DNA of 44,049 nucleotides from Coxiella sp. (in: g-proteobacteria) (lineage in GTDB: Bacteria; Pseudomonadota; Gammaproteobacteria; Coxiellales; Coxiellaceae): assembly GCA_002732805.1 (NCBI GenBank), contig NVSS01000025.1:1-44049 (forward strand), in the 5' to 3' direction. Positions within the stretch are counted from its first letter, which is position 1. Each line of letters begins with the position of its first letter. The position numbers and the translations under genes are program-made. Below, one piece after another: positions 1 through 44,049 of the stretch. The notes below the pieces were generated by a model, which worked only from the letters and a program-made list of their open reading frames with translations, was not told the origin of the DNA and made no database searches.

Positions 1-99
1 TAGCTGCTTCTATGGGTCAGATACAGAATATCATAGCTTTAGGTAATCAGCTTACTGGGCAGAATCCTGTATCTCAGGGACAGTTCATTAAGGGTAATA
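1..99. repeat. Left copy of a 99-bp exact direct repeat shared with 43951..44049 (contig self-overlap or terminal redundancy)
   Basis: Bases 1..99 (tagctgcttctatgggtcag...cattaagggtaata) are identical to 43951..44049 when compared by eye. The repeat lies inside the portal reading frame and preserves it. Confidence 0.95.
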
Positions 100-689
100 A
101 GACAGATGGCCAGTTTGATCAGGTTATGTCTAATGCAACTGGCAGAGACCAGATGGCTGCTATTCTCCTGGAGACTCAAGTATTCACTCCAATGAAACTT
201 ATAATGAAGATTGATATCTTACAGTTTCAAGGCGGCACTACTCTCTATAACAGAGATTCTCAGAAAGAAGTTGAGATAGATCCTGTACAGCTTAGGCAAG
301 CAGTCTTAAACTTCCGTATTACAGACGGCCTAATAGATGCAGATACAGTTCTGAATACAGATGCTTTCTTATCTTCTATGCAGACTCTAGCTACTAATGC
401 TAGCCTGGGAGCTGGTTATAATGTTACGCAGCTCTTCTCCTATCTGATGAAAACACAAGGAGCAGATCTAACTCCCTTTGAGAAGTCTCCTGAGCAGCAA
501 GCATTCGAACAAGCTATGGGAGCCTGGAATCAGAATCTATCTCTCCTAATAGATAAAGGAGGAGATCCAGATAAGATGCCTCCAGCTCCTTTACCTGAGC
601 AGTTCGGATATGACCCAGCTAAGAATGAACCAGCCCCTGCAGCAGCAGCCTCTTCACAAACAGCAGTACAAACTCCCGGACTAATCTAA
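1..689 (+). CDS. Portal protein, 3' part. It continues the ORF that starts at 42618; in-frame codons begin at position 3, and 1..99 duplicates the window end.
   Basis: Open frame from the window start to TAA at 687..689, in the same phase (mod 3) as the ORF that runs off the window end. The joined product is about 673 aa. It sits between TerL/endolysin and the scaffold gene. Confidence 0.8.
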   Translation, partial: AASMGQIQNIIALGNQLTGQNPVSQGQFIKGNKTDGQFDQVMSNATGRDQMAAILLETQVFTPMKLIMKIDILQFQGGTTLYNRDSQKEVEIDPVQLRQAVLNFRITDGLIDADTVLNTDAFLSSMQTLATNASLGAGYNVTQLFSYLMKTQGADLTPFEKSPEQQAFEQAMGAWNQNLSLLIDKGGDPDKMPPAPLPEQFGYDPAKNEPAPAAAASSQTAVQTPGLI

Positions 690-700
690 CAGGACTCCTT

Positions 701-991
701 ATGGCAACCCAGAACTTAACAGAGAACTCCTTTGTTTCTTGGATCTTAACAGATGCAGAGAACGCAGAAGGTAGTATCTTTAGTATGACTCAGACTCAGG
801 TTATGCAGAATCATCTGTCTGCCTTAGCTGAGCAGTTACTTACAATAAAGATAGACCCAAAAGATCCTATGCTGTTTGCATTACAACATGCAGACTTATC
901 AGGTAAGGTAGAGTTTCTTAAGTATCTATTAGCAATGTCTGATACTATGAAAGAAGCTATAGCGCCCCCAGCACCAGCACCAGAAGATTAA
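701..991 (+). CDS. Hypothetical protein (head module, 96 aa)
   Basis: ORF with AGGA-type RBS (acaggactcctt ATG), tightly packed between the portal and scaffold genes. Pro/Ala-rich C-terminus. Confidence 0.7.
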   Translation: MATQNLTENSFVSWILTDAENAEGSIFSMTQTQVMQNHLSALAEQLLTIKIDPKDPMLFALQHADLSGKVEFLKYLLAMSDTMKEAIAPPAPAPED

Positions 992-1044
992 GACCAGTAA
1001 AAGCACTCCCTTTGTTCCTCCCTAACCTTTAAGGTAATTTAGTT

Positions 1045-1806
1045 ATGAGTATTCTAGACATGTTCCGCCAAGCACCAGCCGCCCCTGCACCAGCTCCTAC
1101 CCAAGCAGCAGCTCTTGCTCCTGTAGGTCCTGCAGGCACTTCTATCCAAGAACCTAATATACAGCCCCAAACAGGGCCTGGTACAGATGTTAACGGTGTA
1201 GTTCCTCAGCAGCTTCCTGGAGCTCCAGAAGGACCTAAGCCCCCACTTGAGGAGTTTAAAGACCTATGGCAAACTGCTCCAGTAGATCCAAAAGCACCTG
1301 CTGATCCTAATGCACCTCAGACTCTTAATCTAGCAGATGTGCAGAAGGTCGTAGGTAATCAGAATATGACAGCTGCAGTTACTCCAGAGATGTTAGCTGC
1401 TGTTACTGGTGGTGGAGAAGGAGCCGCAGAAGCTTTAAATACTTTACTTACTACTGTTGCTCAGAATACACTTACTCAGTCTATGATGATTAACCAGAAC
1501 TTAACTGCTAAGGCAGTAGAGAGAGCACTTGCTGGACAGGATGCTAACTTGAATGCTAGAATTAAAAGTGAGATGGGGCAAGCTCATCTTTTAGATACGA
1601 ATCCCCTCTTTAATGATCCTGCAGTGCAACCTGTAATAGCAGCTGTACAAGAGCGATTACAAGTTCAGTTCCCTAATGCCACTCCCGCCGAACGAACCAA
1701 AATGACACAAGATTTTATTATTACGATGGGCGATGCTTTTAAGCCTGCTCCTGAAGTTGTTACTAAGCCAGGTGAAACAGACTGGTCTGCGTATATAACT
1801 AAGTAG
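1045..1806 (+). CDS. Scaffolding protein candidate (253 aa)
   Basis: Lies between the portal and capsid genes. Pro/Ala/Gln-rich, low-complexity N-terminal half and a helical-looking C-terminal half, as is typical of podovirus scaffolds. No enzymatic motifs. Confidence 0.55.
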   Translation: MSILDMFRQAPAAPAPAPTQAAALAPVGPAGTSIQEPNIQPQTGPGTDVNGVVPQQLPGAPEGPKPPLEEFKDLWQTAPVDPKAPADPNAPQTLNLADVQKVVGNQNMTAAVTPEMLAAVTGGGEGAAEALNTLLTTVAQNTLTQSMMINQNLTAKAVERALAGQDANLNARIKSEMGQAHLLDTNPLFNDPAVQPVIAAVQERLQVQFPNATPAERTKMTQDFIITMGDAFKPAPEVVTKPGETDWSAYITK

Positions 1807-1894
1807 GCAGCAGGTTTGCAGTAGGTTTGCAGCAGTTCCCATCTCCTTTGTTCTTTTCTTTCTTTTAACTTTATGATCTTATCGGAGATACTCT

Positions 1895-2311
1895 ATGACC
1901 TTTATTAGGCCACTTGTTAACAAACACGGTAATGTATCACAGCCTATGAGGGCTGGAGATGGCTTTGCCGCAAACTTACTTCCTGCTAACTTCGAGTCTG
2001 AGTCAGACGAAACTCTGCTTGTACCTGAAGTAAGCGGAGGTTCAGTCTTACAGGGACTTACTCTTACCAGTGATGTTACCTATACTTTACCTGAAGCTGT
2101 TGATCTCTTAGCTGAGTTCGGAGAGATGGACATCAGTGATAGTTTTAGCTTCTATGTAGGTAATAACCAGGCTGCTAGCTTTGATGTTATTCTTGCTGTA
2201 GGTGCCGGCATTACTGCGGTAGGTACTAATAACAACTTAACTGTAGGACCTCAGGCGGGTAAGATCTTTACCTTAATTAAAACCAGTGCAACCACTATGG
2301 ACTTGTACTAA
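1895..2311 (+). CDS. Hypothetical head-module protein (138 aa)
   Basis: ORF with RBS GGAG-N7-ATG, followed by its own hairpin and T-rich tract. Immediately upstream of the capsid gene. Confidence 0.7.
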   Translation: MTFIRPLVNKHGNVSQPMRAGDGFAANLLPANFESESDETLLVPEVSGGSVLQGLTLTSDVTYTLPEAVDLLAEFGEMDISDSFSFYVGNNQAASFDVILAVGAGITAVGTNNNLTVGPQAGKIFTLIKTSATTMDLY

Positions 2312-2321
2312 GATTAGCACC

Positions 2322-2358
2322 AGCGCTCTTACTTCTGGTAGGGCGCTTTCTCTTATTT
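2322..2358 (+). terminator. Putative intrinsic terminator or attenuator
   Basis: Stem agcgctc (2322..2328) pairs with gggcgct (2341..2347): 7 bp including one G-U pair. It is followed by ttctcttattt. Confidence 0.45.
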
Positions 2359-2401
2359 AATCTTTCACTTATAGCTAATCTTAGCTAACAGGATAATCAC
2401 T

Positions 2402-3619
2402 ATGATTTTTAATACAGATCTCTTTACTGAGGACCTAGCAGCGAAGTCGTTTGCTGGTATGATCACTAGGCTCATGCCTAATGGTACTGCCCCTCTATTC
2501 GCTATGACTTCTATGATGGGCGAAGAAACTGCCGTAGCTGTAGAGCATGGCTTCTTCACTAAGACTATGATCTTCCCAGAACTTAAGATCAATAAGTCCG
2601 GTGGCTATACTGCTTCTGAAACTACCTTCACTGCAGATAGTACTACTAATCTCTTACCTGGTATGATCATGCGCATTGAGCGTACTGGTGAGAATGTTAT
2701 CATCAATTCTGTGCCTACTACAACTACTGTAACCGTAGAGCGATCTGTTGGTTCCGTAGCTGCAGCTGCTATTAATGATGATGACGACTTCTTCCAAGTA
2801 GGTAATGCTTATGAAGAAGCTTCAGTTCGTCCTGCTTCTAATAACATCATCCCAGTACGAGTAACTAACCTTACTCAGATCTTCCGTAATACTTGGGGTA
2901 TCTCTGGTTCTGCTAAGGCTACTTCAGTTATTGCAGGTGAGTCTACTGACTCAGAGAACAAGCAAGATGCAGCTGCTCTGCACGCCTCTGATATTGAGAA
3001 GATGCTTTTCTTTGGTCAGAAGTCTCAGTCTACCAGAAATGGTCAGCCCTTTAGAACTGCTGATGGCTTGATTAATATCGTAGAAGATATTACCAACTAT
3101 CCGCCTTCTTATGCTGCGGTTAACAGTTTCACTGCTGGTGCTACCACTAACTGGACTCAGTTAGAAGGCTTCCTAGATCCAGTCTTTGACCAGACTACTG
3201 ATCCTAAGGCTGCTAATGAGCGGGCTCTGTTTGTAGGCGGAGCTGCTAAAGTAGTTCTGAATAACATTGGCCGGTTGAATGGTACCTACCAGTTGATGGA
3301 TGGCCAAACTAACTTCGGCCTACAGTTCTCTACCTTAACTACTTCTCGTGGTAAGTTTAGAATCATTGAGCATCCTTTGTTCAACTCTAACCCTATCTGG
3401 TCTAAGATGGCAGTTGGTGTAGATTTACCTTCCTTTAAACTGGCTTATCTCCAGGGCAGACAGACCCAGGAACTGCAGTTTAATACCCAGGGTAACCAAG
3501 CTCAGGATAATGGTATCGATGCAGTTGGCGGTACTCTTACTACAGAATGTACTACTGTAGTTAAGAACCCTCCTGCGAATGTTATCATCCGTAACCTGAC
3601 TTTAGCTGCAGAAGGCTAA
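2402..3619 (+). CDS. Major capsid protein (405 aa, HK97-fold type inferred)
   Basis: Position after the scaffold gene, appropriate size, and a terminator directly downstream. The sequence pattern (...RVTNLTQIFRNTWGISGSAKAT...DIEKMLFFGQK...) resembles N4/SU10-type podovirus capsid proteins as I remember them. Confidence 0.75.
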   Translation: MIFNTDLFTEDLAAKSFAGMITRLMPNGTAPLFAMTSMMGEETAVAVEHGFFTKTMIFPELKINKSGGYTASETTFTADSTTNLLPGMIMRIERTGENVIINSVPTTTTVTVERSVGSVAAAAINDDDDFFQVGNAYEEASVRPASNNIIPVRVTNLTQIFRNTWGISGSAKATSVIAGESTDSENKQDAAALHASDIEKMLFFGQKSQSTRNGQPFRTADGLINIVEDITNYPPSYAAVNSFTAGATTNWTQLEGFLDPVFDQTTDPKAANERALFVGGAAKVVLNNIGRLNGTYQLMDGQTNFGLQFSTLTTSRGKFRIIEHPLFNSNPIWSKMAVGVDLPSFKLAYLQGRQTQELQFNTQGNQAQDNGIDAVGGTLTTECTTVVKNPPANVIIRNLTLAAEG

Positions 3620-3665
3620 TACCCACTGCCTGCACTCACAAGCAGTTGTTTTTAAGTTCTATATA

Positions 3666-3700
3666 AGCCTCCTTTAGCATAAAGCTACTGGGGGCTTTTT
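3666..3700 (+). terminator. Intrinsic terminator after the capsid gene
   Basis: Stem agcctcc (3666..3672) pairs with gggggct (3690..3696): 7 bp including one G-U pair. It is followed by a T run (3696..3700). Confidence 0.6.
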
Positions 3701-3744
3701 AGGTGTAAGCCCTCCCATAATATACTCCTAATAGGAAACTCCCT

Positions 3745-4179
3745 ATGACTACCCAAACAGATAAACCTCGTATTACCTTAGCTGCTGAAAGGAAGTTCCA
3801 GCATTATCATTGTGCGCGCCCTTCTATGAAGATGATTACTCATAAAGGTACTGTTATTGTATTTGTAGCTCACAAGTTCATTACAGAAAATGAAGAGATC
3901 ATAGCGTATCTTAACTCTGAGATTGCAGCTGGCTGTGATGTAGTTACTAAAGGTGAGCTGCTTACAGAACTAGAAGCTGATCCTATGGCTTCTCTGAGAG
4001 AAAGAATCATTAAAGAAGAAGCTGAGCGTATTGCTGCCGCTGCCCAGAAGCTGCAGGAAGATACAGCTCAAGCTGCTATGAAAGGTACTGGTATTGTTTC
4101 TAGCGACTCCTTAGTTACTGCTGGTGCTTCTAACTCTTCTGCTTCTGCTTCTGCTCCTACTGGCGCCGGCTCTAAGTAA
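3745..4179 (+). CDS. Hypothetical virion-module protein (144 aa)
   Basis: ORF with RBS (aggaaactccct ATG). Ala/Ser-rich C-terminal tail. Confidence 0.7.
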   Translation: MTTQTDKPRITLAAERKFQHYHCARPSMKMITHKGTVIVFVAHKFITENEEIIAYLNSEIAAGCDVVTKGELLTELEADPMASLRERIIKEEAERIAAAAQKLQEDTAQAAMKGTGIVSSDSLVTAGASNSSASASAPTGAGSK

Positions 4180-4194
4180 TACAGGAACTATCTT

Positions 4195-4788
4195 ATGAAC
4201 TTTTCAGAGTTAAAATCAGAAGTACATCTGCTTACTAACAGACCTGACTTGTTTGCTGAGACTGAGTCAGCTATTAAAGCTGCGACTCTGAAAGCTCATA
4301 AGGTAGACTTCTTTTCTAAAGACTTGTACTCAACTGGAGTAGCTTTTGAGGACCCAGGTTTCAGGCAGTCTCTAGATTATGTCTTACTCATTCCTAACTT
4401 TAGGGCTTTCAAGTCTTTTAGGCTTGCAGAAAACGAGACAGATGATACAGGCGACTTTATAGATATAATAACAATCGATGAGATCCTTGATGCTTACGGA
4501 AGAAATCGCACTAATATAGGATATGTAGCTGGCAGAGTCTTAGAACTCCGAGCAGCTGTAGAATTCCAGTTTGGCTTACTTACTGCTTATGTAAGTCCAA
4601 TAGTAACACCTGAAGAAGACTACTCATCTTGGGTAGCAGAGCAGTTTCCTTTCACCATCATTTACGAAGCTGCCAGAGTTATATTTACTTCTATAGGACA
4701 AGCTGATAAGGCAAGGCTCTATAGAGATATGAGAATTGAAGAATATAAAGAACTGGGCACATCTGCCCTAACTGATGTAGGCTCTTAA
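4195..4788 (+). CDS. Head-tail adaptor/connector candidate (197 aa)
   Basis: Position downstream of the capsid gene and upstream of the tailspike. The N-terminus (MNFSELKSEVHLLTNRPDL...) looks like many phage head-tail joining proteins. Size is comparable to T7 gp11, but I see no sequence similarity to gp11. Confidence 0.4.
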   Translation: MNFSELKSEVHLLTNRPDLFAETESAIKAATLKAHKVDFFSKDLYSTGVAFEDPGFRQSLDYVLLIPNFRAFKSFRLAENETDDTGDFIDIITIDEILDAYGRNRTNIGYVAGRVLELRAAVEFQFGLLTAYVSPIVTPEEDYSSWVAEQFPFTIIYEAARVIFTSIGQADKARLYRDMRIEEYKELGTSALTDVGS

Positions 4789-4827
4789 AGAACTAAGAGA
4801 GCTAGGCTCCTAGAAAGGATAAGCACA

Positions 4828-6714
4828 ATGACTAACTCACCAGCTGATGTTTGGAACCCTAAAGTAACTGTTAAGTTTGATGCAGACGATAGAACTGCTA
4901 GCGAAACCTTTACAGCTACATTAGGCCAAACTATATTTAACCTTTTAACTTTTTCCTATGCCTTAGATAACAATTCTCTGGCAGTATATAAGAATGGCCA
5001 GCGCCTAGTTAAAGGTACTGAATGGGGGGAGAGGACTGCTACTAGTTTTTCTGTAGTAGCCTCTGCTGCTGCTTCTGATGTATATGTAGCTGTAGGTGTA
5101 GTAGGTACTACTATAGTAACTCATGAAGGCAGCTTAATTAACCGTACTTTATATAATCTAGGAACTGAAGCAGCTAGCTCTAGTCATGAAGATATAACCG
5201 TAGGGCATATAATTGAAACTAATTATATAAATAGCCTCCTTACTGTAGGTAGTGGATCTGAAGTAGCTTTTACTGGTGCTGTAGACATTGGCAAGGCTAG
5301 TCAATGGCCGAATACTGATGATGGTAAGTTCTATGATCTGAACGGTAAGCAGTTTGAGGTGATACTCGACTTAGGCATTCTAAACCTTGCGGTGTACGGT
5401 GCTGTTATAAACGGCGATATCGCTAGCATATATGCTACAGCTCAAGCGGCAGGACATGACAACGTAATATTGCCTCAAGGTAACTTTAATTACACATCCC
5501 AGTTAAACGTAGGTAATGGTAAGTTAGTCGGCTCTACCACTCAGTTGAGTACCATTACCTACACAGGAGTTAGTGATATCGTATCAGTACTGTACTCTTC
5601 AGGTGCCATAATTCAGGATCTTAAAATATTAGGGCCTTGGGCAAGTGGTAGGGATGTGACTACTAACTTAGTAGGTATAAGCGACTCTGCCAGTGTAGTT
5701 GCGCCAACTGGGCAAAGTAATAGAGCTGTATTACGCAATGTAAGGGTTGAGCTTTTCGGTGTTAACTACTGGTTCAAAAATACACAAAACATTCTAATAG
5801 ACGATGTGTTTGCTCAGTACGCTAAATATAAAGAATACCACTTTGAAGATACCGAGAATACGTTTGCAACAAAGGTCAATGCTAACGGCACAGAAGGACT
5901 TGCAACAATTAGTTCTGATGCGTCATATAAATGGATACATGCGGATAATGCTCGGAACTTACGAATAACAGATGGCATTATGGAACGCGCCATTGACATC
6001 GTTGGGCCAGTACTATTCGAGAACGGTACCAGGGCAGCGCTCACCAATGTGGAGTTCAATGCTGCTACTGATTACATTGTAAATACTACCGACACCTCTG
6101 AGTTAATACTAGCCTCACCCGCATTTACAGCGTCAGGTCTTGGCGAGTTACTTGTCAAGGCTGAGGATTCTTCAGAGTGTGTAATGCAATCACCTACTCT
6201 TAGTGGTTCTGGCGGCGCTCACCTGTGGAGTTTAGTTAGCGGTAATGTGCGTGATGCTAGATCGGAGTCATCCTATACGTTTCATAAGACACCGCTGTCT
6301 AGGTTCGTTAATACTTCTGGCGGTACAGGTGTCATGAATGATGGAGTGTTAGAAGTAGTAGGCGCAGGATCTGCACAAGGTGTATTTATACAAGACAAAA
6401 CGTCAAATGCTATCTTCTCGAAAGCAACAGGTGACAACCTTGGCGGGTTCTATGTAGATTTAGAAGTTAGTGGTTTTTCTGGTGCTACTAAGATGAATGT
6501 ATATCTGCTCAAGCCTTCTCCCAGCTTTAGGCGTAAAATAGGCGAAGTTACAGCAATTGGCCATACTAGAATACCTGTCACATTAGAGGATGAAGATTCC
6601 TTGAATTCAATAGGATTAGGGGTCGAGTGGGACGGTTCAACAGTAGACCCTGATCACGGTAATAATGGTGTTGTTACGTTAGTGGGCCGTAGGGCAGTAC
6701 TAACCCGAGCATAA
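4828..6714 (+). CDS. Tailspike / receptor-binding protein with a pectate-lyase-like (beta-helix) depolymerase domain (628 aa)
   Basis: The motif LNLAVYGAVINGD..IYATAQAAGHDNVILPQGNFNY resembles the N-terminal signature of pectate_lyase_3/tailspike beta-helices (DyGA.gDG...A.q.A....v.iP.G.Y). The N-terminal ~170 aa have native composition, while the C-terminal ~460 aa have a different dinucleotide composition. Confidence 0.6.
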   Translation: MTNSPADVWNPKVTVKFDADDRTASETFTATLGQTIFNLLTFSYALDNNSLAVYKNGQRLVKGTEWGERTATSFSVVASAAASDVYVAVGVVGTTIVTHEGSLINRTLYNLGTEAASSSHEDITVGHIIETNYINSLLTVGSGSEVAFTGAVDIGKASQWPNTDDGKFYDLNGKQFEVILDLGILNLAVYGAVINGDIASIYATAQAAGHDNVILPQGNFNYTSQLNVGNGKLVGSTTQLSTITYTGVSDIVSVLYSSGAIIQDLKILGPWASGRDVTTNLVGISDSASVVAPTGQSNRAVLRNVRVELFGVNYWFKNTQNILIDDVFAQYAKYKEYHFEDTENTFATKVNANGTEGLATISSDASYKWIHADNARNLRITDGIMERAIDIVGPVLFENGTRAALTNVEFNAATDYIVNTTDTSELILASPAFTASGLGELLVKAEDSSECVMQSPTLSGSGGAHLWSLVSGNVRDARSESSYTFHKTPLSRFVNTSGGTGVMNDGVLEVVGAGSAQGVFIQDKTSNAIFSKATGDNLGGFYVDLEVSGFSGATKMNVYLLKPSPSFRRKIGEVTAIGHTRIPVTLEDEDSLNSIGLGVEWDGSTVDPDHGNNGVVTLVGRRAVLTRA

Positions 6715-6773
6715 CTATGAGCCAAGGTTGAGAGTCTATAAGTCCTATATTAAGCTAAACGCAAGGAATCAGT

Positions 6774-7064
6774 ATGTCAAGAGAAGAGGCTAAATCCTGG
6801 GCTTCATCTAATGTCCTAGGAGTAGTACAGTTAGCAGCTTTGGCTGCAGTATTCTATGTGAGTTCTACTGCTGATACTGCAGCTAGAACTCTTGTAGATG
6901 CGCATGAAGAAGATGCTGGACATGCAGTGTTAGTTGTAGCTATAGGTGAGAATGCCACTGCTATTAAGCTTCTGACGCAGAGAACCCAGTTTGATTCAGA
7001 TCAGTACAGGATAGATATGGCCCGGCTTCTGGCTCAGTTAGAAGCATATTCCAGAAAAAGGTAA
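6774..7064 (+). CDS. Small membrane protein (96 aa); holin candidate by position only
   Basis: One hydrophobic helix (VLGVVQLAALAAVFYV) near the N-terminus. It lies directly after the tailspike gene, as the T7 holin gp17.5 follows gp17. Confidence 0.35.
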   Translation: MSREEAKSWASSNVLGVVQLAALAAVFYVSSTADTAARTLVDAHEEDAGHAVLVVAIGENATAIKLLTQRTQFDSDQYRIDMARLLAQLEAYSRKR

Positions 7065-7080
7065 AGAGAGGAGAATTCTT

Positions 7081-8592
7081 ATGGCTCAGTTAGACTTCAG
7101 CATGAACTTACAGAATACTAGATTCTCTCTTCTATCTTCTGACCAGTCTAGGACTGTTATTAACCCTGAGAGAGGAGGCAATCCAGATCCTCCTACTGTT
7201 TCTTATTCTCATAATATGATGGCTACTACAGAAGGCTATAAGACAATAGGCTATACAGTAAGGACTCCTGATGTTCCTGCTATAGTAAGTGGCTTTACTT
7301 TAGTGAGGCCTATAATAGCTATCGATGGCTCCCTTCATATATTAGGCTGGGACGGAGTAGGTCAAGCCTATAGGATAGCAGGAAGTGCTTGGCAGATAGT
7401 TAACCCAAGCCCTCCTCCTATATTACTTACAGAAACTATAACTGTGGGAGATGTAGATGGAAGAAGCTATATCTTCTATGAAGGCCATGGGTGTTTTAGT
7501 TATGATAGCGACACTAACACTCTTAATACTGTAACTCTTACAGGTTTAGATCTTTCTGAGGTAATAGGAGTAGCAGGCTCGAATGGCTATCTGGTAGCTT
7601 TTACAGGAGATGCAATAGCTTGGAGCAGTACTCTAGATCCTACTGACTTTGTACCTAGTCCAGTTACAGGTTCTGGAGGAGGCAAGATAGCAGACATAGA
7701 TGGCAGAATAATATTGACCACTAGCGTCTCTACTGGTTTGTTAATATATACAGGACATAATGTAGTAGCAGCTAGCTATACTGGGAACATTAACTTTCCT
7801 TGGAAACTTAAAGAGGTACCTAATTCTAAGGGCACCTCTACAATAGCAGATATAGCTTTTATGAGTAACTCAGGTCCTCAGTTTGTAAGAACTTTTGCAG
7901 GCTATCAAAGCGTAGTACCTCAGACTGCTGAAATGCTGCTACCTGAAGTAGAAGATTTTCTAACAGGAAGAAGAGTAGAAACTTTTAATGAGGTTACTTT
8001 TGTATATGATGAGGTATTTACAGGAGCTAACATTCTGACAAGGCTGACTTTGATAGGTTCTAGATACTTAGTTATATCTTATGGGCTAGCTGAAAGTCCT
8101 TTTAATCCTTTAGGTCCTTACACTCATGCTCTAATTTATGATAATGTATTAAGTAAATTGAGTAAGTTACTGATACGTCACATAGTATGCTTTGACCTAT
8201 CTCCTATAATTGCAGGAGCTGCTAATACCAATGCTATAGCTTTTCTGCAGCTTAAAGGAGCTGTCTATACTGTAGATACTAACAACTCTGAAGAAGCCTC
8301 TGGTGTACTGATCCTAGGTAAACTGCAGCATAGAAGAGGCAAGTTCTTAACTATCCTGGAGATCTCTCTTACTAATGCAGACATCTTTACAAAAGCTTAC
8401 GTACAGACTTCTTTAAATGGCTCCTCTTTTACAACTAAGGAGGCTTCCCTGAAACTTACTTCTACGCAAGGAGAAAGGGAGCTGATAGATTACAATATAA
8501 GAGAGACAGGAGTAAATCATTCAGTTGTTATTATAGGTAATGTAAACTTAGTTGATGTACATACAACTTATACAGAAGCTGGCGACAGGTAA
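7081..8592 (+). CDS. Virion structural protein, tail-associated (503 aa); function unassigned
   Basis: Long ORF with RBS (agaggagaattctt ATG) in the tail gene block. No motif recognised. Confidence 0.6.
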   Translation: MAQLDFSMNLQNTRFSLLSSDQSRTVINPERGGNPDPPTVSYSHNMMATTEGYKTIGYTVRTPDVPAIVSGFTLVRPIIAIDGSLHILGWDGVGQAYRIAGSAWQIVNPSPPPILLTETITVGDVDGRSYIFYEGHGCFSYDSDTNTLNTVTLTGLDLSEVIGVAGSNGYLVAFTGDAIAWSSTLDPTDFVPSPVTGSGGGKIADIDGRIILTTSVSTGLLIYTGHNVVAASYTGNINFPWKLKEVPNSKGTSTIADIAFMSNSGPQFVRTFAGYQSVVPQTAEMLLPEVEDFLTGRRVETFNEVTFVYDEVFTGANILTRLTLIGSRYLVISYGLAESPFNPLGPYTHALIYDNVLSKLSKLLIRHIVCFDLSPIIAGAANTNAIAFLQLKGAVYTVDTNNSEEASGVLILGKLQHRRGKFLTILEISLTNADIFTKAYVQTSLNGSSFTTKEASLKLTSTQGERELIDYNIRETGVNHSVVIIGNVNLVDVHTTYTEAGDR

Positions 8593-8619
8593 CTCCTAGA
8601 GAGATAAAGGATATAAGAC

Positions 8620-9738
8620 ATGCCTAATACTACATATGCGGCAGGAGTAAATCTTAACCTGGCTGCGACCCCTCTTGTAAAAGAAGAGGAAGATCCTATA
8701 CTGTACCAAGAGCTCTCAGACCTACATGGAGCTATAGAGAATTTAGCAGGAGAAACTATAGTGAAAGATTACTTCCAGGAGGTTGCAGCAGGAAGAGTAC
8801 CTGGAAGTGCTGCTTTCCAAGTTAATGCAGTTAATCCTGATATAGACTCAGGCTCTGGTTTTGAAGTTATCTGGGACGGAGGAGGTACTTATATTCCACC
8901 TACTGCTGCTAGAGTACATGACATAGTTTCTACTTCTATTTTAGACGTAGGAACAGTGGTTTCTTCTGGAACAATAACTGCTACTGCGCCCCTTAAGCTG
9001 GTAGATTCTTCTGCCACCTTTCTAACAGATGGAGTTCTTCCAGGGCAGCATATCTTAAATGATACTGCTAGTTCTATAAGCTTTGTTCTCTCAGTAGATT
9101 CTGAGACTGAGATTACCTTGTTCCTGGAAGCTATAGATCCTGATTCTCTGCAGACTACCGGTCTCTTTCTGGCAGGTGAAGATTACAGAATAGTAAAAGA
9201 AGGATCTACTGGTGCAGCTTATGTATCAGTGAATGGATTAGATGCAGGAGGCGCTGCTGTAACTGAGATGGTCCTTCTGAACGGTACTACTAATGTACCT
9301 ACAGTGAATTCCTATCTCAGGCAGTTTAGACTGAGAGCCTTCGCTCCTGTAACTACTGGTACGGCTGGTATTATAACTTCTACTGCACAGACAGATGGTA
9401 CAGTATCAGCGCAGATTAATCTAGGTAATAACCAGTCCCAATCTTCTGCTTATAGAGTACCAGAAGGAACAGTAGCTTACCTGCATCAGTGGTGGGGATC
9501 TCTAGCTAATAAGGTCTCTGCCAATAGTAATATAAAGCTTATGGCAGGTAACTTGCTAGGCTTTCAGTATATAATACAGAGCAGAGCTTTGGATAGTACT
9601 GGCTCTTCCGAGTTCCATTATGAGCCTTCCTTACCTTTGCGCTTCGTAGCAGGTACTGATGTATGGGTAGAAGCAGACTCTAATGTGAACAATCTAGCAG
9701 TAGCATCTGGCGCTTGTTTGATAATAGAAGATATATAA
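8620..9738 (+). CDS. Virion structural protein, tail or fibre-associated (372 aa); function unassigned
   Basis: Long ORF with RBS (aaaggatataagac ATG) in the tail gene block. No motif recognised. Confidence 0.6.
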   Translation: MPNTTYAAGVNLNLAATPLVKEEEDPILYQELSDLHGAIENLAGETIVKDYFQEVAAGRVPGSAAFQVNAVNPDIDSGSGFEVIWDGGGTYIPPTAARVHDIVSTSILDVGTVVSSGTITATAPLKLVDSSATFLTDGVLPGQHILNDTASSISFVLSVDSETEITLFLEAIDPDSLQTTGLFLAGEDYRIVKEGSTGAAYVSVNGLDAGGAAVTEMVLLNGTTNVPTVNSYLRQFRLRAFAPVTTGTAGIITSTAQTDGTVSAQINLGNNQSQSSAYRVPEGTVAYLHQWWGSLANKVSANSNIKLMAGNLLGFQYIIQSRALDSTGSSEFHYEPSLPLRFVAGTDVWVEADSNVNNLAVASGACLIIEDI

Positions 9739-9796
9739 GAGCAGCTAAAGGCAGTTAAAGCATACAGCGCATACAAACTATTTCGGAGAATATAAC

Positions 9797-10228
9797 ATGG
9801 CAATCTTTAATTTCGGAGCAAAAGCGTCAGCTAAGACTACAGGCAGAGAAGAGCGCGAGATTAGAACCTTGCGTTCAGCTTTTCAGGAAGTAGATGCTCA
9901 GAGTACTATAGGCAGAGAGAAGCTTAACATAGACCAGGCAGGTATAGATAAGCTTATTGGTGATGTTCTAGGAGGAGCTGATGGGCTAGCTTCTATCTTC
10001 GGAGGCGAGCAGACTGCTGGTATATTTAGTTCCTCTGTATCAGCTCAGGCTGCAGGAGACCTAGCCACCAAACTGGTAGGTGAGCTTGCTGTACTTACTG
10101 CTGAGAGAGTTACTACTCAGGATACTGTAGGTGTAAGAGCTGGAACTTCTACTGAAGATGAGAAGACAACTAAGAAGTCTAGAGAGACTGAGTTCGCAAC
10201 TGAAACTGAAGGCTCTTTTGGGATATAA
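9797..10228 (+). CDS. Internal virion / ejection protein A candidate (143 aa)
   Basis: First of three consecutive, tightly abutting ORFs (143, 661, 1853 aa) at the end of the structural arm. This is positionally analogous to T7 gp14/gp15/gp16. Confidence 0.45.
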   Translation: MAIFNFGAKASAKTTGREEREIRTLRSAFQEVDAQSTIGREKLNIDQAGIDKLIGDVLGGADGLASIFGGEQTAGIFSSSVSAQAAGDLATKLVGELAVLTAERVTTQDTVGVRAGTSTEDEKTTKKSRETEFATETEGSFGI

Positions 10229-10230
10229 TC

Positions 10231-12216
10231 ATGGCTACCAATCCAATACTAAGTAAGCTGGGCTCTATTGCTGGATCTGCTGCTTCTGATATAGAAGACG
10301 AAACTGCTGTAGATGACTCTGCTCTTAAGGCTGCTATCTCTGATGCGGAAGATGCTCTGGGGACTACAGAAGATGAAGTAACTTCCTCTCTGAAAGATCT
10401 AGAAGTAGCTCTTGCTGAGCAGACTACTGCTACTGCTGAGAGTATAGAACAGATAGAAACTGCTACTAAAGAGTCTACTGTTGCTTCTGCTACTATTGAA
10501 GAAGCTATGGGAGGTATAGCAGAAGCTAACCAAACCATACAGGCAGTTAAGCTGAATGAATCTTTAAAGGTACAGAACACTACTATAGATGCTTTTGAAG
10601 CTGCTGGTGGATCTGAGGTGCAACTGCAACTAGTAGGAGAACTGGCAGCAGATTCAGCTAGGATCTCTGACCTGCATGATAACTTAATAGATATAGTGGA
10701 TGATGAACATACTGGTAACGCACTGCTAGATGGCATAGTAAACCAGTTCAGATCTATTCAGACTTACATAGAATTAGATGCAGCTAATAACAAGGCTGCG
10801 GCCACTTCTAGGGAGCTGACTAACATACAAGCTTCTACAGAGACTGTCGCTAGGACTGCTTCTCTAACTCAGAAGACTCTTAATGAAGCTACCATTGCTG
10901 CTTCCTTGAAGAAACTAGCTTCTGAGGATGCTATAGCGCTATCTGAGCAGCAGATTAGGAATATCAATGCTAACTCAGACAGAGTTGCTAAGATCTATAC
11001 CATGAGGCAGGGAGAGATCAATACTCTTCTGCAGACTTTCCGCTTAGAAGGAGAGGTACAGAACAGAGCACTTTCAGCAGAAAGGAACAAGTTAGCTGTA
11101 GAAGAAATGGCCTTTAGGAGAGAGCAACTGCCTTTGCAGAGAGAGAAAGACACTGCAGCCCTAGCTCTTACAGAAGCACAGCTAGCACAAACTACTGATC
11201 CTTTGAGGATAGCAGCACTGGAAGCACAGCAAGCTACTCAGATTAAGACTTTTAATGATACTATCTTAACAGAAAAAGCACAAGTACAGACAGTACAGAA
11301 AGCACAATCGGTTGCTGGTATTCCTATAGAAGCTGGAAGTCTTATTACAGCTGGTCTGAAACAGACTGGAGTATTAGGAGCTAGGTATGATGCCTTGCTA
11401 CTGATGGGTACGGGCGCCTCTCCTAGCTTAGGTGCAAACCCTTGGGAAGCTAAAAGGAACCTTGCTATAGTAGCTCCTACTGGTAACTTCACTCGTACTC
11501 CTGTTACCCGTATGCTTGATATGATAGAGATAAAGCAGCAGGCTAAGTATGCAGCTAACCCTGCAGGTATACCTAAGGACGAAGCTACTCTTAAAGCTAA
11601 CTTCAATACCACTGCAGCAGAGACAGCAGCTGATGCTTCGCAAACCATTATATCAGGAGATACATCTAATCCTTATGTGGCGCCTCCTATGACAGTGCTT
11701 AAAGATGTCAGCGCTATTAGGGATACTCCTCTGTTTACTAAAGTCTTGGGGCCTATGAATCTAACTGAGACTAACCCTCAGAAGATCATGGATGCTTCTA
11801 TAGCAGGAGTTAGAGCTAAGGTTATATCTCCAGAAGAAGCAGCGAATGGAATACAAACAATCTTTTCATCTGCTGCAGCTATAAATAATACAATGGCTGG
11901 AGGGTATTCTAGGATAGGATTCCCTTCTCAGACTACCTATAACGTACCTCTGGAGCTTCCACCTACAGCATTCCAAACACTTACTGGATCTATAGGGGTG
12001 GCCACTTCTGTAGCAGCTATTCCCTTTACTGGCATTCCTGGCTTAGTTAAAGGAGAAGGCTTCTTTGGAGGTCCTGATAAGGCTCTGCAAGCACTAGTTG
12101 CGGATAGGCTCTTTACTGTAGACTTGATGAATAAGCAAGAGGTTGAGTTCGCTATAGCTAAGCTCTTAGCAACTGCAGCACCCACTTCTACAGTTCTAAA
12201 AAAAGAAGGTGAATAA
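10231..12216 (+). CDS. Internal virion / ejection protein B candidate (661 aa, coiled-coil rich)
   Basis: Ala/Glu/Thr-rich, heptad-like sequence. Position analogous to T7 gp15. Confidence 0.45.
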   Translation: MATNPILSKLGSIAGSAASDIEDETAVDDSALKAAISDAEDALGTTEDEVTSSLKDLEVALAEQTTATAESIEQIETATKESTVASATIEEAMGGIAEANQTIQAVKLNESLKVQNTTIDAFEAAGGSEVQLQLVGELAADSARISDLHDNLIDIVDDEHTGNALLDGIVNQFRSIQTYIELDAANNKAAATSRELTNIQASTETVARTASLTQKTLNEATIAASLKKLASEDAIALSEQQIRNINANSDRVAKIYTMRQGEINTLLQTFRLEGEVQNRALSAERNKLAVEEMAFRREQLPLQREKDTAALALTEAQLAQTTDPLRIAALEAQQATQIKTFNDTILTEKAQVQTVQKAQSVAGIPIEAGSLITAGLKQTGVLGARYDALLLMGTGASPSLGANPWEAKRNLAIVAPTGNFTRTPVTRMLDMIEIKQQAKYAANPAGIPKDEATLKANFNTTAAETAADASQTIISGDTSNPYVAPPMTVLKDVSAIRDTPLFTKVLGPMNLTETNPQKIMDASIAGVRAKVISPEEAANGIQTIFSSAAAINNTMAGGYSRIGFPSQTTYNVPLELPPTAFQTLTGSIGVATSVAAIPFTGIPGLVKGEGFFGGPDKALQALVADRLFTVDLMNKQEVEFAIAKLLATAAPTSTVLKKEGE

Positions 12217-12218
12217 TC

Positions 12219-15200
12219 ATGGCAGAACCTAAGACATTCTTTAATACAGCGTATGCAGAAGCTCTCACTCGTATTAATAGCGGGGATACTTCTGAGGACT
12301 CTAGGATTCCTTCCTATATGGTACGGGCTAATACCTTGAATGTATCTAATAGGAACCAGACCTTTGAAGAGTCTGCTATAGACTTCGTAGAAGGGGTACC
12401 TAAGTTCATTGGTGCCTCTGTTATCTCTGGAGTATCTCAGCTGTATAACATAGCTCCTTCTATAGGCAATCTCTTTGGTGGTGACTTCGAAGAGCTAGAT
12501 ATAGGTGAAGTAATTGCTGACTTAGATTCAGACCTTGGACAGTTCTATAAAGAGCACCAGGAAGGTATAGATCTAGTAGGTTTCATAGCCTCCTCTATTG
12601 TGCCAGGTACAGCAGGTGTTAAGTTACTGAATGCAGGACAAAGATCTCTTACTGCTGCAATCGGCACAGGTAAACTAGGGAACGGCATGGCTAGAAGCTT
12701 TGGTCTCCTTGCTGCTCCTAATAAGCAGAAGCACCTATCTGCAGCTATCAGTGAAGTTGTTAACTCTAACTCAGCTGTCAGCCTTACTAATGGTGCAGCT
12801 TTGCGGGCTATTGGCTCAGGGTTTACTCAGAACATTCTAGAAGGTGCAGCCTTTGAAGTAGGTGTAGCTGCAACTATGTTTAACTCTCCTATTCTTGAAG
12901 CTCAGGACTTAGGAGATTTAGTAGCTAATGTAGCCTTCGGTGCAGGAGTCTTTGGTTTGGTAGGTGGAGTAGTGTCAGCGGTAGGTATTAACTCAGCTCT
13001 TAAGAAAGCTGCTACTGCTGCAGATATTGAAGCTAGACCTTGGGCTGATATCATAACTGAGACAACAGGGTTCTCTAGTGCAGCTTCTGCAGCTTCTTCC
13101 TACGAGAAGATAGCCCTGGACTTTGATCACATCAATAAGGTAGCAGGCAGACAAGTTCCTATGAATCTAGCTCCTGAGAGAAGAGCTTTCCTTACCAATC
13201 TGCAGGAGTCTACCATAGGCAAGGCTGAGCTAAGAATAAGAAAAGAACTGGGTGAAGTAGCTAACGGCGATCAAGTTGTAGCTGGCACTTTGTTTGAAGC
13301 TTTTAAGAGACAGAGCCTGGAAACTCAGCAGTCAGCTTTCATAGGTATGCAGGAAGCTACTCGCTTTGCTGAGGCTCCTAAGCTAGAGAAGCTGCTAGGT
13401 AAGCTGAAGAGAAAGATCTCTAAAGGTGATGCTACTATAGATGAGATAGATGAATACGCTAATGTAGCCAGGTCTTATACAAAGGTATGGGGCGAATCTG
13501 CAGGAGAGGTTACTACTGAGATCCCTGTTATCACCAGCTTGGTTGATACTCTTAAAGCAGGAGAGTCTATTAAGGTCTCTGCCGGTGGAGTTAAAGCTGG
13601 CTCTAAGAGCTATTCTTTTAACTCAGGGTACAATCTGAAGGTTCCTGGAAAGGGTAAGGCAGATAGAAGTACTGCTTGGAGTATGCTTACTTCTGAGCCT
13701 TTAGAAGCTAATGCTCGCTATCTGTGGGCAGCTAAGCTTCCTACCTTTAAGCCTACTGTAGCTAAGCCTATAAGAATTGGAGCAGATGATATACCTCTTC
13801 TGGAGAAAGCTATTGCAGACATTCCTGACAGCAGTATGCAGTTTGTAAAGATCGTAGCTGAAGATGGATCTCTTACTTCTGCAAGGGCTGGATCTATAAG
13901 GGAATCTATTGCTGATACAAAAGCACTGGTAGCGAACAAGCTGCATAAGTCTACTACAGAAGGTCTTGTAGGATCTGATGCAACAGTTGTAGCTAACAAG
14001 TTGCGATCTATGCTAGGGATAAGATTCTCTGTAGAAGATCTGACAAGCGGTACAATCGCAAGACTAAGAACAGTGGTCGCGGGTGAGACTAAAGGATTCT
14101 CTAAGATAGAGGTATCTGCTAAAGCTCTTACAGAACAGCCTCTCCATAAGCTGGTATCTACAATCCTGCATGAAGAAGGCCATGTTAAGTTCAATACTAT
14201 TCTTGATATAGGCGGCATACCTAAGTCTGAGTTTGCTACAGTTAAGAAAGAAATCATTGCAGCTTCTAAGAAAGCTAGACCTGGAGCTTGGAAGAATGTA
14301 CAGGAAGGTTCAGAAGACTTCCAGTATCTTAACTCTAATGCAGAACTTATGGCTGATAGCTTCTCCTTCTTTACTCAGTACCCAGGAAGAATGGCAGTAG
14401 AGGCTCCTACCTTTGAGAAGCTCTTTGGTCATCTGGTAAGACCTCTAGATAAGAAGCTGGTAGAGTCTTATTCTAAGCGTATGAATATGCTGACTCAGGA
14501 TGAGATAGCTTCTATGGTAAATGTTAAGTCTTCCTGGCTGGGAGGAGAGCAGGTTAAAGATGGAGTTCTTAAATCAGCTGACTCAGATATCTTTGCTATG
14601 CAGGATCATGCAGCACAGTATACAAAGAAGCTGGTAGATCAAGGCTCCTGGAAAGCTGATGCAGGCTTGGTAGATATGAGTGCAGTACCTCAGCATATGA
14701 AGCTTACTTATGATACTACTCCTTTTAAAGAGATCAACAATAATGTCATAGAGAACATGGCTACCATCAAAGGCTTACAGAAGCAGTACCAAGCCTCTGG
14801 TAATATAGCTTCTAAGGAAGTTCTTGGTAAGTGGTTTGATCAGCTGCCTGATATAAGCTCAGGTAAAGTTGCAGGTGATGCTAACAGATCTGGAGCAGGT
14901 GCAGGGTTTGCATCAGCAGCTTCTTCCAATTACGGCGGCCTTGCTGCTACCACTGAGTTTATTGGGTCTGTAACTTCCAGAGCTACTAGGGACTTCCAAG
15001 CTAAAACAACTGAAGTCTTAGAGCCTCTTCTGTACAAGCTTGCTAACAATCAGGAGGCAGCTGTAGAGTGGTCAGTTCTATCTCAGAGAGTAAGGAACCT
15101 AGAAGAGATCTATGGACTTAATGCAGCAGGTAATGCTCTTGAGCCTATTAAGCTTATACGCTGGAAGCAAGCTGTAGCAGAAGTTGAACAGGCTAATGCA

Positions 15201-17780
15201 GCAGCAGCTAAAGCAGCAATAGCAGCAGGGAAGGAAGTACCAACTCCAGCTCTAGCTCCTACACGACCTGTCCTGTCTAACCCTGATACTCCTCTGCTCT
15301 TAGAGATTAAGAACTCAGAAGTTAGTTCTTTGGCTCGCGCCCATATAGAAACTAATGGAGCTAGGACTTCTTCTCTCAGCACTATTCGTTCAGCTCAGGG
15401 AGCAGTGTATCAGAGAGATCCTGGGTCCTTCTATCCTATTCCTATTAACCCTAAAGACTTCCCTCACTTTGCTATGGTAACTGATTCCTCAGTAACAGCT
15501 ACTGGTCATCACACTACCTTATATGCAACAACTGCTGAGGATCTAGAGAGACAGATCTCTAAGCTGAAAACTAATCCGCACCTTAAGATTAGGACTAAGA
15601 AAGAAGCTGAAGATTACTTCTCCTCTATAGGACAGTGGGAATATGAGAAGACTCTGAGTGATAACTACTTGGACATTACTGCTAAGAGATCTGGAGTATC
15701 TGCTCCTTTCTTACCTGCTACTGATCCTGGAAAGATTACTGCTGATCTTCTGAACTGGCATATGGCAAGAGACTCTGGCCTTGTAAGAGAAGCTGTAACT
15801 GCTAAGTATGAAGTACAGTTCCAAGAGCTTAAACGCTTAGGTGATGAGTATACTAATGTAGCTACCTCTAAGTTCTCAATAGATTCTTTGAATCGCTTTG
15901 CAGATGACTCAGTTAAGAATCCTTACAATGATTACATAAAAACAGCCTTAGCTGTAAGGAAGAATTCAGACTATCCTTTCTGGGTTAATGTCAATACTAT
16001 GGCTGATGAAGCTATCAGTAAGATGTACCGGAAAGTATCTGGAGCAGTTGAGTCTGCTAGAACTGAAGATGAGCTGCTAGCAGTTAATGGTATGCTAGAA
16101 CAGGCAGGTTATAAAGGAGCTCATTATGATGCTGCTATGGAAGTCTTCGCTAATGCTGGTCCAGCGCAAGGAGTACTCACCAAGGCTATACAGAAAGGTA
16201 ACAGTGTTCTTGCTACAATAGTTCTTCGCCTGGATACTCTTAACTCAGTGAACAATGCAGTAAGTGCTAATGTTCTTCTGGGAGCAGAGACTAAGGCAGT
16301 AATACGAGCTATCTCTCAGGGAGATGAAGAAGCTGTAGGTGCTTTGGCTGCTCTTACTAGGATCAAAGTCCCAGGAACAGATAGCACTGTCTTCTCTCCT
16401 ACTAAGCTTATAGCCAACTCAGTTCGTCGCTTTAATGCTGTAGGTGCAGACATGCAGTTCTATAAGGATATAGGAGTTGTTACTTCTATCTCTGATCAGT
16501 ACAAGACTGCTTTGGATGCTCTGACTTATACAGGTAAAGATGTAAAAGCTTGGAGTAGCAGGATAGATGGAGTACAGAAGAATCTAGCTAACCTCGCTAA
16601 CACTGGTGAGAAGTGGACTGGTAACAAGCTGGCTGAAGAGTTCAACAGGTTCGTAGCTGCAGATGTTATGAAGCAAATGACAGATGTAGCAGTAAGCAGG
16701 AATCTGATGTCTTCTAAAGAGCAGCTTGCTTATATCAATACTTTCGTAAACCGGACTCAGGGTAACTACCTAGCTTCTCAGAGACCTATGATGTTCCAAG
16801 GAGCTATAGGACAAGCTATAGGCCTATTCCAAACTTACCAGTTTAATCTTATGCAGCAGCTTCTAAGACATGTAGGAGAAGGTCATGCTAAAGATACTAT
16901 GACTCTGCTAGCCTTGCAAGGAACTATACATGGTATGAATGGCTTACCTGGATTCAATGCTATTAACACTTCTCTCTTAGGTAATGCTTCTGGTAACAAA
17001 GAACACAGAGATGCCTTTGATGCAGTGTATGGAATAGCTGGTAAGGAAGCTGGTGATTGGCTTATGTATGGCATGGCATCTAATGCCTTAGGTTTAATAG
17101 ATCCAGACCTAAAGATTAACCTCTATACTCGGGGTGATATTAACCCTAGGCATGTTACCATTGTACCTACCAATCCTGTAGATGTTCCTATCTACGCTGC
17201 ATCAACTAAGTTCTTTGCTAATCTTTTCACTACAGCTAAGAAGCTTGCAGCAGGCGGTGATATAAGTACTACTCTCCTGCAAGGTATAGAGCACAATGGC
17301 TTAAGTAGACCTCTGGCTGGCTTGGCTCAAACCTTACAAGGTATTGCCAATCCTGTTAATGCTTCTTACAGTACTTCTAATAGAGGTAATGTTATCGCTT
17401 CTAATGATCTTCTTTCTCTGGCAAATCTAGGTAGAATGGTTGGCGGCAAGCCTCTTGATGAAGCTATTGCTATTGATGCTGTATATAGGTATAAGGCTTA
17501 TGGTTTAGCGGATGCTAAGAAGAGGGCAGTTCTAGGACAAGCAATTAAGACTACGCTTATAGCAGGACAGAATCCTACCTTAGAACAGATTGAAGGTTTC
17601 GCTGAAGGTTATGCTGCTGCGGGAGGTAGATCGGAGGAGTTTAATAAGTGGTTCACTCAGTTGAATAGGACTACTAACTTGTCTCAAGCTAATAAGATCT
17701 CACAATCTCTTAGTAGTCCTTTCACTCAAAGTATGCAAAGGTTAATGGGAGGTAGAGAGTTTAGGGACTTTACAGAGTAG
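12219..17780 (+). CDS. Giant internal virion / ejection protein C candidate (1853 aa) with an embedded HEXXH zinc-metallopeptidase-like motif
   Basis: Largest ORF, and last in the structural arm. Gly/Ala-rich hydrophobic segments in the first ~260 aa. HEEGH at aa 651-655 (nt 14169..14183), with a downstream E-LMADSF (E709, nt 14343..14345). Confidence 0.55.
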   Translation: MAEPKTFFNTAYAEALTRINSGDTSEDSRIPSYMVRANTLNVSNRNQTFEESAIDFVEGVPKFIGASVISGVSQLYNIAPSIGNLFGGDFEELDIGEVIADLDSDLGQFYKEHQEGIDLVGFIASSIVPGTAGVKLLNAGQRSLTAAIGTGKLGNGMARSFGLLAAPNKQKHLSAAISEVVNSNSAVSLTNGAALRAIGSGFTQNILEGAAFEVGVAATMFNSPILEAQDLGDLVANVAFGAGVFGLVGGVVSAVGINSALKKAATAADIEARPWADIITETTGFSSAASAASSYEKIALDFDHINKVAGRQVPMNLAPERRAFLTNLQESTIGKAELRIRKELGEVANGDQVVAGTLFEAFKRQSLETQQSAFIGMQEATRFAEAPKLEKLLGKLKRKISKGDATIDEIDEYANVARSYTKVWGESAGEVTTEIPVITSLVDTLKAGESIKVSAGGVKAGSKSYSFNSGYNLKVPGKGKADRSTAWSMLTSEPLEANARYLWAAKLPTFKPTVAKPIRIGADDIPLLEKAIADIPDSSMQFVKIVAEDGSLTSARAGSIRESIADTKALVANKLHKSTTEGLVGSDATVVANKLRSMLGIRFSVEDLTSGTIARLRTVVAGETKGFSKIEVSAKALTEQPLHKLVSTILHEEGHVKFNTILDIGGIPKSEFATVKKEIIAASKKARPGAWKNVQEGSEDFQYLNSNAELMADSFSFFTQYPGRMAVEAPTFEKLFGHLVRPLDKKLVESYSKRMNMLTQDEIASMVNVKSSWLGGEQVKDGVLKSADSDIFAMQDHAAQYTKKLVDQGSWKADAGLVDMSAVPQHMKLTYDTTPFKEINNNVIENMATIKGLQKQYQASGNIASKEVLGKWFDQLPDISSGKVAGDANRSGAGAGFASAASSNYGGLAATTEFIGSVTSRATRDFQAKTTEVLEPLLYKLANNQEAAVEWSVLSQRVRNLEEIYGLNAAGNALEPIKLIRWKQAVAEVEQANAAAAKAAIAAGKEVPTPALAPTRPVLSNPDTPLLLEIKNSEVSSLARAHIETNGARTSSLSTIRSAQGAVYQRDPGSFYPIPINPKDFPHFAMVTDSSVTATGHHTTLYATTAEDLERQISKLKTNPHLKIRTKKEAEDYFSSIGQWEYEKTLSDNYLDITAKRSGVSAPFLPATDPGKITADLLNWHMARDSGLVREAVTAKYEVQFQELKRLGDEYTNVATSKFSIDSLNRFADDSVKNPYNDYIKTALAVRKNSDYPFWVNVNTMADEAISKMYRKVSGAVESARTEDELLAVNGMLEQAGYKGAHYDAAMEVFANAGPAQGVLTKAIQKGNSVLATIVLRLDTLNSVNNAVSANVLLGAETKAVIRAISQGDEEAVGALAALTRIKVPGTDSTVFSPTKLIANSVRRFNAVGADMQFYKDIGVVTSISDQYKTALDALTYTGKDVKAWSSRIDGVQKNLANLANTGEKWTGNKLAEEFNRFVAADVMKQMTDVAVSRNLMSSKEQLAYINTFVNRTQGNYLASQRPMMFQGAIGQAIGLFQTYQFNLMQQLLRHVGEGHAKDTMTLLALQGTIHGMNGLPGFNAINTSLLGNASGNKEHRDAFDAVYGIAGKEAGDWLMYGMASNALGLIDPDLKINLYTRGDINPRHVTIVPTNPVDVPIYAASTKFFANLFTTAKKLAAGGDISTTLLQGIEHNGLSRPLAGLAQTLQGIANPVNASYSTSNRGNVIASNDLLSLANLGRMVGGKPLDEAIAIDAVYRYKAYGLADAKKRAVLGQAIKTTLIAGQNPTLEQIEGFAEGYAAAGGRSEEFNKWFTQLNRTTNLSQANKISQSLSSPFTQSMQRLMGGREFRDFTE

Positions 17781-17820
17781 AAGCTTATTTCTGTACTGTT
17801 CCTAGACTCCCTATTTTTAT

Positions 17821-18555
17821 CTACCCTTTAGAGGCTGGAGGTTCTACTCTACCTCTTAGCTTTGTAGCATCTATGCCATCTCTAGCATTGAGGTAGATGT
17901 ACTCAGCAGTATTCTCTAAATGAGACATGTCTGACATGGAGTTATCTACCATCAGATCCTCAGCTTGCACAATCACACTATTCTCACTGATATGAGCAGC
18001 TTGTTCTTCAGTGAGAGTAGCCTTCCTTCCTGTTATATGAACCAGCAAGCCATGCTCTCTTACCCAGGTAGCTTCGTTCTCAAACCTAACATCATCAATG
18101 ATAACTAGATCTATAGGCCCCCTTCCTAGGTTCCTTCTAGCTATATAGGTTTCTGCTGCTATCACCCAGATGTCAGGATGTACTAGGTGCCTTCCCCACT
18201 CTGTTCCAAGAGTCTGAATGATACCTCTGTAATCACAGCCGTAGATACTAGCTGCAGCAGTGTCCTTATCTACCAGACCTAGCCCCCCAAGTAACATATC
18301 TTTCAAAGGCTTAGCAAAGCTATAACGAATAAGAGTATTTCTCTCGTCTATTACATTATCTATAGCTTGTGCAACAGTAGTCTTACCACATCCTGCCTTA
18401 CCAGCTAAGCCTATGATGAAAGGGAGAGGTCTTTTAAAGGGGGCAGGAACAGAATCAAACTCATCTCCTACCTTCATAGCTCTTTCTATCTTCTCGCTTC
18501 CCTTCTTTAGCCTTCCGGCTCCTTTCAGTTTATCTGTGCTATTTTTAGTGCTCAT
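17821..18555 (-). CDS. Deoxynucleoside monophosphate kinase, T4 gp1-like (244 aa)
   Basis: P-loop GLAGKAGCGKTT. Blocks are colinear with T4 gp1 as I remember it: YSFAKPLKDML ~ YQLAGPIKDAL; IIQTLGTEWGRHLVHPDIWV ~ LMQALGTDLIVNNFDRMYWV; VIIDDVRFENE ~ YIVPDTRQDHE; AHISE ~ THITE. Confidence 0.75.
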   Translation of the reverse strand: MSTKNSTDKLKGAGRLKKGSEKIERAMKVGDEFDSVPAPFKRPLPFIIGLAGKAGCGKTTVAQAIDNVIDERNTLIRYSFAKPLKDMLLGGLGLVDKDTAAASIYGCDYRGIIQTLGTEWGRHLVHPDIWVIAAETYIARRNLGRGPIDLVIIDDVRFENEATWVREHGLLVHITGRKATLTEEQAAHISENSVIVQAEDLMVDNSMSDMSHLENTAEYIYLNARDGIDATKLRGRVEPPASKG

Positions 18556-18806
18556 GATACTATTATAACTCCTTTCTTTTTAAGTTTCCAAAAGAGCTTA
18601 GGATACAAGTGCTCCAGCTCCATTGGCATATAGTCCCCATTCATGATCACTCCTACATAAGCTGCTACTTCTCCTAGCCAAGCTCCGTGATCATCTTTAG
18701 GGAGAGGTCCCAAGAGATTCAAGAGTACAGGATGGTTAGCAACTTCTTTGTTAAGAGCTATCCGCGCCTCACTCCACACCTCTAGGTTCTTTCTAGTTGT
18801 TCCCAT
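18552..18806 (-). CDS. Hypothetical protein (84 aa from the internal ATG)
   Basis: The ATG at 18806 is preceded by GGAGGA-N8, so it is preferred over the upstream ATG at 18848. It overlaps the DHH gene stop by 14 nt and the dNMP kinase start by 4 nt. Confidence 0.65.
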   Translation of the reverse strand: MGTTRKNLEVWSEARIALNKEVANHPVLLNLLGPLPKDDHGAWLGEVAAYVGVIMNGDYMPMELEHLYPKLFWKLKKKGVIIVS

Positions 18807-19866
18807 CTTTAGATTCCTCCTCTGCGTATGCTCCTCTCTTAAATACATTATCTAGGATACCTCCAGCTTCTATGTAGCTAACCTCAAATCCTGCAGCATT
18901 CTTATGCCCTCCTCCTCCAAAGATTTTAGCTATAGCAGAAACATCTGTATCTCCTACGCTTCTTAGGGAGAATGTGAATCTTCCAGGTTCGCCTACTAAA
19001 GTCTTACCTAATGCAGTGAACTCATCCATATCAAATAGGAGACAAGGAAGTTGGTGCTTCTCTGCTACATAATTACCTACAGCAGAAGTAAACTCTACAG
19101 GACAGGTAGCAGCTAGCATCTTATGCCCAGCTATGGTTACTGGTAGTGTCTCCTTGCCAAAGAACTCTACCTTCTTCTCATGCTCAGCTAGCAATCTGTT
19201 CCCTGCTATTACTATCCTGCTCCTAGTATCATGCTGCTCAAGATCTGCTGCTGCTCTATCCCAAGCAGAGAAAGTTTTAGCTAACTGCCTCAGGTACATG
19301 TTAATAGCTTTAGTCTCTGAGTACTCAAACTGATACAGGTCATAATCCTGTACATACTCTACTAGAGTTTCGCCATGATTAGGTAGCATACCCCCAAAGA
19401 ACTCCGCACAGATGCCTGCTCCGCTAAGGGCATTAACTAATACTATAGCTGTATTCAGCTCAGGTATCTTTTTAAAGAGCTTAGAGTCTTTATCAACTAC
19501 ATACCCTTTCTCTGCATACATCTCAAAGGCAGTCTTGTGGTGATCTAGGATCATTATAGCTATCTCAGGACCAGTGGGTGCTTCCTGTAGCTTCTCTATC
19601 CAAGCTAAAGATACAGAGAAGTCTACTATGTATAGGTTAGTATACATCCCTACAAGGATCATATTGTGTAGATCAGTCAGACTCTTCTCATTGTAAGTCA
19701 CACCTAAGCAGTCTATAATTGCATTAGGTCTAGCCTTCTCTAAGCTCCTAGCTGTAACCCAAGCAGATGTAAAGCCATCTATGCAAGGATCATGATAAGC
19801 TATTAGGATTCTTTCTTTTGCTACTGAATCTTTCTCTTCATTAGGGGTTTCTGTTTCTATGCTCAT
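18793..19866 (-). CDS. DHH/DHHA1-family phosphoesterase (NrnA/RecJ-like, 357 aa)
   Basis: Motif I AYHDPCIDGFTSAW, motif II LYIVDFS, motif III ILDHHKT, and DHHA1 motif FGGGGHKNAAGF. Confidence 0.8.
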   Translation of the reverse strand: MSIETETPNEEKDSVAKERILIAYHDPCIDGFTSAWVTARSLEKARPNAIIDCLGVTYNEKSLTDLHNMILVGMYTNLYIVDFSVSLAWIEKLQEAPTGPEIAIMILDHHKTAFEMYAEKGYVVDKDSKLFKKIPELNTAIVLVNALSGAGICAEFFGGMLPNHGETLVEYVQDYDLYQFEYSETKAINMYLRQLAKTFSAWDRAAADLEQHDTRSRIVIAGNRLLAEHEKKVEFFGKETLPVTIAGHKMLAATCPVEFTSAVGNYVAEKHQLPCLLFDMDEFTALGKTLVGEPGRFTFSLRSVGDTDVSAIAKIFGGGGHKNAAGFEVSYIEAGGILDNVFKRGAYAEEESKDGNN

Positions 19867-21290
19867 ACTCTATGTGCTCCATCTTCAAGTTGTTTAATAA
19901 GATCTAAATCAATCGTACCTTCTTTCGCTTTACTCATTACCTTTCTTACAGGTAGGTACTTCTGGTCTCCTACATCCTGTATCTTATTTGCTCCTGTAAG
20001 GTTAGATAGTATCTCTGCAAGTTGTAGCCTAGACTCTAGATCCTGGTGTACCAGTTTCCATATCTGTAAGAAGCTGATAGGATTAGGAGTCGGCCCTATC
20101 ATTGCTTGATCTATTGCAGTTACAATTGTATGACTTACTCCGCTATTCCTAGCCTTACCAAACTCACCTAAAGCCTTAGGCATTAAGCTCTCAGTATAAG
20201 TAAGCATAGCATTGGCATATCTAATATCTTCTGGTAAGATCTCAGTGCTGATTCTTGATGCAGCTACAACCATGCAGAGTTTTATTAGATGCGAGAGTCT
20301 TCTACCTGAGTAGTGTTCGAATCTAAGATCTTCAAGCGGCTCCCATGAATGGTAGATTATATCTAATAGCTCTCTAGATTCATCAGTCATTGTAACCTCT
20401 CCAACAACTTCTGCTTTTATTCTATGCAAGATGCCTATCAGATCTCTCTGCAAGTCTAAGTCCGGCGGCGGTGGAAAGGTATACTTAACTCCTGTAGGCT
20501 CCCCGTAGACTAAGAGTAATCTGGAGAAGAAGCCTTGTCCTGCTGTCTCAGGTGGGAATGCCTGATCAAAGCCAGTAGCAGTAGTACCTCCTAAGATAGA
20601 TATAGAAGGATAAGGAATGAATAGACTCTTAGCATTCTTCAGCCTGTAATCATACACTCCATCAAAGTCCCATAGATCTCCCAAAAGAGATATGAAATCT
20701 AGGTTCTTTAAACCAAGGAAGACATTAAACTCATCAGCAGCTATGAAGCATTCAGTAGGTTCTCTATCTATGTACATACTCTTAGTAGAGGTTCCTGCTT
20801 CTTCTCCCCATAGATTCTGCTCCAGCATACTTACGTCTGTGTCTAAATCTAGAGATCCTGCTCCGGCCAATCTATCACTCTGCAAAGCTAAGTCTTCTAG
20901 GAACTTCTCTTGCCTAGTCTTCTTAGCTGCAAAGGTATCATACCCAGCAAGACCAAGAAGCTTAGAGCTCATCTTAATAGCACTAGACTTCCTAGCTCCT
21001 GGTGAACCTATAAGTAAGGTATACATGTTAGGATAGATTGTAAAATGCCCATGCCTAAAGTACATGCTTCTTCCTAGGTATGCAGCTAAAGAAGTTATAG
21101 CAGCCCACCTATGAAAGAAAGTAGGACACTCAGTTTTGTTTGTATAATCTAGATAAGTAGCTACGAAGTTTACAGCACTAGCAGGCTGCTGCACTTCTTC
21201 TACAAGGGGTGCATCTAAGAATATATCTACCTGCTCTACCTGTTCTTCAGGCTCCAGGGACTCTGAAAGAGGCGATACTTCTAATACCAT
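19863..21290 (-). CDS. DUF3987-type P-loop NTPase, putative replicative helicase (475 aa)
   Basis: Walker A LLIGSPGARKSS, preceded by the FHRWAAITSLAAYLG... context typical of DUF3987/YfjI-like proteins. Lies next to the DNA polymerase gene. Confidence 0.55.
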   Translation of the reverse strand: MVLEVSPLSESLEPEEQVEQVDIFLDAPLVEEVQQPASAVNFVATYLDYTNKTECPTFFHRWAAITSLAAYLGRSMYFRHGHFTIYPNMYTLLIGSPGARKSSAIKMSSKLLGLAGYDTFAAKKTRQEKFLEDLALQSDRLAGAGSLDLDTDVSMLEQNLWGEEAGTSTKSMYIDREPTECFIAADEFNVFLGLKNLDFISLLGDLWDFDGVYDYRLKNAKSLFIPYPSISILGGTTATGFDQAFPPETAGQGFFSRLLLVYGEPTGVKYTFPPPPDLDLQRDLIGILHRIKAEVVGEVTMTDESRELLDIIYHSWEPLEDLRFEHYSGRRLSHLIKLCMVVAASRISTEILPEDIRYANAMLTYTESLMPKALGEFGKARNSGVSHTIVTAIDQAMIGPTPNPISFLQIWKLVHQDLESRLQLAEILSNLTGANKIQDVGDQKYLPVRKVMSKAKEGTIDLDLIKQLEDGAHRV

Positions 21291-21297
21291 CTGTAGT

Positions 21298-21531
21298 CTA
21301 AGCTCCCTTCTCTGCTGAGTCTGTTGGTTGTGAGATAGGTAACAGCTTCATTACAAGTTGCCTATGATCTCCAGGATTTAAGCCTAAGTACTGTAGCTCT
21401 TCTCTGGTCAGTTCTACTCCTGTAGGTCTGCCGCCGTAAGGTATAGTATGGCCTCTGCATTTACTGCCTACATCATACTCCCTAGGTGCAGTAAACGTAC
21501 CACCTCCTTTAGGACTGTATATAAATTTCAT
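21298..21531 (-). CDS. Hypothetical protein (77 aa)
   Basis: The ATG at 21531 overlaps the DNA polymerase stop as TAATG. The listed start at 21537 is a GTG. Confidence 0.6.
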   Translation of the reverse strand: MKFIYSPKGGGTFTAPREYDVGSKCRGHTIPYGGRPTGVELTREELQYLGLNPGDHRQLVMKLLPISQPTDSAEKGA

Positions 21532-23981
21532 TAACACTCACTCCAATAAATTGATGGGTTATCTGCAGGTCCACACTTAGTCTCTGCTGGAACTGTAAAC
21601 GTCCTTACTACTCCGTCATATGCTTTAATAGTTACTGGTATCTCTAAGAGATCCTCAACCATCTTACACAAGTACTCATGATCTTCTCTGAACTGAAAGA
21701 GAATCGAATCATGTATCTGTGCATTAAGTTTAAAGTTAGCTGTATGTTTTGGATTCATTGCTATATTATGATAGGTTGCTAGATAAGCTTTATTTAGTGT
21801 TTGTGCATTTAATGATTGAGGTGGATGAGCTATATAAGAATTAAGAGATTGTTTAGAGGCAGAAGGATTACCAAAGCATCTACGAGTCCAAGAACCTTCT
21901 GCTTGCAGGTCCCAGTCTTCTTTAGAAGTGCAGTAGTGAACAGCCTGACTCTTAAGCATCCCTGTCATAGCTATCTCATTCTTAACTCCTTCATACATAG
22001 TTCCTCTAATACCTGGGTAGGTTTTATGGAACTGCTCTAGGAGATACTCAGCTACTTGCATGTAAGTCCAGAATCTATTCAAGCCTAAGAGGATCTTAGC
22101 TTCCTGTACCTTCTCCTCTCCCATAGTGTCTATAAGAACATAAGCTCCCATATTATAATTGGCACCATGATTGACTGGCTTACCCAGTTGTCTTAGAGGT
22201 TTGTTAATAACTTCTTGCTTCAGTGCATCATAGATCTCTTCGAACGGAACACCAAAGAACTTAGAAGCATTGTAAGAGTGGAAATCTGGGGAGTGTTCTA
22301 CAGCTTCTATCAGAGTAGGATCTCCAGATATGTAAGCTGTATCTCTACTCTCTGCCTGAGATAGGTCAGCTTCTGCTAAGAAGAATCCTGGGTCTGCTTT
22401 GAGAGTTCTCTTAACAGCAGGGCCGCGAGGTATGTTTTGTACTTGCAAGCCACACCAAAAGTGGTGCTCTCTGCTAGCCAAGCGAGAGGTATCTGTACCA
22501 TGAGGATTAAGAGCGAATAAGATCCTACTGCCTGTGCCATCTTGTCTCCTAAATTCTTTACCAGGAGTAAGGTATGTAGAAACTAGCTTCCTAGCTTTCC
22601 TTATTGTAAGTACAAGGGATAGGATCTTAGCATTAAGAGGATGTCTGAAGCGAGCCTTAGCCAGAGCTTTGGCATCTGCATTCTTAAGATCTTTGCAGCC
22701 TAAGAGAGCTAGTAGCTGCATCATCTGCTTAGGTGAGTTAACATTGAAGCTCTCCCCTGCAGGAACTGAGAGGATAGTATTAAGAGAGAAGGTGGCCTTA
22801 TCTATGATAGCATCTTGCTCAGCCTTAGCTGCTTTAAGAGTATCCATATCTCTTTCTATTCCTGTCATCTCTGATAAGTGACAAGGGAATACAAGAGGAA
22901 ATTCTAAGAGGTAGTTAGTTCTAGCATACTCTGGTGCTTCTATAAGCATTGCAAGAAAAGCATTACCAGTACCCCAAGTGTCAAGAGCGTTATACCTATA
23001 GTACTCATGTAAGTCATTAGTCTCTGCTAGATCTTTCCAGTAAACAGCTTCTCGTATAAAGAAACTATTAAGGAAGCCGAGGTCTTTAGGGAGTTCGCTA
23101 TACCAAGAATGGAACCAATGAGCAGTATCAAATAGATAGTTATAAACAGGAGCATTGTAACGAGCGAGATAAGCGATATCATACTTTCCATTCTGAAATA
23201 CCTTAGGTGCTTTAAGTTCCCAGTTCCACTTCTTCATGATAGCTAGGTTATATTCTGAGTCCATAGGTAAGACATAACTCATGCTTTGCAAGATAGAAGA
23301 GCCTGGCATATAGTAGAAGCCTGTATAAGATAGGCACCTGATAGCAGCATTCTCTCTAAAGGTTTCTATATCTATACAGACCATGAATGAATGCTTCTGT
23401 ATGAAGTTGAAAGATGCTTCTTCTTTCTCAGGAGTTAGTTCTTCCCAGTTAAAAGCAGAAGGTACGAACCATTCATCCTTATGAGTAAGCTTCTTTATAA
23501 GCCTCGTTGCCATGAACTTACCAGAAGGTACTGTTACCAACTGCTTCAATGGAGATATGAATACTATTTCTATATCAGGCCCAGCAGAGCTATTCATAGA
23601 AGGTATCTTAAAATAAGATCCGGCATAGTTAGACAGGGAAGGAGCTTTTCTTTTATCCCAGTATAAGAGTTTCTTTAAGAGATCTACGGAGGTGGATATG
23701 ACTTTATTGATTTTTCTTCCTGCGCAGTACATCTTTAACTGAGCTACAGTCTCCAGCTTATCTAAACGCAGGCGCACTGTATAAGATCCTACGCAACCTT
23801 TAAGATAAGGTAGGTAGTTCTTATCTGCTGCTGTTCCCCAGAATAGAATAGAATCTTCTGCCAGAACTTGCCGCCTACCAGTACTCAGAGAAATGCCTTC
23901 TGCTTTTGCATCTCTCATAGCTGCTATATGCTGCGCTAGCTTGGAGCTTGTCTTAGGCTGCTGCTTAGGCTTAGCTATCAT
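21531..23981 (-). CDS. Family A DNA polymerase with 3'-5' exonuclease domain and a ~200-aa N-terminal extension (816 aa)
   Basis: Exo I CIDIETF, Exo II QNGKYDIAYL, Exo III YNALDT. Pol motif A LAEADLSQAESRD, motif B RQLGKPVNHGANYNMG, motif C AQIHDSILF. Confidence 0.9.
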   Translation of the reverse strand: MIAKPKQQPKTSSKLAQHIAAMRDAKAEGISLSTGRRQVLAEDSILFWGTAADKNYLPYLKGCVGSYTVRLRLDKLETVAQLKMYCAGRKINKVISTSVDLLKKLLYWDKRKAPSLSNYAGSYFKIPSMNSSAGPDIEIVFISPLKQLVTVPSGKFMATRLIKKLTHKDEWFVPSAFNWEELTPEKEEASFNFIQKHSFMVCIDIETFRENAAIRCLSYTGFYYMPGSSILQSMSYVLPMDSEYNLAIMKKWNWELKAPKVFQNGKYDIAYLARYNAPVYNYLFDTAHWFHSWYSELPKDLGFLNSFFIREAVYWKDLAETNDLHEYYRYNALDTWGTGNAFLAMLIEAPEYARTNYLLEFPLVFPCHLSEMTGIERDMDTLKAAKAEQDAIIDKATFSLNTILSVPAGESFNVNSPKQMMQLLALLGCKDLKNADAKALAKARFRHPLNAKILSLVLTIRKARKLVSTYLTPGKEFRRQDGTGSRILFALNPHGTDTSRLASREHHFWCGLQVQNIPRGPAVKRTLKADPGFFLAEADLSQAESRDTAYISGDPTLIEAVEHSPDFHSYNASKFFGVPFEEIYDALKQEVINKPLRQLGKPVNHGANYNMGAYVLIDTMGEEKVQEAKILLGLNRFWTYMQVAEYLLEQFHKTYPGIRGTMYEGVKNEIAMTGMLKSQAVHYCTSKEDWDLQAEGSWTRRCFGNPSASKQSLNSYIAHPPQSLNAQTLNKAYLATYHNIAMNPKHTANFKLNAQIHDSILFQFREDHEYLCKMVEDLLEIPVTIKAYDGVVRTFTVPAETKCGPADNPSIYWSEC

Positions 23982-24147
23982 TAGTATGTGCTGCCTGTGT
24001 GTAGTGTACTTTACTGAGAGTTACCTTGTCAGGATCAGTAGCTTCTATAATGCTCTTAAGCTTGTGCATGTAATCCACATTAACAGACTCTCCATGTATA
24101 TGATGTAGCCTGTCATAAAGCCATTGTAAGAACTCTTTATCAAACAT
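23971..24147 (-). CDS. Small hypothetical protein (58 aa, below the ORF-track cutoff)
   Basis: Hand translation gives MFDKEFLQWLYDRLHHIHGESVNVDYMHKLKSIIEATDPDKVTLSKVHYTQAAHTNDS. RBS AGGA-N8-ATG. Its stop overlaps the polymerase start by 11 nt. Confidence 0.5.
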   Translation of the reverse strand: MFDKEFLQWLYDRLHHIHGESVNVDYMHKLKSIIEATDPDKVTLSKVHYTQAAHTNDS

Positions 24148-24182
24148 GCTTATATTCCTATAGTCTGGTATCTGTAGTACCT

Positions 24183-24217
24183 AAAAAGCCCCAATACCGG
24201 TTAAGATATTGAGGCTT
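24183..24217 (-). terminator. Intrinsic terminator or attenuator after the 146-aa gene
   Basis: On the minus strand, AAGCCTCAATA-N10-TATTGGGGCTT forms an 11-bp stem with one mismatch, followed by a T run. Confidence 0.6.
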
Positions 24218-24248
24218 CTTTAGCTCTTACTGGTGGTACTAGCTGGTG

Positions 24249-24689
24249 CTAGACAACAGCAATCTCTTTCACCTGGAGATAGATCTTATCAGGATCATTC
24301 TTATCCTTGCGGAGAGAAGTCATGATAATACATTCTACATCATTGCACTCTTCTACAGTAGATCTAATAGAAGCAGTACCTAAGGCAGCTTGCAAAGGCA
24401 TTGCACACTTCTTAAGATTACCTCTGCCGAATTCATTATCTAACATGAATAAGATAGAGCACTTAGACTCTGCTTTAGGAGCTTCAGCTTGTGCATCAGC
24501 CAGTTCCACAGCTTCTAGATAGCTGAAAGCTAGTTCAATAGCATCAGGAGCTTCGCCTTCATTAGTCTTAATGTTCTTGAAAGCTAAGGTAGCTAATACC
24601 TTGTGAGCACCTACGGGATAAGGCTCGAACGAAGGCAAGTCATCAAGGTCATCTAAGGTAGAGTCTAGTAGATCATCAAAATTTGACAT
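24249..24689 (-). CDS. DUF669-like protein, possible ssDNA-binding partner of the AAA_24 ATPase (146 aa)
   Basis: Acidic N-terminus followed by F-E-P-Y-P-V-G-A-H, resembling the DUF669 pattern f.plP.G.Y. Lies in the usual AAA_24 neighbourhood. Strong RBS, with a terminator downstream. Confidence 0.4.
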   Translation of the reverse strand: MSNFDDLLDSTLDDLDDLPSFEPYPVGAHKVLATLAFKNIKTNEGEAPDAIELAFSYLEAVELADAQAEAPKAESKCSILFMLDNEFGRGNLKKCAMPLQAALGTASIRSTVEECNDVECIIMTSLRKDKNDPDKIYLQVKEIAVV

Positions 24690-24760
24690 AATATATTCCT
24701 ATTGGATTTCTATAAAGGTTTATTAAAAGTTAAAGGTTTCTGTATATGCTTAAGTTTATT

Positions 24761-25264
24761 TTATAGTGTCACTTGCAAGTCTTTCCACTTCTTATCTTTC
24801 ATCTTCTCACTCATCTCCTCACGGAGAATTCTTTGATACCTCTGCCACTTAGGTACTAGGTCTCTTTCCATGAACTTATGTCCATGATAGTATAAGCCTG
24901 TATGAGACAGGAGGTATTCTTCTTTAAGGTAGCGGTCCATATAAGACTCAAAAGGTTTTGGCCTAGAGAGAAGGCTATCTAAGATCCAAACCTGGCCATG
25001 ATCCACAACTCTAAGTACCATGTGCATCTCACCTTTGTATCTACCTCTAAGAAGGCGCCCTGCTATAAGCTGTATGTTCTGATCCTTGTAACCTTTCAAG
25101 AGCAGTGCCTGTCTCATAGCTAGCTTTAGATCCTCGCAGTCTGCGCCTTTCTTAATAGACTCTGCATAAGTCTGCCAGATATCTTTACCTGGAAGCTCTC
25201 TCTTATAAGAGATATCAGACATAACCATTTCGAATGCTGAGGTTATCTTCTTTGGTGCTCGCAT
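24761..25264 (-). CDS. Transglutaminase-like cysteine protease, BTLCP / LapG family (Peptidase C93-like, 167 aa)
   Basis: KDIW...GADCEDLKLAMRQALLLKGY...EMHMVLRVV...QVWILDS matches the BTLCP pattern D.W...G.GDCEDya.aK..L...G...HaVL.v...vLDn. Putative triad is C43/H81/D96. No N-terminal signal peptide. Confidence 0.7.
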   Translation of the reverse strand: MRAPKKITSAFEMVMSDISYKRELPGKDIWQTYAESIKKGADCEDLKLAMRQALLLKGYKDQNIQLIAGRLLRGRYKGEMHMVLRVVDHGQVWILDSLLSRPKPFESYMDRYLKEEYLLSHTGLYYHGHKFMERDLVPKWQRYQRILREEMSEKMKDKKWKDLQVTL

Positions 25265-25273
25265 AGATTACTC

Positions 25274-26245
25274 CTATTTCTTCTTTTGATTCTTAAGCTT
25301 AGCTAGGATGGCCGCAGTACTAGCCTTGACAGGACTCTTAGATACAGAGCTTCCAGTTTTGGTAGCTGTAACTGAGGGTGCGCCAGAGGAAGCTGCTATC
25401 CTTTGCGCATACAACTCAGGTTTAAATATTGCTAGGAGAGAAGCATCATCTCCACCGTCTTCTATCTTAACATCAGACCTAGAGCCTGTCAAGATATTGG
25501 TGGCGTATGTAGTAGAAGATGCAAAGACATGCTTCTTATTCTTTCTCTCACAGTATACAACATGATCAAAGAACTTAGCTACATTCCTAGAATAGTTCCT
25601 AGTACCACCTACAGGAGTAAGAGACTTCTTCTTATTCTCTCCTTCTATCTCCTGCTCATGAGAGATCACAATAACATTGTAACCTGCTTGCTGTATCTCA
25701 GATAGGAATACATCCAGAAGCTTAGCTAGATTACCCCAGTCATCATAGTTCAGCTTGTAATCATCAGGCTGCTTCTTAGTTATGTGAGAGATAATAGAGT
25801 TAGATAGCTGAGTAAGAGAATCAAATACAACTATCTTCTCAGGTCCCATCTCAGGGATATCTAGATCTATGAAGAAGCTAGCATGTATATCTCCGTGCTC
25901 TTCTTTAGGAGCATCTTTGCATACCTTAACTTCTTCTCTTGTGCAGATCATGCAGCCTACCTTACTGTGTACTTCACAGATAGAGACTGGACCTTTAACC
26001 ATCTTAAGACAGGTCTCTGCTGCTATAGGATAGCTCTTAGTATCCCTTATGTTTACAATCTCAATCCTTTGCTTCCAAGTTTCAGGAAGCTTATGTAAGA
26101 CTGAGTGCCCATTCTCTAAGTCTACCCAGATGAGATCATAGAACTCTGCAAGCTTACCTACCAGTTCTGATTTACCAGTCTTAGGTGCTCCGTATACTAT
26201 GATCCTGTGGGTAGAGGATTCTTTTAATGTGTTTAGTTTAGCCAT
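25274..26245 (-). CDS. AAA_24 / Sak4-like RecA-fold ATPase with a Cys-rich insertion (323 aa)
   Basis: Walker A IIVYGAPKTGKSELV followed by LIWVDLENG, and Walker B-like IVVFDSLT. Insertion of form CX7CX2CX7C (C90, C98, C101, C109; nt 25919..25978). Confidence 0.65.
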   Translation of the reverse strand: MAKLNTLKESSTHRIIVYGAPKTGKSELVGKLAEFYDLIWVDLENGHSVLHKLPETWKQRIEIVNIRDTKSYPIAAETCLKMVKGPVSICEVHSKVGCMICTREEVKVCKDAPKEEHGDIHASFFIDLDIPEMGPEKIVVFDSLTQLSNSIISHITKKQPDDYKLNYDDWGNLAKLLDVFLSEIQQAGYNVIVISHEQEIEGENKKKSLTPVGGTRNYSRNVAKFFDHVVYCERKNKKHVFASSTTYATNILTGSRSDVKIEDGGDDASLLAIFKPELYAQRIAASSGAPSVTATKTGSSVSKSPVKASTAAILAKLKNQKKK

Positions 26246-26561
26246 CTTCTGTCTCTAGCTCCTTCTGTTTCTCTGAAAACAAACTGTCTTTAAGCTTGCC
26301 TATGAACTTGTCTGCTGCCTGCTCTAAAGAACTGTCAGACTCCTTTGGTGGGCGCTTCTTTCTCAATGTAGATTCTCTAGCTAACCATGTACCATCGGAC
26401 CTATTAGGATTAAGGTCTACTGGCACTAAGATAATATAGTCTCCTTTTTGCTCAGATTTCATAGCTCTGGTCTTAGGATCTGCTATACCTACTACTTCGC
26501 AGTCATACCACTTACCTAAGTTACGTGCCTCACATAACTCACCTACTGTAAACTTGTTCAT
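26238..26561 (-). CDS. Hypothetical protein (107 aa), small beta-rich N-domain plus basic/acidic tail
   Basis: ORF with RBS AAGGAG-N9-ATG. Overlaps the AAA_24 start by 8 nt. Confidence 0.7.
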   Translation of the reverse strand: MNKFTVGELCEARNLGKWYDCEVVGIADPKTRAMKSEQKGDYIILVPVDLNPNRSDGTWLARESTLRKKRPPKESDSSLEQAADKFIGKLKDSLFSEKQKELETEDG

Positions 26562-26588
26562 AAGCTGAAGCTCCTTCTGTTTTAGGTG

Positions 26589-26981
26589 TTAAAAGGGTAT
26601 GTCATCATCGAAGTCTAATATCTCTTGAGCTTCCTCTTCTGGTACTTCTAGCTGCTCTCCTAGATAGACCTTGATACTAGCAGTAATCTCTAGGACATCA
26701 TTATCTCTCATCCAAGAGAAGTACTCTTTATCTGTATCTATTACTTCCTTGAGAGTATCATGCCTATGCTTACCAAAACCTACAGGATTATCTAGGTACA
26801 GATGCCACTTACCTTCTTCCTTATAATTCTGAGGAGAAGCAAAGCTGCTAGGGCTAACTATATGTGGCCCAAAGTTACCATTAGAAGTAGGTACATAACC
26901 TGAAGCTGTAGATACTGAATCAGTGTCTACCATATAGGCTTGCCAGTCCTCATAATCTTCGCTTGTGAAGTAGTCTGCCAT
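26589..26981 (-). CDS. DUF3820/ExoX-C-like domain protein ending in an SSB-type C-terminal tip DFDDDIPF (130 aa)
   Basis: GFGKHRHDTLKEVIDTDKEYFSWMRDN resembles the FGKykG..l.ev...d..Yl.W pattern. The last 8 residues are identical to the E. coli SSB C-terminus, checked codon by codon at 26592..26615. Confidence 0.6.
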   Translation of the reverse strand: MADYFTSEDYEDWQAYMVDTDSVSTASGYVPTSNGNFGPHIVSPSSFASPQNYKEEGKWHLYLDNPVGFGKHRHDTLKEVIDTDKEYFSWMRDNDVLEITASIKVYLGEQLEVPEEEAQEILDFDDDIPF

Positions 26982-27006
26982 GATCTTATCCTTCCCTTAA
27001 AGGGTC

Positions 27007-28107
27007 TTAAAGTCCTGCCTTTCTTATCTGAGTTTCTACTAGCTCATCAAAGTCTATCTTAAAGGTATACCTAGCTTCATCCTTAGCAATCTTATCTAAG
27101 ATCTTTTGCGTAAGGGGCTTAACTAAGTTCTCTGTCTGTAAGGTACACAAGCCTAGGTACTCGCACTCTCGAAAGAAGTCGAAGCAGCTTTCTCCGTGCA
27201 TAGGATATACCTCATAAGATTCATACAGCTCAATCATTTGAGTATCAATCATTAGCTCTTGCAGCCAGAGAGCTCTTTGAAGCAAGCTCTTCTGGAATGG
27301 GAGTTCTTTGTACTCATAGCTCTTAGTCTCATATACCAGGTACAGAACTACATAAGAAGAGAGCTCAGGGAACAGGAGATCTAAGATAACTGAGTAGCCT
27401 AAAGCCTGGCCTGAGTTCTTGAATGTAGCAGGGTTAGCTATAGCAGAGGAAGTCTTAGCTTCTAAAACCATTATCTCCCCTGTATCTTTGTGCCTAAGAA
27501 CTGCATCTACGAAACCTCTGTAAGCAAAGCCATTAGAGAAGTTAATTACAAATGCCAGTTCTACTGCTGGAAGCAAAGGACCAGTAGGTTCTGCCGGATC
27601 AGGATAATATACCAGCTCATACTCATCTAAGAATCCATTCTCTCTTAAAGCTATGAACTTCTGTACTGCAAACATAGCTAGCCAGAAAGACTTCTTCTGC
27701 TTAGGATTGTCATCTAATAGATCTGTATCCCAGCTTAGGAATGTATCCATGAAGATCTGAGTAGGAGTCTTACCTTCCAGAGTAGATTGCACTCCTACAC
27801 CTACTGCTGTACCATAAGCAAATGTAACATTCTGTCCTATCTGAGCCAGCTCTTCTAAAGGAGTCTCATCAGAAGATAAGCGATAGAGTTGATACTTCCT
27901 AGGGCACTTGTGTAAGGTAGTTCTTGAAGAGTGAGAGAGAAGCTTAAGCCTAGGATCTATCTCTCCTGGCTCTAAAGTTATTACCTGTATCAGTTCTTGC
28001 TCCCCTTCTTCTGGGAGATCTTCACTGGTATCTGCGTAATCTTCTAAGGGCACTAAGCCGTCTAGCTCTGCATCTAAGAAGTCATCCATGTCTTGTTTAA
28101 TAGTCAT
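27007..28107 (-). CDS. PD-(D/E)XK nuclease, Cas4/RecB-like with a probable Fe-S cluster (366 aa)
   Basis: N-terminal Cys in HKCPRKYQLY. Core motif FVDAV...IMVLEAKTS (D...E-x-K), plus QALGYS. C-terminal Cys triad CFDFFRECEYLGLC. Confidence 0.75.
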   Translation of the reverse strand: MTIKQDMDDFLDAELDGLVPLEDYADTSEDLPEEGEQELIQVITLEPGEIDPRLKLLSHSSRTTLHKCPRKYQLYRLSSDETPLEELAQIGQNVTFAYGTAVGVGVQSTLEGKTPTQIFMDTFLSWDTDLLDDNPKQKKSFWLAMFAVQKFIALRENGFLDEYELVYYPDPAEPTGPLLPAVELAFVINFSNGFAYRGFVDAVLRHKDTGEIMVLEAKTSSAIANPATFKNSGQALGYSVILDLLFPELSSYVVLYLVYETKSYEYKELPFQKSLLQRALWLQELMIDTQMIELYESYEVYPMHGESCFDFFRECEYLGLCTLQTENLVKPLTQKILDKIAKDEARYTFKIDFDELVETQIRKAGL

Positions 28108-28511
28108 TATGATTCTGCCTTCCCTTGTAGGGATAAGTTTATGCTTATTGCTGGCAATACTTCTTCTATCATACAGAAGCAGATAGCTCTCTCTACTACT
28201 TCTAGTCGCGTTAGGTAAGACTGTATGCCTTCTACTGCTGGGTTCCCTGGTAATAGAATCTTAGCTACCTCATAAGTAGAATACCCACTCAAGAGAGCAG
28301 GAACTCTGTAAGATTCTGGGTAGCAAGGTATGCTTATAGGAGAGAGAAACTTTACCAGTCTCCTAGCTCCTTCCATATAGTCTATATAACACTCCTTCTC
28401 TGCTTTGGTGTAGATGAGAAGGAAGGTAGCTAAAGGAGTAGGGTGCCTTGAGTGATCTTCTGTAGATAGGGGAGAAGTATTCAGCTTCTCTCTTAGATGA
28501 GAAAGGTCCAT
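28107..28511 (-). CDS. Hypothetical protein (134 aa)
   Basis: ORF coupled to the nuclease gene by a TAATG overlap. Confidence 0.65.
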   Translation of the reverse strand: MDLSHLREKLNTSPLSTEDHSRHPTPLATFLLIYTKAEKECYIDYMEGARRLVKFLSPISIPCYPESYRVPALLSGYSTYEVAKILLPGNPAVEGIQSYLTRLEVVERAICFCMIEEVLPAISINLSLQGKAES

Positions 28512-28523
28512 AATAGGCTCTGC

Positions 28524-28814
28524 CTACAGGTCAGCTACAGTAGTTTTATTTAATGCTTTCTTAGGTTTCTTTTTAAGCGATGAGGTTGCAATCTCTACGG
28601 CTGTCTGTTTCTTTAAGCCATTAACTAGGATTGCACATTCCTCATCTGATAGGATTGTTACAAGTGCGGAGTCTTTCTTTAAAGCGGAGTGTATAGATCT
28701 TAAAGCAGTAGCCATACCAGGAGTCTTATTTAAGAGCATACTTTCTAGCTCTGCTAACTTCTCTTTAATCTGGTATTGCTGGTTTTGTGCGGGAGTACTG
28801 GTAGGTGTGTTCAT
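28524..28814 (-). CDS. Hypothetical protein (96 aa)
   Basis: ORF in the operon. No motif recognised. Confidence 0.6.
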   Translation of the reverse strand: MNTPTSTPAQNQQYQIKEKLAELESMLLNKTPGMATALRSIHSALKKDSALVTILSDEECAILVNGLKKQTAVEIATSSLKKKPKKALNKTTVADL

Positions 28815-28854
28815 ATTATATCTGCCTTGTATATATGAAAGGGGAGCAAAGCTC

Positions 28855-29100
28855 TTATAGATCTTTCAGCTCAATCTTAGTTGCGATCTCTATAAAGCTG
28901 AAGGTTATAGTCTCACCTTCTATCTCTCTATGGAGTTTGAATGCGAGGTTCTTTTCTGAGACTAGTAGTTTCCAGCCTTGATCTTTAGTCTTCTCCTTCT
29001 TAACAGCCTTGATAATTCTTAGGTGTAAATGTACCGGCGCCTGTATAGAAGCAGTATGATCTAGCTTAAGTCTATTCCAGATAGGTTCATACTGTCTCAT
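28855..29100 (-). CDS. Hypothetical protein (81 aa)
   Basis: First ORF after the 29.1-29.36 kb intergenic region. No clear SD upstream of the ATG. Confidence 0.5.
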   Translation of the reverse strand: MRQYEPIWNRLKLDHTASIQAPVHLHLRIIKAVKKEKTKDQGWKLLVSEKNLAFKLHREIEGETITFSFIEIATKIELKDL

Positions 29101-29154
29101 ACAGAAGAAGGTTCGCAGGCTAGGTTAAGGTTAATAGAAGAAGGGAAGAATGTT

Positions 29155-29183
29155 TATATAGAAAGCTGCCTGCTATCGCACAA
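29155..29183 (-). promoter_or_regulatory. Candidate sigma70-type promoter for the 29100-leftward operon
   Basis: Minus strand reads TTGTGC-N17-TATATA. It lies about 50 nt upstream of the ATG at 29100. Confidence 0.35.
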
Positions 29184-29265
29184 CTAAGTGCGCATTACGA
29201 AGGCTATACATTAGCACATGTAACTGCATGCAGACAGCTTTTATATAAATACTCTCAAAGTAGGG

Positions 29266-29310
29266 TTAAAAAAAGAGAAGACCTAAGTTGGGGCAAAGGT
29301 CTTCTCTTGT
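29266..29310 (-). terminator. Strong intrinsic terminator after the 254-aa gene
   Basis: Perfect 10-bp stem (29274..29283 agagaagacc pairs with 29298..29307 ggtcttctct) and a 14-nt loop. Seven T follow on the minus strand (A run 29268..29274 on the plus strand). Confidence 0.8.
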
Positions 29311-29357
29311 AAAGGCTCTTACTAACAGAAGCTAAGAGCTAGGGCAGATCCAGGTTC

Positions 29358-30122
29358 TTATAGTGCAGACAAGAGTTCTTCGTCAGTGATATTCAAGTAC
29401 TGATCGGCTCGTGTAACCAAGAAGTCAATACAATCTTGATACTCTTCGGCAGCTTCTGTCTTCTCTGCGTAGATAGCTAACTGATCTACTAAGAGTTCCA
29501 AGACAGGAGTAGCAGTCTTACAGGAAGCTAACTTACCATGTAAGAGTTTAGCTGCACGAGTGGCTTGGTCAACAGTCTTACCTGCGTGACTAACCATAAC
29601 TGCAACATAATCTTCTGCAAAGCCTTCCCAAGTTTCCTTAGGAATACCGCCGCCTCTACGCTGAGCCTTAGGTTGGTTAGCAATAAACTGCCAAGTAATC
29701 TTTTCAAGAGGGAAGGTAGCAGCATTAAGCTTAGCATCTTCTGCCAGGAGTGCACGGGCTGCTGTATTGGTAATAGTTTCCATAGCTTCCAGCAGAAGTT
29801 CCAAGCCTTTATTAGGCTGGCCTTCTTCTACACCTACAGACTCTAAGATATCTACAATACCTTGTACAGAAACATAAGGTACAGCTAGCTGCACTGACTC
29901 ACGAATTGTTTCAATGCCACTCTCAGCATCTTTAGTTCGCTTAAAGTTAAAGGTAGCTTCTTTAACATCAACATTAAAGTTATGGTTAATCTTAATGTCA
30001 GCGATTAGCTGCTTCATTTCTTCAGGCGTTGGGTTAACTGCGCCAATTACATTAGGACCAACAGGAACTTCTTGTACTGGATCTGTTAGGTGATCTTGAT
30101 TTTCTAGTGGTGCTTCTGACAT
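29358..30122 (-). CDS. Hypothetical protein (254 aa) in its own transcription unit; distant paralog of the 37614..38327 product
   Basis: Flanked by a near-consensus promoter and a strong terminator. The C-terminal half is colinear with the 237-aa early protein (ETWEGFAEDYVAV ~ ITEWFAKEVATHL; KLASCKTATP ~ KFCSLASPKA). Both end in L-x-A-L. Confidence 0.75.
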   Translation of the reverse strand: MSEAPLENQDHLTDPVQEVPVGPNVIGAVNPTPEEMKQLIADIKINHNFNVDVKEATFNFKRTKDAESGIETIRESVQLAVPYVSVQGIVDILESVGVEEGQPNKGLELLLEAMETITNTAARALLAEDAKLNAATFPLEKITWQFIANQPKAQRRGGGIPKETWEGFAEDYVAVMVSHAGKTVDQATRAAKLLHGKLASCKTATPVLELLVDQLAIYAEKTEAAEEYQDCIDFLVTRADQYLNITDEELLSAL

Positions 30123-30189
30123 ATCTTTCTCACTTTTAAAAGTTTAAGTTTGGATGGGAGTTATAGATCTTAAGATCTTACAGAGACTA

Positions 30190-30225
30190 GGCATATACAT
30201 ACTTCTTTGTGGTTCGGTATATGCC
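30190..30225 (-). promoter_or_regulatory. Perfect 9-bp stem hairpin in the 5' leader of the 254-aa gene
   Basis: ggcatatac (30190..30198) pairs with gtatatgcc (30217..30225), with an 18-nt loop. It lies between the predicted promoter and the ATG at 30122. No T tract follows on either strand. Confidence 0.5.
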
Positions 30226-30239
30226 CAATCAATGTAGAC

Positions 30240-30267
30240 ACTATACTTGATTCTTCCAGTTCGTCAA
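30240..30267 (-). promoter_or_regulatory. Near-consensus sigma70-type promoter driving the 254-aa gene
   Basis: Minus strand reads TTGACG-N16-TATAGT (-35 at 30262..30267, -10 at 30240..30245). Confidence 0.6.
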
Positions 30268-30285
30268 ATTGTTTTTTAGTCTCTG

Positions 30286-30861
30286 TTAGAAGGGTATGTC
30301 AGGGTAAGCGCAGTCTATATGCCTACGCGGGTAGTCATCTGCGTGTAGCTCCCATCTAACTTGGAAGTTACTATCTAGCTTAACAGCATTAGCCCAGTTA
30401 GGTGTAGGATCAGATAGCGGGCTAATGTCAGCTTCGAAGTAGTCTCCAGTATTAAAAGGTTTATTACACTCAATACAGCAGCATAGCTTAGGTAACTGGG
30501 GGGTATTAGCTGGTTCTAGCCTTAGAGCTGCTAGAGAGCCCTTCTCCATCTCCCTACCTACCATAATGTTAACCTTGAAGGTAGCGTAGTCCTCCCTTAC
30601 TGCTACCTTAAGATTATACACTGCTAGGTTATAGGCAGCTAGGGCTTCGTAGGTACTAGGGCTAGGAGTTACAGCATCATGTAGCTGCAAGTTATAGGAA
30701 CTTATACCTTTAACTGTAAAGCCTAGTATCCAGTTCATTCTGCTAGCTGCCTTCTGTAAGTCACTGGCTGGCTTGCGCTCCTTGCTCTTAGGGAATAGCT
30801 TGTCTTGCATACGTGTGCTTAGTTCTTTCTGTTTCTGCTTATTCATATCAATAGTTCCCAT
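30286..30861 (-). CDS. Hypothetical Cys-containing protein (191 aa; start at 30861 or 30846) ending in ...AYPDIPF
   Basis: The ORF's last four residues DIPF match the SSB-tip consensus. They use the same 12-nt string (aagggtatgtca on the plus strand) as the 130-aa protein. Contains a CCCIEC cluster. Confidence 0.65.
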   Translation of the reverse strand: MGTIDMNKQKQKELSTRMQDKLFPKSKERKPASDLQKAASRMNWILGFTVKGISSYNLQLHDAVTPSPSTYEALAAYNLAVYNLKVAVREDYATFKVNIMVGREMEKGSLAALRLEPANTPQLPKLCCCIECNKPFNTGDYFEADISPLSDPTPNWANAVKLDSNFQVRWELHADDYPRRHIDCAYPDIPF

Positions 30862-31120
30862 TGTGCAGGATATAAACCTGCTGGTTTTTAAAAGGTAACA
30901 GCTCAGCCCTTATGTTACACTTAGGATTGCTTCTCATTAAATGAGGCTCTTCCTTAGCTAGTTGCTTCCTGAATCTATCTATAGCTTCTTCTTCATTAGC
31001 TGCTTTAACTACTGCTACAGCTCCTATAGGATAATGCCCTTCGAACTCTACTTGGTAGATTCTTTCTGCCATGTAAGGTGTGTTCTTGTCTTCTTTTATA
31101 CTCTTGTCTTCGCTATCCAT
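30848..31120 (-). CDS. Hypothetical protein (90 aa)
   Basis: RBS AAGGAG-N6-ATG. Overlaps the helicase stop. Confidence 0.65.
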   Translation of the reverse strand: MDSEDKSIKEDKNTPYMAERIYQVEFEGHYPIGAVAVVKAANEEEAIDRFRKQLAKEEPHLMRSNPKCNIRAELLPFKNQQVYILHNGNY

Positions 31121-32885
31121 TCCAATCTCCTTTACCTTTAAAGAATTCAGCCTTCTCAGCTAGTGTACTTCCTTTTATCTTTTGATTTACTATTCCTTTA
31201 GTAAACGTCTCAGGCTCACATATAACATAGAGTTCTTCTCTTGCTCTGGTAACTCCTGTATATAGAAGCTCTCTCTGTAAGGCTACAGCATGTGAATGGT
31301 GGAGACATAGAAATACCTTCCTCCATTCTGAGCCTTGCGCCTTGTGAACTGTAAGAGCATAAGCATGTAGAAGAGAGTTAACTTCTGCTGCCTTAGATAT
31401 CTCTATGTCAGTTTCAGAATCAGCTAGCCTTACAGTTATTACATGAGAAGCTTGTGTAACTCTGTCTTCTGAATCAGAGGATACAGACTCTAAGAGAAAG
31501 TCTATGTCTGCATTAGGTCCGTAAGAAGTTATAGAAGAACCTGCTCCTTTAGAGGCTGCTACTTCCTCTGCTAACTTAGGATTGTGCCCCCAATAGTCTA
31601 GGTTCTCAGAGCAGATCTGATAACTCGCTCCTGTATAAGTAGGATTAGAGTGTATAGATACTATCTCTGCATCTTCCTTGTCATAGAGAACCTTATCTCC
31701 TGCTGAGAAGTAGTGCTTATTATAACCTGCTACTACTTCATGAGTTACTGCACCGCTGCGCCTTGCTAAGAAGTTAGCTATGTGCCGATTCAGCTCTAAG
31801 GTTCCACAAGCCTTATTGAAGGGAATAAGAATCATGTCCTCTTCTGGATTATAAGAGCCTTCTACTATAGCTCCCTTAAAGAAAGCAGCTAAGACTCTAC
31901 AAGCAGTCTCTGGATCTAGCTTCTTTTTAAGAGGGTGGATTGTTAGCTGATCTTCTACTTTCCACTCAGGGTATTCTTCTACTGGTATAGGCTTACCTGA
32001 GAGGATTCTGTGAGCTAAGCGTATGATAGGAGACTCTAAGGCTTGCCTGTATACATCTGTCAGTTCTACTACAGGTAGCTCATTCAGCTTAAAACCAAGG
32101 ATGGCGGGACCAAAGATAGGAGGTAACTGCTGTATGTCTCCTATAAAGATCCATTGTACAGAATGAGACAAAGCATTTATTATATCAGAATAAAGAGCTG
32201 TAGATAACATAGATGCTTCTTCTACTACTATAGTGTGGATTGTAGTAGGCAGAGGATTAGAGCTATCTCTCCCAGGAACAAAGCGCATAGACTTCTTTTC
32301 CATTCCAGACTCAGAGTCTACTATAGTAAAGAACTCAGGAGCGAACTCTAGAAGCTTATGAGAGGTTATGCAATTCTGCTTCATATCTTCACTCTGCACC
32401 TTTCTTATATTATTAACAGCGCGCCGCGTATAGGAGATGATAAGAATGCCAGGAGTACCATCTGTAAGATGCTTATGAGCTGTATCTCGCAAAGATGGAA
32501 CCTTACCGGAAGATATTAAAGCTGTTATAGCTCCCTTAGAACAAGTAGTTTTACCAGTACCAGCAGCTCCTATAAGAACACAGGATTCTCCGCTAGCTGC
32601 AAAGGATATAAAAGCATTCTGATTCTTATTGTAAGTTATCAGTTCTCCGCTCATACCTACCGCATTGCCAGAAGTTTCCTTTATAGCAGCCTTAACTTCT
32701 TTAGTGGGTTCTTTTACAGGTGCTATTCCTGCTCCCTTTCTTAGGTTAGCTAACCTCTCAGAGAGACTAAGCTGCCCAGTTATAATAATAGTATTAGGAG
32801 GAGCAGCGGGAGCTTCTGTCTCAGCAGCCTTCTTATCTCTTGCAGCTTGCAATAAAGCTGACATATCTAACTTTCTAGTCATCAT
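31113..32885 (-). CDS. SF1 helicase, RecD/Dda-like (590 aa)
   Basis: Walker A LIGAAGTGKTT, Walker B VVEEASML, then IGDIQQLPPI, LTVHKAQGSEWRKV and LLYTGVTRAREELYV. Confidence 0.85.
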   Translation of the reverse strand: MMTRKLDMSALLQAARDKKAAETEAPAAPPNTIIITGQLSLSERLANLRKGAGIAPVKEPTKEVKAAIKETSGNAVGMSGELITYNKNQNAFISFAASGESCVLIGAAGTGKTTCSKGAITALISSGKVPSLRDTAHKHLTDGTPGILIISYTRRAVNNIRKVQSEDMKQNCITSHKLLEFAPEFFTIVDSESGMEKKSMRFVPGRDSSNPLPTTIHTIVVEEASMLSTALYSDIINALSHSVQWIFIGDIQQLPPIFGPAILGFKLNELPVVELTDVYRQALESPIIRLAHRILSGKPIPVEEYPEWKVEDQLTIHPLKKKLDPETACRVLAAFFKGAIVEGSYNPEEDMILIPFNKACGTLELNRHIANFLARRSGAVTHEVVAGYNKHYFSAGDKVLYDKEDAEIVSIHSNPTYTGASYQICSENLDYWGHNPKLAEEVAASKGAGSSITSYGPNADIDFLLESVSSDSEDRVTQASHVITVRLADSETDIEISKAAEVNSLLHAYALTVHKAQGSEWRKVFLCLHHSHAVALQRELLYTGVTRAREELYVICEPETFTKGIVNQKIKGSTLAEKAEFFKGKGDWNG

Positions 32886-33111
32886 TCTTACTCCTTGTGT
32901 GCGCTATAGCTAAGAGATTCTTAACTTCTCTTTTGAGAGCTCTTATATCTTTCTGCAGAGTGCTTAGTTCTTTTCCTTGTGTTATGATTACACGGTTACT
33001 ATCTCTAAGCTCATTGTGTACTTTAACCATATAAAGTCCATCCTTTAGGGCTTGGATTTTTATCTTTCTAATCTCACTTAATGTTTTATTGTTCCCGAAT
33101 ATATCTAGCAT
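32875..33111 (-). CDS. Hypothetical protein (78 aa, helical/basic)
   Basis: ORF in the operon. Overlaps the helicase start. Confidence 0.6.
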   Translation of the reverse strand: MLDIFGNNKTLSEIRKIKIQALKDGLYMVKVHNELRDSNRVIITQGKELSTLQKDIRALKREVKNLLAIAHTRSKNDD

Positions 33112-33113
33112 AG

Positions 33114-34142
33114 CTATAGATCTCCGAATTCAGATTTGAGTACTTCTGTAGCAGCCAGCCTAGCAGCTTCTGCCCTGTCTTTATTAAGCTTGACTCTATA
33201 AGCTAACTTAGCCTTGATGAAATCAATGTTAGTACCATAAGAGCGGCGCTCAGGGATAGCAGAAGGAGCAGCCTTAGCTATCTCTGCTACAAGAGTCTCA
33301 GATTCTACTATCTTAGTCTTGTCAGATAGAGAGGGAAGGAGAGTATAGCCTAAAGTAGAAGAGCCGCCCCCTAGATAATCTAAGTGCCTGCCTATTCCTT
33401 CCTGTAAGACTTTTATAAGAGTGTGGAAGTAGATTGAACCTGCATCTATATTACACTCACAGAAGTCTTTGATCTCTTTAAGAAGAGGTAAAGGAGTCTT
33501 AAACATCTTATTGGTGTTAAAGCAGGACTCTATTGTTTTCTTGTAGAGAGTTACTTTAGCAGCTGGAAACTCTCCTGCCTTGTGCGCCCAATCTGCTACT
33601 ACATTAGCATACAGCTCAGTTTTAATTTCTGGCGCTAGGATGAGAGCTTGCAGCTTTCTTTCTATTCCTGCTAGAGCTGTGCGTTCTCTTTCTTCTGCCC
33701 TAGAATAAGTAAAGCTCTCTAGATTATCTTGCCAAGCTTCTATCCAGATAGGGATCTCTTCCAGAGCACAGTTAGCAAAGGTAACTCTAAAGGAGGGCTG
33801 AGTGAAAGAGCTGTAAGAAATGAGAGCAGTTTTCTCCAGAACTCCTATCAGTTGCGAGAAGTTGTTAGCTACCAGCTTTGCTGTAGAAGGAGCCTTAGGA
33901 TCTATAGCTAAGGGATGTCCCCACTCTATCTGATCAGAAGAGTGTAAGAACGCCAGAAAAAGCAGGTAGCTGTCTATAGCTCCCAGCTTACCTTTGGTAT
34001 AAGAACCATAGAGCTTATAGAGAGAAGAATAAGGTGCTGCAAAGATAGGATGGAAATAGCCTTCCTTATATTCTATGCTTAGATCTTTAAAGGCTGATAC
34101 CTGAAAGTCTAAGCCTGAGATTGCACAAGTTACTTGAGTCAT
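33114..34142 (-). CDS. Hypothetical protein (342 aa)
   Basis: ORF coupled to the upstream gene by an ATGA overlap. No motif recognised. Confidence 0.7.
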   Translation of the reverse strand: MTQVTCAISGLDFQVSAFKDLSIEYKEGYFHPIFAAPYSSLYKLYGSYTKGKLGAIDSYLLFLAFLHSSDQIEWGHPLAIDPKAPSTAKLVANNFSQLIGVLEKTALISYSSFTQPSFRVTFANCALEEIPIWIEAWQDNLESFTYSRAEERERTALAGIERKLQALILAPEIKTELYANVVADWAHKAGEFPAAKVTLYKKTIESCFNTNKMFKTPLPLLKEIKDFCECNIDAGSIYFHTLIKVLQEGIGRHLDYLGGGSSTLGYTLLPSLSDKTKIVESETLVAEIAKAAPSAIPERRSYGTNIDFIKAKLAYRVKLNKDRAEAARLAATEVLKSEFGDL

Positions 34143-34633
34143 AAGCTTTGCTCCCCGCTATCTCCTAGGGAAGATCCTTCTGCACCTTTAATGAATTCTG
34201 CCTTCTCAAAAGCAGTTATCTCAGCAGGAGTCATAAGATCATTAAGGTATCTGTGTTCTTGCGCACAGGTTATCTCTTCTAAGGAGCAGGAGCCTATATC
34301 TTCTAGGTACTTCTCATAGCATTGCAGCCAGTAAGCATCTCTCTCCTTAGCAGATGTATACCTTGTAGCTAGAGTTTCTGCAGAAGCTTCTCCGCCTAAA
34401 GATTCCAGTAGGTCAGGAGCAGGTACAGCAAGAGTATAAGCAGGTAAGAGAGCTTCATTCTGTATCTTAGCTTGGAATGGCGCTAGGATCTTTACCAGTT
34501 CTATAGAAGTGTAGTAACTTGCATCTGCTGAATCACTCATAGCACTAGCTATATGCTTCTTAGAGAGAGACAGAATGTGGGTAATCTGTGGACCTGTTAG
34601 AAGAGGTCTGTACTTGTTTCTTTTCTTGTTCAT
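34139..34633 (-). CDS. Hypothetical protein (164 aa)
   Basis: ORF in the operon. No motif recognised. Confidence 0.65.
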   Translation of the reverse strand: MNKKRNKYRPLLTGPQITHILSLSKKHIASAMSDSADASYYTSIELVKILAPFQAKIQNEALLPAYTLAVPAPDLLESLGGEASAETLATRYTSAKERDAYWLQCYEKYLEDIGSCSLEEITCAQEHRYLNDLMTPAEITAFEKAEFIKGAEGSSLGDSGEQSL

Positions 34634-34674
34634 AAGATTGTTTCCTATTTCTTTTCTTAGAGAGAGCTAAGCTC

Positions 34675-35091
34675 TTAGTGTAAGGTGTCTTGCGAGGTGT
34701 GAACTAAAGCAGAGTCTATCACATCTAACCTGCCAGAGACAAGAGCTATAACTGCGCCTAGATCTTCTATGCCTGCCTTACCTAAGAACTTCCGGTGCAG
34801 CTTACCTTCTTCTGTCTTAGGAGATATAAAGGCTATTAGCTGATCTCTTATCTTTATCTCTCTGCCCCTAATGATAAGGACATTGTTTACTTCCTGCGCT
34901 ACAGGTAGGTTACGCTCAGCAGATTGATTACCAAACTGATGTGCTAGGATTTTAGTTTCTTTATTGTAAGCTTTGAAGTGCTCTAAGCTTGCTATTATCT
35001 TAGGGTATACTTCGTAATAGAGAGAGTCAGATATAGCAGATAGATGGTTAGGCTTAGCTGCGCTACCTTTGTTCTTATCTTTATGGTTCAT
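34675..35091 (-). CDS. Hypothetical protein (138 aa)
   Basis: ORF in the operon. No motif recognised. Confidence 0.65.
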   Translation of the reverse strand: MNHKDKNKGSAAKPNHLSAISDSLYYEVYPKIIASLEHFKAYNKETKILAHQFGNQSAERNLPVAQEVNNVLIIRGREIKIRDQLIAFISPKTEEGKLHRKFLGKAGIEDLGAVIALVSGRLDVIDSALVHTSQDTLH

Positions 35092-35126
35092 AGTGTTTTA
35101 CCTGTGGTTTATACTGGGTTTAAGGT

Positions 35127-35387
35127 TTATACTCTTGGCTTAGCTAAGAGAAAGAGAGGGAAAGAGATCCTGCTGGTATTAACTCTTACCATGCAAAGAT
35201 CTCTTTCTATATCTTCGCCATCTATATCTAAGGAGCCTACAGAAGTATGCTTAAAGTCAGCAGGAGTAAACCCGCAGTCTTGTCTGTCTATCATAGCAAT
35301 AGCTATATAACAGTTACTGCCATGGCCATAGGAGAGAGATAGGTTAGGAGTAGCACAAATGAGAGCAGAAGGATAGGTATAAGGCAT
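35127..35387 (-). CDS. Hypothetical protein (86 aa)
   Basis: TAATG coupling with the upstream gene. Confidence 0.55.
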   Translation of the reverse strand: MPYTYPSALICATPNLSLSYGHGSNCYIAIAMIDRQDCGFTPADFKHTSVGSLDIDGEDIERDLCMVRVNTSRISFPLFLLAKPRV

Positions 35388-35767
35388 TATACTTGATCTC
35401 CCTGTTTAGAGCAGAACTCAGCTACCTTATTTTGTAAGAGCAGCTCTATAACACAGAATGCTTCACATACTGGCATGATAAGATCTGCCTGAGAGCTTGT
35501 AACTTCAACTCCTGCTGCTGTCAGTTCTTTAAGCTCCTTGATCTTACCTAAGAGGGCTGAATAGCCTTGCGCTGTTATGTGTTCCTTCTCTGCATCTCCT
35601 ATATAAGGATCTAGCTTAGCTATCTTGATAAGAGCATAGTCAGCTAACAGGCCATTTACAGCTATAAAGAATAAAGAGTCTTCTTTAACTGCCATAGCTG
35701 CCTGAGCAGATAGGCGCCTAAGAGGGTTATACCTATCAGGTATAAGATTAGAAAGGTTCATACTCAT
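35387..35767 (-). CDS. Hypothetical protein (126 aa)
   Basis: ATGA coupling with the upstream gene. Confidence 0.65.
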   Translation of the reverse strand: MSMNLSNLIPDRYNPLRRLSAQAAMAVKEDSLFFIAVNGLLADYALIKIAKLDPYIGDAEKEHITAQGYSALLGKIKELKELTAAGVEVTSSQADLIMPVCEAFCVIELLLQNKVAEFCSKQGDQV

Positions 35768-36717
35768 AACTTTAATATCCTTACTAGAGCTTGTACGTGC
35801 TCGCTAGTTATTTTTAGTTTATGTTTAGCTTCATCTCTGTCACTAACCCTTGTTAGCTCTTCTCTGGCCATTAGCAGCAAGCCATTAGAAGTAGCTAGGT
35901 CTGCTTTAAGCTGGTCTATTATAAATAGGTTAGGCGCACTTTTTAGATCTGCGTACTTCTTTCTTTCAGCTACTAGGTTATCTGTAGTTTCTTTCAGCGT
36001 GCTTCTTAAAGAGGTGATAGTATCAGTCAGCTCTAGGTTATCTTTACCTGCGCCCGCTTGCATAGCTACTAGATTCTTTTGCAGCTCTTTTATCTGTCTG
36101 TGTAAGGTTGCTACCTGCCTCTCTAATCTTGCTATCTCTACAGCATCAACATGCCTAAGAGCTGTAAACTCAGCAATCCTAGGATCTGTAGCCATTGTGT
36201 GCCTAGGGCCAACCATAGCTTCTTCTAACATATGCTCACAGTTAGTTAGCTCTGCTAACTTCTCAGCTAGCTGCTCTTTCAGTTTAGTATTATTAACACC
36301 TCTAACATAGTATCTATCTCCTAAATCCTGAGCTGCTTTTTCTAGCTTAGCGTAGACTGTACTTGCCATCTTAAGCTGCTCTTGCAAGCTGGTATTAGTA
36401 GCAGTAAGCTGGTTGTTACTCCTGTCACAGTTAGCTAGCTTAGCTCCAGTTCTATTAGACCTTTTTAGCAGATCTTCATAGCTCTCCTTGTGTTTGTTTA
36501 GGTCAGCTATATAAGCTTCTGCTGCACCTTCTAGACTCTTCCTGTCTACTGCTGTTAGCGCTGTTATTCTCATTAGAAGCCCGCTGTTTGTATCCTTAGC
36601 TTCTGACAGCTCCTTATCCTTGGCGGTAGCTACTGCTAACATAGCCTTGTATTCTATGCTTTTCTTGTTTAGCTTGTGGTTAGCTTCTGCTAACTGCTCA
36701 TGTAAGTACTGTGTCAT
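35764..36717 (-). CDS. Long coiled-coil protein (317 aa from the ATG at 36717)
   Basis: Heptad-rich sequence throughout. I prefer the ATG at 36717 (AAGG-N8-ATG), because the 61 upstream codons of the listed ORF fall on the TGGCA/TGCCA repeat arm, which is mirrored in clearly non-coding DNA. Confidence 0.65.
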   Translation of the reverse strand: MTQYLHEQLAEANHKLNKKSIEYKAMLAVATAKDKELSEAKDTNSGLLMRITALTAVDRKSLEGAAEAYIADLNKHKESYEDLLKRSNRTGAKLANCDRSNNQLTATNTSLQEQLKMASTVYAKLEKAAQDLGDRYYVRGVNNTKLKEQLAEKLAELTNCEHMLEEAMVGPRHTMATDPRIAEFTALRHVDAVEIARLERQVATLHRQIKELQKNLVAMQAGAGKDNLELTDTITSLRSTLKETTDNLVAERKKYADLKSAPNLFIIDQLKADLATSNGLLLMAREELTRVSDRDEAKHKLKITSEHVQALVRILKL

Positions 36718-36792
36718 GTGAAGTACCTTGTATTCCTTCTCTCTAAGAGAGTAAATTAATTGTATAAGACTCAATGACTTGGCATGGTTCTT

Positions 36793-36862
36793 GCTTGCAA
36801 GTAATTGAGGTGTTTGGCAAAAGGTGCCAGACTGTGCCATTTTGCCATAGTGCCAAACCGAT
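36793..36862. repeat. Left arm of a ~70-bp imperfect inverted repeat carrying a TTGGCA/GTGCCA array
   Basis: cttgcaagtaattgaggtgtttggca...gtgccaaaccgat compared with the reverse complement of 37270..37338 (cttacaagtaattaaccagtttggca...atgccaaaccagat). The outer ~26 nt match at 21/26 and the inner ~12 nt match well. The middle has diverged but carries the same pentamer motifs. Confidence 0.7.
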
Positions 36863-36921
36863 GTCCACCCCTTTGTGCATGGGTCTGTTTCTAGGGGCAT
36901 AGTAGTCCCTAACAGGTATAT

Positions 36922-37106
36922 ATAGGAGTAGCAGGGCAGAGGGGCATATAGGAGTATCTATATAACAGGGTAGGTATAGCTCTAGGAGAGGGAGAAGGGT
37001 ATAGGAGTCTCTCTAATAGGTTATGTCTCTCTGACGGGCATGTCATTTTTATAGGGGGGTATCAAATTTAATGTAACATGATTCTATTCTTATATACTAC
37101 TCCTAT
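36922..37106. repeat. ATAGGAGT repeat cluster that switches orientation across an AT-rich centre
   Basis: Forward copies at 36922, 36948 and 37001. A reverse copy (actcctat) at 37099. AT-rich segment at about 37040..37095. One more reverse copy at 38826..38833 lies in the other long intergenic region. Confidence 0.65.
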
Positions 37107-37269
37107 TTACACCCCCTTAGATAGATACTGTTACATACCTACACTGATAGGCACAGCTACAGGTAGGAGCTAGATACAGCTAGCTACATACGCAACAGGG
37201 AGAGATACATACAGGAGATATAAGAGACTACTCCATCCTAGGGGAATACCCTCACCCATACCCCCAAAT

Positions 37270-37338
37270 ATCTGGTTTGGCATTCTGGTATTTTGGCTAC
37301 TATCAGCCATTGTGCCAAACTGGTTAATTACTTGTAAG
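37270..37338. repeat. Right arm of the inverted repeat (see 36793..36862)
   Basis: tctggtttggcattctggtattttggctactatcagccattgtgccaaactggttaattacttgtaag. It also contains a possible minus-strand promoter, TTGGCA-N17-CAAAAT (37290..37318). Confidence 0.7.
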
Positions 37339-37353
37339 AGACAGGATCAAACA

Positions 37354-37383
37354 AGCACTACCTTTAACTAAACAGATAGTGCT
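37354..37383 (-). terminator. Putative terminator of the leftward early operon
   Basis: Perfect 7-bp stem (agcacta 37354..37360 pairs with tagtgct 37377..37383), followed on the minus strand by TTGTTTGAT. Confidence 0.45.
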
Positions 37384-37413
37384 TTCTGCTGCTTTGCTTT
37401 CTGCTCTCTTAGT

Positions 37414-37578
37414 CTATGAGTCTGTGAAGTGTAACCAAGCTACAAAGCCTACCATCACAACAACAAAGGGTAAGATCTTATAGCAGAAGCTGTGCCACCT
37501 AAGATAAGTCTCTAGTCTAGCATCAAACTTATCTGTGCCTTTAGATAGTAACCATTTAGCTAGTAGTTTGTCTAACAT
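37414..37578 (-). CDS. Small membrane protein (54 aa, below the ORF-track cutoff)
   Basis: Hand translation gives MLDKLLAKWLLSKGTDKFDARLETYLRWHSFCYKILPFVVVMVGFVAWLHFTDS. RBS AAGGA-N7-ATG. One TM helix. Confidence 0.55.
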   Translation of the reverse strand: MLDKLLAKWLLSKGTDKFDARLETYLRWHSFCYKILPFVVVMVGFVAWLHFTDS

Positions 37579-37613
37579 AATTAGATCCTTCTTCTATAGT
37601 GAGTAAGCGAAGC

Positions 37614-38327
37614 TTATAATGCTAGCAGTAGATCATTCTCTTTTTCTGCTAGCTTTTCCAAGCGAGCTGTAAACCTAGCATCCAGACTGGAAGGAGAGCC
37701 TCTTTCTGCTGCTACCTTCTCTAAGAGATCAATCATAGAGATGCAATCTTCTGGTACTAGGTTAGCCTTGGGAGAAGCAAGAGAGCAGAACTTAGCCTCG
37801 TAAGCTCCTAGAACAAACGCTAGCTTCTCTTGCGAGACACCTTTAGCTATAAACAGTTCTTTCAGATGCGTAGCAACTTCTTTGGCGAACCATTCAGTGA
37901 TCATATCTTTGTTTAAGCGAGATCCCTGATCAGTTGTATCTAAGTAATCCATTACCTTAGACAAGCTTAATGCTCTGGTATAGACACTTATTGCGCCTGC
38001 TTTATGCTCAGCCTTAATCATTGCCTCTTCTGCATTCTGTAGGAAAGAGAGAACATAGGGAGCTAGCATACTAGCAGAGGCTTCTACTAGTTCTAGATTT
38101 AAGTGTTCAGTAGGGATTCTGACAAACTCAGATTCTCTAATCTTCTTATTTGTGTTCTTATTGGTTTGGTAAAGGCACTTAACTATTCTAGTCCCTCCTA
38201 TTTCCTTAATCTCCAATTGCGAGTCATAAGCTTTATATGATCCACACAAGTCGTGCAGAGATACTTCTGCTGATTCTGCTGCTTGTGGCTCTGTAGCTTG
38301 GTTCTGTACTTGATTGAGAGTATTCAT
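37614..38327 (-). CDS. Early hypothetical protein (237 aa from the ATG at 38327); distant paralog of the 29358..30122 product
   Basis: The listed start at 38369 is a GTG, whereas the ATG at 38327 has AAGGA upstream. C-terminal colinearity with the 254-aa protein; ends in LLLAL. Confidence 0.7.
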   Translation of the reverse strand: MNTLNQVQNQATEPQAAESAEVSLHDLCGSYKAYDSQLEIKEIGGTRIVKCLYQTNKNTNKKIRESEFVRIPTEHLNLELVEASASMLAPYVLSFLQNAEEAMIKAEHKAGAISVYTRALSLSKVMDYLDTTDQGSRLNKDMITEWFAKEVATHLKELFIAKGVSQEKLAFVLGAYEAKFCSLASPKANLVPEDCISMIDLLEKVAAERGSPSSLDARFTARLEKLAEKENDLLLAL

Positions 38328-38411
38328 ACTAATGTAGATCCTTTGAAAGTTTAAGAAAGAGTAAGACACTAATAGAAGCAGCTAGTGTTTCGATCTATTA
38401 GATCTCGTCAG

Positions 38412-38768
38412 TTACTCTGAATCTGCCTGCTCTGTAGCTATCTGCGCATCATACCTAGCAATACCCATACCTAGTGCAGTAAGTACAAAGGTTTCATCAT
38501 AATATTCTTCTTCACCTATCATCCTTCTAGATCCTGCTAGTTCTACTCTTTCTAGCGCTCCTTCTTCCCACAAGCGAACTATGTGAAAGTATACAATACC
38601 TTGCTGCACTCTATTGGCAGCACCTACTAGCTTATATAGCTCTTGAGCTAGCTGAGTCTCGCACAAGCCTTCTAGGCAAGAGCTAGGATCATCTAGGAGA
38701 GTACACAAGCGCGAGCCTAGAAGAATGCTAGTAAACTGTATGGTCCTAGCTGCGGATAAGTGACACAT
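38412..38768 (-). CDS. First early gene (118 aa), possible winged-helix DNA-binding protein
   Basis: RBS AAAGGA-N8-ATG. First ORF downstream of the divergent control region. The pattern LYKLVG...VYFHIVRLWEEGALERVEL...TFVLTALG looks wHTH-like, but this is a weak call. Confidence 0.35.
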   Translation of the reverse strand: MCHLSAARTIQFTSILLGSRLCTLLDDPSSCLEGLCETQLAQELYKLVGAANRVQQGIVYFHIVRLWEEGALERVELAGSRRMIGEEEYYDETFVLTALGMGIARYDAQIATEQADSE

Positions 38769-38816
38769 AATCTAAATCCTTTGGAAGTAGTGAGGGAATC
38801 TCCTACCTAGACCCAC

Positions 38817-38845
38817 ATCTTACAGACTCCTATCCTAGAGTACAA
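38817..38845 (-). promoter_or_regulatory. Candidate leftward early promoter
   Basis: Minus strand reads TTGTAC-N17-TAAGAT, about 45 nt upstream of the ATG at 38768. The spacer contains an ATAGGAGT copy. Confidence 0.35.
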
Positions 38846-38971
38846 CCTTATTTACATCTATTTGCATGTAGTTGGTAGCATGCCGAAGGCAATAGTAGAA
38901 TCTAGGATCTTCTGAAATGCTTCAGCCTCTCTCCTAAAAACTAAATACAACTCCTAGCACTACCTTGTTAG

Positions 38972-39080
38972 CTAACAGAAACACCCTATCCTATACCTAC
39001 CAGTATCCTAAAGGGGCATCTCCCTAACAGTATCTTGCAGTAGGAGCTAACAATCTAACAGTTCCTACAAGGTTCTAACA
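38972..39080. repeat. Array of five CTAACA hexamers within ~110 bp
   Basis: Copies at 38972, 39024, 39047, 39055 and 39075. The same hexamer occurs at 36909 within the shared TCCCTAACAG motif. Confidence 0.5.
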
Positions 39081-39277
39081 ATGCAGGTATGCCCCAACAT
39101 AAAGGGTAGGGGGGTCCAAGCCTTTTTGATTCTTAGCTGGGTGCTTATCCTAAGGAAGCCCTCAAATATTACTAAACTTTTACCTGCTTTTACCAGAACT
39201 AGCAGAGTACCTATAGCACTTGTAGCAGAAAGAAGCAGAAGAACCTATGCCTAAGAGAGAAGCAGAAGCAGCCCCAC

Positions 39278-39305
39278 TTGACCCTGAGCTGCAATCCACT
39301 ATACT
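39278..39305 (+). promoter_or_regulatory. Near-consensus sigma70-type promoter at the head of the plus-strand (packaging/structural) arm
   Basis: TTGACC (39278..39283), a 16-nt spacer, then TATACT (39300..39305). It is 54 nt upstream of the ATG at 39359 and is preceded by four AGCAGA(A/G) copies (39201, 39224, 39234, 39261). Confidence 0.6.
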
Positions 39306-39358
39306 CTTAATCTAACAAGTTATACCTTTCCTTCTTATTTCCTTCAGAGGATACTAAA

Positions 39359-39538
39359 ATGGCCGCTAAAAAATTCCCTAAATATAAACTCCTGCGTATG
39401 CTACCTAAGATTGCTACTGGCAATACTAGAGCTATTGCTGAGTTTGTCATAGTCTTGCTGGAGTGGGCAGCTACTAAAACTGAGAACCCCTATGATGATG
39501 AGACTGTAGAGCAGATTAGGAAGCTCTTAGATTTATAG
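39359..39538 (+). CDS. Small membrane protein (59 aa, below the ORF-track cutoff); holin-like candidate
   Basis: Hand translation gives MAAKKFPKYKLLRMLPKIATGNTRAIAEFVIVLLEWAATKTENPYDDETVEQIRKLLDL. RBS GAGGA-N7-ATG. One hydrophobic helix. Confidence 0.55.
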   Translation: MAAKKFPKYKLLRMLPKIATGNTRAIAEFVIVLLEWAATKTENPYDDETVEQIRKLLDL

Positions 39539-39609
39539 GAGAGCGCCCCCTGCCTGCCCAGTTATAACCAAAGTAAGTTAACGCAGCCTAAAGCTTAAAG
39601 AGACCTAAG

Positions 39610-40386
39610 ATGGACATACCAGATACAGACTTAAATAACTCTATCTTAGAATCTCTTGGCGGCGAACCTACTGAACCTGCTGAGGCTTTTGTAGAAACTG
39701 AGCAGAATCCAGGCATAACAAAAGTTGGAGCAAAGGAAGGTAATACTCATTCTACTGGAGCAACTACTTCTGTAGAAGAGAAAGCTTTAACTCTCTTAGG
39801 TAGCGGTATCCGAGCAGAAGCAGTAGCTGCAGCTTTAGGAGTAACTCCTGCTAGGATCTCACAGCTCTTAGCAGACAAAGAGTTCTCAGGCAAAGTATCT
39901 GAGCTGCGATATGAAAACTTGCAGTCTCACAATAAGAGAGATTCTAGCTATGATTCTATAGAAGATGACCTCTTAGTTAAGCTGAAGCGCTCTGTGCCTC
40001 TTATGGTTAAGCCGGATACTATTCTAAGAGCAATATCAGTAGTAAACGCAGCTAAGAGGCGCGGGCAATCTGCTCCTGAACAAGTTACAAACCAGACAAC
40101 TATGGTAACTTTAATCTTACCTAATGTAATAGCCCAGAAGTTTACAACCACTATCGACAACCAAGTAATAACAGCAGGCGAACAATCCCTAGTTACAATG
40201 CAATCAGGTGACCTACTAAGTCAAGTTAAATCAGCTCAGGCTAGAAAACTAGAGCAAGCAATGGAAGCAGCAGAGCCCGCAGAAACAGTTCCTGCAGCTC
40301 CAGCGACAATAGTAGCACCAAAGAACCCAGAGGAGATCTATCATGAGTCTAGCAGAGAGGCGGAGAAGAGAGAGTACATCTCATAG
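39610..40386 (+). CDS. Terminase small subunit candidate (258 aa)
   Basis: Lies upstream of TerL. HTH-like segment AEAVAAALGVTPARISQLLAD. Acidic N- and C-termini. Confidence 0.45.
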   Translation: MDIPDTDLNNSILESLGGEPTEPAEAFVETEQNPGITKVGAKEGNTHSTGATTSVEEKALTLLGSGIRAEAVAAALGVTPARISQLLADKEFSGKVSELRYENLQSHNKRDSSYDSIEDDLLVKLKRSVPLMVKPDTILRAISVVNAAKRRGQSAPEQVTNQTTMVTLILPNVIAQKFTTTIDNQVITAGEQSLVTMQSGDLLSQVKSAQARKLEQAMEAAEPAETVPAAPATIVAPKNPEEIYHESSREAEKREYIS

Positions 40387-40444
40387 CTGCAACAGCAGTA
40401 AACTGCAGCTTCTAATAGGACAGGTAAGAGAAGGAAAGCCTACT

Positions 40445-40624
40445 ATGCGTATTGTAAGAACTTCTCATATTGTACCAGTAACTTATTCTAAGCAGGAAAT
40501 CTCTACAGCTAGAACTATCCTAGATCGTCTGGTAGCTAGAAGGAAGACTCTGGCTAGTACAGCAGAACCTACAGCTTCTACTTCTTATACTAAGATCTTA
40601 AGCAAACAAGTAGAGGACCTATAG
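40445..40624 (+). CDS. Small hypothetical protein (59 aa from the ATG at 40445)
   Basis: GAAGGA-N10-ATG. Its stop TAG (40622..40624) shares one base with the GTG start of TerL. Confidence 0.45.
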   Translation: MRIVRTSHIVPVTYSKQEISTARTILDRLVARRKTLASTAEPTASTSYTKILSKQVEDL

Positions 40625-42213
40625 TGGCTAAGAAGAAGACACTACTAGGAGCCTTAGGTGGGACTCCAGAAAGCAAGAACACCCTACCTGCTACTTTTAG
40701 AGAAGACTCCGCTTCTGCTAACTCTGCTGTATCTGCAGAAGAAGCTATACAAGAAGTAGGCGCTGACTCTGAGCAGATACAAGAATTAGCTAAGCAAGAG
40801 CTGGACTTCTTAGCTGCTCTCCTTATGCCTTTAATTGTAACCTATGGCTACCCTCCTGTATTCCAAGAGATCTACAGGTGGCTTATAGACTTCTCAGATA
40901 AGAAGCGTACATTCCCGCAGCTAGCAATTGGCTTGCCTCGAGGGTTTGGTAAGACTACTCTTATGAAGATCTATATAATCTACTGCATCCTCTTTACTGA
41001 TGCTAAGTTCATTCTTGTAATCTCTTCTACAGCTTCTCTAGCAGAGAATATCTTAGCTGATATTGTAGACATGTTAGAAGAGCCTAATATTAAGTCAGTC
41101 TTTGGTGACTGGAAACTAGGTGTAGAGAAAGATACACAGAAGCTTAAGAAGTTTGGCTTCAGAGGAAGGAATATAATACTAGCTGCCATTGGTGCAGGGT
41201 CTTCTCTACGAGGACTTAATATTAAAAACCAGCGCCCGGATGTTATGCTATTTGAAGACTTCCAAACTAAGGAAGCTTCTGAGTCAGATGTAGAGTCTCA
41301 TAAACTGGAGACATGGATGGTAGGTACAGCAATGAAAGCTAAGTCTCCTCATGGCTGTGTCTTCATATTTGTAGCTAACATGTATCCTAATAAGAACTCC
41401 ATTCTGCGTAAGCTTAAACAGAACCCTAACTGGATTAAGTTTATAGCTGGCGGAATCAACTCAGAAGGGGAGTCTCTCTGGGAAGAGTTGCAGCCTATAA
41501 CGCAACTGCTTAAAGAATTTGAGAATGACCTAGCTATGGGTCACCCTGAGATCTTCTATTCAGAAGTTCTTAATGATGAGAATGTATCAGCTAACAATTT
41601 AATAGATCTGTCTAAGCTGCCTACAGTTCCTTACGAGGCTGGAGATATAGCAGGCGGAAACTTCATAATCATAGATCCTTCTTCAGATAAGCTAGGGTCA
41701 GATGCTGTGTCTATAGGTTACTTTGAGATACATGATGCTAAGCCTATCCTGATGGAACTGGAAGAAGGTAGATTCTCTCCTGGTGATACTATTCTAAAAG
41801 CTCTAGGGTTTGCTCTTAAGCACAATTGCAGATTGATAGTATGTGAAGGTACAGCATTCCAGTACTCTCTAATCTACTGGTTTGATCAGATCTGTCTGCA
41901 GAAGGGAATAATGGGAATAGAAGCAGTCCCTATATATCCTGGCATCAGTTCTAAGAACTCGCGCATTCTCACTATGTTTAAGTCCTATGCAGCAGGAGAA
42001 CTGTATTGCATAGGAGATGCTAGATTAGCTTTGCACTTGCAGATAACTCAGTTTAATCCTTTAAGAAGAGATAACACTGATGGCATATTAGATCTTATGA
42101 CTTATGCTCCTAGAGTGCTCTTAGAGTTTGGAGAGTATGTTATAGCAGGCTCAATTATAGAAGCCCAAGAGTACGAAGGGATGGAAGTAGAAGAGTTTAA
42201 TTCAGCATTCTAG
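40624..42213 (+). CDS. Terminase large subunit (529 aa, GTG start)
   Basis: Walker A GLPRGFGKTT, Walker B DVMLFEDFQ, and a C-terminal nuclease-type FIIIDPSSD. Lies adjacent to the portal gene. Confidence 0.85.
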   Translation: MAKKKTLLGALGGTPESKNTLPATFREDSASANSAVSAEEAIQEVGADSEQIQELAKQELDFLAALLMPLIVTYGYPPVFQEIYRWLIDFSDKKRTFPQLAIGLPRGFGKTTLMKIYIIYCILFTDAKFILVISSTASLAENILADIVDMLEEPNIKSVFGDWKLGVEKDTQKLKKFGFRGRNIILAAIGAGSSLRGLNIKNQRPDVMLFEDFQTKEASESDVESHKLETWMVGTAMKAKSPHGCVFIFVANMYPNKNSILRKLKQNPNWIKFIAGGINSEGESLWEELQPITQLLKEFENDLAMGHPEIFYSEVLNDENVSANNLIDLSKLPTVPYEAGDIAGGNFIIIDPSSDKLGSDAVSIGYFEIHDAKPILMELEEGRFSPGDTILKALGFALKHNCRLIVCEGTAFQYSLIYWFDQICLQKGIMGIEAVPIYPGISSKNSRILTMFKSYAAGELYCIGDARLALHLQITQFNPLRRDNTDGILDLMTYAPRVLLEFGEYVIAGSIIEAQEYEGMEVEEFNSAF

Positions 42214-42239
42214 ATCTAACAAGCAGAAAAGAGAATCTT

Positions 42240-42614
42240 ATGAAAAGAAAAGATACAACAGTAGAAACAGAGTTCCACCCTAAGCTTAACTTCTTCCTTA
42301 CCTGGTGTGATGATATCTACCGTAGCGCCTGGGGAGCTGAGCTTATCATTACCTCAGGCTCAGAAGATAAGGCTAGGCACGGCTTCACTTCTCTGCACTA
42401 TGCCAAACCTTGCTGTGCAGCTGACATTAGAAGCTGGGGCCTTAAAGATAGGGCCGGCAGACTGATAGCTACAGCTAAAGATCAGTATAACCGCCTAAGA
42501 GAGCTGCGAGATGAGTTCTGTGCTGATCAAAATATACCATCTAACTGGATAGATATCATTCTAGAATCTGATCATATCCATATTGAGTTCCAACCTAAGC
42601 GAAGGGAAATATAA
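42240..42614 (+). CDS. Zn-dependent peptidoglycan peptidase, Peptidase_M15 (VanY-like) endolysin (124 aa)
   Basis: LIITSGSE...H.FTSLHY...AADIR and ESDHIHIEF match the iTSGyR...S.H..G.A.Di...H.D zinc-ligand pattern. Confidence 0.7.
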   Translation: MKRKDTTVETEFHPKLNFFLTWCDDIYRSAWGAELIITSGSEDKARHGFTSLHYAKPCCAADIRSWGLKDRAGRLIATAKDQYNRLRELRDEFCADQNIPSNWIDIILESDHIHIEFQPKRREI

Positions 42615-42617
42615 GAA

Positions 42618-44049
42618 ATGGTTGCTTCTACCTCAGTACCCCTAACAGTTAAGTCTCAAGAGTCCTTTATTTCCTTCTATCGTTCTCTGCAGCTTTTGCA
42701 GAATATAAATAGAGGAACTTCTAGGGATCGCTATGAGCTTATAGATAGAACCTATCAGAGAGAGATGGATCTGTCTAAAGAGAATGCTGATGCTAAGGCA
42801 GCTAACAAGGCAGGAGATCCTAGTAGATTTCAGAATATAACTGTCCCTGTAGTAATGCCTCAGGTAGAAGCAGCTGTAACTCATCAAACTTCTGTATTCC
42901 TTACTGGTGATCCTTTGTTCTCAGTTGTAGCATCTGCAGCGTTTATGAAAGAAGCTCTGCAGCTGGAAACTATCCTTGAGAACAACAGTATAAGAGGAGG
43001 CTGGTCTCGGGAACTAATGATGTTCTTCAGAGATGGCTTTAAGTATAACTTCGCGCCCCTGTATGTAGGGTGGGATCAGGAAGTAACTTATACTCCGCAA
43101 ACTGACTTAGCTGTATCTACCAAAGAAGGTATACCTAAGAAGGTTATCTGGTCTGGTAATACTCTGCGCCGTCTTGATCCTTATAACACCTTTATAGACA
43201 CTAGAGTTTCACCTTCTGAATTCTATAAACATGGAGAGTTTGGAGGCTGGACTGAGATGATGTCTAGAATCAAGCTTAAATCTTTCATTGCTGCTCTCCC
43301 AGATAAGATAACTTCTAACATAAAGCCTGCTTTTGAGTCTGGCATGTCTACTCCTTCAACTGCTGCTGTAGATACTGGAGCTCAGAACTTCTATATTCCT
43401 TCTATCAACCCAGCTATCAATGCTTCTGAATATAAGAACAGTGGAACTAACTGGATGCGTTGGGCAGGTATGAATAGCAGAGGGGATCGCGCTCCTATAG
43501 ACTACAAAGATGCATACGAAGTTACTACTTTGTTCGCTAAAGTACTCCCTGGAGAGTTCCACCTGAAGATCCCTAATCAGAATACTCCTCAGATATACAA
43601 GCTGATAATCATAAACCATAGCCATATCATCTATGCTGAGCTGCAGACTAATGCTCATGGACATATACCTATCATGGTAGGTGCTCCTTTAGAAGATGGC
43701 CTAGATTACCAGACTAAGTCCCTAGCTACCAATGGTACTCCTTTCCAAGAACTAGCAACTACTTATATGACTTCTATTATAGCCTCTCGCCGCAGAGCTA
43801 TATCTGACCGGGTCTTATATGATCCCTCTAAAATAACAAAGGCTGCTATTAACTCTCCCAATCCTTCTGCTAAGATTCCAGTTAAGCCTTCTGCTTACGG
43901 AACTCCTTTGCAGGAAGCTGTATATGCCTTCCCTTATAGAGAAGACCAGTTAGCTGCTTCTATGGGTCAGATACAGAATATCATAGCTTTAGGTAATCAG
44001 CTTACTGGGCAGAATCCTGTATCTCAGGGACAGTTCATTAAGGGTAATA
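42618..44049 (+). CDS. Portal protein, 5' part. It runs off the window end and continues at 100..689; 43951..44049 duplicates 1..99.
   Basis: The ATG at 42618 lies 4 nt after the endolysin stop. I translated by hand to the window end without meeting a stop. It is missing from the ORF track because no stop falls within the window. The phase matches 12..689. Confidence 0.8.
   Translation, partial: MVASTSVPLTVKSQESFISFYRSLQLLQNINRGTSRDRYELIDRTYQREMDLSKENADAKAANKAGDPSRFQNITVPVVMPQVEAAVTHQTSVFLTGDPLFSVVASAAFMKEALQLETILENNSIRGGWSRELMMFFRDGFKYNFAPLYVGWDQEVTYTPQTDLAVSTKEGIPKKVIWSGNTLRRLDPYNTFIDTRVSPSEFYKHGEFGGWTEMMSRIKLKSFIAALPDKITSNIKPAFESGMSTPSTAAVDTGAQNFYIPSINPAINASEYKNSGTNWMRWAGMNSRGDRAPIDYKDAYEVTTLFAKVLPGEFHLKIPNQNTPQIYKLIIINHSHIIYAELQTNAHGHIPIMVGAPLEDGLDYQTKSLATNGTPFQELATTYMTSIIASRRRAISDRVLYDPSKITKAAINSPNPSAKIPVKPSAYGTPLQEAVYAFPYREDQLAASMGQIQNIIALGNQLTGQNPVSQGQFIKGN
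43951..44049. repeat. Right copy of the 99-bp exact terminal repeat
   Basis: Identical to 1..99. Confidence 0.95.

Follow-up and report, generated by a model that had tools for sequence, protein, structure and literature searches.

Podoviruses of the family Fredfastierviridae (the Pseudomonas phage 119X / PaP2 group), with their relatives Aeromonas phage P5 and Polaromonas phage Tiera, share an SU10-type capsid (35–40% identity) with the DNA described here. The window (i.e., the whole stretch of DNA that we analyzed, 44,049 nt) and the 119X-type phages also have a similar gene order, with terminase, portal, capsid, and tail genes and the gene of a ~1850-aa protein on one strand, and with polymerase, primase, exonuclease, and helicase genes on the opposite strand. 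The relationship is distant. There was no nucleotide-level match between Fredfastierviridae and the window, and 10.7 kb of its backbone gave zero matches in a megablast search of INPHARED.

With regard to receptor binding, P22-like phages (P22, Sf6, HK620) share an N-terminal head-binding domain and carry unrelated C-terminal beta-helix receptor-binding domains. For the recognition of acquired DNA from composition, the framework of genome-signature islands and their amelioration is reportedly that of Karlin (dinucleotide relative abundance) and of Lawrence and Ochman (amelioration model). A segment with a delta* far beyond the internal scatter of a genome and with sharp edges is read as DNA that arrived recently by horizontal transfer and still differs in composition from its recipient. 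In published phage genomes the median CpG odds ratio is ~1.00, and the Demerecviridae (0.82) have been picked out as low (PMC11409064). Among bacteria, CpG observed/expected (o/e) ratios differ widely and are lower at lower GC content, and bacterial CpG depletion has been tied to thermophily and DNA bendability (PMC11282364).

Genome identity and relatives

With a 99-nt overlap through which the contig closes on itself, the window represents a complete, circular podovirus genome of ~43.95 kb, distantly related to Pseudomonas phage 119X (Fredfastierviridae). Its own clade comprises environmental phages of ~45 kb, with capsids that are 64–81% identical and without a cultured member. Members of this clade have also been recovered from ocean-survey and groundwater metagenome bins, as judged from record names alone. 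The closest backbone relatives reach identities of at most 67% in the gene adjacent to (upstream of) the tailspike gene and at most 81% in the capsid. The window has its capsid family (35% identity) and overall layout in common with the 119X-type phages, and its distance from them suggests that it may stand apart as a genus or as a clade at the family level. A replication set of its own is encoded, comprising a family-A DNA polymerase, a primase-like protein, helicases, an exonuclease, and a dNMP kinase, and no tRNA genes were found in the window.

Seven contigs with relatives of this phage are binned into metagenome-assembled genomes (MAGs) that are labeled Nitrosomonadaceae, Ponticaulis, Anaerolineae, Nitrososphaerota, Saccharibacteria, Bifidobacteriaceae, and an unclassified 'bacterium'. 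We rejected such taxon labels as host evidence because whole-phage contigs are mis-binned into MAGs. Since these seven labels are unrelated to each other, this particular phage could still have a CpG-poor host.

A compositional island within the tailspike gene

Over the whole window, 547 CG dinucleotides were counted against 1940 expected (CpG o/e 0.28), and the 44 ORFs other than the tailspike gene gave 0.27 when pooled. The tailspike (receptor-binding protein) gene (4828..6714, + strand, 628 aa), identified from the ORF list, its synteny in ~20 relatives, and the predicted fold of its product, is divided in this respect, with a CpG o/e of 0.31 over nt 4828–5340 and of 0.87 over nt 5341–6714 (56 CG). 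A two-rate likelihood scan of the window placed the best segment at 5301/5341–6710 (LLR 29.9), compared with a maximum LLR of 14.6 (99th percentile 9.7) in 300 random placements of the 547 CG. The compositional island, which has normal CpG and normal AG/CT, spans 5309..6706 (no strand assigned; 57 CG in ~1.4 kb, LLR 29), and there is a step at both of its edges. By profile likelihood, the left edge lies at 5309 (2-unit support 5196–5390) and the right edge at 6706 (support 6677–6818), and the tailspike stop codon occupies 6712–6714. Segmentation on the full signature returned 5183–6706.

The GC content of the island is nearly that of the recipient (43.7% vs 42%), and the signal is almost wholly dinucleotide. 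Symmetrised values in the island and in the rest of the window were 0.86 vs 0.26 for CG, 1.09 vs 1.67 for AG/CT, and 1.16 vs 0.78 for AC/GT. The island had a delta* of 0.239, against 0.069±0.022 (maximum 0.138) for background windows of equal length, and it stayed the top delta* segment after CG was left out. CpG in the island exceeded that of the backbone at every codon position (0.76 vs 0.37 at 1-2, 0.75 vs 0.18 at 2-3, and 0.96 vs 0.34 at 3-1). Codon choice differed as well between backbone and island (GCG, 4% vs 18%; ACT, 56% vs 26%; AGA, 48% vs 18%).

These measurements agree with much of what a sequence-only reading of the window had claimed. Its five hand counts of CG were exact: 3 in 7081–7560 (o/e 0.15), 2 in 10231–10710 (0.09), 5 in 22021–22500 (0.22), 4 in 21531–22010 (0.23), and 17 in 5341–5820 (0.80). 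It had proposed a genome-wide CpG suppression unusually low for a phage, which holds at 0.28 vs the published phage median of ~1.00 (PMC11409064). The near-normal CpG that it gave for the distal tailspike (~0.9) was measured as 0.87, and the N-terminal ~170 aa, described as native in composition, had an o/e of 0.31 before nt 5340. It had placed the switch within one ORF at ~5340, just ahead of a pectate-lyase-like motif, and the end of the island at the stop codon; the change-point estimate of 5309, the motif at 5386..5418, and the right edge at 6706 are all in line with this. Smaller rises that it had listed at 29100–30861 (o/e 0.41) and similar spots were not significant (LLR ~3–4).

The second-best segment of the scan, 1651–3350 (LLR 9.3), lies around the major capsid protein gene (2402..3619, + strand; Pfam SU10_MCP, E 3e-38), where CpG rises more weakly (0.47) and AG/CT is still 1.47. 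The capsid gene is richer in CpG than its flanks, with CGN arginine codons in use, in 24/24 relatives. This rise reflects translational selection, and the CpG that the gene keeps through CGN codons indicates that selection can oppose the bias locally. We rejected 1651–3350 as a second transfer because its rise is a family-wide feature of the capsid gene. The sequence-only reading mentioned neither this rise nor the AG/CT of 1.65 that marks the backbone and is absent from the island.

Modular organization of the tailspike

In 14 related loci, the syntenic ORF begins with a counterpart of the N-terminal anchor module (aa 1–96; 4828..5115, + strand) at 32–42% identity, and the module aligns with many representative proteins over query aa ~4–96. 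Conservation of residues 1–~95 extends to ~20 related loci, in the ORF next downstream of the 197-aa gene, at a position that is syntenic and hypervariable. The match is restricted to aa 1–~95 in 13 of the 14 matching loci and extends to aa 219 in the remaining one (L018). The DNA that holds the anchor (nt 4828–5340) is backbone-like not only in CpG (0.31) but also at codon position 3-1 (CT 2.06, AG 1.42). It is followed by a linker module (aa 97–178; 5116..5361, + strand), the likely crossover zone, in which the composition change-point falls (best 5309). The linker ends in the conserved motif DGKFYDLNGKQFEV (aa 165–178, nt 5320–5361). Anchor and linker form one continuous match in L018 (aa 1–219, 42% identity) and P0008 (aa 6–228, 39%), the nearest N-terminal relatives, and the linker is also found in many other tailspikes at other positions.

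A beta-helix N-terminal cap motif, LAVYGAVINGD (aa 187–197; 5386..5418, + strand), aligns with a WFGAxxDGxTD-type motif that is present in five C-terminal relatives and in N-terminal relatives. At this motif, the homologue P0003 has a sub-threshold match to Pect-lyase_RHGA_epim (E 3e-4, 21 bits vs a cutoff of 27). In the AlphaFold2 model, which is of medium confidence (mean pLDDT 58.6), aa 200–628 are beta-rich with a pLDDT of ~70–90. A parallel beta-helix body is predicted at aa ~212–530 (5461..6417, + strand) from the DSSP pattern of regular short strands, pLDDT, and Foldseek matches to tailspike beta-helices, which had a probability of 1.0 in both PDB and BFVD and TM-scores of ~0.3. The top Foldseek matches were phage tailspike depolymerases (K2-2 TSP, 8iqe, at E 3e-10; Kp7 gp52; Depo32; Det7; CBA120 TSP2), and viral proteins of the pectate-lyase superfamily were matched as well. 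The C-terminal beta-sandwich (aa ~538–627; 6439..6711, + strand), which consists of long antiparallel strands (pLDDT 80–90), is tentatively a carbohydrate-binding domain, given weak Foldseek matches (E ~1e-3, ~150 columns) to a MAM-type domain and to CBM29 (1wcu, TMt 0.53). Searches of the tailspike sequence against Pfam (E ≤ 0.01), PHROG, and PDB, as a single sequence and as a profile, gave no matches. From the predicted fold, the distal part (aa ~180–628) would bind a polysaccharide on the host surface and probably cleave it.

The two protein segments have different nearest relatives when searched separately. For aa ~182–628, just five relatives were detected among 1.84 billion cluster representatives (34–47% identity), each with a different N-terminus, and they sit in other phage types than the backbone relatives; no backbone relative has a homologue of this segment. 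The best C-terminal relative, P0002 (47% identity), combines a Head_binding domain of the P22 type with NinG as its neighbour, and it lies on a contig with a GC content of 42.1%, CpG of 0.87, and AG/CT of 1.06. Relatives of its N-terminus and of its NinG neighbour are scattered over many proteobacterial phages, and no host call could be made from them. A word-indexed protein search with the C-terminus and its profile returned only self, P0002, and P0006, and tblastn of the tailspike against INPHARED gave zero matches. An alignment scan for the C-terminus in genome, viral, and JGI metagenome contigs produced pattern matches only and no true relatives, and neither a donor nor a near-identical copy of the module was found in these contigs or in INPHARED.

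On both sides of the tailspike gene, synteny is held by native genes. The conserved upstream gene (4195..4788, + strand, 197 aa; CpG o/e 0.34) has counterparts with 43–64% identity directly upstream of the relatives' tailspike, and 256 homologues at E ≤ 1e-20 (best non-self, 67%). Just downstream of the island, a 96-aa ORF (6774..7064, + strand) is again native in composition (CpG o/e 0.22), with no tblastn match in related loci and no Pfam match. The next gene (7081..8592, + strand, 503 aa; CpG o/e 0.17), a PHROG virion structural protein, provides the right anchor and is found with 34–42% identity 1–3.5 kb past the tailspike start in relatives. When the flanking genes were looked up by exact sequence, in search of a sibling with another tailspike, only the same sample came back. 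Among the relatives, L007, from another sample, also has the tailspike C-terminus as its most deviant segment (CG 1.24 and AG/CT 0.77, vs 0.69 and 1.39), and the composition step is absent in most of the others. The nearest C-terminal relative is only 47% identical, and identities to the nearest backbone relatives do not exceed 67% in the adjacent gene and 81% in the capsid, so alignment does not resolve the breakpoint. N-terminal relatives align to ~aa 220, i.e., 30–60 aa beyond the composition edge, which places the crossover to ~±100 nt.

Probable exchange of the receptor-binding module

The tailspike gene combines a composition step, modular homology, and conserved synteny. The best explanation, which we hold with good confidence, is a recent swap of the receptor-binding module, in which the distal tailspike came from an unrelated phage pool into a biased 119X-like backbone. 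This had also been proposed by the sequence-only reading, as a recently swapped receptor-binding or depolymerase module, and dinucleotide signature, codon use, homology, synteny, and the CpG-normal contig of P0002 now agree on it. In such an event, a family-specific N-terminal anchor (aa 1–96) would fix the spike to the tail, and a linker (aa ~97–178) common to many tailspikes would follow. Recombination with a tailspike gene of ordinary dinucleotide composition, from an unrelated phage pool, would then have replaced the distal part, with the crossover within the linker or at its end (nt ~5200–5390) and the right junction at the gene end. The direction of the transfer, into this backbone, and its recency are our inference; the exchange would be recent in relative terms only, in that the incoming 1.4 kb has yet to take on the bias of the backbone.

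It could be argued that the metagenome assembler merged two co-occurring phages, so that the tailspike of the present one continues into the distal tailspike of a CpG-normal one. Only one sample has yielded this phage, all three contigs bearing the gene derive from a single read set (SAMN07571238 / SRR5988111), and conserved motifs in tailspike linkers could have supplied common k-mers. Such a chimera would nonetheless need two junctions, one in frame within the ORF and one at the stop codon back to native sequence. The ORF is intact over 628 aa, the identical gene occurs in three assemblies made by different pipelines, the contig closes on itself through its 99-nt overlap, and L007 has the same kind of island in another sample. 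We therefore regard a chimera as very improbable. Just as little weight falls on a distal tailspike that is native and has kept its CpGs under selection (amino-acid needs, expression level, or a DNA/RNA signal). The capsid gene, which is richer in CpG than its surroundings through CGN arginine codons in the window and in 24/24 relatives, offers a precedent for this. The rise in the island, however, peaks at the synonymous positions 3-1 (0.96 vs 0.34) and 2-3 (0.75 vs 0.18), and the island drops the AG/CT excess and shifts AC/GT, which the capsid gene does not do (AG/CT 1.47). The lack of a homologue of this protein segment in any backbone relative likewise speaks against local constraint and is consistent with a swap.

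A module swap is a known kind of event that belongs to textbook phage mosaicism, and it is the composition of the backbone that is unusual. The swap is seen here unusually cleanly from raw composition, and it yields a receptor-binding cassette with mapped edges that is useful for host-range studies.

Dinucleotide bias of the backbone

The backbone bias is strand-symmetric (CpG 0.26–0.28, AG/CT 1.65, GC 1.33). CpG is the sole strongly depleted dinucleotide, and AG/CT, GC, and TA are the gainers. With intergenic values of 0.20 for CG, 1.61 for AG/CT, and 0.83 for TG/CA, the bias operates at the DNA level, in coding and non-coding DNA alike. TpG/CpA is not raised (0.95 genome-wide, 0.90–0.98 at codon positions 2-3 and 3-1), and the synonymous third position preceding G prefers A (AG at 3-1, 1.70), not T (TG, 0.90). 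The bias recurs more weakly across the phage family, 119X included (CpG 0.52, AG/CT 1.32 at 45% GC). CpG ranged from 0.24 to 1.14 in 41 related loci and genomes; it was negatively correlated with AG/CT (Spearman -0.57; 42 sequences, window backbone included) and positively with GC content within the phage family (Spearman 0.62). Its presence in intergenic DNA and across codon boundaries, the lack of a TpG/CpA excess, and its recurrence in the family argue against methylation followed by deamination, avoidance of a single restriction site, and simple host mimicry. We thus infer that the bias is a property of the phage lineage and not copied from the host. The earlier claim that CpG depletion is actively maintained in the lineage is plausible, as the same bias appears in intergenic DNA, at codon boundaries, and in relatives.

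The sequence-only reading had suggested three causes, namely methylation with deamination, CpG-directed restriction, and host mutational bias, and none of them fits well. That CpG alone is strongly depleted, with ACGT (0.10) and TCGA (0.15) as the lowest contexts, would suit methylation and deamination or an avoided CpG-containing restriction site. Deamination, however, should be visible in TpG/CpA, which stays at 0.95 while AG/CT, GC, and TA gain instead, and the preference for A over T before G (1.70 vs 0.90) points the same way. A Pfam scan of 40 ORFs of the phage detected no methyltransferase. The depletion is spread over 15 of the 16 NCGN contexts (0.10–0.53), and palindromes containing CG occur at 0.80–1.01 of the Markov expectation, which speaks against restriction avoidance. 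GCGC alone is near expectation (0.87); its retention as a motif was rejected, since the sites are dispersed and agree with the trinucleotide expectation. In the capsid gene, 11 of 21 sites that are CpG in most relatives were lost in the window (5 to AG, 4 to TG, 2 to AA), and we rejected these polarised losses as a guide to the mutational mechanism because 21 informative sites are too few to decide. Overall, methylation or restriction is an improbable cause. That the phage reflects the composition of a CpG-poor host, shaped by the host's mutational bias or by its replication and repair, is unlikely in our view, with points on both sides. Bacterial CpG o/e varies widely and drops with GC content (PMC11282364), and CpG follows GC within the phage family (Spearman 0.62). 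On the other side, the phage encodes the replication set named above, and P0002, the protein closest to the acquired module, comes from a contig with the same GC content and normal CpG. In the one cultured case, 119X (0.52/1.32 at 45% GC) contradicts host bias by its difference from a temperate phage of its host species, P. aeruginosa (CpG 1.05, AG/CT 1.01 at 59% GC).

As a tentative alternative, which we consider possible, the lineage of 119X-like podoviruses may be under a phage-intrinsic, strand-symmetric, and host-independent pressure at the DNA level, which would remove CpG and build up AG/CT (with GC and TA), and of which the window would be an extreme case. Candidate drivers would be the spectrum of errors or repair of the replication enzymes that the phage encodes, a DNA-mechanical requirement, or a defence that senses CpG-containing DNA. 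If such a phage-intrinsic pressure exists, imported modules like the tailspike tip could serve as its internal clocks. The backbone is the more useful lead, with a CpG of 0.28 and an AG/CT of 1.65, no deamination footprint, and a weaker form in cultured Pseudomonas phages with a host that lacks the bias. Since 119X-type phages can be grown, the cause of the bias is open to experiment (polymerase spectrum, DNA modification, defence evasion), and the foreign, not yet ameliorated island would provide an internal control.

Comparison with known systems

The best structural matches to the tailspike model are capsule and O-antigen depolymerase tailspikes, namely the Klebsiella K2-2 TSP (8IQE/8IQ9), Kp7 gp52 (7XYC), Depo32 (7VYV), Det7 (6F7K), and CBA120 TSP2 (6W4Q). 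This solved set was matched at E 3e-10 to 2e-6 with probability 1.0, but with 9–13% identity only and TM-scores of ~0.3, which are lowered by the lack of structure in the first 200 aa of the model. With the tailspikes of P22-like phages, the window shares the plan of a conserved particle-binding N-terminus, a short linker, and an exchangeable beta-helix module. The link is also seen in P0002, the nearest C-terminal relative, with its P22-type Head_binding domain, and in the HK620 tailspike, which is among the Foldseek matches. The window differs from P22-like phages in that its anchor belongs to another family (no Head_binding match) and in that the exchange is seen as a dinucleotide step, not from mosaic homology alone.

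Compared with the genome-signature islands described by Karlin and by Lawrence and Ochman, the tailspike island has the same kind of outlying delta*, and it is unusually clear because the signature of the recipient is unusually extreme. With respect to that signature, CpG-depleted bacteria (PMC11282364), the Demerecviridae (0.82; PMC11409064), and the window are alike in that CpG is scarce without an obvious methylation cause. The window differs from both in a far stronger depletion (0.28) that is coupled to an AG/CT of 1.65.

Genome organization and the tailspike gene

The window is the genome of a podovirus. One strand encodes an SU10-type capsid protein, the large terminase, the portal and a ~1850-aa protein, and the other encodes a family-A DNA polymerase, a DUF3987 primase-like protein, an SF1 helicase, a PD-(D/E)XK nuclease, a dNMP kinase and a DHH phosphoesterase. 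The first 99 nt of the window recur exactly, in direct orientation, at its end (1–99 and 43951–44049), indicating a circularly closed genome of 43,950 nt once the repeat is counted a single time. The portal gene (673 aa; 42618–44049 plus 100–689) is split across these ends, and the listed ORF at 12–689 is its C-terminal part only.

The tailspike ORF (4828–6714) had no match in Pfam, PHROG or PDB sequence searches. Its AlphaFold2 model, built from a six-sequence alignment, was beta-rich (pLDDT about 70–90 beyond aa 200) and resembled solved tailspike depolymerases with probability 1.0 (Klebsiella K2-2 TSP, E 3e-10; Kp7 gp52; Depo32; Det7; CBA120 TSP2), and, also with probability 1.0, viral pectate-lyase-superfamily proteins. 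The final ~90 aa are predicted to form a separate beta-sandwich, with weak carbohydrate-binding-module matches over ~150 alignment columns.

A compositionally foreign island in the distal tailspike

CpG is strongly depleted in the window (547 CG observed vs. 1940 expected; o/e 0.28). By comparison, the median CpG odds ratio across 4969 published phage genomes is ~1.00, and a family at 0.82 has been termed low (PMC11409064), while the conventional cut-off for depletion is <0.78 (PMC11282364). The sequence-only reading had described a CpG-poor genome interrupted by a step inside the tailspike ORF; its five hand counts of CG (3, 2, 5, 4 and 17) were all exact on recount, and both the depletion and the step are confirmed, more strongly than it had stated. 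A two-rate likelihood scan of all segments of 200–6000 nt placed the top CpG-rich segment at 5301/5341–6710 (56–57 CG per ~1.4 kb; LLR 29.9), compared with a maximum LLR of 14.6 and a 99th percentile of 9.7 in 300 simulations with an equal number of CG randomly placed. Profile likelihood put the edges of this island at 5309 (2-unit support 5196–5390) and 6706 (support 6677–6818), the latter next to the tailspike stop codon (6712–6714). Within the ORF, CpG o/e changed from 0.31 in the initial 513 nt to 0.87 in the remaining 1374 nt; the other 44 ORFs had a pooled value of 0.27 and none exceeded 0.47. Immediately 3' of the island, a 96-aa ORF (6774–7064) without a homologue in any related locus or a family match has backbone composition (CpG 0.22).

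The foreign character of the island extends beyond CpG. The sequence-only reading rightly saw it as CpG-normal but overlooked a second extreme feature of the backbone that is absent from it, namely an excess of AG/CT (o/e 1.65), accompanied by raised GC (1.33) and TA (1.15). AG/CT was 1.09 in the island vs. 1.67 in the remainder of the window, and AC/GT 1.16 vs. 0.78. The symmetrised dinucleotide-signature distance (delta*) between island and remainder was 0.239, whereas equal-length windows elsewhere gave 0.069±0.022 (maximum 0.138); with CG excluded, the island was still the most deviant segment by dinucleotide distance, and segmentation on the full signature returned 5183–6706. Against position-specific expectations, CpG at codon positions 1-2/2-3/3-1 was 0.37/0.18/0.34 in the backbone and 0.76/0.75/0.96 in the island. 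Synonymous choices accord with these differences: from backbone to island, GCG rises from 4% to 18% of Ala codons, ACT falls from 56% to 26% of Thr codons and AGA falls from 48% to 18% of Arg codons. The first 171 codons of the tailspike gene show the backbone pattern.

Other proposed CpG rises, at 29100–30861 (o/e 0.41) and similar spots, were not significant (LLR only 3–4). The runner-up segment (1651–3350; LLR 9.3) spans the capsid gene (2402–3619), where the rise reflects selection on a highly expressed gene. Horizontal transfer was ruled out here, since the gene retains the AG/CT excess (1.47) and is richer in CpG than its flanks in 24/24 relatives. Capsid Arg codons are nearly all CGN in the relatives (13–19 CGN vs. 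0–3 AGR); the counts in the window, 10 CGN vs. 5 AGR, indicate that CpG loss has started to erode even this gene. Of 21 capsid sites at which most relatives have CpG, 11 no longer do in the window (5 changed to AG, 4 to TG, 2 to AA), too few for choosing a mechanism.

Probable exchange of the distal tailspike module

The proposal that the distal tailspike is a swapped module agrees with its foreign composition and with the different relatives of the N- and C-terminal parts; such a swap, a known kind of event, is well supported. In ~20 related loci the gene order is a conserved 197-aa gene, the tailspike ORF, 1.3–3.5 kb of variable sequence and a conserved 503-aa gene. The syntenic ORF matches the first ~95 aa of the window tailspike, and the space up to the 503-aa gene varies in length and content. 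An exhaustive HMMER search over 1.84 billion cluster representatives revealed three layers: numerous matches over aa ~4–96; numerous matches over aa ~100–200/260, at varying positions within other tailspikes; and only five proteins (34–47% identity) covering aa ~182–628, each with a different N-terminus. The best match among them, P0002, carries a P22-type Head_binding domain and neighbours a NinG gene, and its 3-kb contig (GC 42.1%, CpG 0.87, AG/CT 1.06) is very near the island values (43.7%, 0.86, 1.09). Another (P0006), encoded next to an M15 peptidase, comes from a contig of 52% GC and CpG 1.16.

The nearest N-terminal relatives (L018 and P0008) align without a break through the conserved motif DG-FYDL-GKQF-V (aa 165–178; nt 5320–5361) into a generic beta-helix cap motif (aa 187–197); in the five C-terminal relatives the pre-cap segment is different. 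This places the protein-level junction at about aa 179–190 (nt ~5360–5400), at the 3' end of the range that composition supports for the left edge. From these alignments, we read the crossover as probably lying inside the shared linker or where it ends, to about ±100 nt.

A chimeric assembly that joined an unrelated distal tailspike is very improbable, as it would require two precise junctions that leave the 628-codon frame intact and switch back to native DNA at the stop codon; the gene is also the same in three assemblies of the sample, all built from the same reads. We give equally little credence to local selection keeping CpG in a native distal tailspike, which explains neither why the island lacks the AG/CT excess nor why the module is missing from every relative.

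Most relatives have tailspikes without a compositional step. In one related locus (L007; tailspike at 11855–13489 of IMGVR_UViG_3300025018_000253), CpG is 0.26 in the first 300 nt of the gene, and the last 1035 nt, which begin at codon 201, have CpG 1.24 and AG/CT 0.77, vs. 0.69 and 1.39 in the remainder of the locus. No 1.4-kb window of the locus deviates more than this distal part (delta* 0.22). Together with a weaker case (L010), this indicates that foreign distal modules recur in the phage family; native-looking distal modules elsewhere are consistent with amelioration or within-family exchange.

Origin of the backbone bias

The bias appears to be a strand-symmetric property of the DNA itself: it is present in intergenic DNA (3.7 kb; CG 0.20, AG/CT 1.61, GC 1.26, TA 1.24) and across codon boundaries as well as within codons (AG 1.70 and 1.67; CT 2.47 and 1.66, respectively), with both AG and CT elevated on the coding strand. 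The same signals argue against codon usage or an mRNA effect as its source. AGCT occurs 606 times in the window (3.7 times the mononucleotide expectation), and AGC/GCT, CAG/CTG and AGA/TCT are at about 1.9–2.1 times expectation. We note that the raised dinucleotides (AG, GC, CT, TA) are the steps of a cycle A>G>C>T>A. This pattern extends to intergenic DNA and to codon positions 2-3 and 3-1.

The sequence-only reading had considered CpG depletion an actively maintained lineage property, offering three mechanisms. The property itself is a reasonable inference, but two of the mechanisms are disfavoured. Methylation followed by deamination does not fit a TpG/CpA of 0.95, which is not elevated. 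Avoidance of a single restriction site does not fit the depletion of 15/16 NCGN contexts (0.10–0.53; ACGT 0.10, TCGA 0.15 and CGCG 0.19, vs. GCGC at 0.87, with 74 dispersed sites, as trinucleotide expectation predicts), nor palindromes containing CG that are near Markov expectation. No methyltransferase was found among 40 window ORFs scanned. Adjoining the replication genes on the minus strand, at 17821–18555 and 18793–19866, are the dNMP kinase, which is T4-gp1-like (PHROG E 3e-38), and the DHH phosphoesterase (E 3e-53). No DNA modification enzyme or methyltransferase was detected. Such kinases are known in some modified-base phages but also in phages without modified bases.

The third mechanism, host bias, could be judged solely via a cultured relative. 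Whole phage genomes of the clade (L037–L043; contigs of about 38–55 kb) are binned in MAGs labelled Nitrosomonadaceae, Ponticaulis, Anaerolineae, Nitrososphaerota, Saccharibacteria and Bifidobacteriaceae, evidently by mis-binning. Because these labels conflict, the host of the window phage cannot be assigned from MAGs, and caution is advised with the public MAGs that hold these genomes.

Across 41 related loci and genomes, CpG ranged from 0.24 to 1.14 and AG/CT reached 1.65; with the window backbone included (n = 42), CpG correlated negatively with AG/CT (Spearman -0.57, p 8e-5) and positively with GC content (0.62). It is this coupled CpG-low, AG/CT-high signature of the phage family that merits following up. 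The cultured Pseudomonas phage 119X (Fredfastierviridae) has the same overall genome layout as the window, whose capsid protein is 35–40% identical to those of 119X, Aeromonas phage P5 and Polaromonas phage Tiera. 119X carries the signature (GC 45%, CG 0.52, AG/CT 1.32), unlike the temperate P. aeruginosa phage PP9W2 (GC 59%, CG 1.05, AG/CT 1.01), and thus, with the host judged by this temperate-phage proxy, the signature of 119X is not a copy of its host's. These observations favour a cause carried along by the phage lineage, which has replication proteins of its own.

Follow-up and report, generated by a model that had tools for sequence, protein, structure and literature searches.

A small gene on the minus strand of a phage contig encodes a 130-residue protein, ORF130, whose C-terminus reads like that of bacterial SSB. 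What is an SSB tip doing there, and which protein does it sit on? The C-terminal tip of SSB serves bacterial genome maintenance as its central docking signal and has been proposed as a target for antibiotics. Peptides of the tip bind their partners with micromolar affinity, and in SSB-Ct complexes the pockets that receive them use the free C-terminal carboxylate. Docking of the tip into pockets on many genome-maintenance proteins is described, for example, in PMC10018359 and PMC7145534. We examined the gene, its neighborhood, its relatives and other carriers of the same tip.

ORF130 lies in the variable slot of a phage recombination module

The window, meaning the whole 44,049-nucleotide stretch of DNA that was analyzed, is a phage genome. 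Its plus strand encodes a portal fragment, a major head protein, a terminase and an 1853-aa virion protein, and its minus strand holds the replication block. The PolA of the window is 29-34% identical to those of cultured podoviruses of Aeromonas, Polaromonas and Pseudomonas, and no nucleotide match to the window was found among 50,697 GenBank phages. The features surrounding ORF130 are as follows:

27007-28107, minus strand: PD-(D/E)XK (Cas4-like) exonuclease, 366 aa (Pfam PDDEXK_1 and PHROG exonuclease)
26989-26993, minus strand: Shine-Dalgarno-like AAGGA, 7 nt 5' of the ORF130 ATG (from reading the sequence)
26589-26981, minus strand: ORF130, whole gene, ATG start, 130 aa, stop codon at 26589-26591
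26238-26561, minus strand: orphan 107-aa gene, located with ORF130 in the variable slot (open reading frame)
25274-26245, minus strand: Sak4-like (AAA_24) single-strand annealing protein, 323 aa (Pfam AAA_24, E = 2e-14)
24249-24689, minus strand: w146, a conserved 146-aa core protein adjoining Sak4 (alignment of 31 homologs)

The exonuclease, which has an N-terminal acidic FLD..LD leader, served to collect 40 related IMG/VR loci, in all of which it is conserved. The core order in these loci runs Dda-like helicase, w254, w81, w96, w134 and the PD-(D/E)XK exonuclease, followed by a variable slot of 0-3 small genes and then by the Sak4-like AAA_24 gene, w146, PolA and the primase-helicase. In the window, this slot between exonuclease and Sak4-like gene is filled by ORF130 and the orphan 107-aa gene, which has no homolog in the 40 loci and no Pfam or PHROG family. 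The Sak4-like gene, two genes downstream of ORF130, encodes a protein that also matches PHROG 124, "Sak4-like ssDNA annealing protein" (E = 1.3e-18).

No canonical SSB was recognized among the scanned ORFs of the window. The core protein w146, which has no C-terminal tip, may be a divergent SSB, for which there are weak hints: members of its family matched DUF669 (2/21, E = 0.066) and the SSB family PHROG 378 (1/21, E = 0.002). Comparisons of w146 with the HK620 SSB by hhalign and jackhmmer were not significant, and a PDB sequence search with the w146 profile returned nothing. The protein ends in ...KEIAVV, and near its N-terminus it carries the motif LLDxTLDDLxDLPxF. An acidic N-terminal motif was present in 34 of 39 full-length exonuclease homologs and in all 34 w146 homologs, with 0-2 occurrences in each of seven other core families. 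Part of the w146 motif, DDLDDLPSF, resembles the DFDDDIPF with which ORF130 ends, and the ORF130 tail includes ILDFDDD.

The exonuclease reading frame upstream stops 25 nt before ORF130 begins. We saw no sigma-70-like promoter or terminator between it and its neighbor genes, and GC content is even across the region, with no anomaly. In public assemblies, the same 130-aa protein with the same neighbors occurs on three contigs. At full length ORF130 is nevertheless a singleton: a word-indexed search of 5.8 billion clusters returned only the query itself, and of the 42 non-self matches that HMMER found among 1.84 billion representatives, 41 were restricted to the ExoX-like_C domain described below. 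The last, to the repetitive protein P0106, was borderline (E = 7.3e-4) and covered query aa 3-36. Searches of the 50,697 GenBank phages, by DNA or by tblastn, and a pattern search of IMG/VR found no relative of ORF130. This singleton status in two very large protein searches is what might suggest that the ORF arose by chance, through chimeric assembly or from a frameshift. The ribosome-binding site, the tight operon packing, the even GC content and the identical recurrence of protein and neighbors on three contigs all speak against such an origin, as do a Pfam domain that passes its curated cut-off and a confidently predicted fold. Further, blastn against 200 tip-encoding loci found similarity limited to the 21-29 nt that code for the tip, and since likeness to ssb genes is confined to those codons, nothing points to a chimeric junction. 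We therefore consider an artefact extremely unlikely. We likewise rejected the idea that the tail was recently acquired from an ssb gene, given that the likeness covers tip codons only and GC content is normal.

An SSB-type tip on an acidic ExoX-like_C scaffold

ORF130 divides into the following parts, all encoded on the minus strand:

26832-26981, minus strand: acidic, aromatic-rich N-terminal region, aa 1-50 (low pLDDT, net charge -7)
26646-26831, minus strand: folded ExoX-like_C domain, aa 51-112 (Pfam PF20600 and AlphaFold2)
26700-26777, minus strand: Pfam core of ExoX-like_C, aa 69-94 (PF20600 profile match)
26616-26645, minus strand: acidic linker VPEEEAQEIL, aa 113-122 (alignments with tipless homologs)
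26592-26615, minus strand: SSB-type tip DFDDDIPF, aa 123-130 (last 8 residues identical to E. coli K-12 SSB)

According to the ORF list and the sequence, the product ends in ...EEAQEILDFDDDIPF, followed directly by the stop codon. In the translation of NC_000913, E. coli K-12 SSB has the C-terminus PPMDFDDDIPF. BLASTP between the two proteins aligned LDFDDDIPF with MDFDDDIPF (8/9 identical, the last 8 all identical) and nothing else, the OB fold of E. coli SSB included. An earlier note on this DNA had claimed that the last eight residues are those of E. coli SSB, and this proved correct. At a chance of roughly 20^-8 per protein for an exact terminal 8-mer, the identity is far beyond coincidence, and similar ends recur on other ExoX-like_C proteins. 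ORF130 thus possesses the acidic C-terminal tip ending in [IL]PF that is a membership feature of bacterial SSB, and its free C-terminal ...DDDIPF-COOH is what an SSB-tip ligand requires at the level of sequence. We found no other acidic C-terminus ending in [ILVM]PF in six frames of the window; the ORF130 tail is the sole one. Linker and tip together (aa 113-130) have a net charge of -8, and the linker is modeled with a pLDDT of ~62 by alignment-based AlphaFold2.

The body of the protein belongs to a different family. PF20600 matched ORF130 with E = 1.1e-7 and a score of 31.6 bits, above the cut-off of 26.5, over profile positions 3-28 of 30, so that the FGKH...EYFSWM stretch, earlier described as a DUF3820/ExoX-C-like motif, indeed falls in an ExoX-like_C domain. 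Membership is indicated both by the curated gathering score and by the conserved core with its small alpha/beta fold. Across 62 sequences, F69 and G70 (ORF130 numbering) are invariant, and K71, V80, Y87 and W90 are conserved in >=90%. ORF130 has no PHROG family. We predicted its structure with AlphaFold2 from the alignment of 62 sequences, a single-sequence run having given a pLDDT of 36. In this model, aa 51-112 form a beta-hairpin and three helices with a pLDDT of 88-94. The mean pLDDT of aa 1-50 is ~51-58, and these residues are probably disordered; the acidic N-terminus noted earlier is thus real, and its apparent disorder agrees with the prediction. Apart from the borderline P0106, aa 1-50 matched nothing in the 1.84 billion representatives.

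Several searches were directed at SSB folds and families. The AlphaFold2 model contains no beta-barrel, and Foldseek against the PDB returned no neighbor and no OB fold; the best structural matches in BFVD were QSregVF/ExoX-like_C phage proteins, which were weak (top E = 0.038, probability 0.99). ORF130 has no SSB Pfam match at E <= 1 and no DUF669 match. A jackhmmer search from the HK620 SSB, run against all window and locus ORFs, found 17 tip-bearing viral ORFs and did not retrieve ORF130, and PDB sequence searches with ORF130 and with its last 20 residues found nothing. Since these tests of fold and homology came out negative, we place ORF130 in neither the SSB nor the DUF669 family. The earlier note's view that the body does not look like an OB fold, and that the tip rides on a scaffold other than SSB, therefore stands.

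ORF130 is also strongly acidic (pI 4.1, net charge -20), so binding to DNA is unlikely. ExoX-like_C domains average a net charge of about -4 each, and on account of this acidity of the domain family we rejected a "mini-SSB" reading in which ExoX-like_C is the DNA binder. The literature searched contained no functional study of ExoX-like_C, DUF3820 or PF20600. In E. coli ExoX, residues 1-167 are active as a nuclease without the ExoX-like_C part, and the full-length protein resisted crystallization (PMC3753628). A suggestion that the ExoX C-terminus binds MutL was dropped, there being 0 mentions of this in the same structure paper (PMC3753628). A second nuclease link is a fusion of RusA with ExoX-like_C (P0028). 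Cells thus have the domain joined to nucleases, ExoX and RusA among them, and we infer that it binds proteins.

The tail is an add-on that recurs in ExoX-like_C proteins

Next, we compared ORF130 with its relatives. An ExoX-like_C protein is encoded in 6 of the 40 related loci; 34/40 are without one in the region covered, and most of the 40 are also without a tip-bearing gene there. Because most related loci do without either, ORF130 is dispensable for the core exonuclease/Sak4 reaction. Five of the six locus proteins are tipless and end where the ORF130 linker starts. Their genes lie between exonuclease and Sak4 in four cases, three of them directly after the exonuclease, and directly after Sak4 in the fifth. 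The sixth (L029 5398-5667), encoded between w146 and PolA, has a proline-rich linker and ends in ...DDDDIPF. Counting ORF130, the phage lineage has 7 ExoX-like_C genes, all of them within the EXO-Sak4-w146-PolA block; 5/7 are located between EXO and Sak4, immediately behind EXO in 4 cases and behind a 61-aa ORF in L012.

The nearest database relatives, P0068 and P0070, are 46% identical to ORF130 over aa 43-107 and 50-110 and have the same architecture. They end in ...YLED and ...YLDDQEK, respectively, and have no tip. On these alignments, the ORF130 tail is an add-on of 15-19 aa that is absent from all nearest relatives. Among ~220 sampled PF20600 proteins, a sample whose last search used a query biased towards tails, we found tips in P0042 (...YDFDIPF), P0081 (...DYSDMPF), P0108 (L029 type) and P0210 (...DDELDDIPF). 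Unbiased PF20600 samples had an SSB-like tip in 2/106 members, and ~98% of sampled ExoX-like_C members are without one. By sequence, then, at least three or four further ExoX-like_C lineages, separate from one another, bear SSB-like tips, and because the linkers are unrelated, the tip was joined to the domain several times. The tip varies across related phages as IPF, IPY and VPF.

Standalone ExoX-like_C proteins of 53-140 aa are common in phages. In an unrelated 68.5-kb phage, the ExoX-like_C gene is located one gene upstream of AAA_24 plus DUF669. Elsewhere these genes occur in mixed early-gene settings, and nucleases are not always near.

SSB tips occur on many scaffolds in viral contigs

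To place ORF130 among other carriers of its tip, we compared viral and bacterial ORFs that end in the same sequence. The IMG/VR viral contigs yielded 118 ORFs with FDDDIPF before the stop codon among the matches listed: 56 canonical OB-fold SSBs, 17 HK620-type SSBs and 45 others in ~26 clusters. The 45 viral ORFs outside the SSB classes, among the matches listed, include SF2 helicases (L103, L131), a CAP12/Pycsar-type TIR protein (L058) and small helical proteins of 73-75 aa (L061, L146), all ending in FDDDIPF. None of the 118 viral ORFs listed contains an ExoX-like_C domain. Many of the unassigned clusters may be unrecognized SSB folds.

The bacterial counterpart, DFDDDIPF before the stop codon, yielded 118 ORFs among the matches listed, of which 104 are canonical SSBs and the rest mostly truncated SSBs or SSB-like proteins. 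The 119 bacterial loci among the matches listed are nearly all from Pseudomonadota, mostly Gammaproteobacteria. The earlier note had taken the IPF ending as a hint of a proteobacterial-type host SSB, which is consistent with this distribution among the matches listed and with the hosts of the PolA relatives. Judged by sequence and among the matches listed, the tip marks SSB in cells and sits on many scaffolds in phages. As tips on proteins other than canonical SSBs are common in viral contigs, ORF130 is less singular than it first looked: it is a clear non-SSB carrier of the tip, yet not unique in kind. We found no paper that describes the host SSB tip on phage proteins other than SSBs; the literature searched was limited, and newness is not thereby proven.

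Possible functions of ORF130

From the architecture of ORF130, its non-SSB fold, its acidity, its genomic setting and the way in which the tip is added on and recurs, we infer all of the binding steps that follow. Our preferred reading, held tentatively and with doubt, is that ORF130 is an accessory, non-DNA-binding adaptor of the exonuclease/Sak4 recombination-replication module. Its free C-terminal ...DDDIPF would insert into pockets that normally take the SSB tip, on host SSB-interacting proteins, on the phage Sak4-like annealase or on a phage RecJ-like DHH protein encoded at 18793-19866. Its ExoX-like_C domain would hold a second partner, most plausibly the upstream PD-(D/E)XK exonuclease. 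ORF130 would in this way link end-processing with partners that depend on the tip, and would perform in trans the job that the SSB tail does on ssDNA. A tip identical to that of host-type SSB on an acidic, non-OB scaffold is in keeping with such a role, as are the extension of the tip beyond the point where tipless homologs stop and its presence on separate ExoX-like_C lineages with unrelated linkers. The genomic setting points the same way: the ExoX-like_C genes of the lineage all lie within the EXO-Sak4-w146-PolA block, the unrelated 68.5-kb phage also places such a gene near AAA_24 plus DUF669, and the module has no other tip, its candidate SSB w146 being tipless. The RusA fusion and the activity of ExoX without its C-terminal part (PMC3753628) supply the nuclease link, and HK620 Sak4 shows that a phage partner can depend on an SSB tip (PMC5928155). 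The phage Sak4-like annealase is accordingly a serious candidate for the partner of the tip. However, the window Sak4-like protein showed no BLASTP similarity to HK620 Sak4, so the precedent transfers only by family-level inference. The absence of an ExoX-like_C gene from 34/40 related loci in the region covered also weighs against an adaptor, as does the fact that such genes elsewhere are not always near nucleases; in addition, the linker is much shorter than the disordered linker of SSB, which may limit reach.

Nearly as likely, though still doubtful, is a decoy: ORF130, made early and abundantly, would mimic the SSB tail and fill the SSB-tip pockets of host proteins, with ExoI, RecJ, RecQ, PriA, RecO, chi, UDG or SSB-dependent defence factors as the proposed targets. 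The effect would be either to shield the ssDNA and DNA ends of the phage or to block replication restart and repair in the host, and the ExoX-like_C domain would give solubility, avidity or extra specificity. The strong acidity with DNA binding unlikely, the accessory status and the host-exact tip fit a decoy equally well as an adaptor. A hypervariable slot is typical for host-interference genes, the variants IPF, IPY and VPF in related phages are expected if each is matched to its host SSB, and FDDDIPF is found on many viral scaffolds while bacteria rarely carry it outside SSB (matches listed). What tells against a decoy is that each small protein offers one tip against an abundant tetrameric SSB, that a conserved folded domain and a constant placement in the recombination block suggest a second binding function, and that most relatives manage without a gene of this type. 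A broader reading, possible and about as doubtful, regards ORF130 as one case of a widespread, unrecognized grafting of the host SSB tip, as a portable module, onto non-SSB scaffolds by phages (small adaptors, helicases and even TIR-domain proteins), which hijacks or jams the SSB hub. ORF130 would then be a targeted inhibitor or hijacker whose tip finds nucleases, restart factors or defence factors of the host that depend on SSB and whose ExoX-like_C domain neutralizes or redirects them.

Two further readings do not involve host proteins in this way. The tail may have a role internal to the phage or to the molecule, folding back on the ORF130 domain or driving head-to-tail self-association, or else mimicking the N-terminal LLD..LD..LPxF peptides of exonuclease and w146 and competing for a phage hub. 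The lineage-conserved acidic motif that these two proteins share, the resemblance of its w146 form to the tip, and ILDFDDD in the ORF130 tail are what bring this to mind. Since domain and tail are both acidic, folding back would be electrostatically unfavorable; the exact identity to a host tip over 8 residues exceeds what a phage-internal motif needs, and the N-terminal motifs have no free C-terminal carboxylate. We consider an internal role improbable. Still less probable is that ORF130 is an SSB of novel fold, binding ssDNA through ExoX-like_C or its N-terminal region and bearing an ordinary tail. The want of a recognized canonical SSB among the scanned window ORFs would be explained, and several unrelated phage SSB families share the tip, the HK620 type included. 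Yet a protein with a net charge of -20, a pI of 4.1, an ExoX-like_C domain that is itself acidic and no OB fold is a poor candidate; an SSB would be core, whereas this gene is missing from 34/40 related loci (region covered), and a conserved candidate SSB, w146, already adjoins Sak4.

Significance

If the adaptor or decoy reading is true, ORF130 would be a natural, soluble, non-DNA-binding probe or inhibitor of the SSB hub, and phages would be able to address this hub without making an SSB. The share of canonical SSBs among tip carriers, 56/118 in viral against ~90% in bacterial sequences (matches listed), suggests that tip grafting in phages is general and largely undescribed. For ExoX-like_C/DUF3820, the locus offers a functional lead, namely a protein-binding module tied to nucleases and Sak4 recombination machinery. 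Annealase activity depends on SSB-tip compatibility, and a tip-bearing helper could thus matter for moving recombineering systems between hosts. The closest documented precedents are the dependence of HK620 Sak4 on an SSB tail and the acidic tails of T7 gp4 and gp2.5.

Comparison with known systems

Bacterial SSB-Ct and the ORF130 tail are both peptides at a free C-terminus after an acidic stretch, with the last 8 residues identical, and DFDDDIPF before the stop codon is typical of Pseudomonadota SSBs (bacterial matches listed). Unlike bacterial SSB, ORF130 lacks an OB fold, a long Gly/Pro/Gln-rich linker and any sign of a tetramer-forming core sequence, and its net charge is -20. Within ExoX-like_C / DUF3820 / QSregVF_b (PF20600, PF12843), it keeps the invariant F-G-K...V...Y..W and differs from the family in adding a unique N-terminal region, the linker and the tip. 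The viral FDDDIPF carriers among the matches listed (SF2 helicases, TIR protein, helical proteins) share the tip with ORF130, but not the ExoX-like_C domain.

T7 offers a parallel, in that its helicase-primase gp4 and its SSB gp2.5 carry similar acidic C-terminal tails. Like ORF130, gp4 is a non-SSB phage replication protein with an SSB-type docking tail; ORF130, however, is small and has no enzymatic domain. Whereas the ORF130 tail copies the host SSB tip, the tails in T7 are specific to the phage and directed at its own polymerase. PMC12339929 describes contact of the acidic gp2.5 tail with the polymerase and places gp2.5 on the template of a DTDF peptide that represents the gp4 tail in PDB 6P7E.

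The nearest comparison in genomic setting is phage HK620, where Sak4 needs the last six residues (NDYPPF) of the neighboring DUF669-type SSB to bind SSB-coated ssDNA. The same residues are needed for the stimulation of Sak4, and ~80% of sak4 genes adjoin an ssb gene (PMC5928155, Hutinet et al. 2018). Here too, a tip-bearing protein is encoded beside an annealase of the Sak4 family. Binding to ssDNA is proven for the HK620 partner and unlikely for ORF130; the window Sak4-like protein is very divergent from HK620 Sak4, and ORF130 is accessory in its lineage.

SSB-type tips in viral and bacterial proteins

Among the matches listed from our IMG/VR survey, only 56 of the 118 viral ORFs with an FDDDIPF-stop ending (loci L046-L165) were canonical SSBs, compared with 104 of 118 ORFs ending in DFDDDIPF-stop among the matches listed from bacterial genomes. 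HK620-type SSBs, the DUF669-type phage SSBs, accounted for a further 17 of the 118 viral ORFs listed, and the remaining viral ORFs listed formed approximately 26 clusters. These clusters included SF2 helicases combining ResIII with Helicase_C, a TIR-domain protein of the CAP12/Pycsar-effector type, and helical proteins of 73-75 aa.

Example viral ORFs with an FDDDIPF-stop ending
L103, 11283-13016 (-)
L131
L058, 4873-5748 (+)
L061, 2980-3207 (-)
L146

A second small-protein family in the exonuclease/Sak4 slot

In related phages, the most frequent gene between the exonuclease and Sak4 belonged to a family with the pattern TDKAILL...W[FIL]PKS, which is unrelated to that of ORF130 (the 130-aa ExoX-like_C protein ending in DFDDDIPF) and matched no Pfam family. 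Members located in this slot lacked a tip. In more distant relatives, the gene lies 5' of the exonuclease, and its product carries a Pro-rich linker and an SSB-like tip (...DMDDDIPY or ...NDDVPF).

TDKAILL...W[FIL]PKS genes with and without a tip
With tip: L031 6460-6804; L034 6274-6645; L032 3281-3580; L033 4279-4578
Without tip: L004 3939-4349; L005 8993-9595; L007 7820-8221; L008 1084-1509
Without tip: L011 8963-9415; L015 2994-3737; L019 5987-6322; L021 7662-8015

The ExoX-like_C domain is independently linked to Sak4 modules in an unrelated phage, a 68.5 kb Logan contig (SRR33465416; L166 3427-7188). Here, a pair of ExoX-like_C genes, with products of 171 and 64 aa, lies shortly 5' of a Sak4-like AAA_24 gene, which is followed by a DUF669 gene whose product ends in ...PKVSFD, without the classic tip.

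Genome organization and a candidate tip receptor

The window starts within a portal-like gene, and the large terminase lies near the opposite end; this arrangement fits a near-complete, circularly permuted genome of ~44 kb.

Selected genes of the window
12-689 (+), 3' part of portal-like gene; 225-aa ORF whose match to a portal PHROG is confined to that family's C-terminal part
12219-17780 (+), 1853-aa virion protein; sole match is a PHROG of unknown function
18793-19866 (-), DHH/DHHA1 phosphoesterase; weak RecJ-like PHROG match
40624-42213 (+), large terminase

Because bacterial RecJ binds the SSB C-terminus, as described in PMC4846377, the phage DHH/DHHA1 protein is a further candidate receptor for the ORF130 tip.

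Two genes of the recombination block had no homologs in the 40 related loci: 26238-26561 (-), coding for an orphan protein of 107 aa that bears a basic/acidic tail and gave a faint chromo-like match, and 24761-25264 (-), encoding 167 aa with a sub-threshold match to the transglutaminase-like cysteine protease family BTLCP (Peptidase_C93, 25.7 bits; cut-off 27).

Identity of w146 and the N-terminal acidic peptides

The w146 family (window 24249-24689 (-)) occupies the usual position of Sak4-associated SSBs and gave only weak hints to DUF669 and the PHROG-378 SSB; w146 could constitute a new, divergent family of SSBs. Its profile had no significant match to the HK620 SSB or to PDB chains, and w146 may instead not be an SSB at all.

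The exonuclease and w146, the two core proteins on either side of Sak4, both carry an N-terminal acidic peptide that is conserved across the lineage.

N-terminal acidic peptides
Exonuclease, aa 8-25 of window 27007-28107: MDDFLDAELDGLVPLEDY
w146, aa 4-23 of window 24249-24689: LLDxTLDDLxDLPxF

Across L001-L040, the related loci sharing this block, an [LIFM]LD motif was present in 34/39 full-length exonuclease homologs and LLDxTLDDLxDLPxF in all 34 w146 homologs (34/34), while seven other core families scored 0-2 each for an acidic N-terminal motif. The two peptides may be a shared docking peptide for a single hub, such as Sak4. The w146 motif resembles the SSB tip in appearance, but it is N-terminal.

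Follow-up and report, generated by a model that had tools for sequence, protein, structure and literature searches.

A conserved mirror-symmetric non-coding element at the head of a phage replication operon, and its possible role as a genome junction with an embedded early promoter

Overview

The region from 36718 to 37413 of the DNA analysed here (the window, 44,049 nucleotides in all) is a genuine element that an entire group of phages has conserved. It consists of two arrays of short repeats in mirror orientation, 240-450 bp apart across the group, with a conserved core between them and with a promoter inside or abutting the gene-proximal array and directed outward from it. More than 30 uncultivated relatives share this layout, as do three cultured Pseudomonas phages, PaP2, 119X and PaMx41. 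Our tentative reading, to which we give a probability of about 0.4, is that the region unites the leading early promoter with a site for genome junction and packaging. An earlier description of the region (the original prediction) had named four candidate roles, namely a replication origin, a multi-operator switch between early and middle transcription, the site of the physical genome ends, and a structured non-coding RNA, and these are weighed below together with a further possibility, that of a mobile or invertible segment.

The element in the window

All of the features listed in the original prediction are present in the window at the coordinates given for them (Table 1). The element is single-copy, is separated by 2.2 kb from the gene for the small terminase (39610-40386), and occupies the space between the terminator of a short upstream operon, comprising 118-, 251- and 54-aa genes, and the first gene of a 19-kb minus-strand operon. 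This placement between a short-operon terminator and the first gene of the next operon, which the prediction had pointed out, is constant in relatives.

The two oppositely oriented imperfect arms withstand statistical scrutiny. When the left arm is aligned with the reverse complement of 37270-37338, 51 of 72 columns are identical (71% identity in inverted orientation; z = 9.1 against shuffles), none of 2949 genomic 69-mers matches the left arm as well as the right arm does, and CAAGTAATT occurs in the whole window solely at 36798 (plus strand) and 37326 (minus strand). TGGCA or TGCCA occurs 79 times in 44 kb; a density of 6 per 100 bp is reached at the left arm alone, with at most 2 elsewhere, and the Poisson probability of at least five such units in 70 nt is 2e-7. 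The units are thus clustered nowhere else in the window. The accompanying description of both arms as filled with these units is accurate for the left arm, which on the minus strand reads TGGCA-N3-TGGCA-N3-TGGCA-N5-TGGCA-N5-TGCCA, but not for the right arm, where two units are exact and the remainder degenerate (plus-strand TGGCA at 37278, TGGTA at 37286, TGGCT at 37294, AGCCA at 37305 and TGCCA at 37313).

Dyad symmetry extends over the whole region, since inverted 6-mer pairs exceed dinucleotide shuffles (z = 4.2) and their modal centre falls in the AT-rich stretch. Folding of the region as single-stranded DNA gives z = -3.3. The plus-strand sequence ATAGGAGT lies forward at 36922, 36948 and 37001, and in reverse at 37099, exactly where the prediction had placed it; together they account for 4 of the window's 9 copies, the three forward copies corresponding to ACTCCTAT of the downstream inner half and the copy at 37099 being their facing counterpart. 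The AT-rich centre is likewise present but modest, with 68-72% A+T at 37040-37119 as compared to 58% for the genome.

Table 1. Features of the element and its borders, in window coordinates
Feature	Position	Strand	Evidence or detail
Predicted transcribed leader with CTAAGAGAG motif, up to the first gene of the long operon	36715..36792	-	
Ribosome-binding site AAGG; start codon ATG	36726-36729; 36717-36715	-	
Left (downstream, gene-proximal) arm	36793..36862	.	TGCCA at 36825, 36835, 36843, 36851; TGGCA at 36815 (plus strand)
Outer end of left arm, CTTGCAAGTAATT	36794-36806		
Sigma-70-type promoter	36839..36867	-	consensus scan
Downstream inner half, minus strand rich in C+A	36905..37039	-	three ACTCCTAT copies
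AT-rich centre, centre of symmetry	37040..37095	.	A+T 0.72 at 37040-37079; inverted 6-mer pairs
Conserved core, TTTGATACCCCCCTATAAAAATGAC	37042-37066	-	within the AT-rich centre
GGAGTAGT in the upstream inner half	37096-37106 and 37227-37234		
Upstream inner half, minus strand rich in G+T	37100..37240	-	TATCT-type motifs
G-run boundary at the inner edge of the upstream arm, GGGGGTATGGGTGAGGGTATTCCCC	37241..37265	-	relatives
Right (upstream) arm, degenerate mirror of the left arm	37270..37338	.	repeat search, alignment
Outer end of right arm, AATTACTTGTAAG	37326-37338		
Terminator-like hairpin ending the short upstream operon	37341..37392	-	fold -19.6 kcal/mol, weak T tract

Distribution among related phages

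Relatives were recovered with three query proteins, namely the small terminase, the helicase and the DUF3987 protein. The layout was found in 16 IMG/VR relatives, in at least 7 metagenome relatives reached through the small terminase, in 7 further contigs from a pattern scan (some of whose matches were unrelated tandem repeats), in 2 Logan contigs, and in PaP2 and PaMx41. In these relatives the region extends from the terminator of a short operon adjoining the small terminase to the first gene of the long replication operon. In the window this operon codes for an SF1 helicase, for PolA and for a DUF3987 AAA+ protein whose C-terminal domain is winged-helix-like. A search by DNA similarity found no match to the region among 50,697 phage records, and a search of IMG/VR with two flanking proteins returned no relatives. 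The cultured phages Tiera and Aeromonas P5, which are too distant, have no such arrays. The PaP2 region is probably homologous to that of the window, judging from the layout and a short core motif shared in the midst of otherwise unalignable sequence.

Repeat units and the conserved centre

The order of units in the left arm, with 8-bp units followed by 10-bp units and then a convergent unit, is the same in 12 TGGCA-type relatives. Across the 12 TGGCA-type phages, units of the same orientation are spaced by 8 bp in 40 cases and by 10 bp in 13, convergent units are spaced by 10 bp in nine cases, and divergent units never occur, such that short cores of fixed phase are present in both direct and inverted copies. 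The sequence of the unit varies among phages, while each phage possesses one unit that is mirrored in both of its arms. Units mirrored within their own phage include TGGCA, TGTCA, CGACA/TGTCG, CTGGC, GGTAAAAT, TAGGATAT, GTTTCA, GAGTCA and ACCTTG. An automated count of self versus mirror units was noisy where array boundaries were imprecise. The presence of one matching unit, in mirror, in the two arms of each phage suggests a phage-specific DNA-binding protein. On the inner side of the arrays, relatives carry GGGGTAT-like runs after the upstream array and ATACCCC ahead of the -35 element on the opposite side.

The segment between the arrays is conserved in a different manner. A central motif, GATACCCC-TAAATATA, is conserved across the group, and the core AAAWWTGATACCCCTAAATATAGAC recurs in relatives irrespective of the array unit, also in PaP2. 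On either side of the core, the inner halves differ in strand composition, with a G+T fraction of 0.59 in the upstream inner half versus 0.42 in the other. TATCT occurs five times forward versus once in reverse in the upstream inner half of the window, and over 24 phages the forward and reverse copies of this motif add up to 96:6 in the upstream inner half, as against 11:38 in the downstream one. The core and the oriented TATCT/AGATA motifs are thus kept whatever the array unit.

Promoter, leader and coding status

The promoter of the gene-proximal arm consists of a -35 element, TGGACA (36867-36862), a 17-bp spacer and an extended -10 element, TGgCAAAAT (36847-36839), with a predicted start site near 36832 on the minus strand. 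The original prediction had instead located a promoter in the right arm; the conserved promoter is that of the left arm, on the minus strand from 36867 to 36839, directly upstream of the gene. The match TTGGCA-N17-CAAAAT does exist in the right arm, but it is not conserved in relatives, and the right arm has no -35 element, nor do its counterparts in those relatives that were inspected. On the gene-proximal side, relatives carry (cccc)TTGACA(T) 5-7 bp ahead of the first unit of the array, so that the second unit supplies TGnCAnnnT at a spacing of 16-18 bp. Both the -35 and the extended -10 elements lie within the array in all TGGCA-type phages and in relative L026. In three distant relatives (L029, L111 and L127) the promoter is found beside the array rather than within it, and occlusion of the promoter is therefore not universal. 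A sigma-54 promoter (TGGCAC-N5-TTGCW) was also considered and rejected, because it needs GG and GC exactly 12 bp apart, and this spacing is 10 bp in TGGCA-N5-TGCCA and 11 bp in TGGCA-N5-TGGCA.

The statement that the region holds no credible ORF has to be qualified, in that an ORF at 35764-36900 crosses the left arm, and the public gene call places its start at 36840. The homologous arrays of the relatives checked are outside any ORF, and a CTAAGAG leader and a ribosome-binding site stand ahead of the ATG, observations that support a start at 36717 and the non-coding status of the arm. The CTAAGAG motif of the leader is common to the window and to relatives L005, L011 and L017. At the place equivalent to the terminator-like hairpin of the window, relatives possess clear terminators with a GC stem and T run.

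Candidate proteins for binding the arrays

Pfam and PHROG searches of 20 nearby and small ORFs matched no DNA-binding domain, and yielded neither a ribbon-helix-helix nor a helix-turn-helix candidate for the array binder. The 118-aa early protein, which the original prediction had put forward for EMSA, has no homologues in relatives with the same arrays. The 251-aa neighbour of the region is kept beside it in many relatives, but was rejected as the binder because it is absent from L006 and L011, the two phages with the best arrays; it has no Pfam, PDB or Foldseek match, and gp01 of PaP2 is not homologous to it. Two proteins were rejected as readers of the variable units on grounds of their constancy, the small terminase because its helix-turn-helix is invariant despite unit changes, and the DUF3987 protein because its C-terminal domain is conserved across TGGCA, TGTCA and CTGGC types. 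Searches of the PDB by sequence yielded no match for the conserved 342-aa and 164-aa operon proteins, and although AF2 modelled the 342-aa protein with confidence (pLDDT 86), the model matched no known fold.

A possible genome junction and packaging site

Outside evidence, in the form of the deposited record ends of PaP2, 119X and the PaMx phages, most strongly favours the physical genome ends among the four roles originally proposed. PaP2 has the same gene map as the window, and the two ends of its record fall about 35-60 bp from the core. At least eight records of the PaP2 group, among them PaP2, 119X, PaMx33/35/41/43/46 and Ph_15, start and end within 1-2 bases of one position. The deposited linear PaP2, 119X and PaMx sequences start and end inside the homologous region, and in permuted records of the PaP2 group those two ends are joined directly or within 2 nt. 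The PaP2-type records may start at true physical ends, or later depositors may simply have adopted the start of the PaP2 record. The PaMx41 record has neither a repeat at its ends nor an annotated terminus. The PaMx41 genome is reportedly linear and terminally redundant, and is said to be organized into early, middle and late modules. None of the metagenomic contigs examined ends at the core, and two Logan contigs of 44-47 kb read through it, which argues against unligated cohesive ends; such contigs could equally arise from terminally redundant genomes or from DNA inside the cell. The helix-turn-helix of the small terminase, ALGV[TS]P..ISQLL, is invariant in 23 phages that represent at least nine unit types, and this invariance would fit a protein that reads the conserved inner motifs.

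If the region is indeed a genome junction, a unique cis-acting site built symmetrically around the conserved AT-rich core would be recognized and probably cut for packaging, virion DNA would end there, and the strong host-type promoter of the long early/replication operon would lie just inside one genome end. One fast-evolving phage protein may bind both arrays cooperatively, as ribbon-helix-helix or Cox/Xis-type proteins do on phased repeats. In TGGCA-type phages, such a protein would lie over the -10 element and the first 45 transcribed bases and so shut the promoter, and it could join the two arms with the core looped out. The core and inner motifs would be read by proteins conserved across the group, for which the small terminase, with its invariant helix-turn-helix, is the leading candidate. 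Once the DNA has been ejected, this promoter, which would lie about 200 bp inside the leading end, would drive early transcription inward, as in T7.

Alternative explanations

The region could also be purely a transcription switch, in which the downstream array is a multi-site operator, the upstream array is auxiliary, and one repressor loops the roughly 400 bp between them, in the manner of lambda OL-OR, lac or gal; looping would time or autoregulate the long operon, and the core and inner motifs would merely bend DNA. The multi-operator switch of the original prediction does have direct sequence support in a conserved promoter inside or abutting a phased repeat array, with the -35 and extended -10 elements enclosed by the array in all TGGCA-type phages and L026. 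Moreover, the 8/10-bp phasing of direct and convergent units is a pattern used by cooperative small repressors, the arms co-vary, and the units are clustered nowhere else in the genome. We nonetheless regard a switch alone as doubtful, because the symmetry is centred on a core conserved among phages with differing units, and a loop spacer needs no such core. Nor does it sit well with the promoters outside the array in L029, L111 and L127, with the want of any repressor candidate conserved among TGGCA-type phages (the 251-aa neighbour being missing in L006 and L011), or with the record starts of cultured relatives inside the region, which a switch leaves unexplained. A bidirectional replication origin, with the arrays as iterons for a phage initiator flanking an AT-rich unwinding element and with the embedded promoter providing autoregulation or transcriptional activation, would account for the mirror-image short repeats around an AT-rich centre and for a unique site heading an operon for the SF1 helicase, DUF3987 AAA+ protein and PolA. 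A promoter within an iteron array is typical of iteron replicons. Yet the origin gained nothing from the analysis and appears unlikely to us. Neither the window nor PaP2 has more than a short, modest AT-rich stretch (about 80 bp at 68-72% A+T in the window, longer in some relatives), 24 regions scanned contain 1 DnaA-like box and no IHF consensus, the C-terminal winged-helix-like domain of the DUF3987 protein is unchanged across unit types, and the local switch in strand composition is opposite to leading-strand skew. Cumulative GC skew, which had been suggested as a means of finding the origin, has its minimum at 40-41 kb and not in the region, and since it tracks gene orientation it is confounded as an origin signal.

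Two remaining possibilities fare considerably worse. The idea that the two arms form the hairpin of a long, structured non-coding RNA, or of a leader of 570 nt transcribed from the right arm, finds some encouragement in a single-strand fold better than that of shuffles (the z of -3.3 given above) and in the consensus promoter match of the right arm. We consider it very improbable, however, given that this promoter match is not conserved, that an Rfam search was empty even at E <= 1, and that the arms share short units alone, their spacers differing in length (8-bp versus 10-bp series) and being, by eye, not complementary. Furthermore, a terminator stands before the region and the conserved promoter at its far end, so most of the region is probably untranscribed on the gene strand. 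Least credible of all is a mobile or invertible segment, be it an insertion of MITE type bounded by terminal inverted repeats or a switch that inverts a promoter, to which the inverted ends, CTTGCAAGTAATT and AATTACTTGTAAG at a separation of about 545 bp, might be taken to point. Against it, the element exists as a single genomic copy, its arms are just 71% identical, no recombinase was detected, and its syntenic position is constant over more than 30 divergent phages, although its sequence has diverged among them.

Comparison with known systems

Packaging sites with repeat clusters flanking the cut include P1 pac, the pacL-pacC-pacR region of SPP1, and cosQ-cosN-cosB of lambda. The element resembles these in being a unique site near terminase genes, in having short-repeat clusters that flank a central segment, and in that deposited linear genomes of cultured relatives begin and end there. 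It differs in that the helix-turn-helix of the small terminase is invariant while the arrays vary, in that a promoter lies inside one array, and in its larger span of about 550 bp. The concatemer junction of T7 offers another parallel, with the short-repeat arrays SRR and SRL flanking a 160-bp terminal repeat that is followed by the early promoters A1-A3. Both systems have short-repeat arrays around a non-coding segment at a genome junction (here a proposed one), and strong host-polymerase promoters just inside the leading end that face the early genes. The CCTAAAG heptamers of T7, however, keep one direct orientation to either side of the terminal repeat and are present within it as well, whereas here mirror arrays surround a conserved core.

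Phased tandem operators are known from OF (bound by ParG) and parH of TP228, the omega heptads of pSM19035, the metboxes of MetJ, and the arrays of Cox, Apl and Xis. The element shares with ribbon-helix-helix and Cox operators 4-7-bp cores at a fixed phase of 7-10 bp, in direct and inverted copies that in TGGCA-type phages and L026 overlap a promoter, and phased cores of this kind imply cooperative binding. It departs from them in having a second, mirrored array 240-450 bp away with a conserved core between, and no such protein was found here in the Pfam and PHROG searches of 20 ORFs. Likeness to the SaPI origin, the octamers of the P4 origin and archaeal ORB/DUE origins lies in the mirrored short repeats, the AT-rich centre and the position at the head of replication genes; unlike in those origins, the initiator shows no co-variation with the units, DnaA boxes are lacking and the AT-rich element is weak.

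Implications for the phage group

The phages that carry the element form a large group that has barely been studied. One conserved protein of the replication operon has 235 homologue clusters, the genes examined around the element are mostly without family match, and the cultured members are solely the distant PaP2, 119X and PaMx phages. The element supplies a grammar for this group, consisting of phage-specific mirrored units at 8/10-bp phase, a conserved core and an embedded promoter. As a conserved cis-acting hub it is an anchor for orienting genomes, for locating the early promoter, and for designing tests of packaging specificity and of host take-over, and the matched change of unit in both arms is a natural experiment on how DNA-recognition specificity evolves. 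A bolder proposal, to which we attach a low probability, is that mirror arrays flanking the packaging cut, which would place them at both ends of the virion DNA, are a previously undescribed kind of junction element, conserved in a large uncultivated podovirus group and in Fredfastierviridae, in which a fast-diversifying binder other than the terminase is the specificity module and end recognition or bridging is coupled to the leading early promoter. If the arrays do serve a separate end- or junction-binding protein, that protein would be a new player in the biology of phage packaging or genome entry.

Genomic setting and the arms of the element

The window is a phage genome of about 44 kb that was assembled as a circle, and an ENA metagenome scaffold corresponds to it. 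The first and last 99 bp of the window are identical, the overlap of a circular assembly, and a portal gene, publicly called at 673 aa, spans the window ends. The SU10-type major capsid protein and the large terminase are encoded on the plus strand. Because the element is flanked by a short and a long minus-strand operon, it constitutes a gap between operons of the same strand. The closest cultured phages, namely Aeromonas P5, EBPR podovirus 3, Polaromonas Tiera and the Pseudomonas PaP2/119X/PaMx group (family Fredfastierviridae), are distant: their PolA and large terminase are 30-37% identical to those of the window.

The inverted arms and large-scale dyad symmetry of the original prediction proved real. 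Aligned in inverted orientation, the arms are identical in 51 of 72 columns (z = 9.1), a score equalled by none of 2949 genomic 69-mers, and 6-mer pairs in inverted orientation are more frequent than in dinucleotide shuffles (z = 4.2) and have their centre on the AT-rich stretch. Enrichment of TGGCA/TGCCA, at 6 per 100 bp against 0.18 genome-wide, is found at the left arm only, and the three forward copies and one reverse copy of ATAGGAGT are present as described. Folded as single-stranded DNA, the element gives z = -3.3. The claim that the region holds no credible ORF needs amendment, in that an ORF does cross the left arm; in the relatives checked, however, no ORF covers the homologous arrays, and the ATG follows a shared CTAAGAG leader and a ribosome-binding site, which upholds 36717 as the start and the element as non-coding. 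Sequence comparison thus favours the view that the longer versions of the first gene merely read through the repeat array.

Features of the window and of related phage loci
Feature	Position	Strand	Remarks
Assembly overlap	1-99, 43951-44049
Long operon	36717 down to 17821	minus	SF1 Dda-like helicase, PD-(D/E)XK nuclease, family-A DNA polymerase, DUF3987 AAA+ protein, DHH phosphoesterase
DUF3987 protein	19863-21290	minus	PHROGs label DNA primase
342-aa protein	33114-34142	minus	235 homologue clusters
164-aa protein	34139-34633	minus
First gene of long operon	35764-36900		Start 36840 in public call (358 aa), 36900 in longest ORF, 36717 favoured by relatives (317 aa)
Element	36718-37413
Left (gene-proximal) arm	36793-36862
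Promoter -35 (TGGACA)	36867-36862
CTGTTAGGGA..ATGCCCC	36895-36918		Inside element; second occurrence in divergent region
ATAGGAGT, forward	36922, 36948, 37001
ATAGGAGT, reverse	37099
AT-rich centre	about 37040-37095
Right (upstream) arm	37270-37338
251-aa protein	37614-38369	minus	237 aa as called; 20 homologue clusters
Short operon		minus	118-, 251- and 54-aa genes, between terminase-proximal divergent region and element
CTGTTAG repeats	38960-39075	minus	About five copies; also CTGTTAGGGA..ATGCCCC
Second non-coding element	39095-39190	minus	Beside small terminase gene
Small terminase	39610-40386	plus
First gene, locus L011	6226-6774		RadC/JAB-like
First gene, locus L006	7620-7943		Cys-rich, CxxC repeats
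First gene, locus L004	from 6170
Tiera (L041), equivalent position	43391-44172		About 84-bp tandem duplication rich in CCCC runs

A conserved architecture

Relatives were collected through the helicase (39 IMG/VR loci) and the small terminase (61 metagenome loci), and further through a DNA pattern scan and exact-protein look-ups, and those inspected share one architecture. In the direction of transcription, the stop codon of the last short-operon gene and an intrinsic terminator are followed by an outer array, in which a convergent pair TGGCA-N5-TGCCA precedes inward TGCCA units with an 8-bp period, and then by a G-run (GGGGTAT), a G+T-rich half with many TATCT, GTATCTA and CTAACTAC motifs, and an AT-rich stretch carrying the core AAAWWTGATACCCCTAAATATAGAC. 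Beyond the core lie a C+A-rich half with the same motifs in inverted orientation, ccccTTGACAT and, 5-7 bp later, TGGCA units whose period is first 8 bp and then 10 bp and whose series ends in a convergent TGCCA; the leader comes next, followed by a ribosome-binding site and a first gene that varies. Among 12 TGGCA-type phages, units of the same orientation are spaced by 8 bp in 40 cases and by 10 bp in 13, convergent units by 10 bp in 9 cases and by 20 bp in 5, and no divergent pairs occur. Dyad symmetry is significant in nearly all relatives (z 1.7 to 10.8) and centred on the AT-rich core, with TATCT forward:reverse ratios of 96:6 in the upstream and 11:38 in the downstream inner halves. Tiera lacks the mirrored short-unit arrays at the equivalent position.

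The gene that follows the conserved promoter is not the same in different phages, which suggests that its position is a variable cargo slot for early genes, possibly for host take-over or anti-defence. A second conserved non-coding element, AAAAGTTTAGGAAA ... TTAGGATA ... AAAAAGGGTCTATACCCCCTCC, lies in the divergent region and is also present in relative loci L107, L114-L116, L119, L120, L137, L141 and L144; it has the motif ATACCCC in common with the core and edges of the inter-operon element.

Co-variation of the arms and the promoter

More distant phages keep the layout and change the unit, and within any one phage the arms invariably carry matching units, mirrored. The units are TGTCA (L007, L010), CGACA/TGTCG (L018, L020, L111), CTGGC/GCCAG (L005), a GGTAAAAT-like unit (L026), TAGGATAT five times versus ATCCTAAT (L029), GTTTCA five times versus TGAAAC four times (L127), GAGTCA versus TGACTC (L134) and, in PaP2, CAAGGT versus ACCTTG. 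Because the units alone are common to both arms, the spacers differing in length and sequence (8-bp versus 10-bp series), the symmetry is that of protein-binding sites rather than of an RNA or DNA hairpin, and an Rfam search of the element gave no match. Such co-variation is, on the sequences compared, the signature of a putative phage-encoded sequence-specific protein whose specificity drifts along with its sites.

In the window, a consensus scan places a promoter at the gene-proximal arm, with TGGACA, a 17-bp spacer and TGgCAAAAT. The -35 of relatives is consensus TTGACA(T), and TGnCAnnnT always derives from the second unit at a spacing of 16-18 bp; relative L014 carries TGGTATAAT at the promoter. 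The remaining units of this array would cover roughly +1 to +45 of the predicted start site. The promoter of L029, L111 and L127 directly flanks the array without entering it; thus a promoter adjoins the array in every relative inspected, and overlap with it is not universal. The -35 is absent from the upstream arms inspected, and the promoter originally predicted in the right arm is not conserved in relatives.

Candidate binding proteins

The 251-aa protein, encoded directly upstream of the element in many relatives, was rejected as the array binder, being missing from relatives L006 and L011; searches of Pfam, PDB and Foldseek gave no match for it, and its AF2 model consists of a beta-hairpin and helices (pLDDT 75). 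Across 23 phages with at least nine unit types, PaP2 among them, the helix-turn-helix of the small terminase, ALGVTPARISQLL, does not vary, and conservation is equally strong in the winged-helix-like C-terminal domain of the DUF3987 protein. Since these DNA-binding domains are conserved across unit types, neither protein can encode unit specificity; both would be plausible candidates for recognising the core and inner motifs, which are conserved. The DUF3987 protein is an AAA+ ATPase (GSPGxxKS) in which no primase domain was detected, and it may be of initiator or helicase-loader type. The 342-aa and 164-aa proteins, encoded just upstream of the helicase and conserved in relatives whose loci reach there, gave no functional clue; the confident AF2 model of the former (pLDDT 86) matched no known fold.

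Genome ends and function

PaP2 has the gene map of the window, with two leftward operons, one short and one long (the latter with helicase, polymerase and DUF3987 "primase"), and a small terminase gene in divergent orientation, and its homologous non-coding region consists of a terminator, CAAGGT three times, ATACCCCTAATAATAAAGAATTTTTT and ACCTTG four times. Both ends of the linear PaP2 record fall within that non-coding stretch, some 35-60 bp away from the core. Start and end positions agree within a base or two among PaP2, 119X, five PaMx phages and Ph_15, and in records opened elsewhere the PaP2-type ends lie directly adjacent or at most 2 nt apart. The PaP2-group records therefore suggest the homologous region as a possible location of the physical ends or of the first packaging cut. 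The PaMx41 record has no terminal repeat and no annotated terminus; its junction (L164/L165, the record ends), cacTTAT|ATAAGggg, is a 10-bp palindrome centred exactly on the join, which PaP2 does not have. Because no end of any metagenomic contig examined coincides with the core, and two Logan contigs run across it, unligated cohesive ends are disfavoured, whereas terminal redundancy is compatible.

The structure is symmetric about a conserved centre, which speaks for a transaction at that centre, and a promoter on one side only does not explain the symmetry. The reading ranked first, at a probability of roughly 40%, is a genome-junction and packaging site with a leading early promoter; it rests on the PaP2-group record ends, on known precedents and on position, the element being unique in the genome, near the terminase genes and located where the early and replication operon starts. 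The T7 concatemer junction is a precedent for such a packaging site, although its repeats are direct and those of the window mirrored; P1 pac, SPP1 pac and lambda cos are others. At such a site, the arrays would bind the phage-specific protein, the promoter would be occluded in TGGCA-type phages, and the arms would be bridged.

The rival readings may hold side by side. An operator switch that is purely transcriptional and works by looping is well supported as far as the arrays go but leaves the conserved core unexplained, and we regard it as possible though rather unlikely. Doubt is greater for a bidirectional replication origin, whose layout fits, since DnaA and IHF sites are absent apart from one DnaA-like box in 24 regions, the candidate initiator does not co-vary with the units, the AT-richness is weak and GC skew is uninformative. 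A structured RNA is improbable to the point of effective exclusion, and a mobile or invertible element is, if anything, the least credible of all and likewise effectively excluded.

The components of the element, phased repeat operators, repeat-flanked packaging sites and junction-proximal early promoters, are of known kinds. To our knowledge, neither their combination as described here nor the element itself in this phage group has been reported; the new combination is that of 5-8-bp units, mirrored, co-varying and phased at 8 and 10 bp, that surround a conserved core, one of the two arrays being fused to a promoter.
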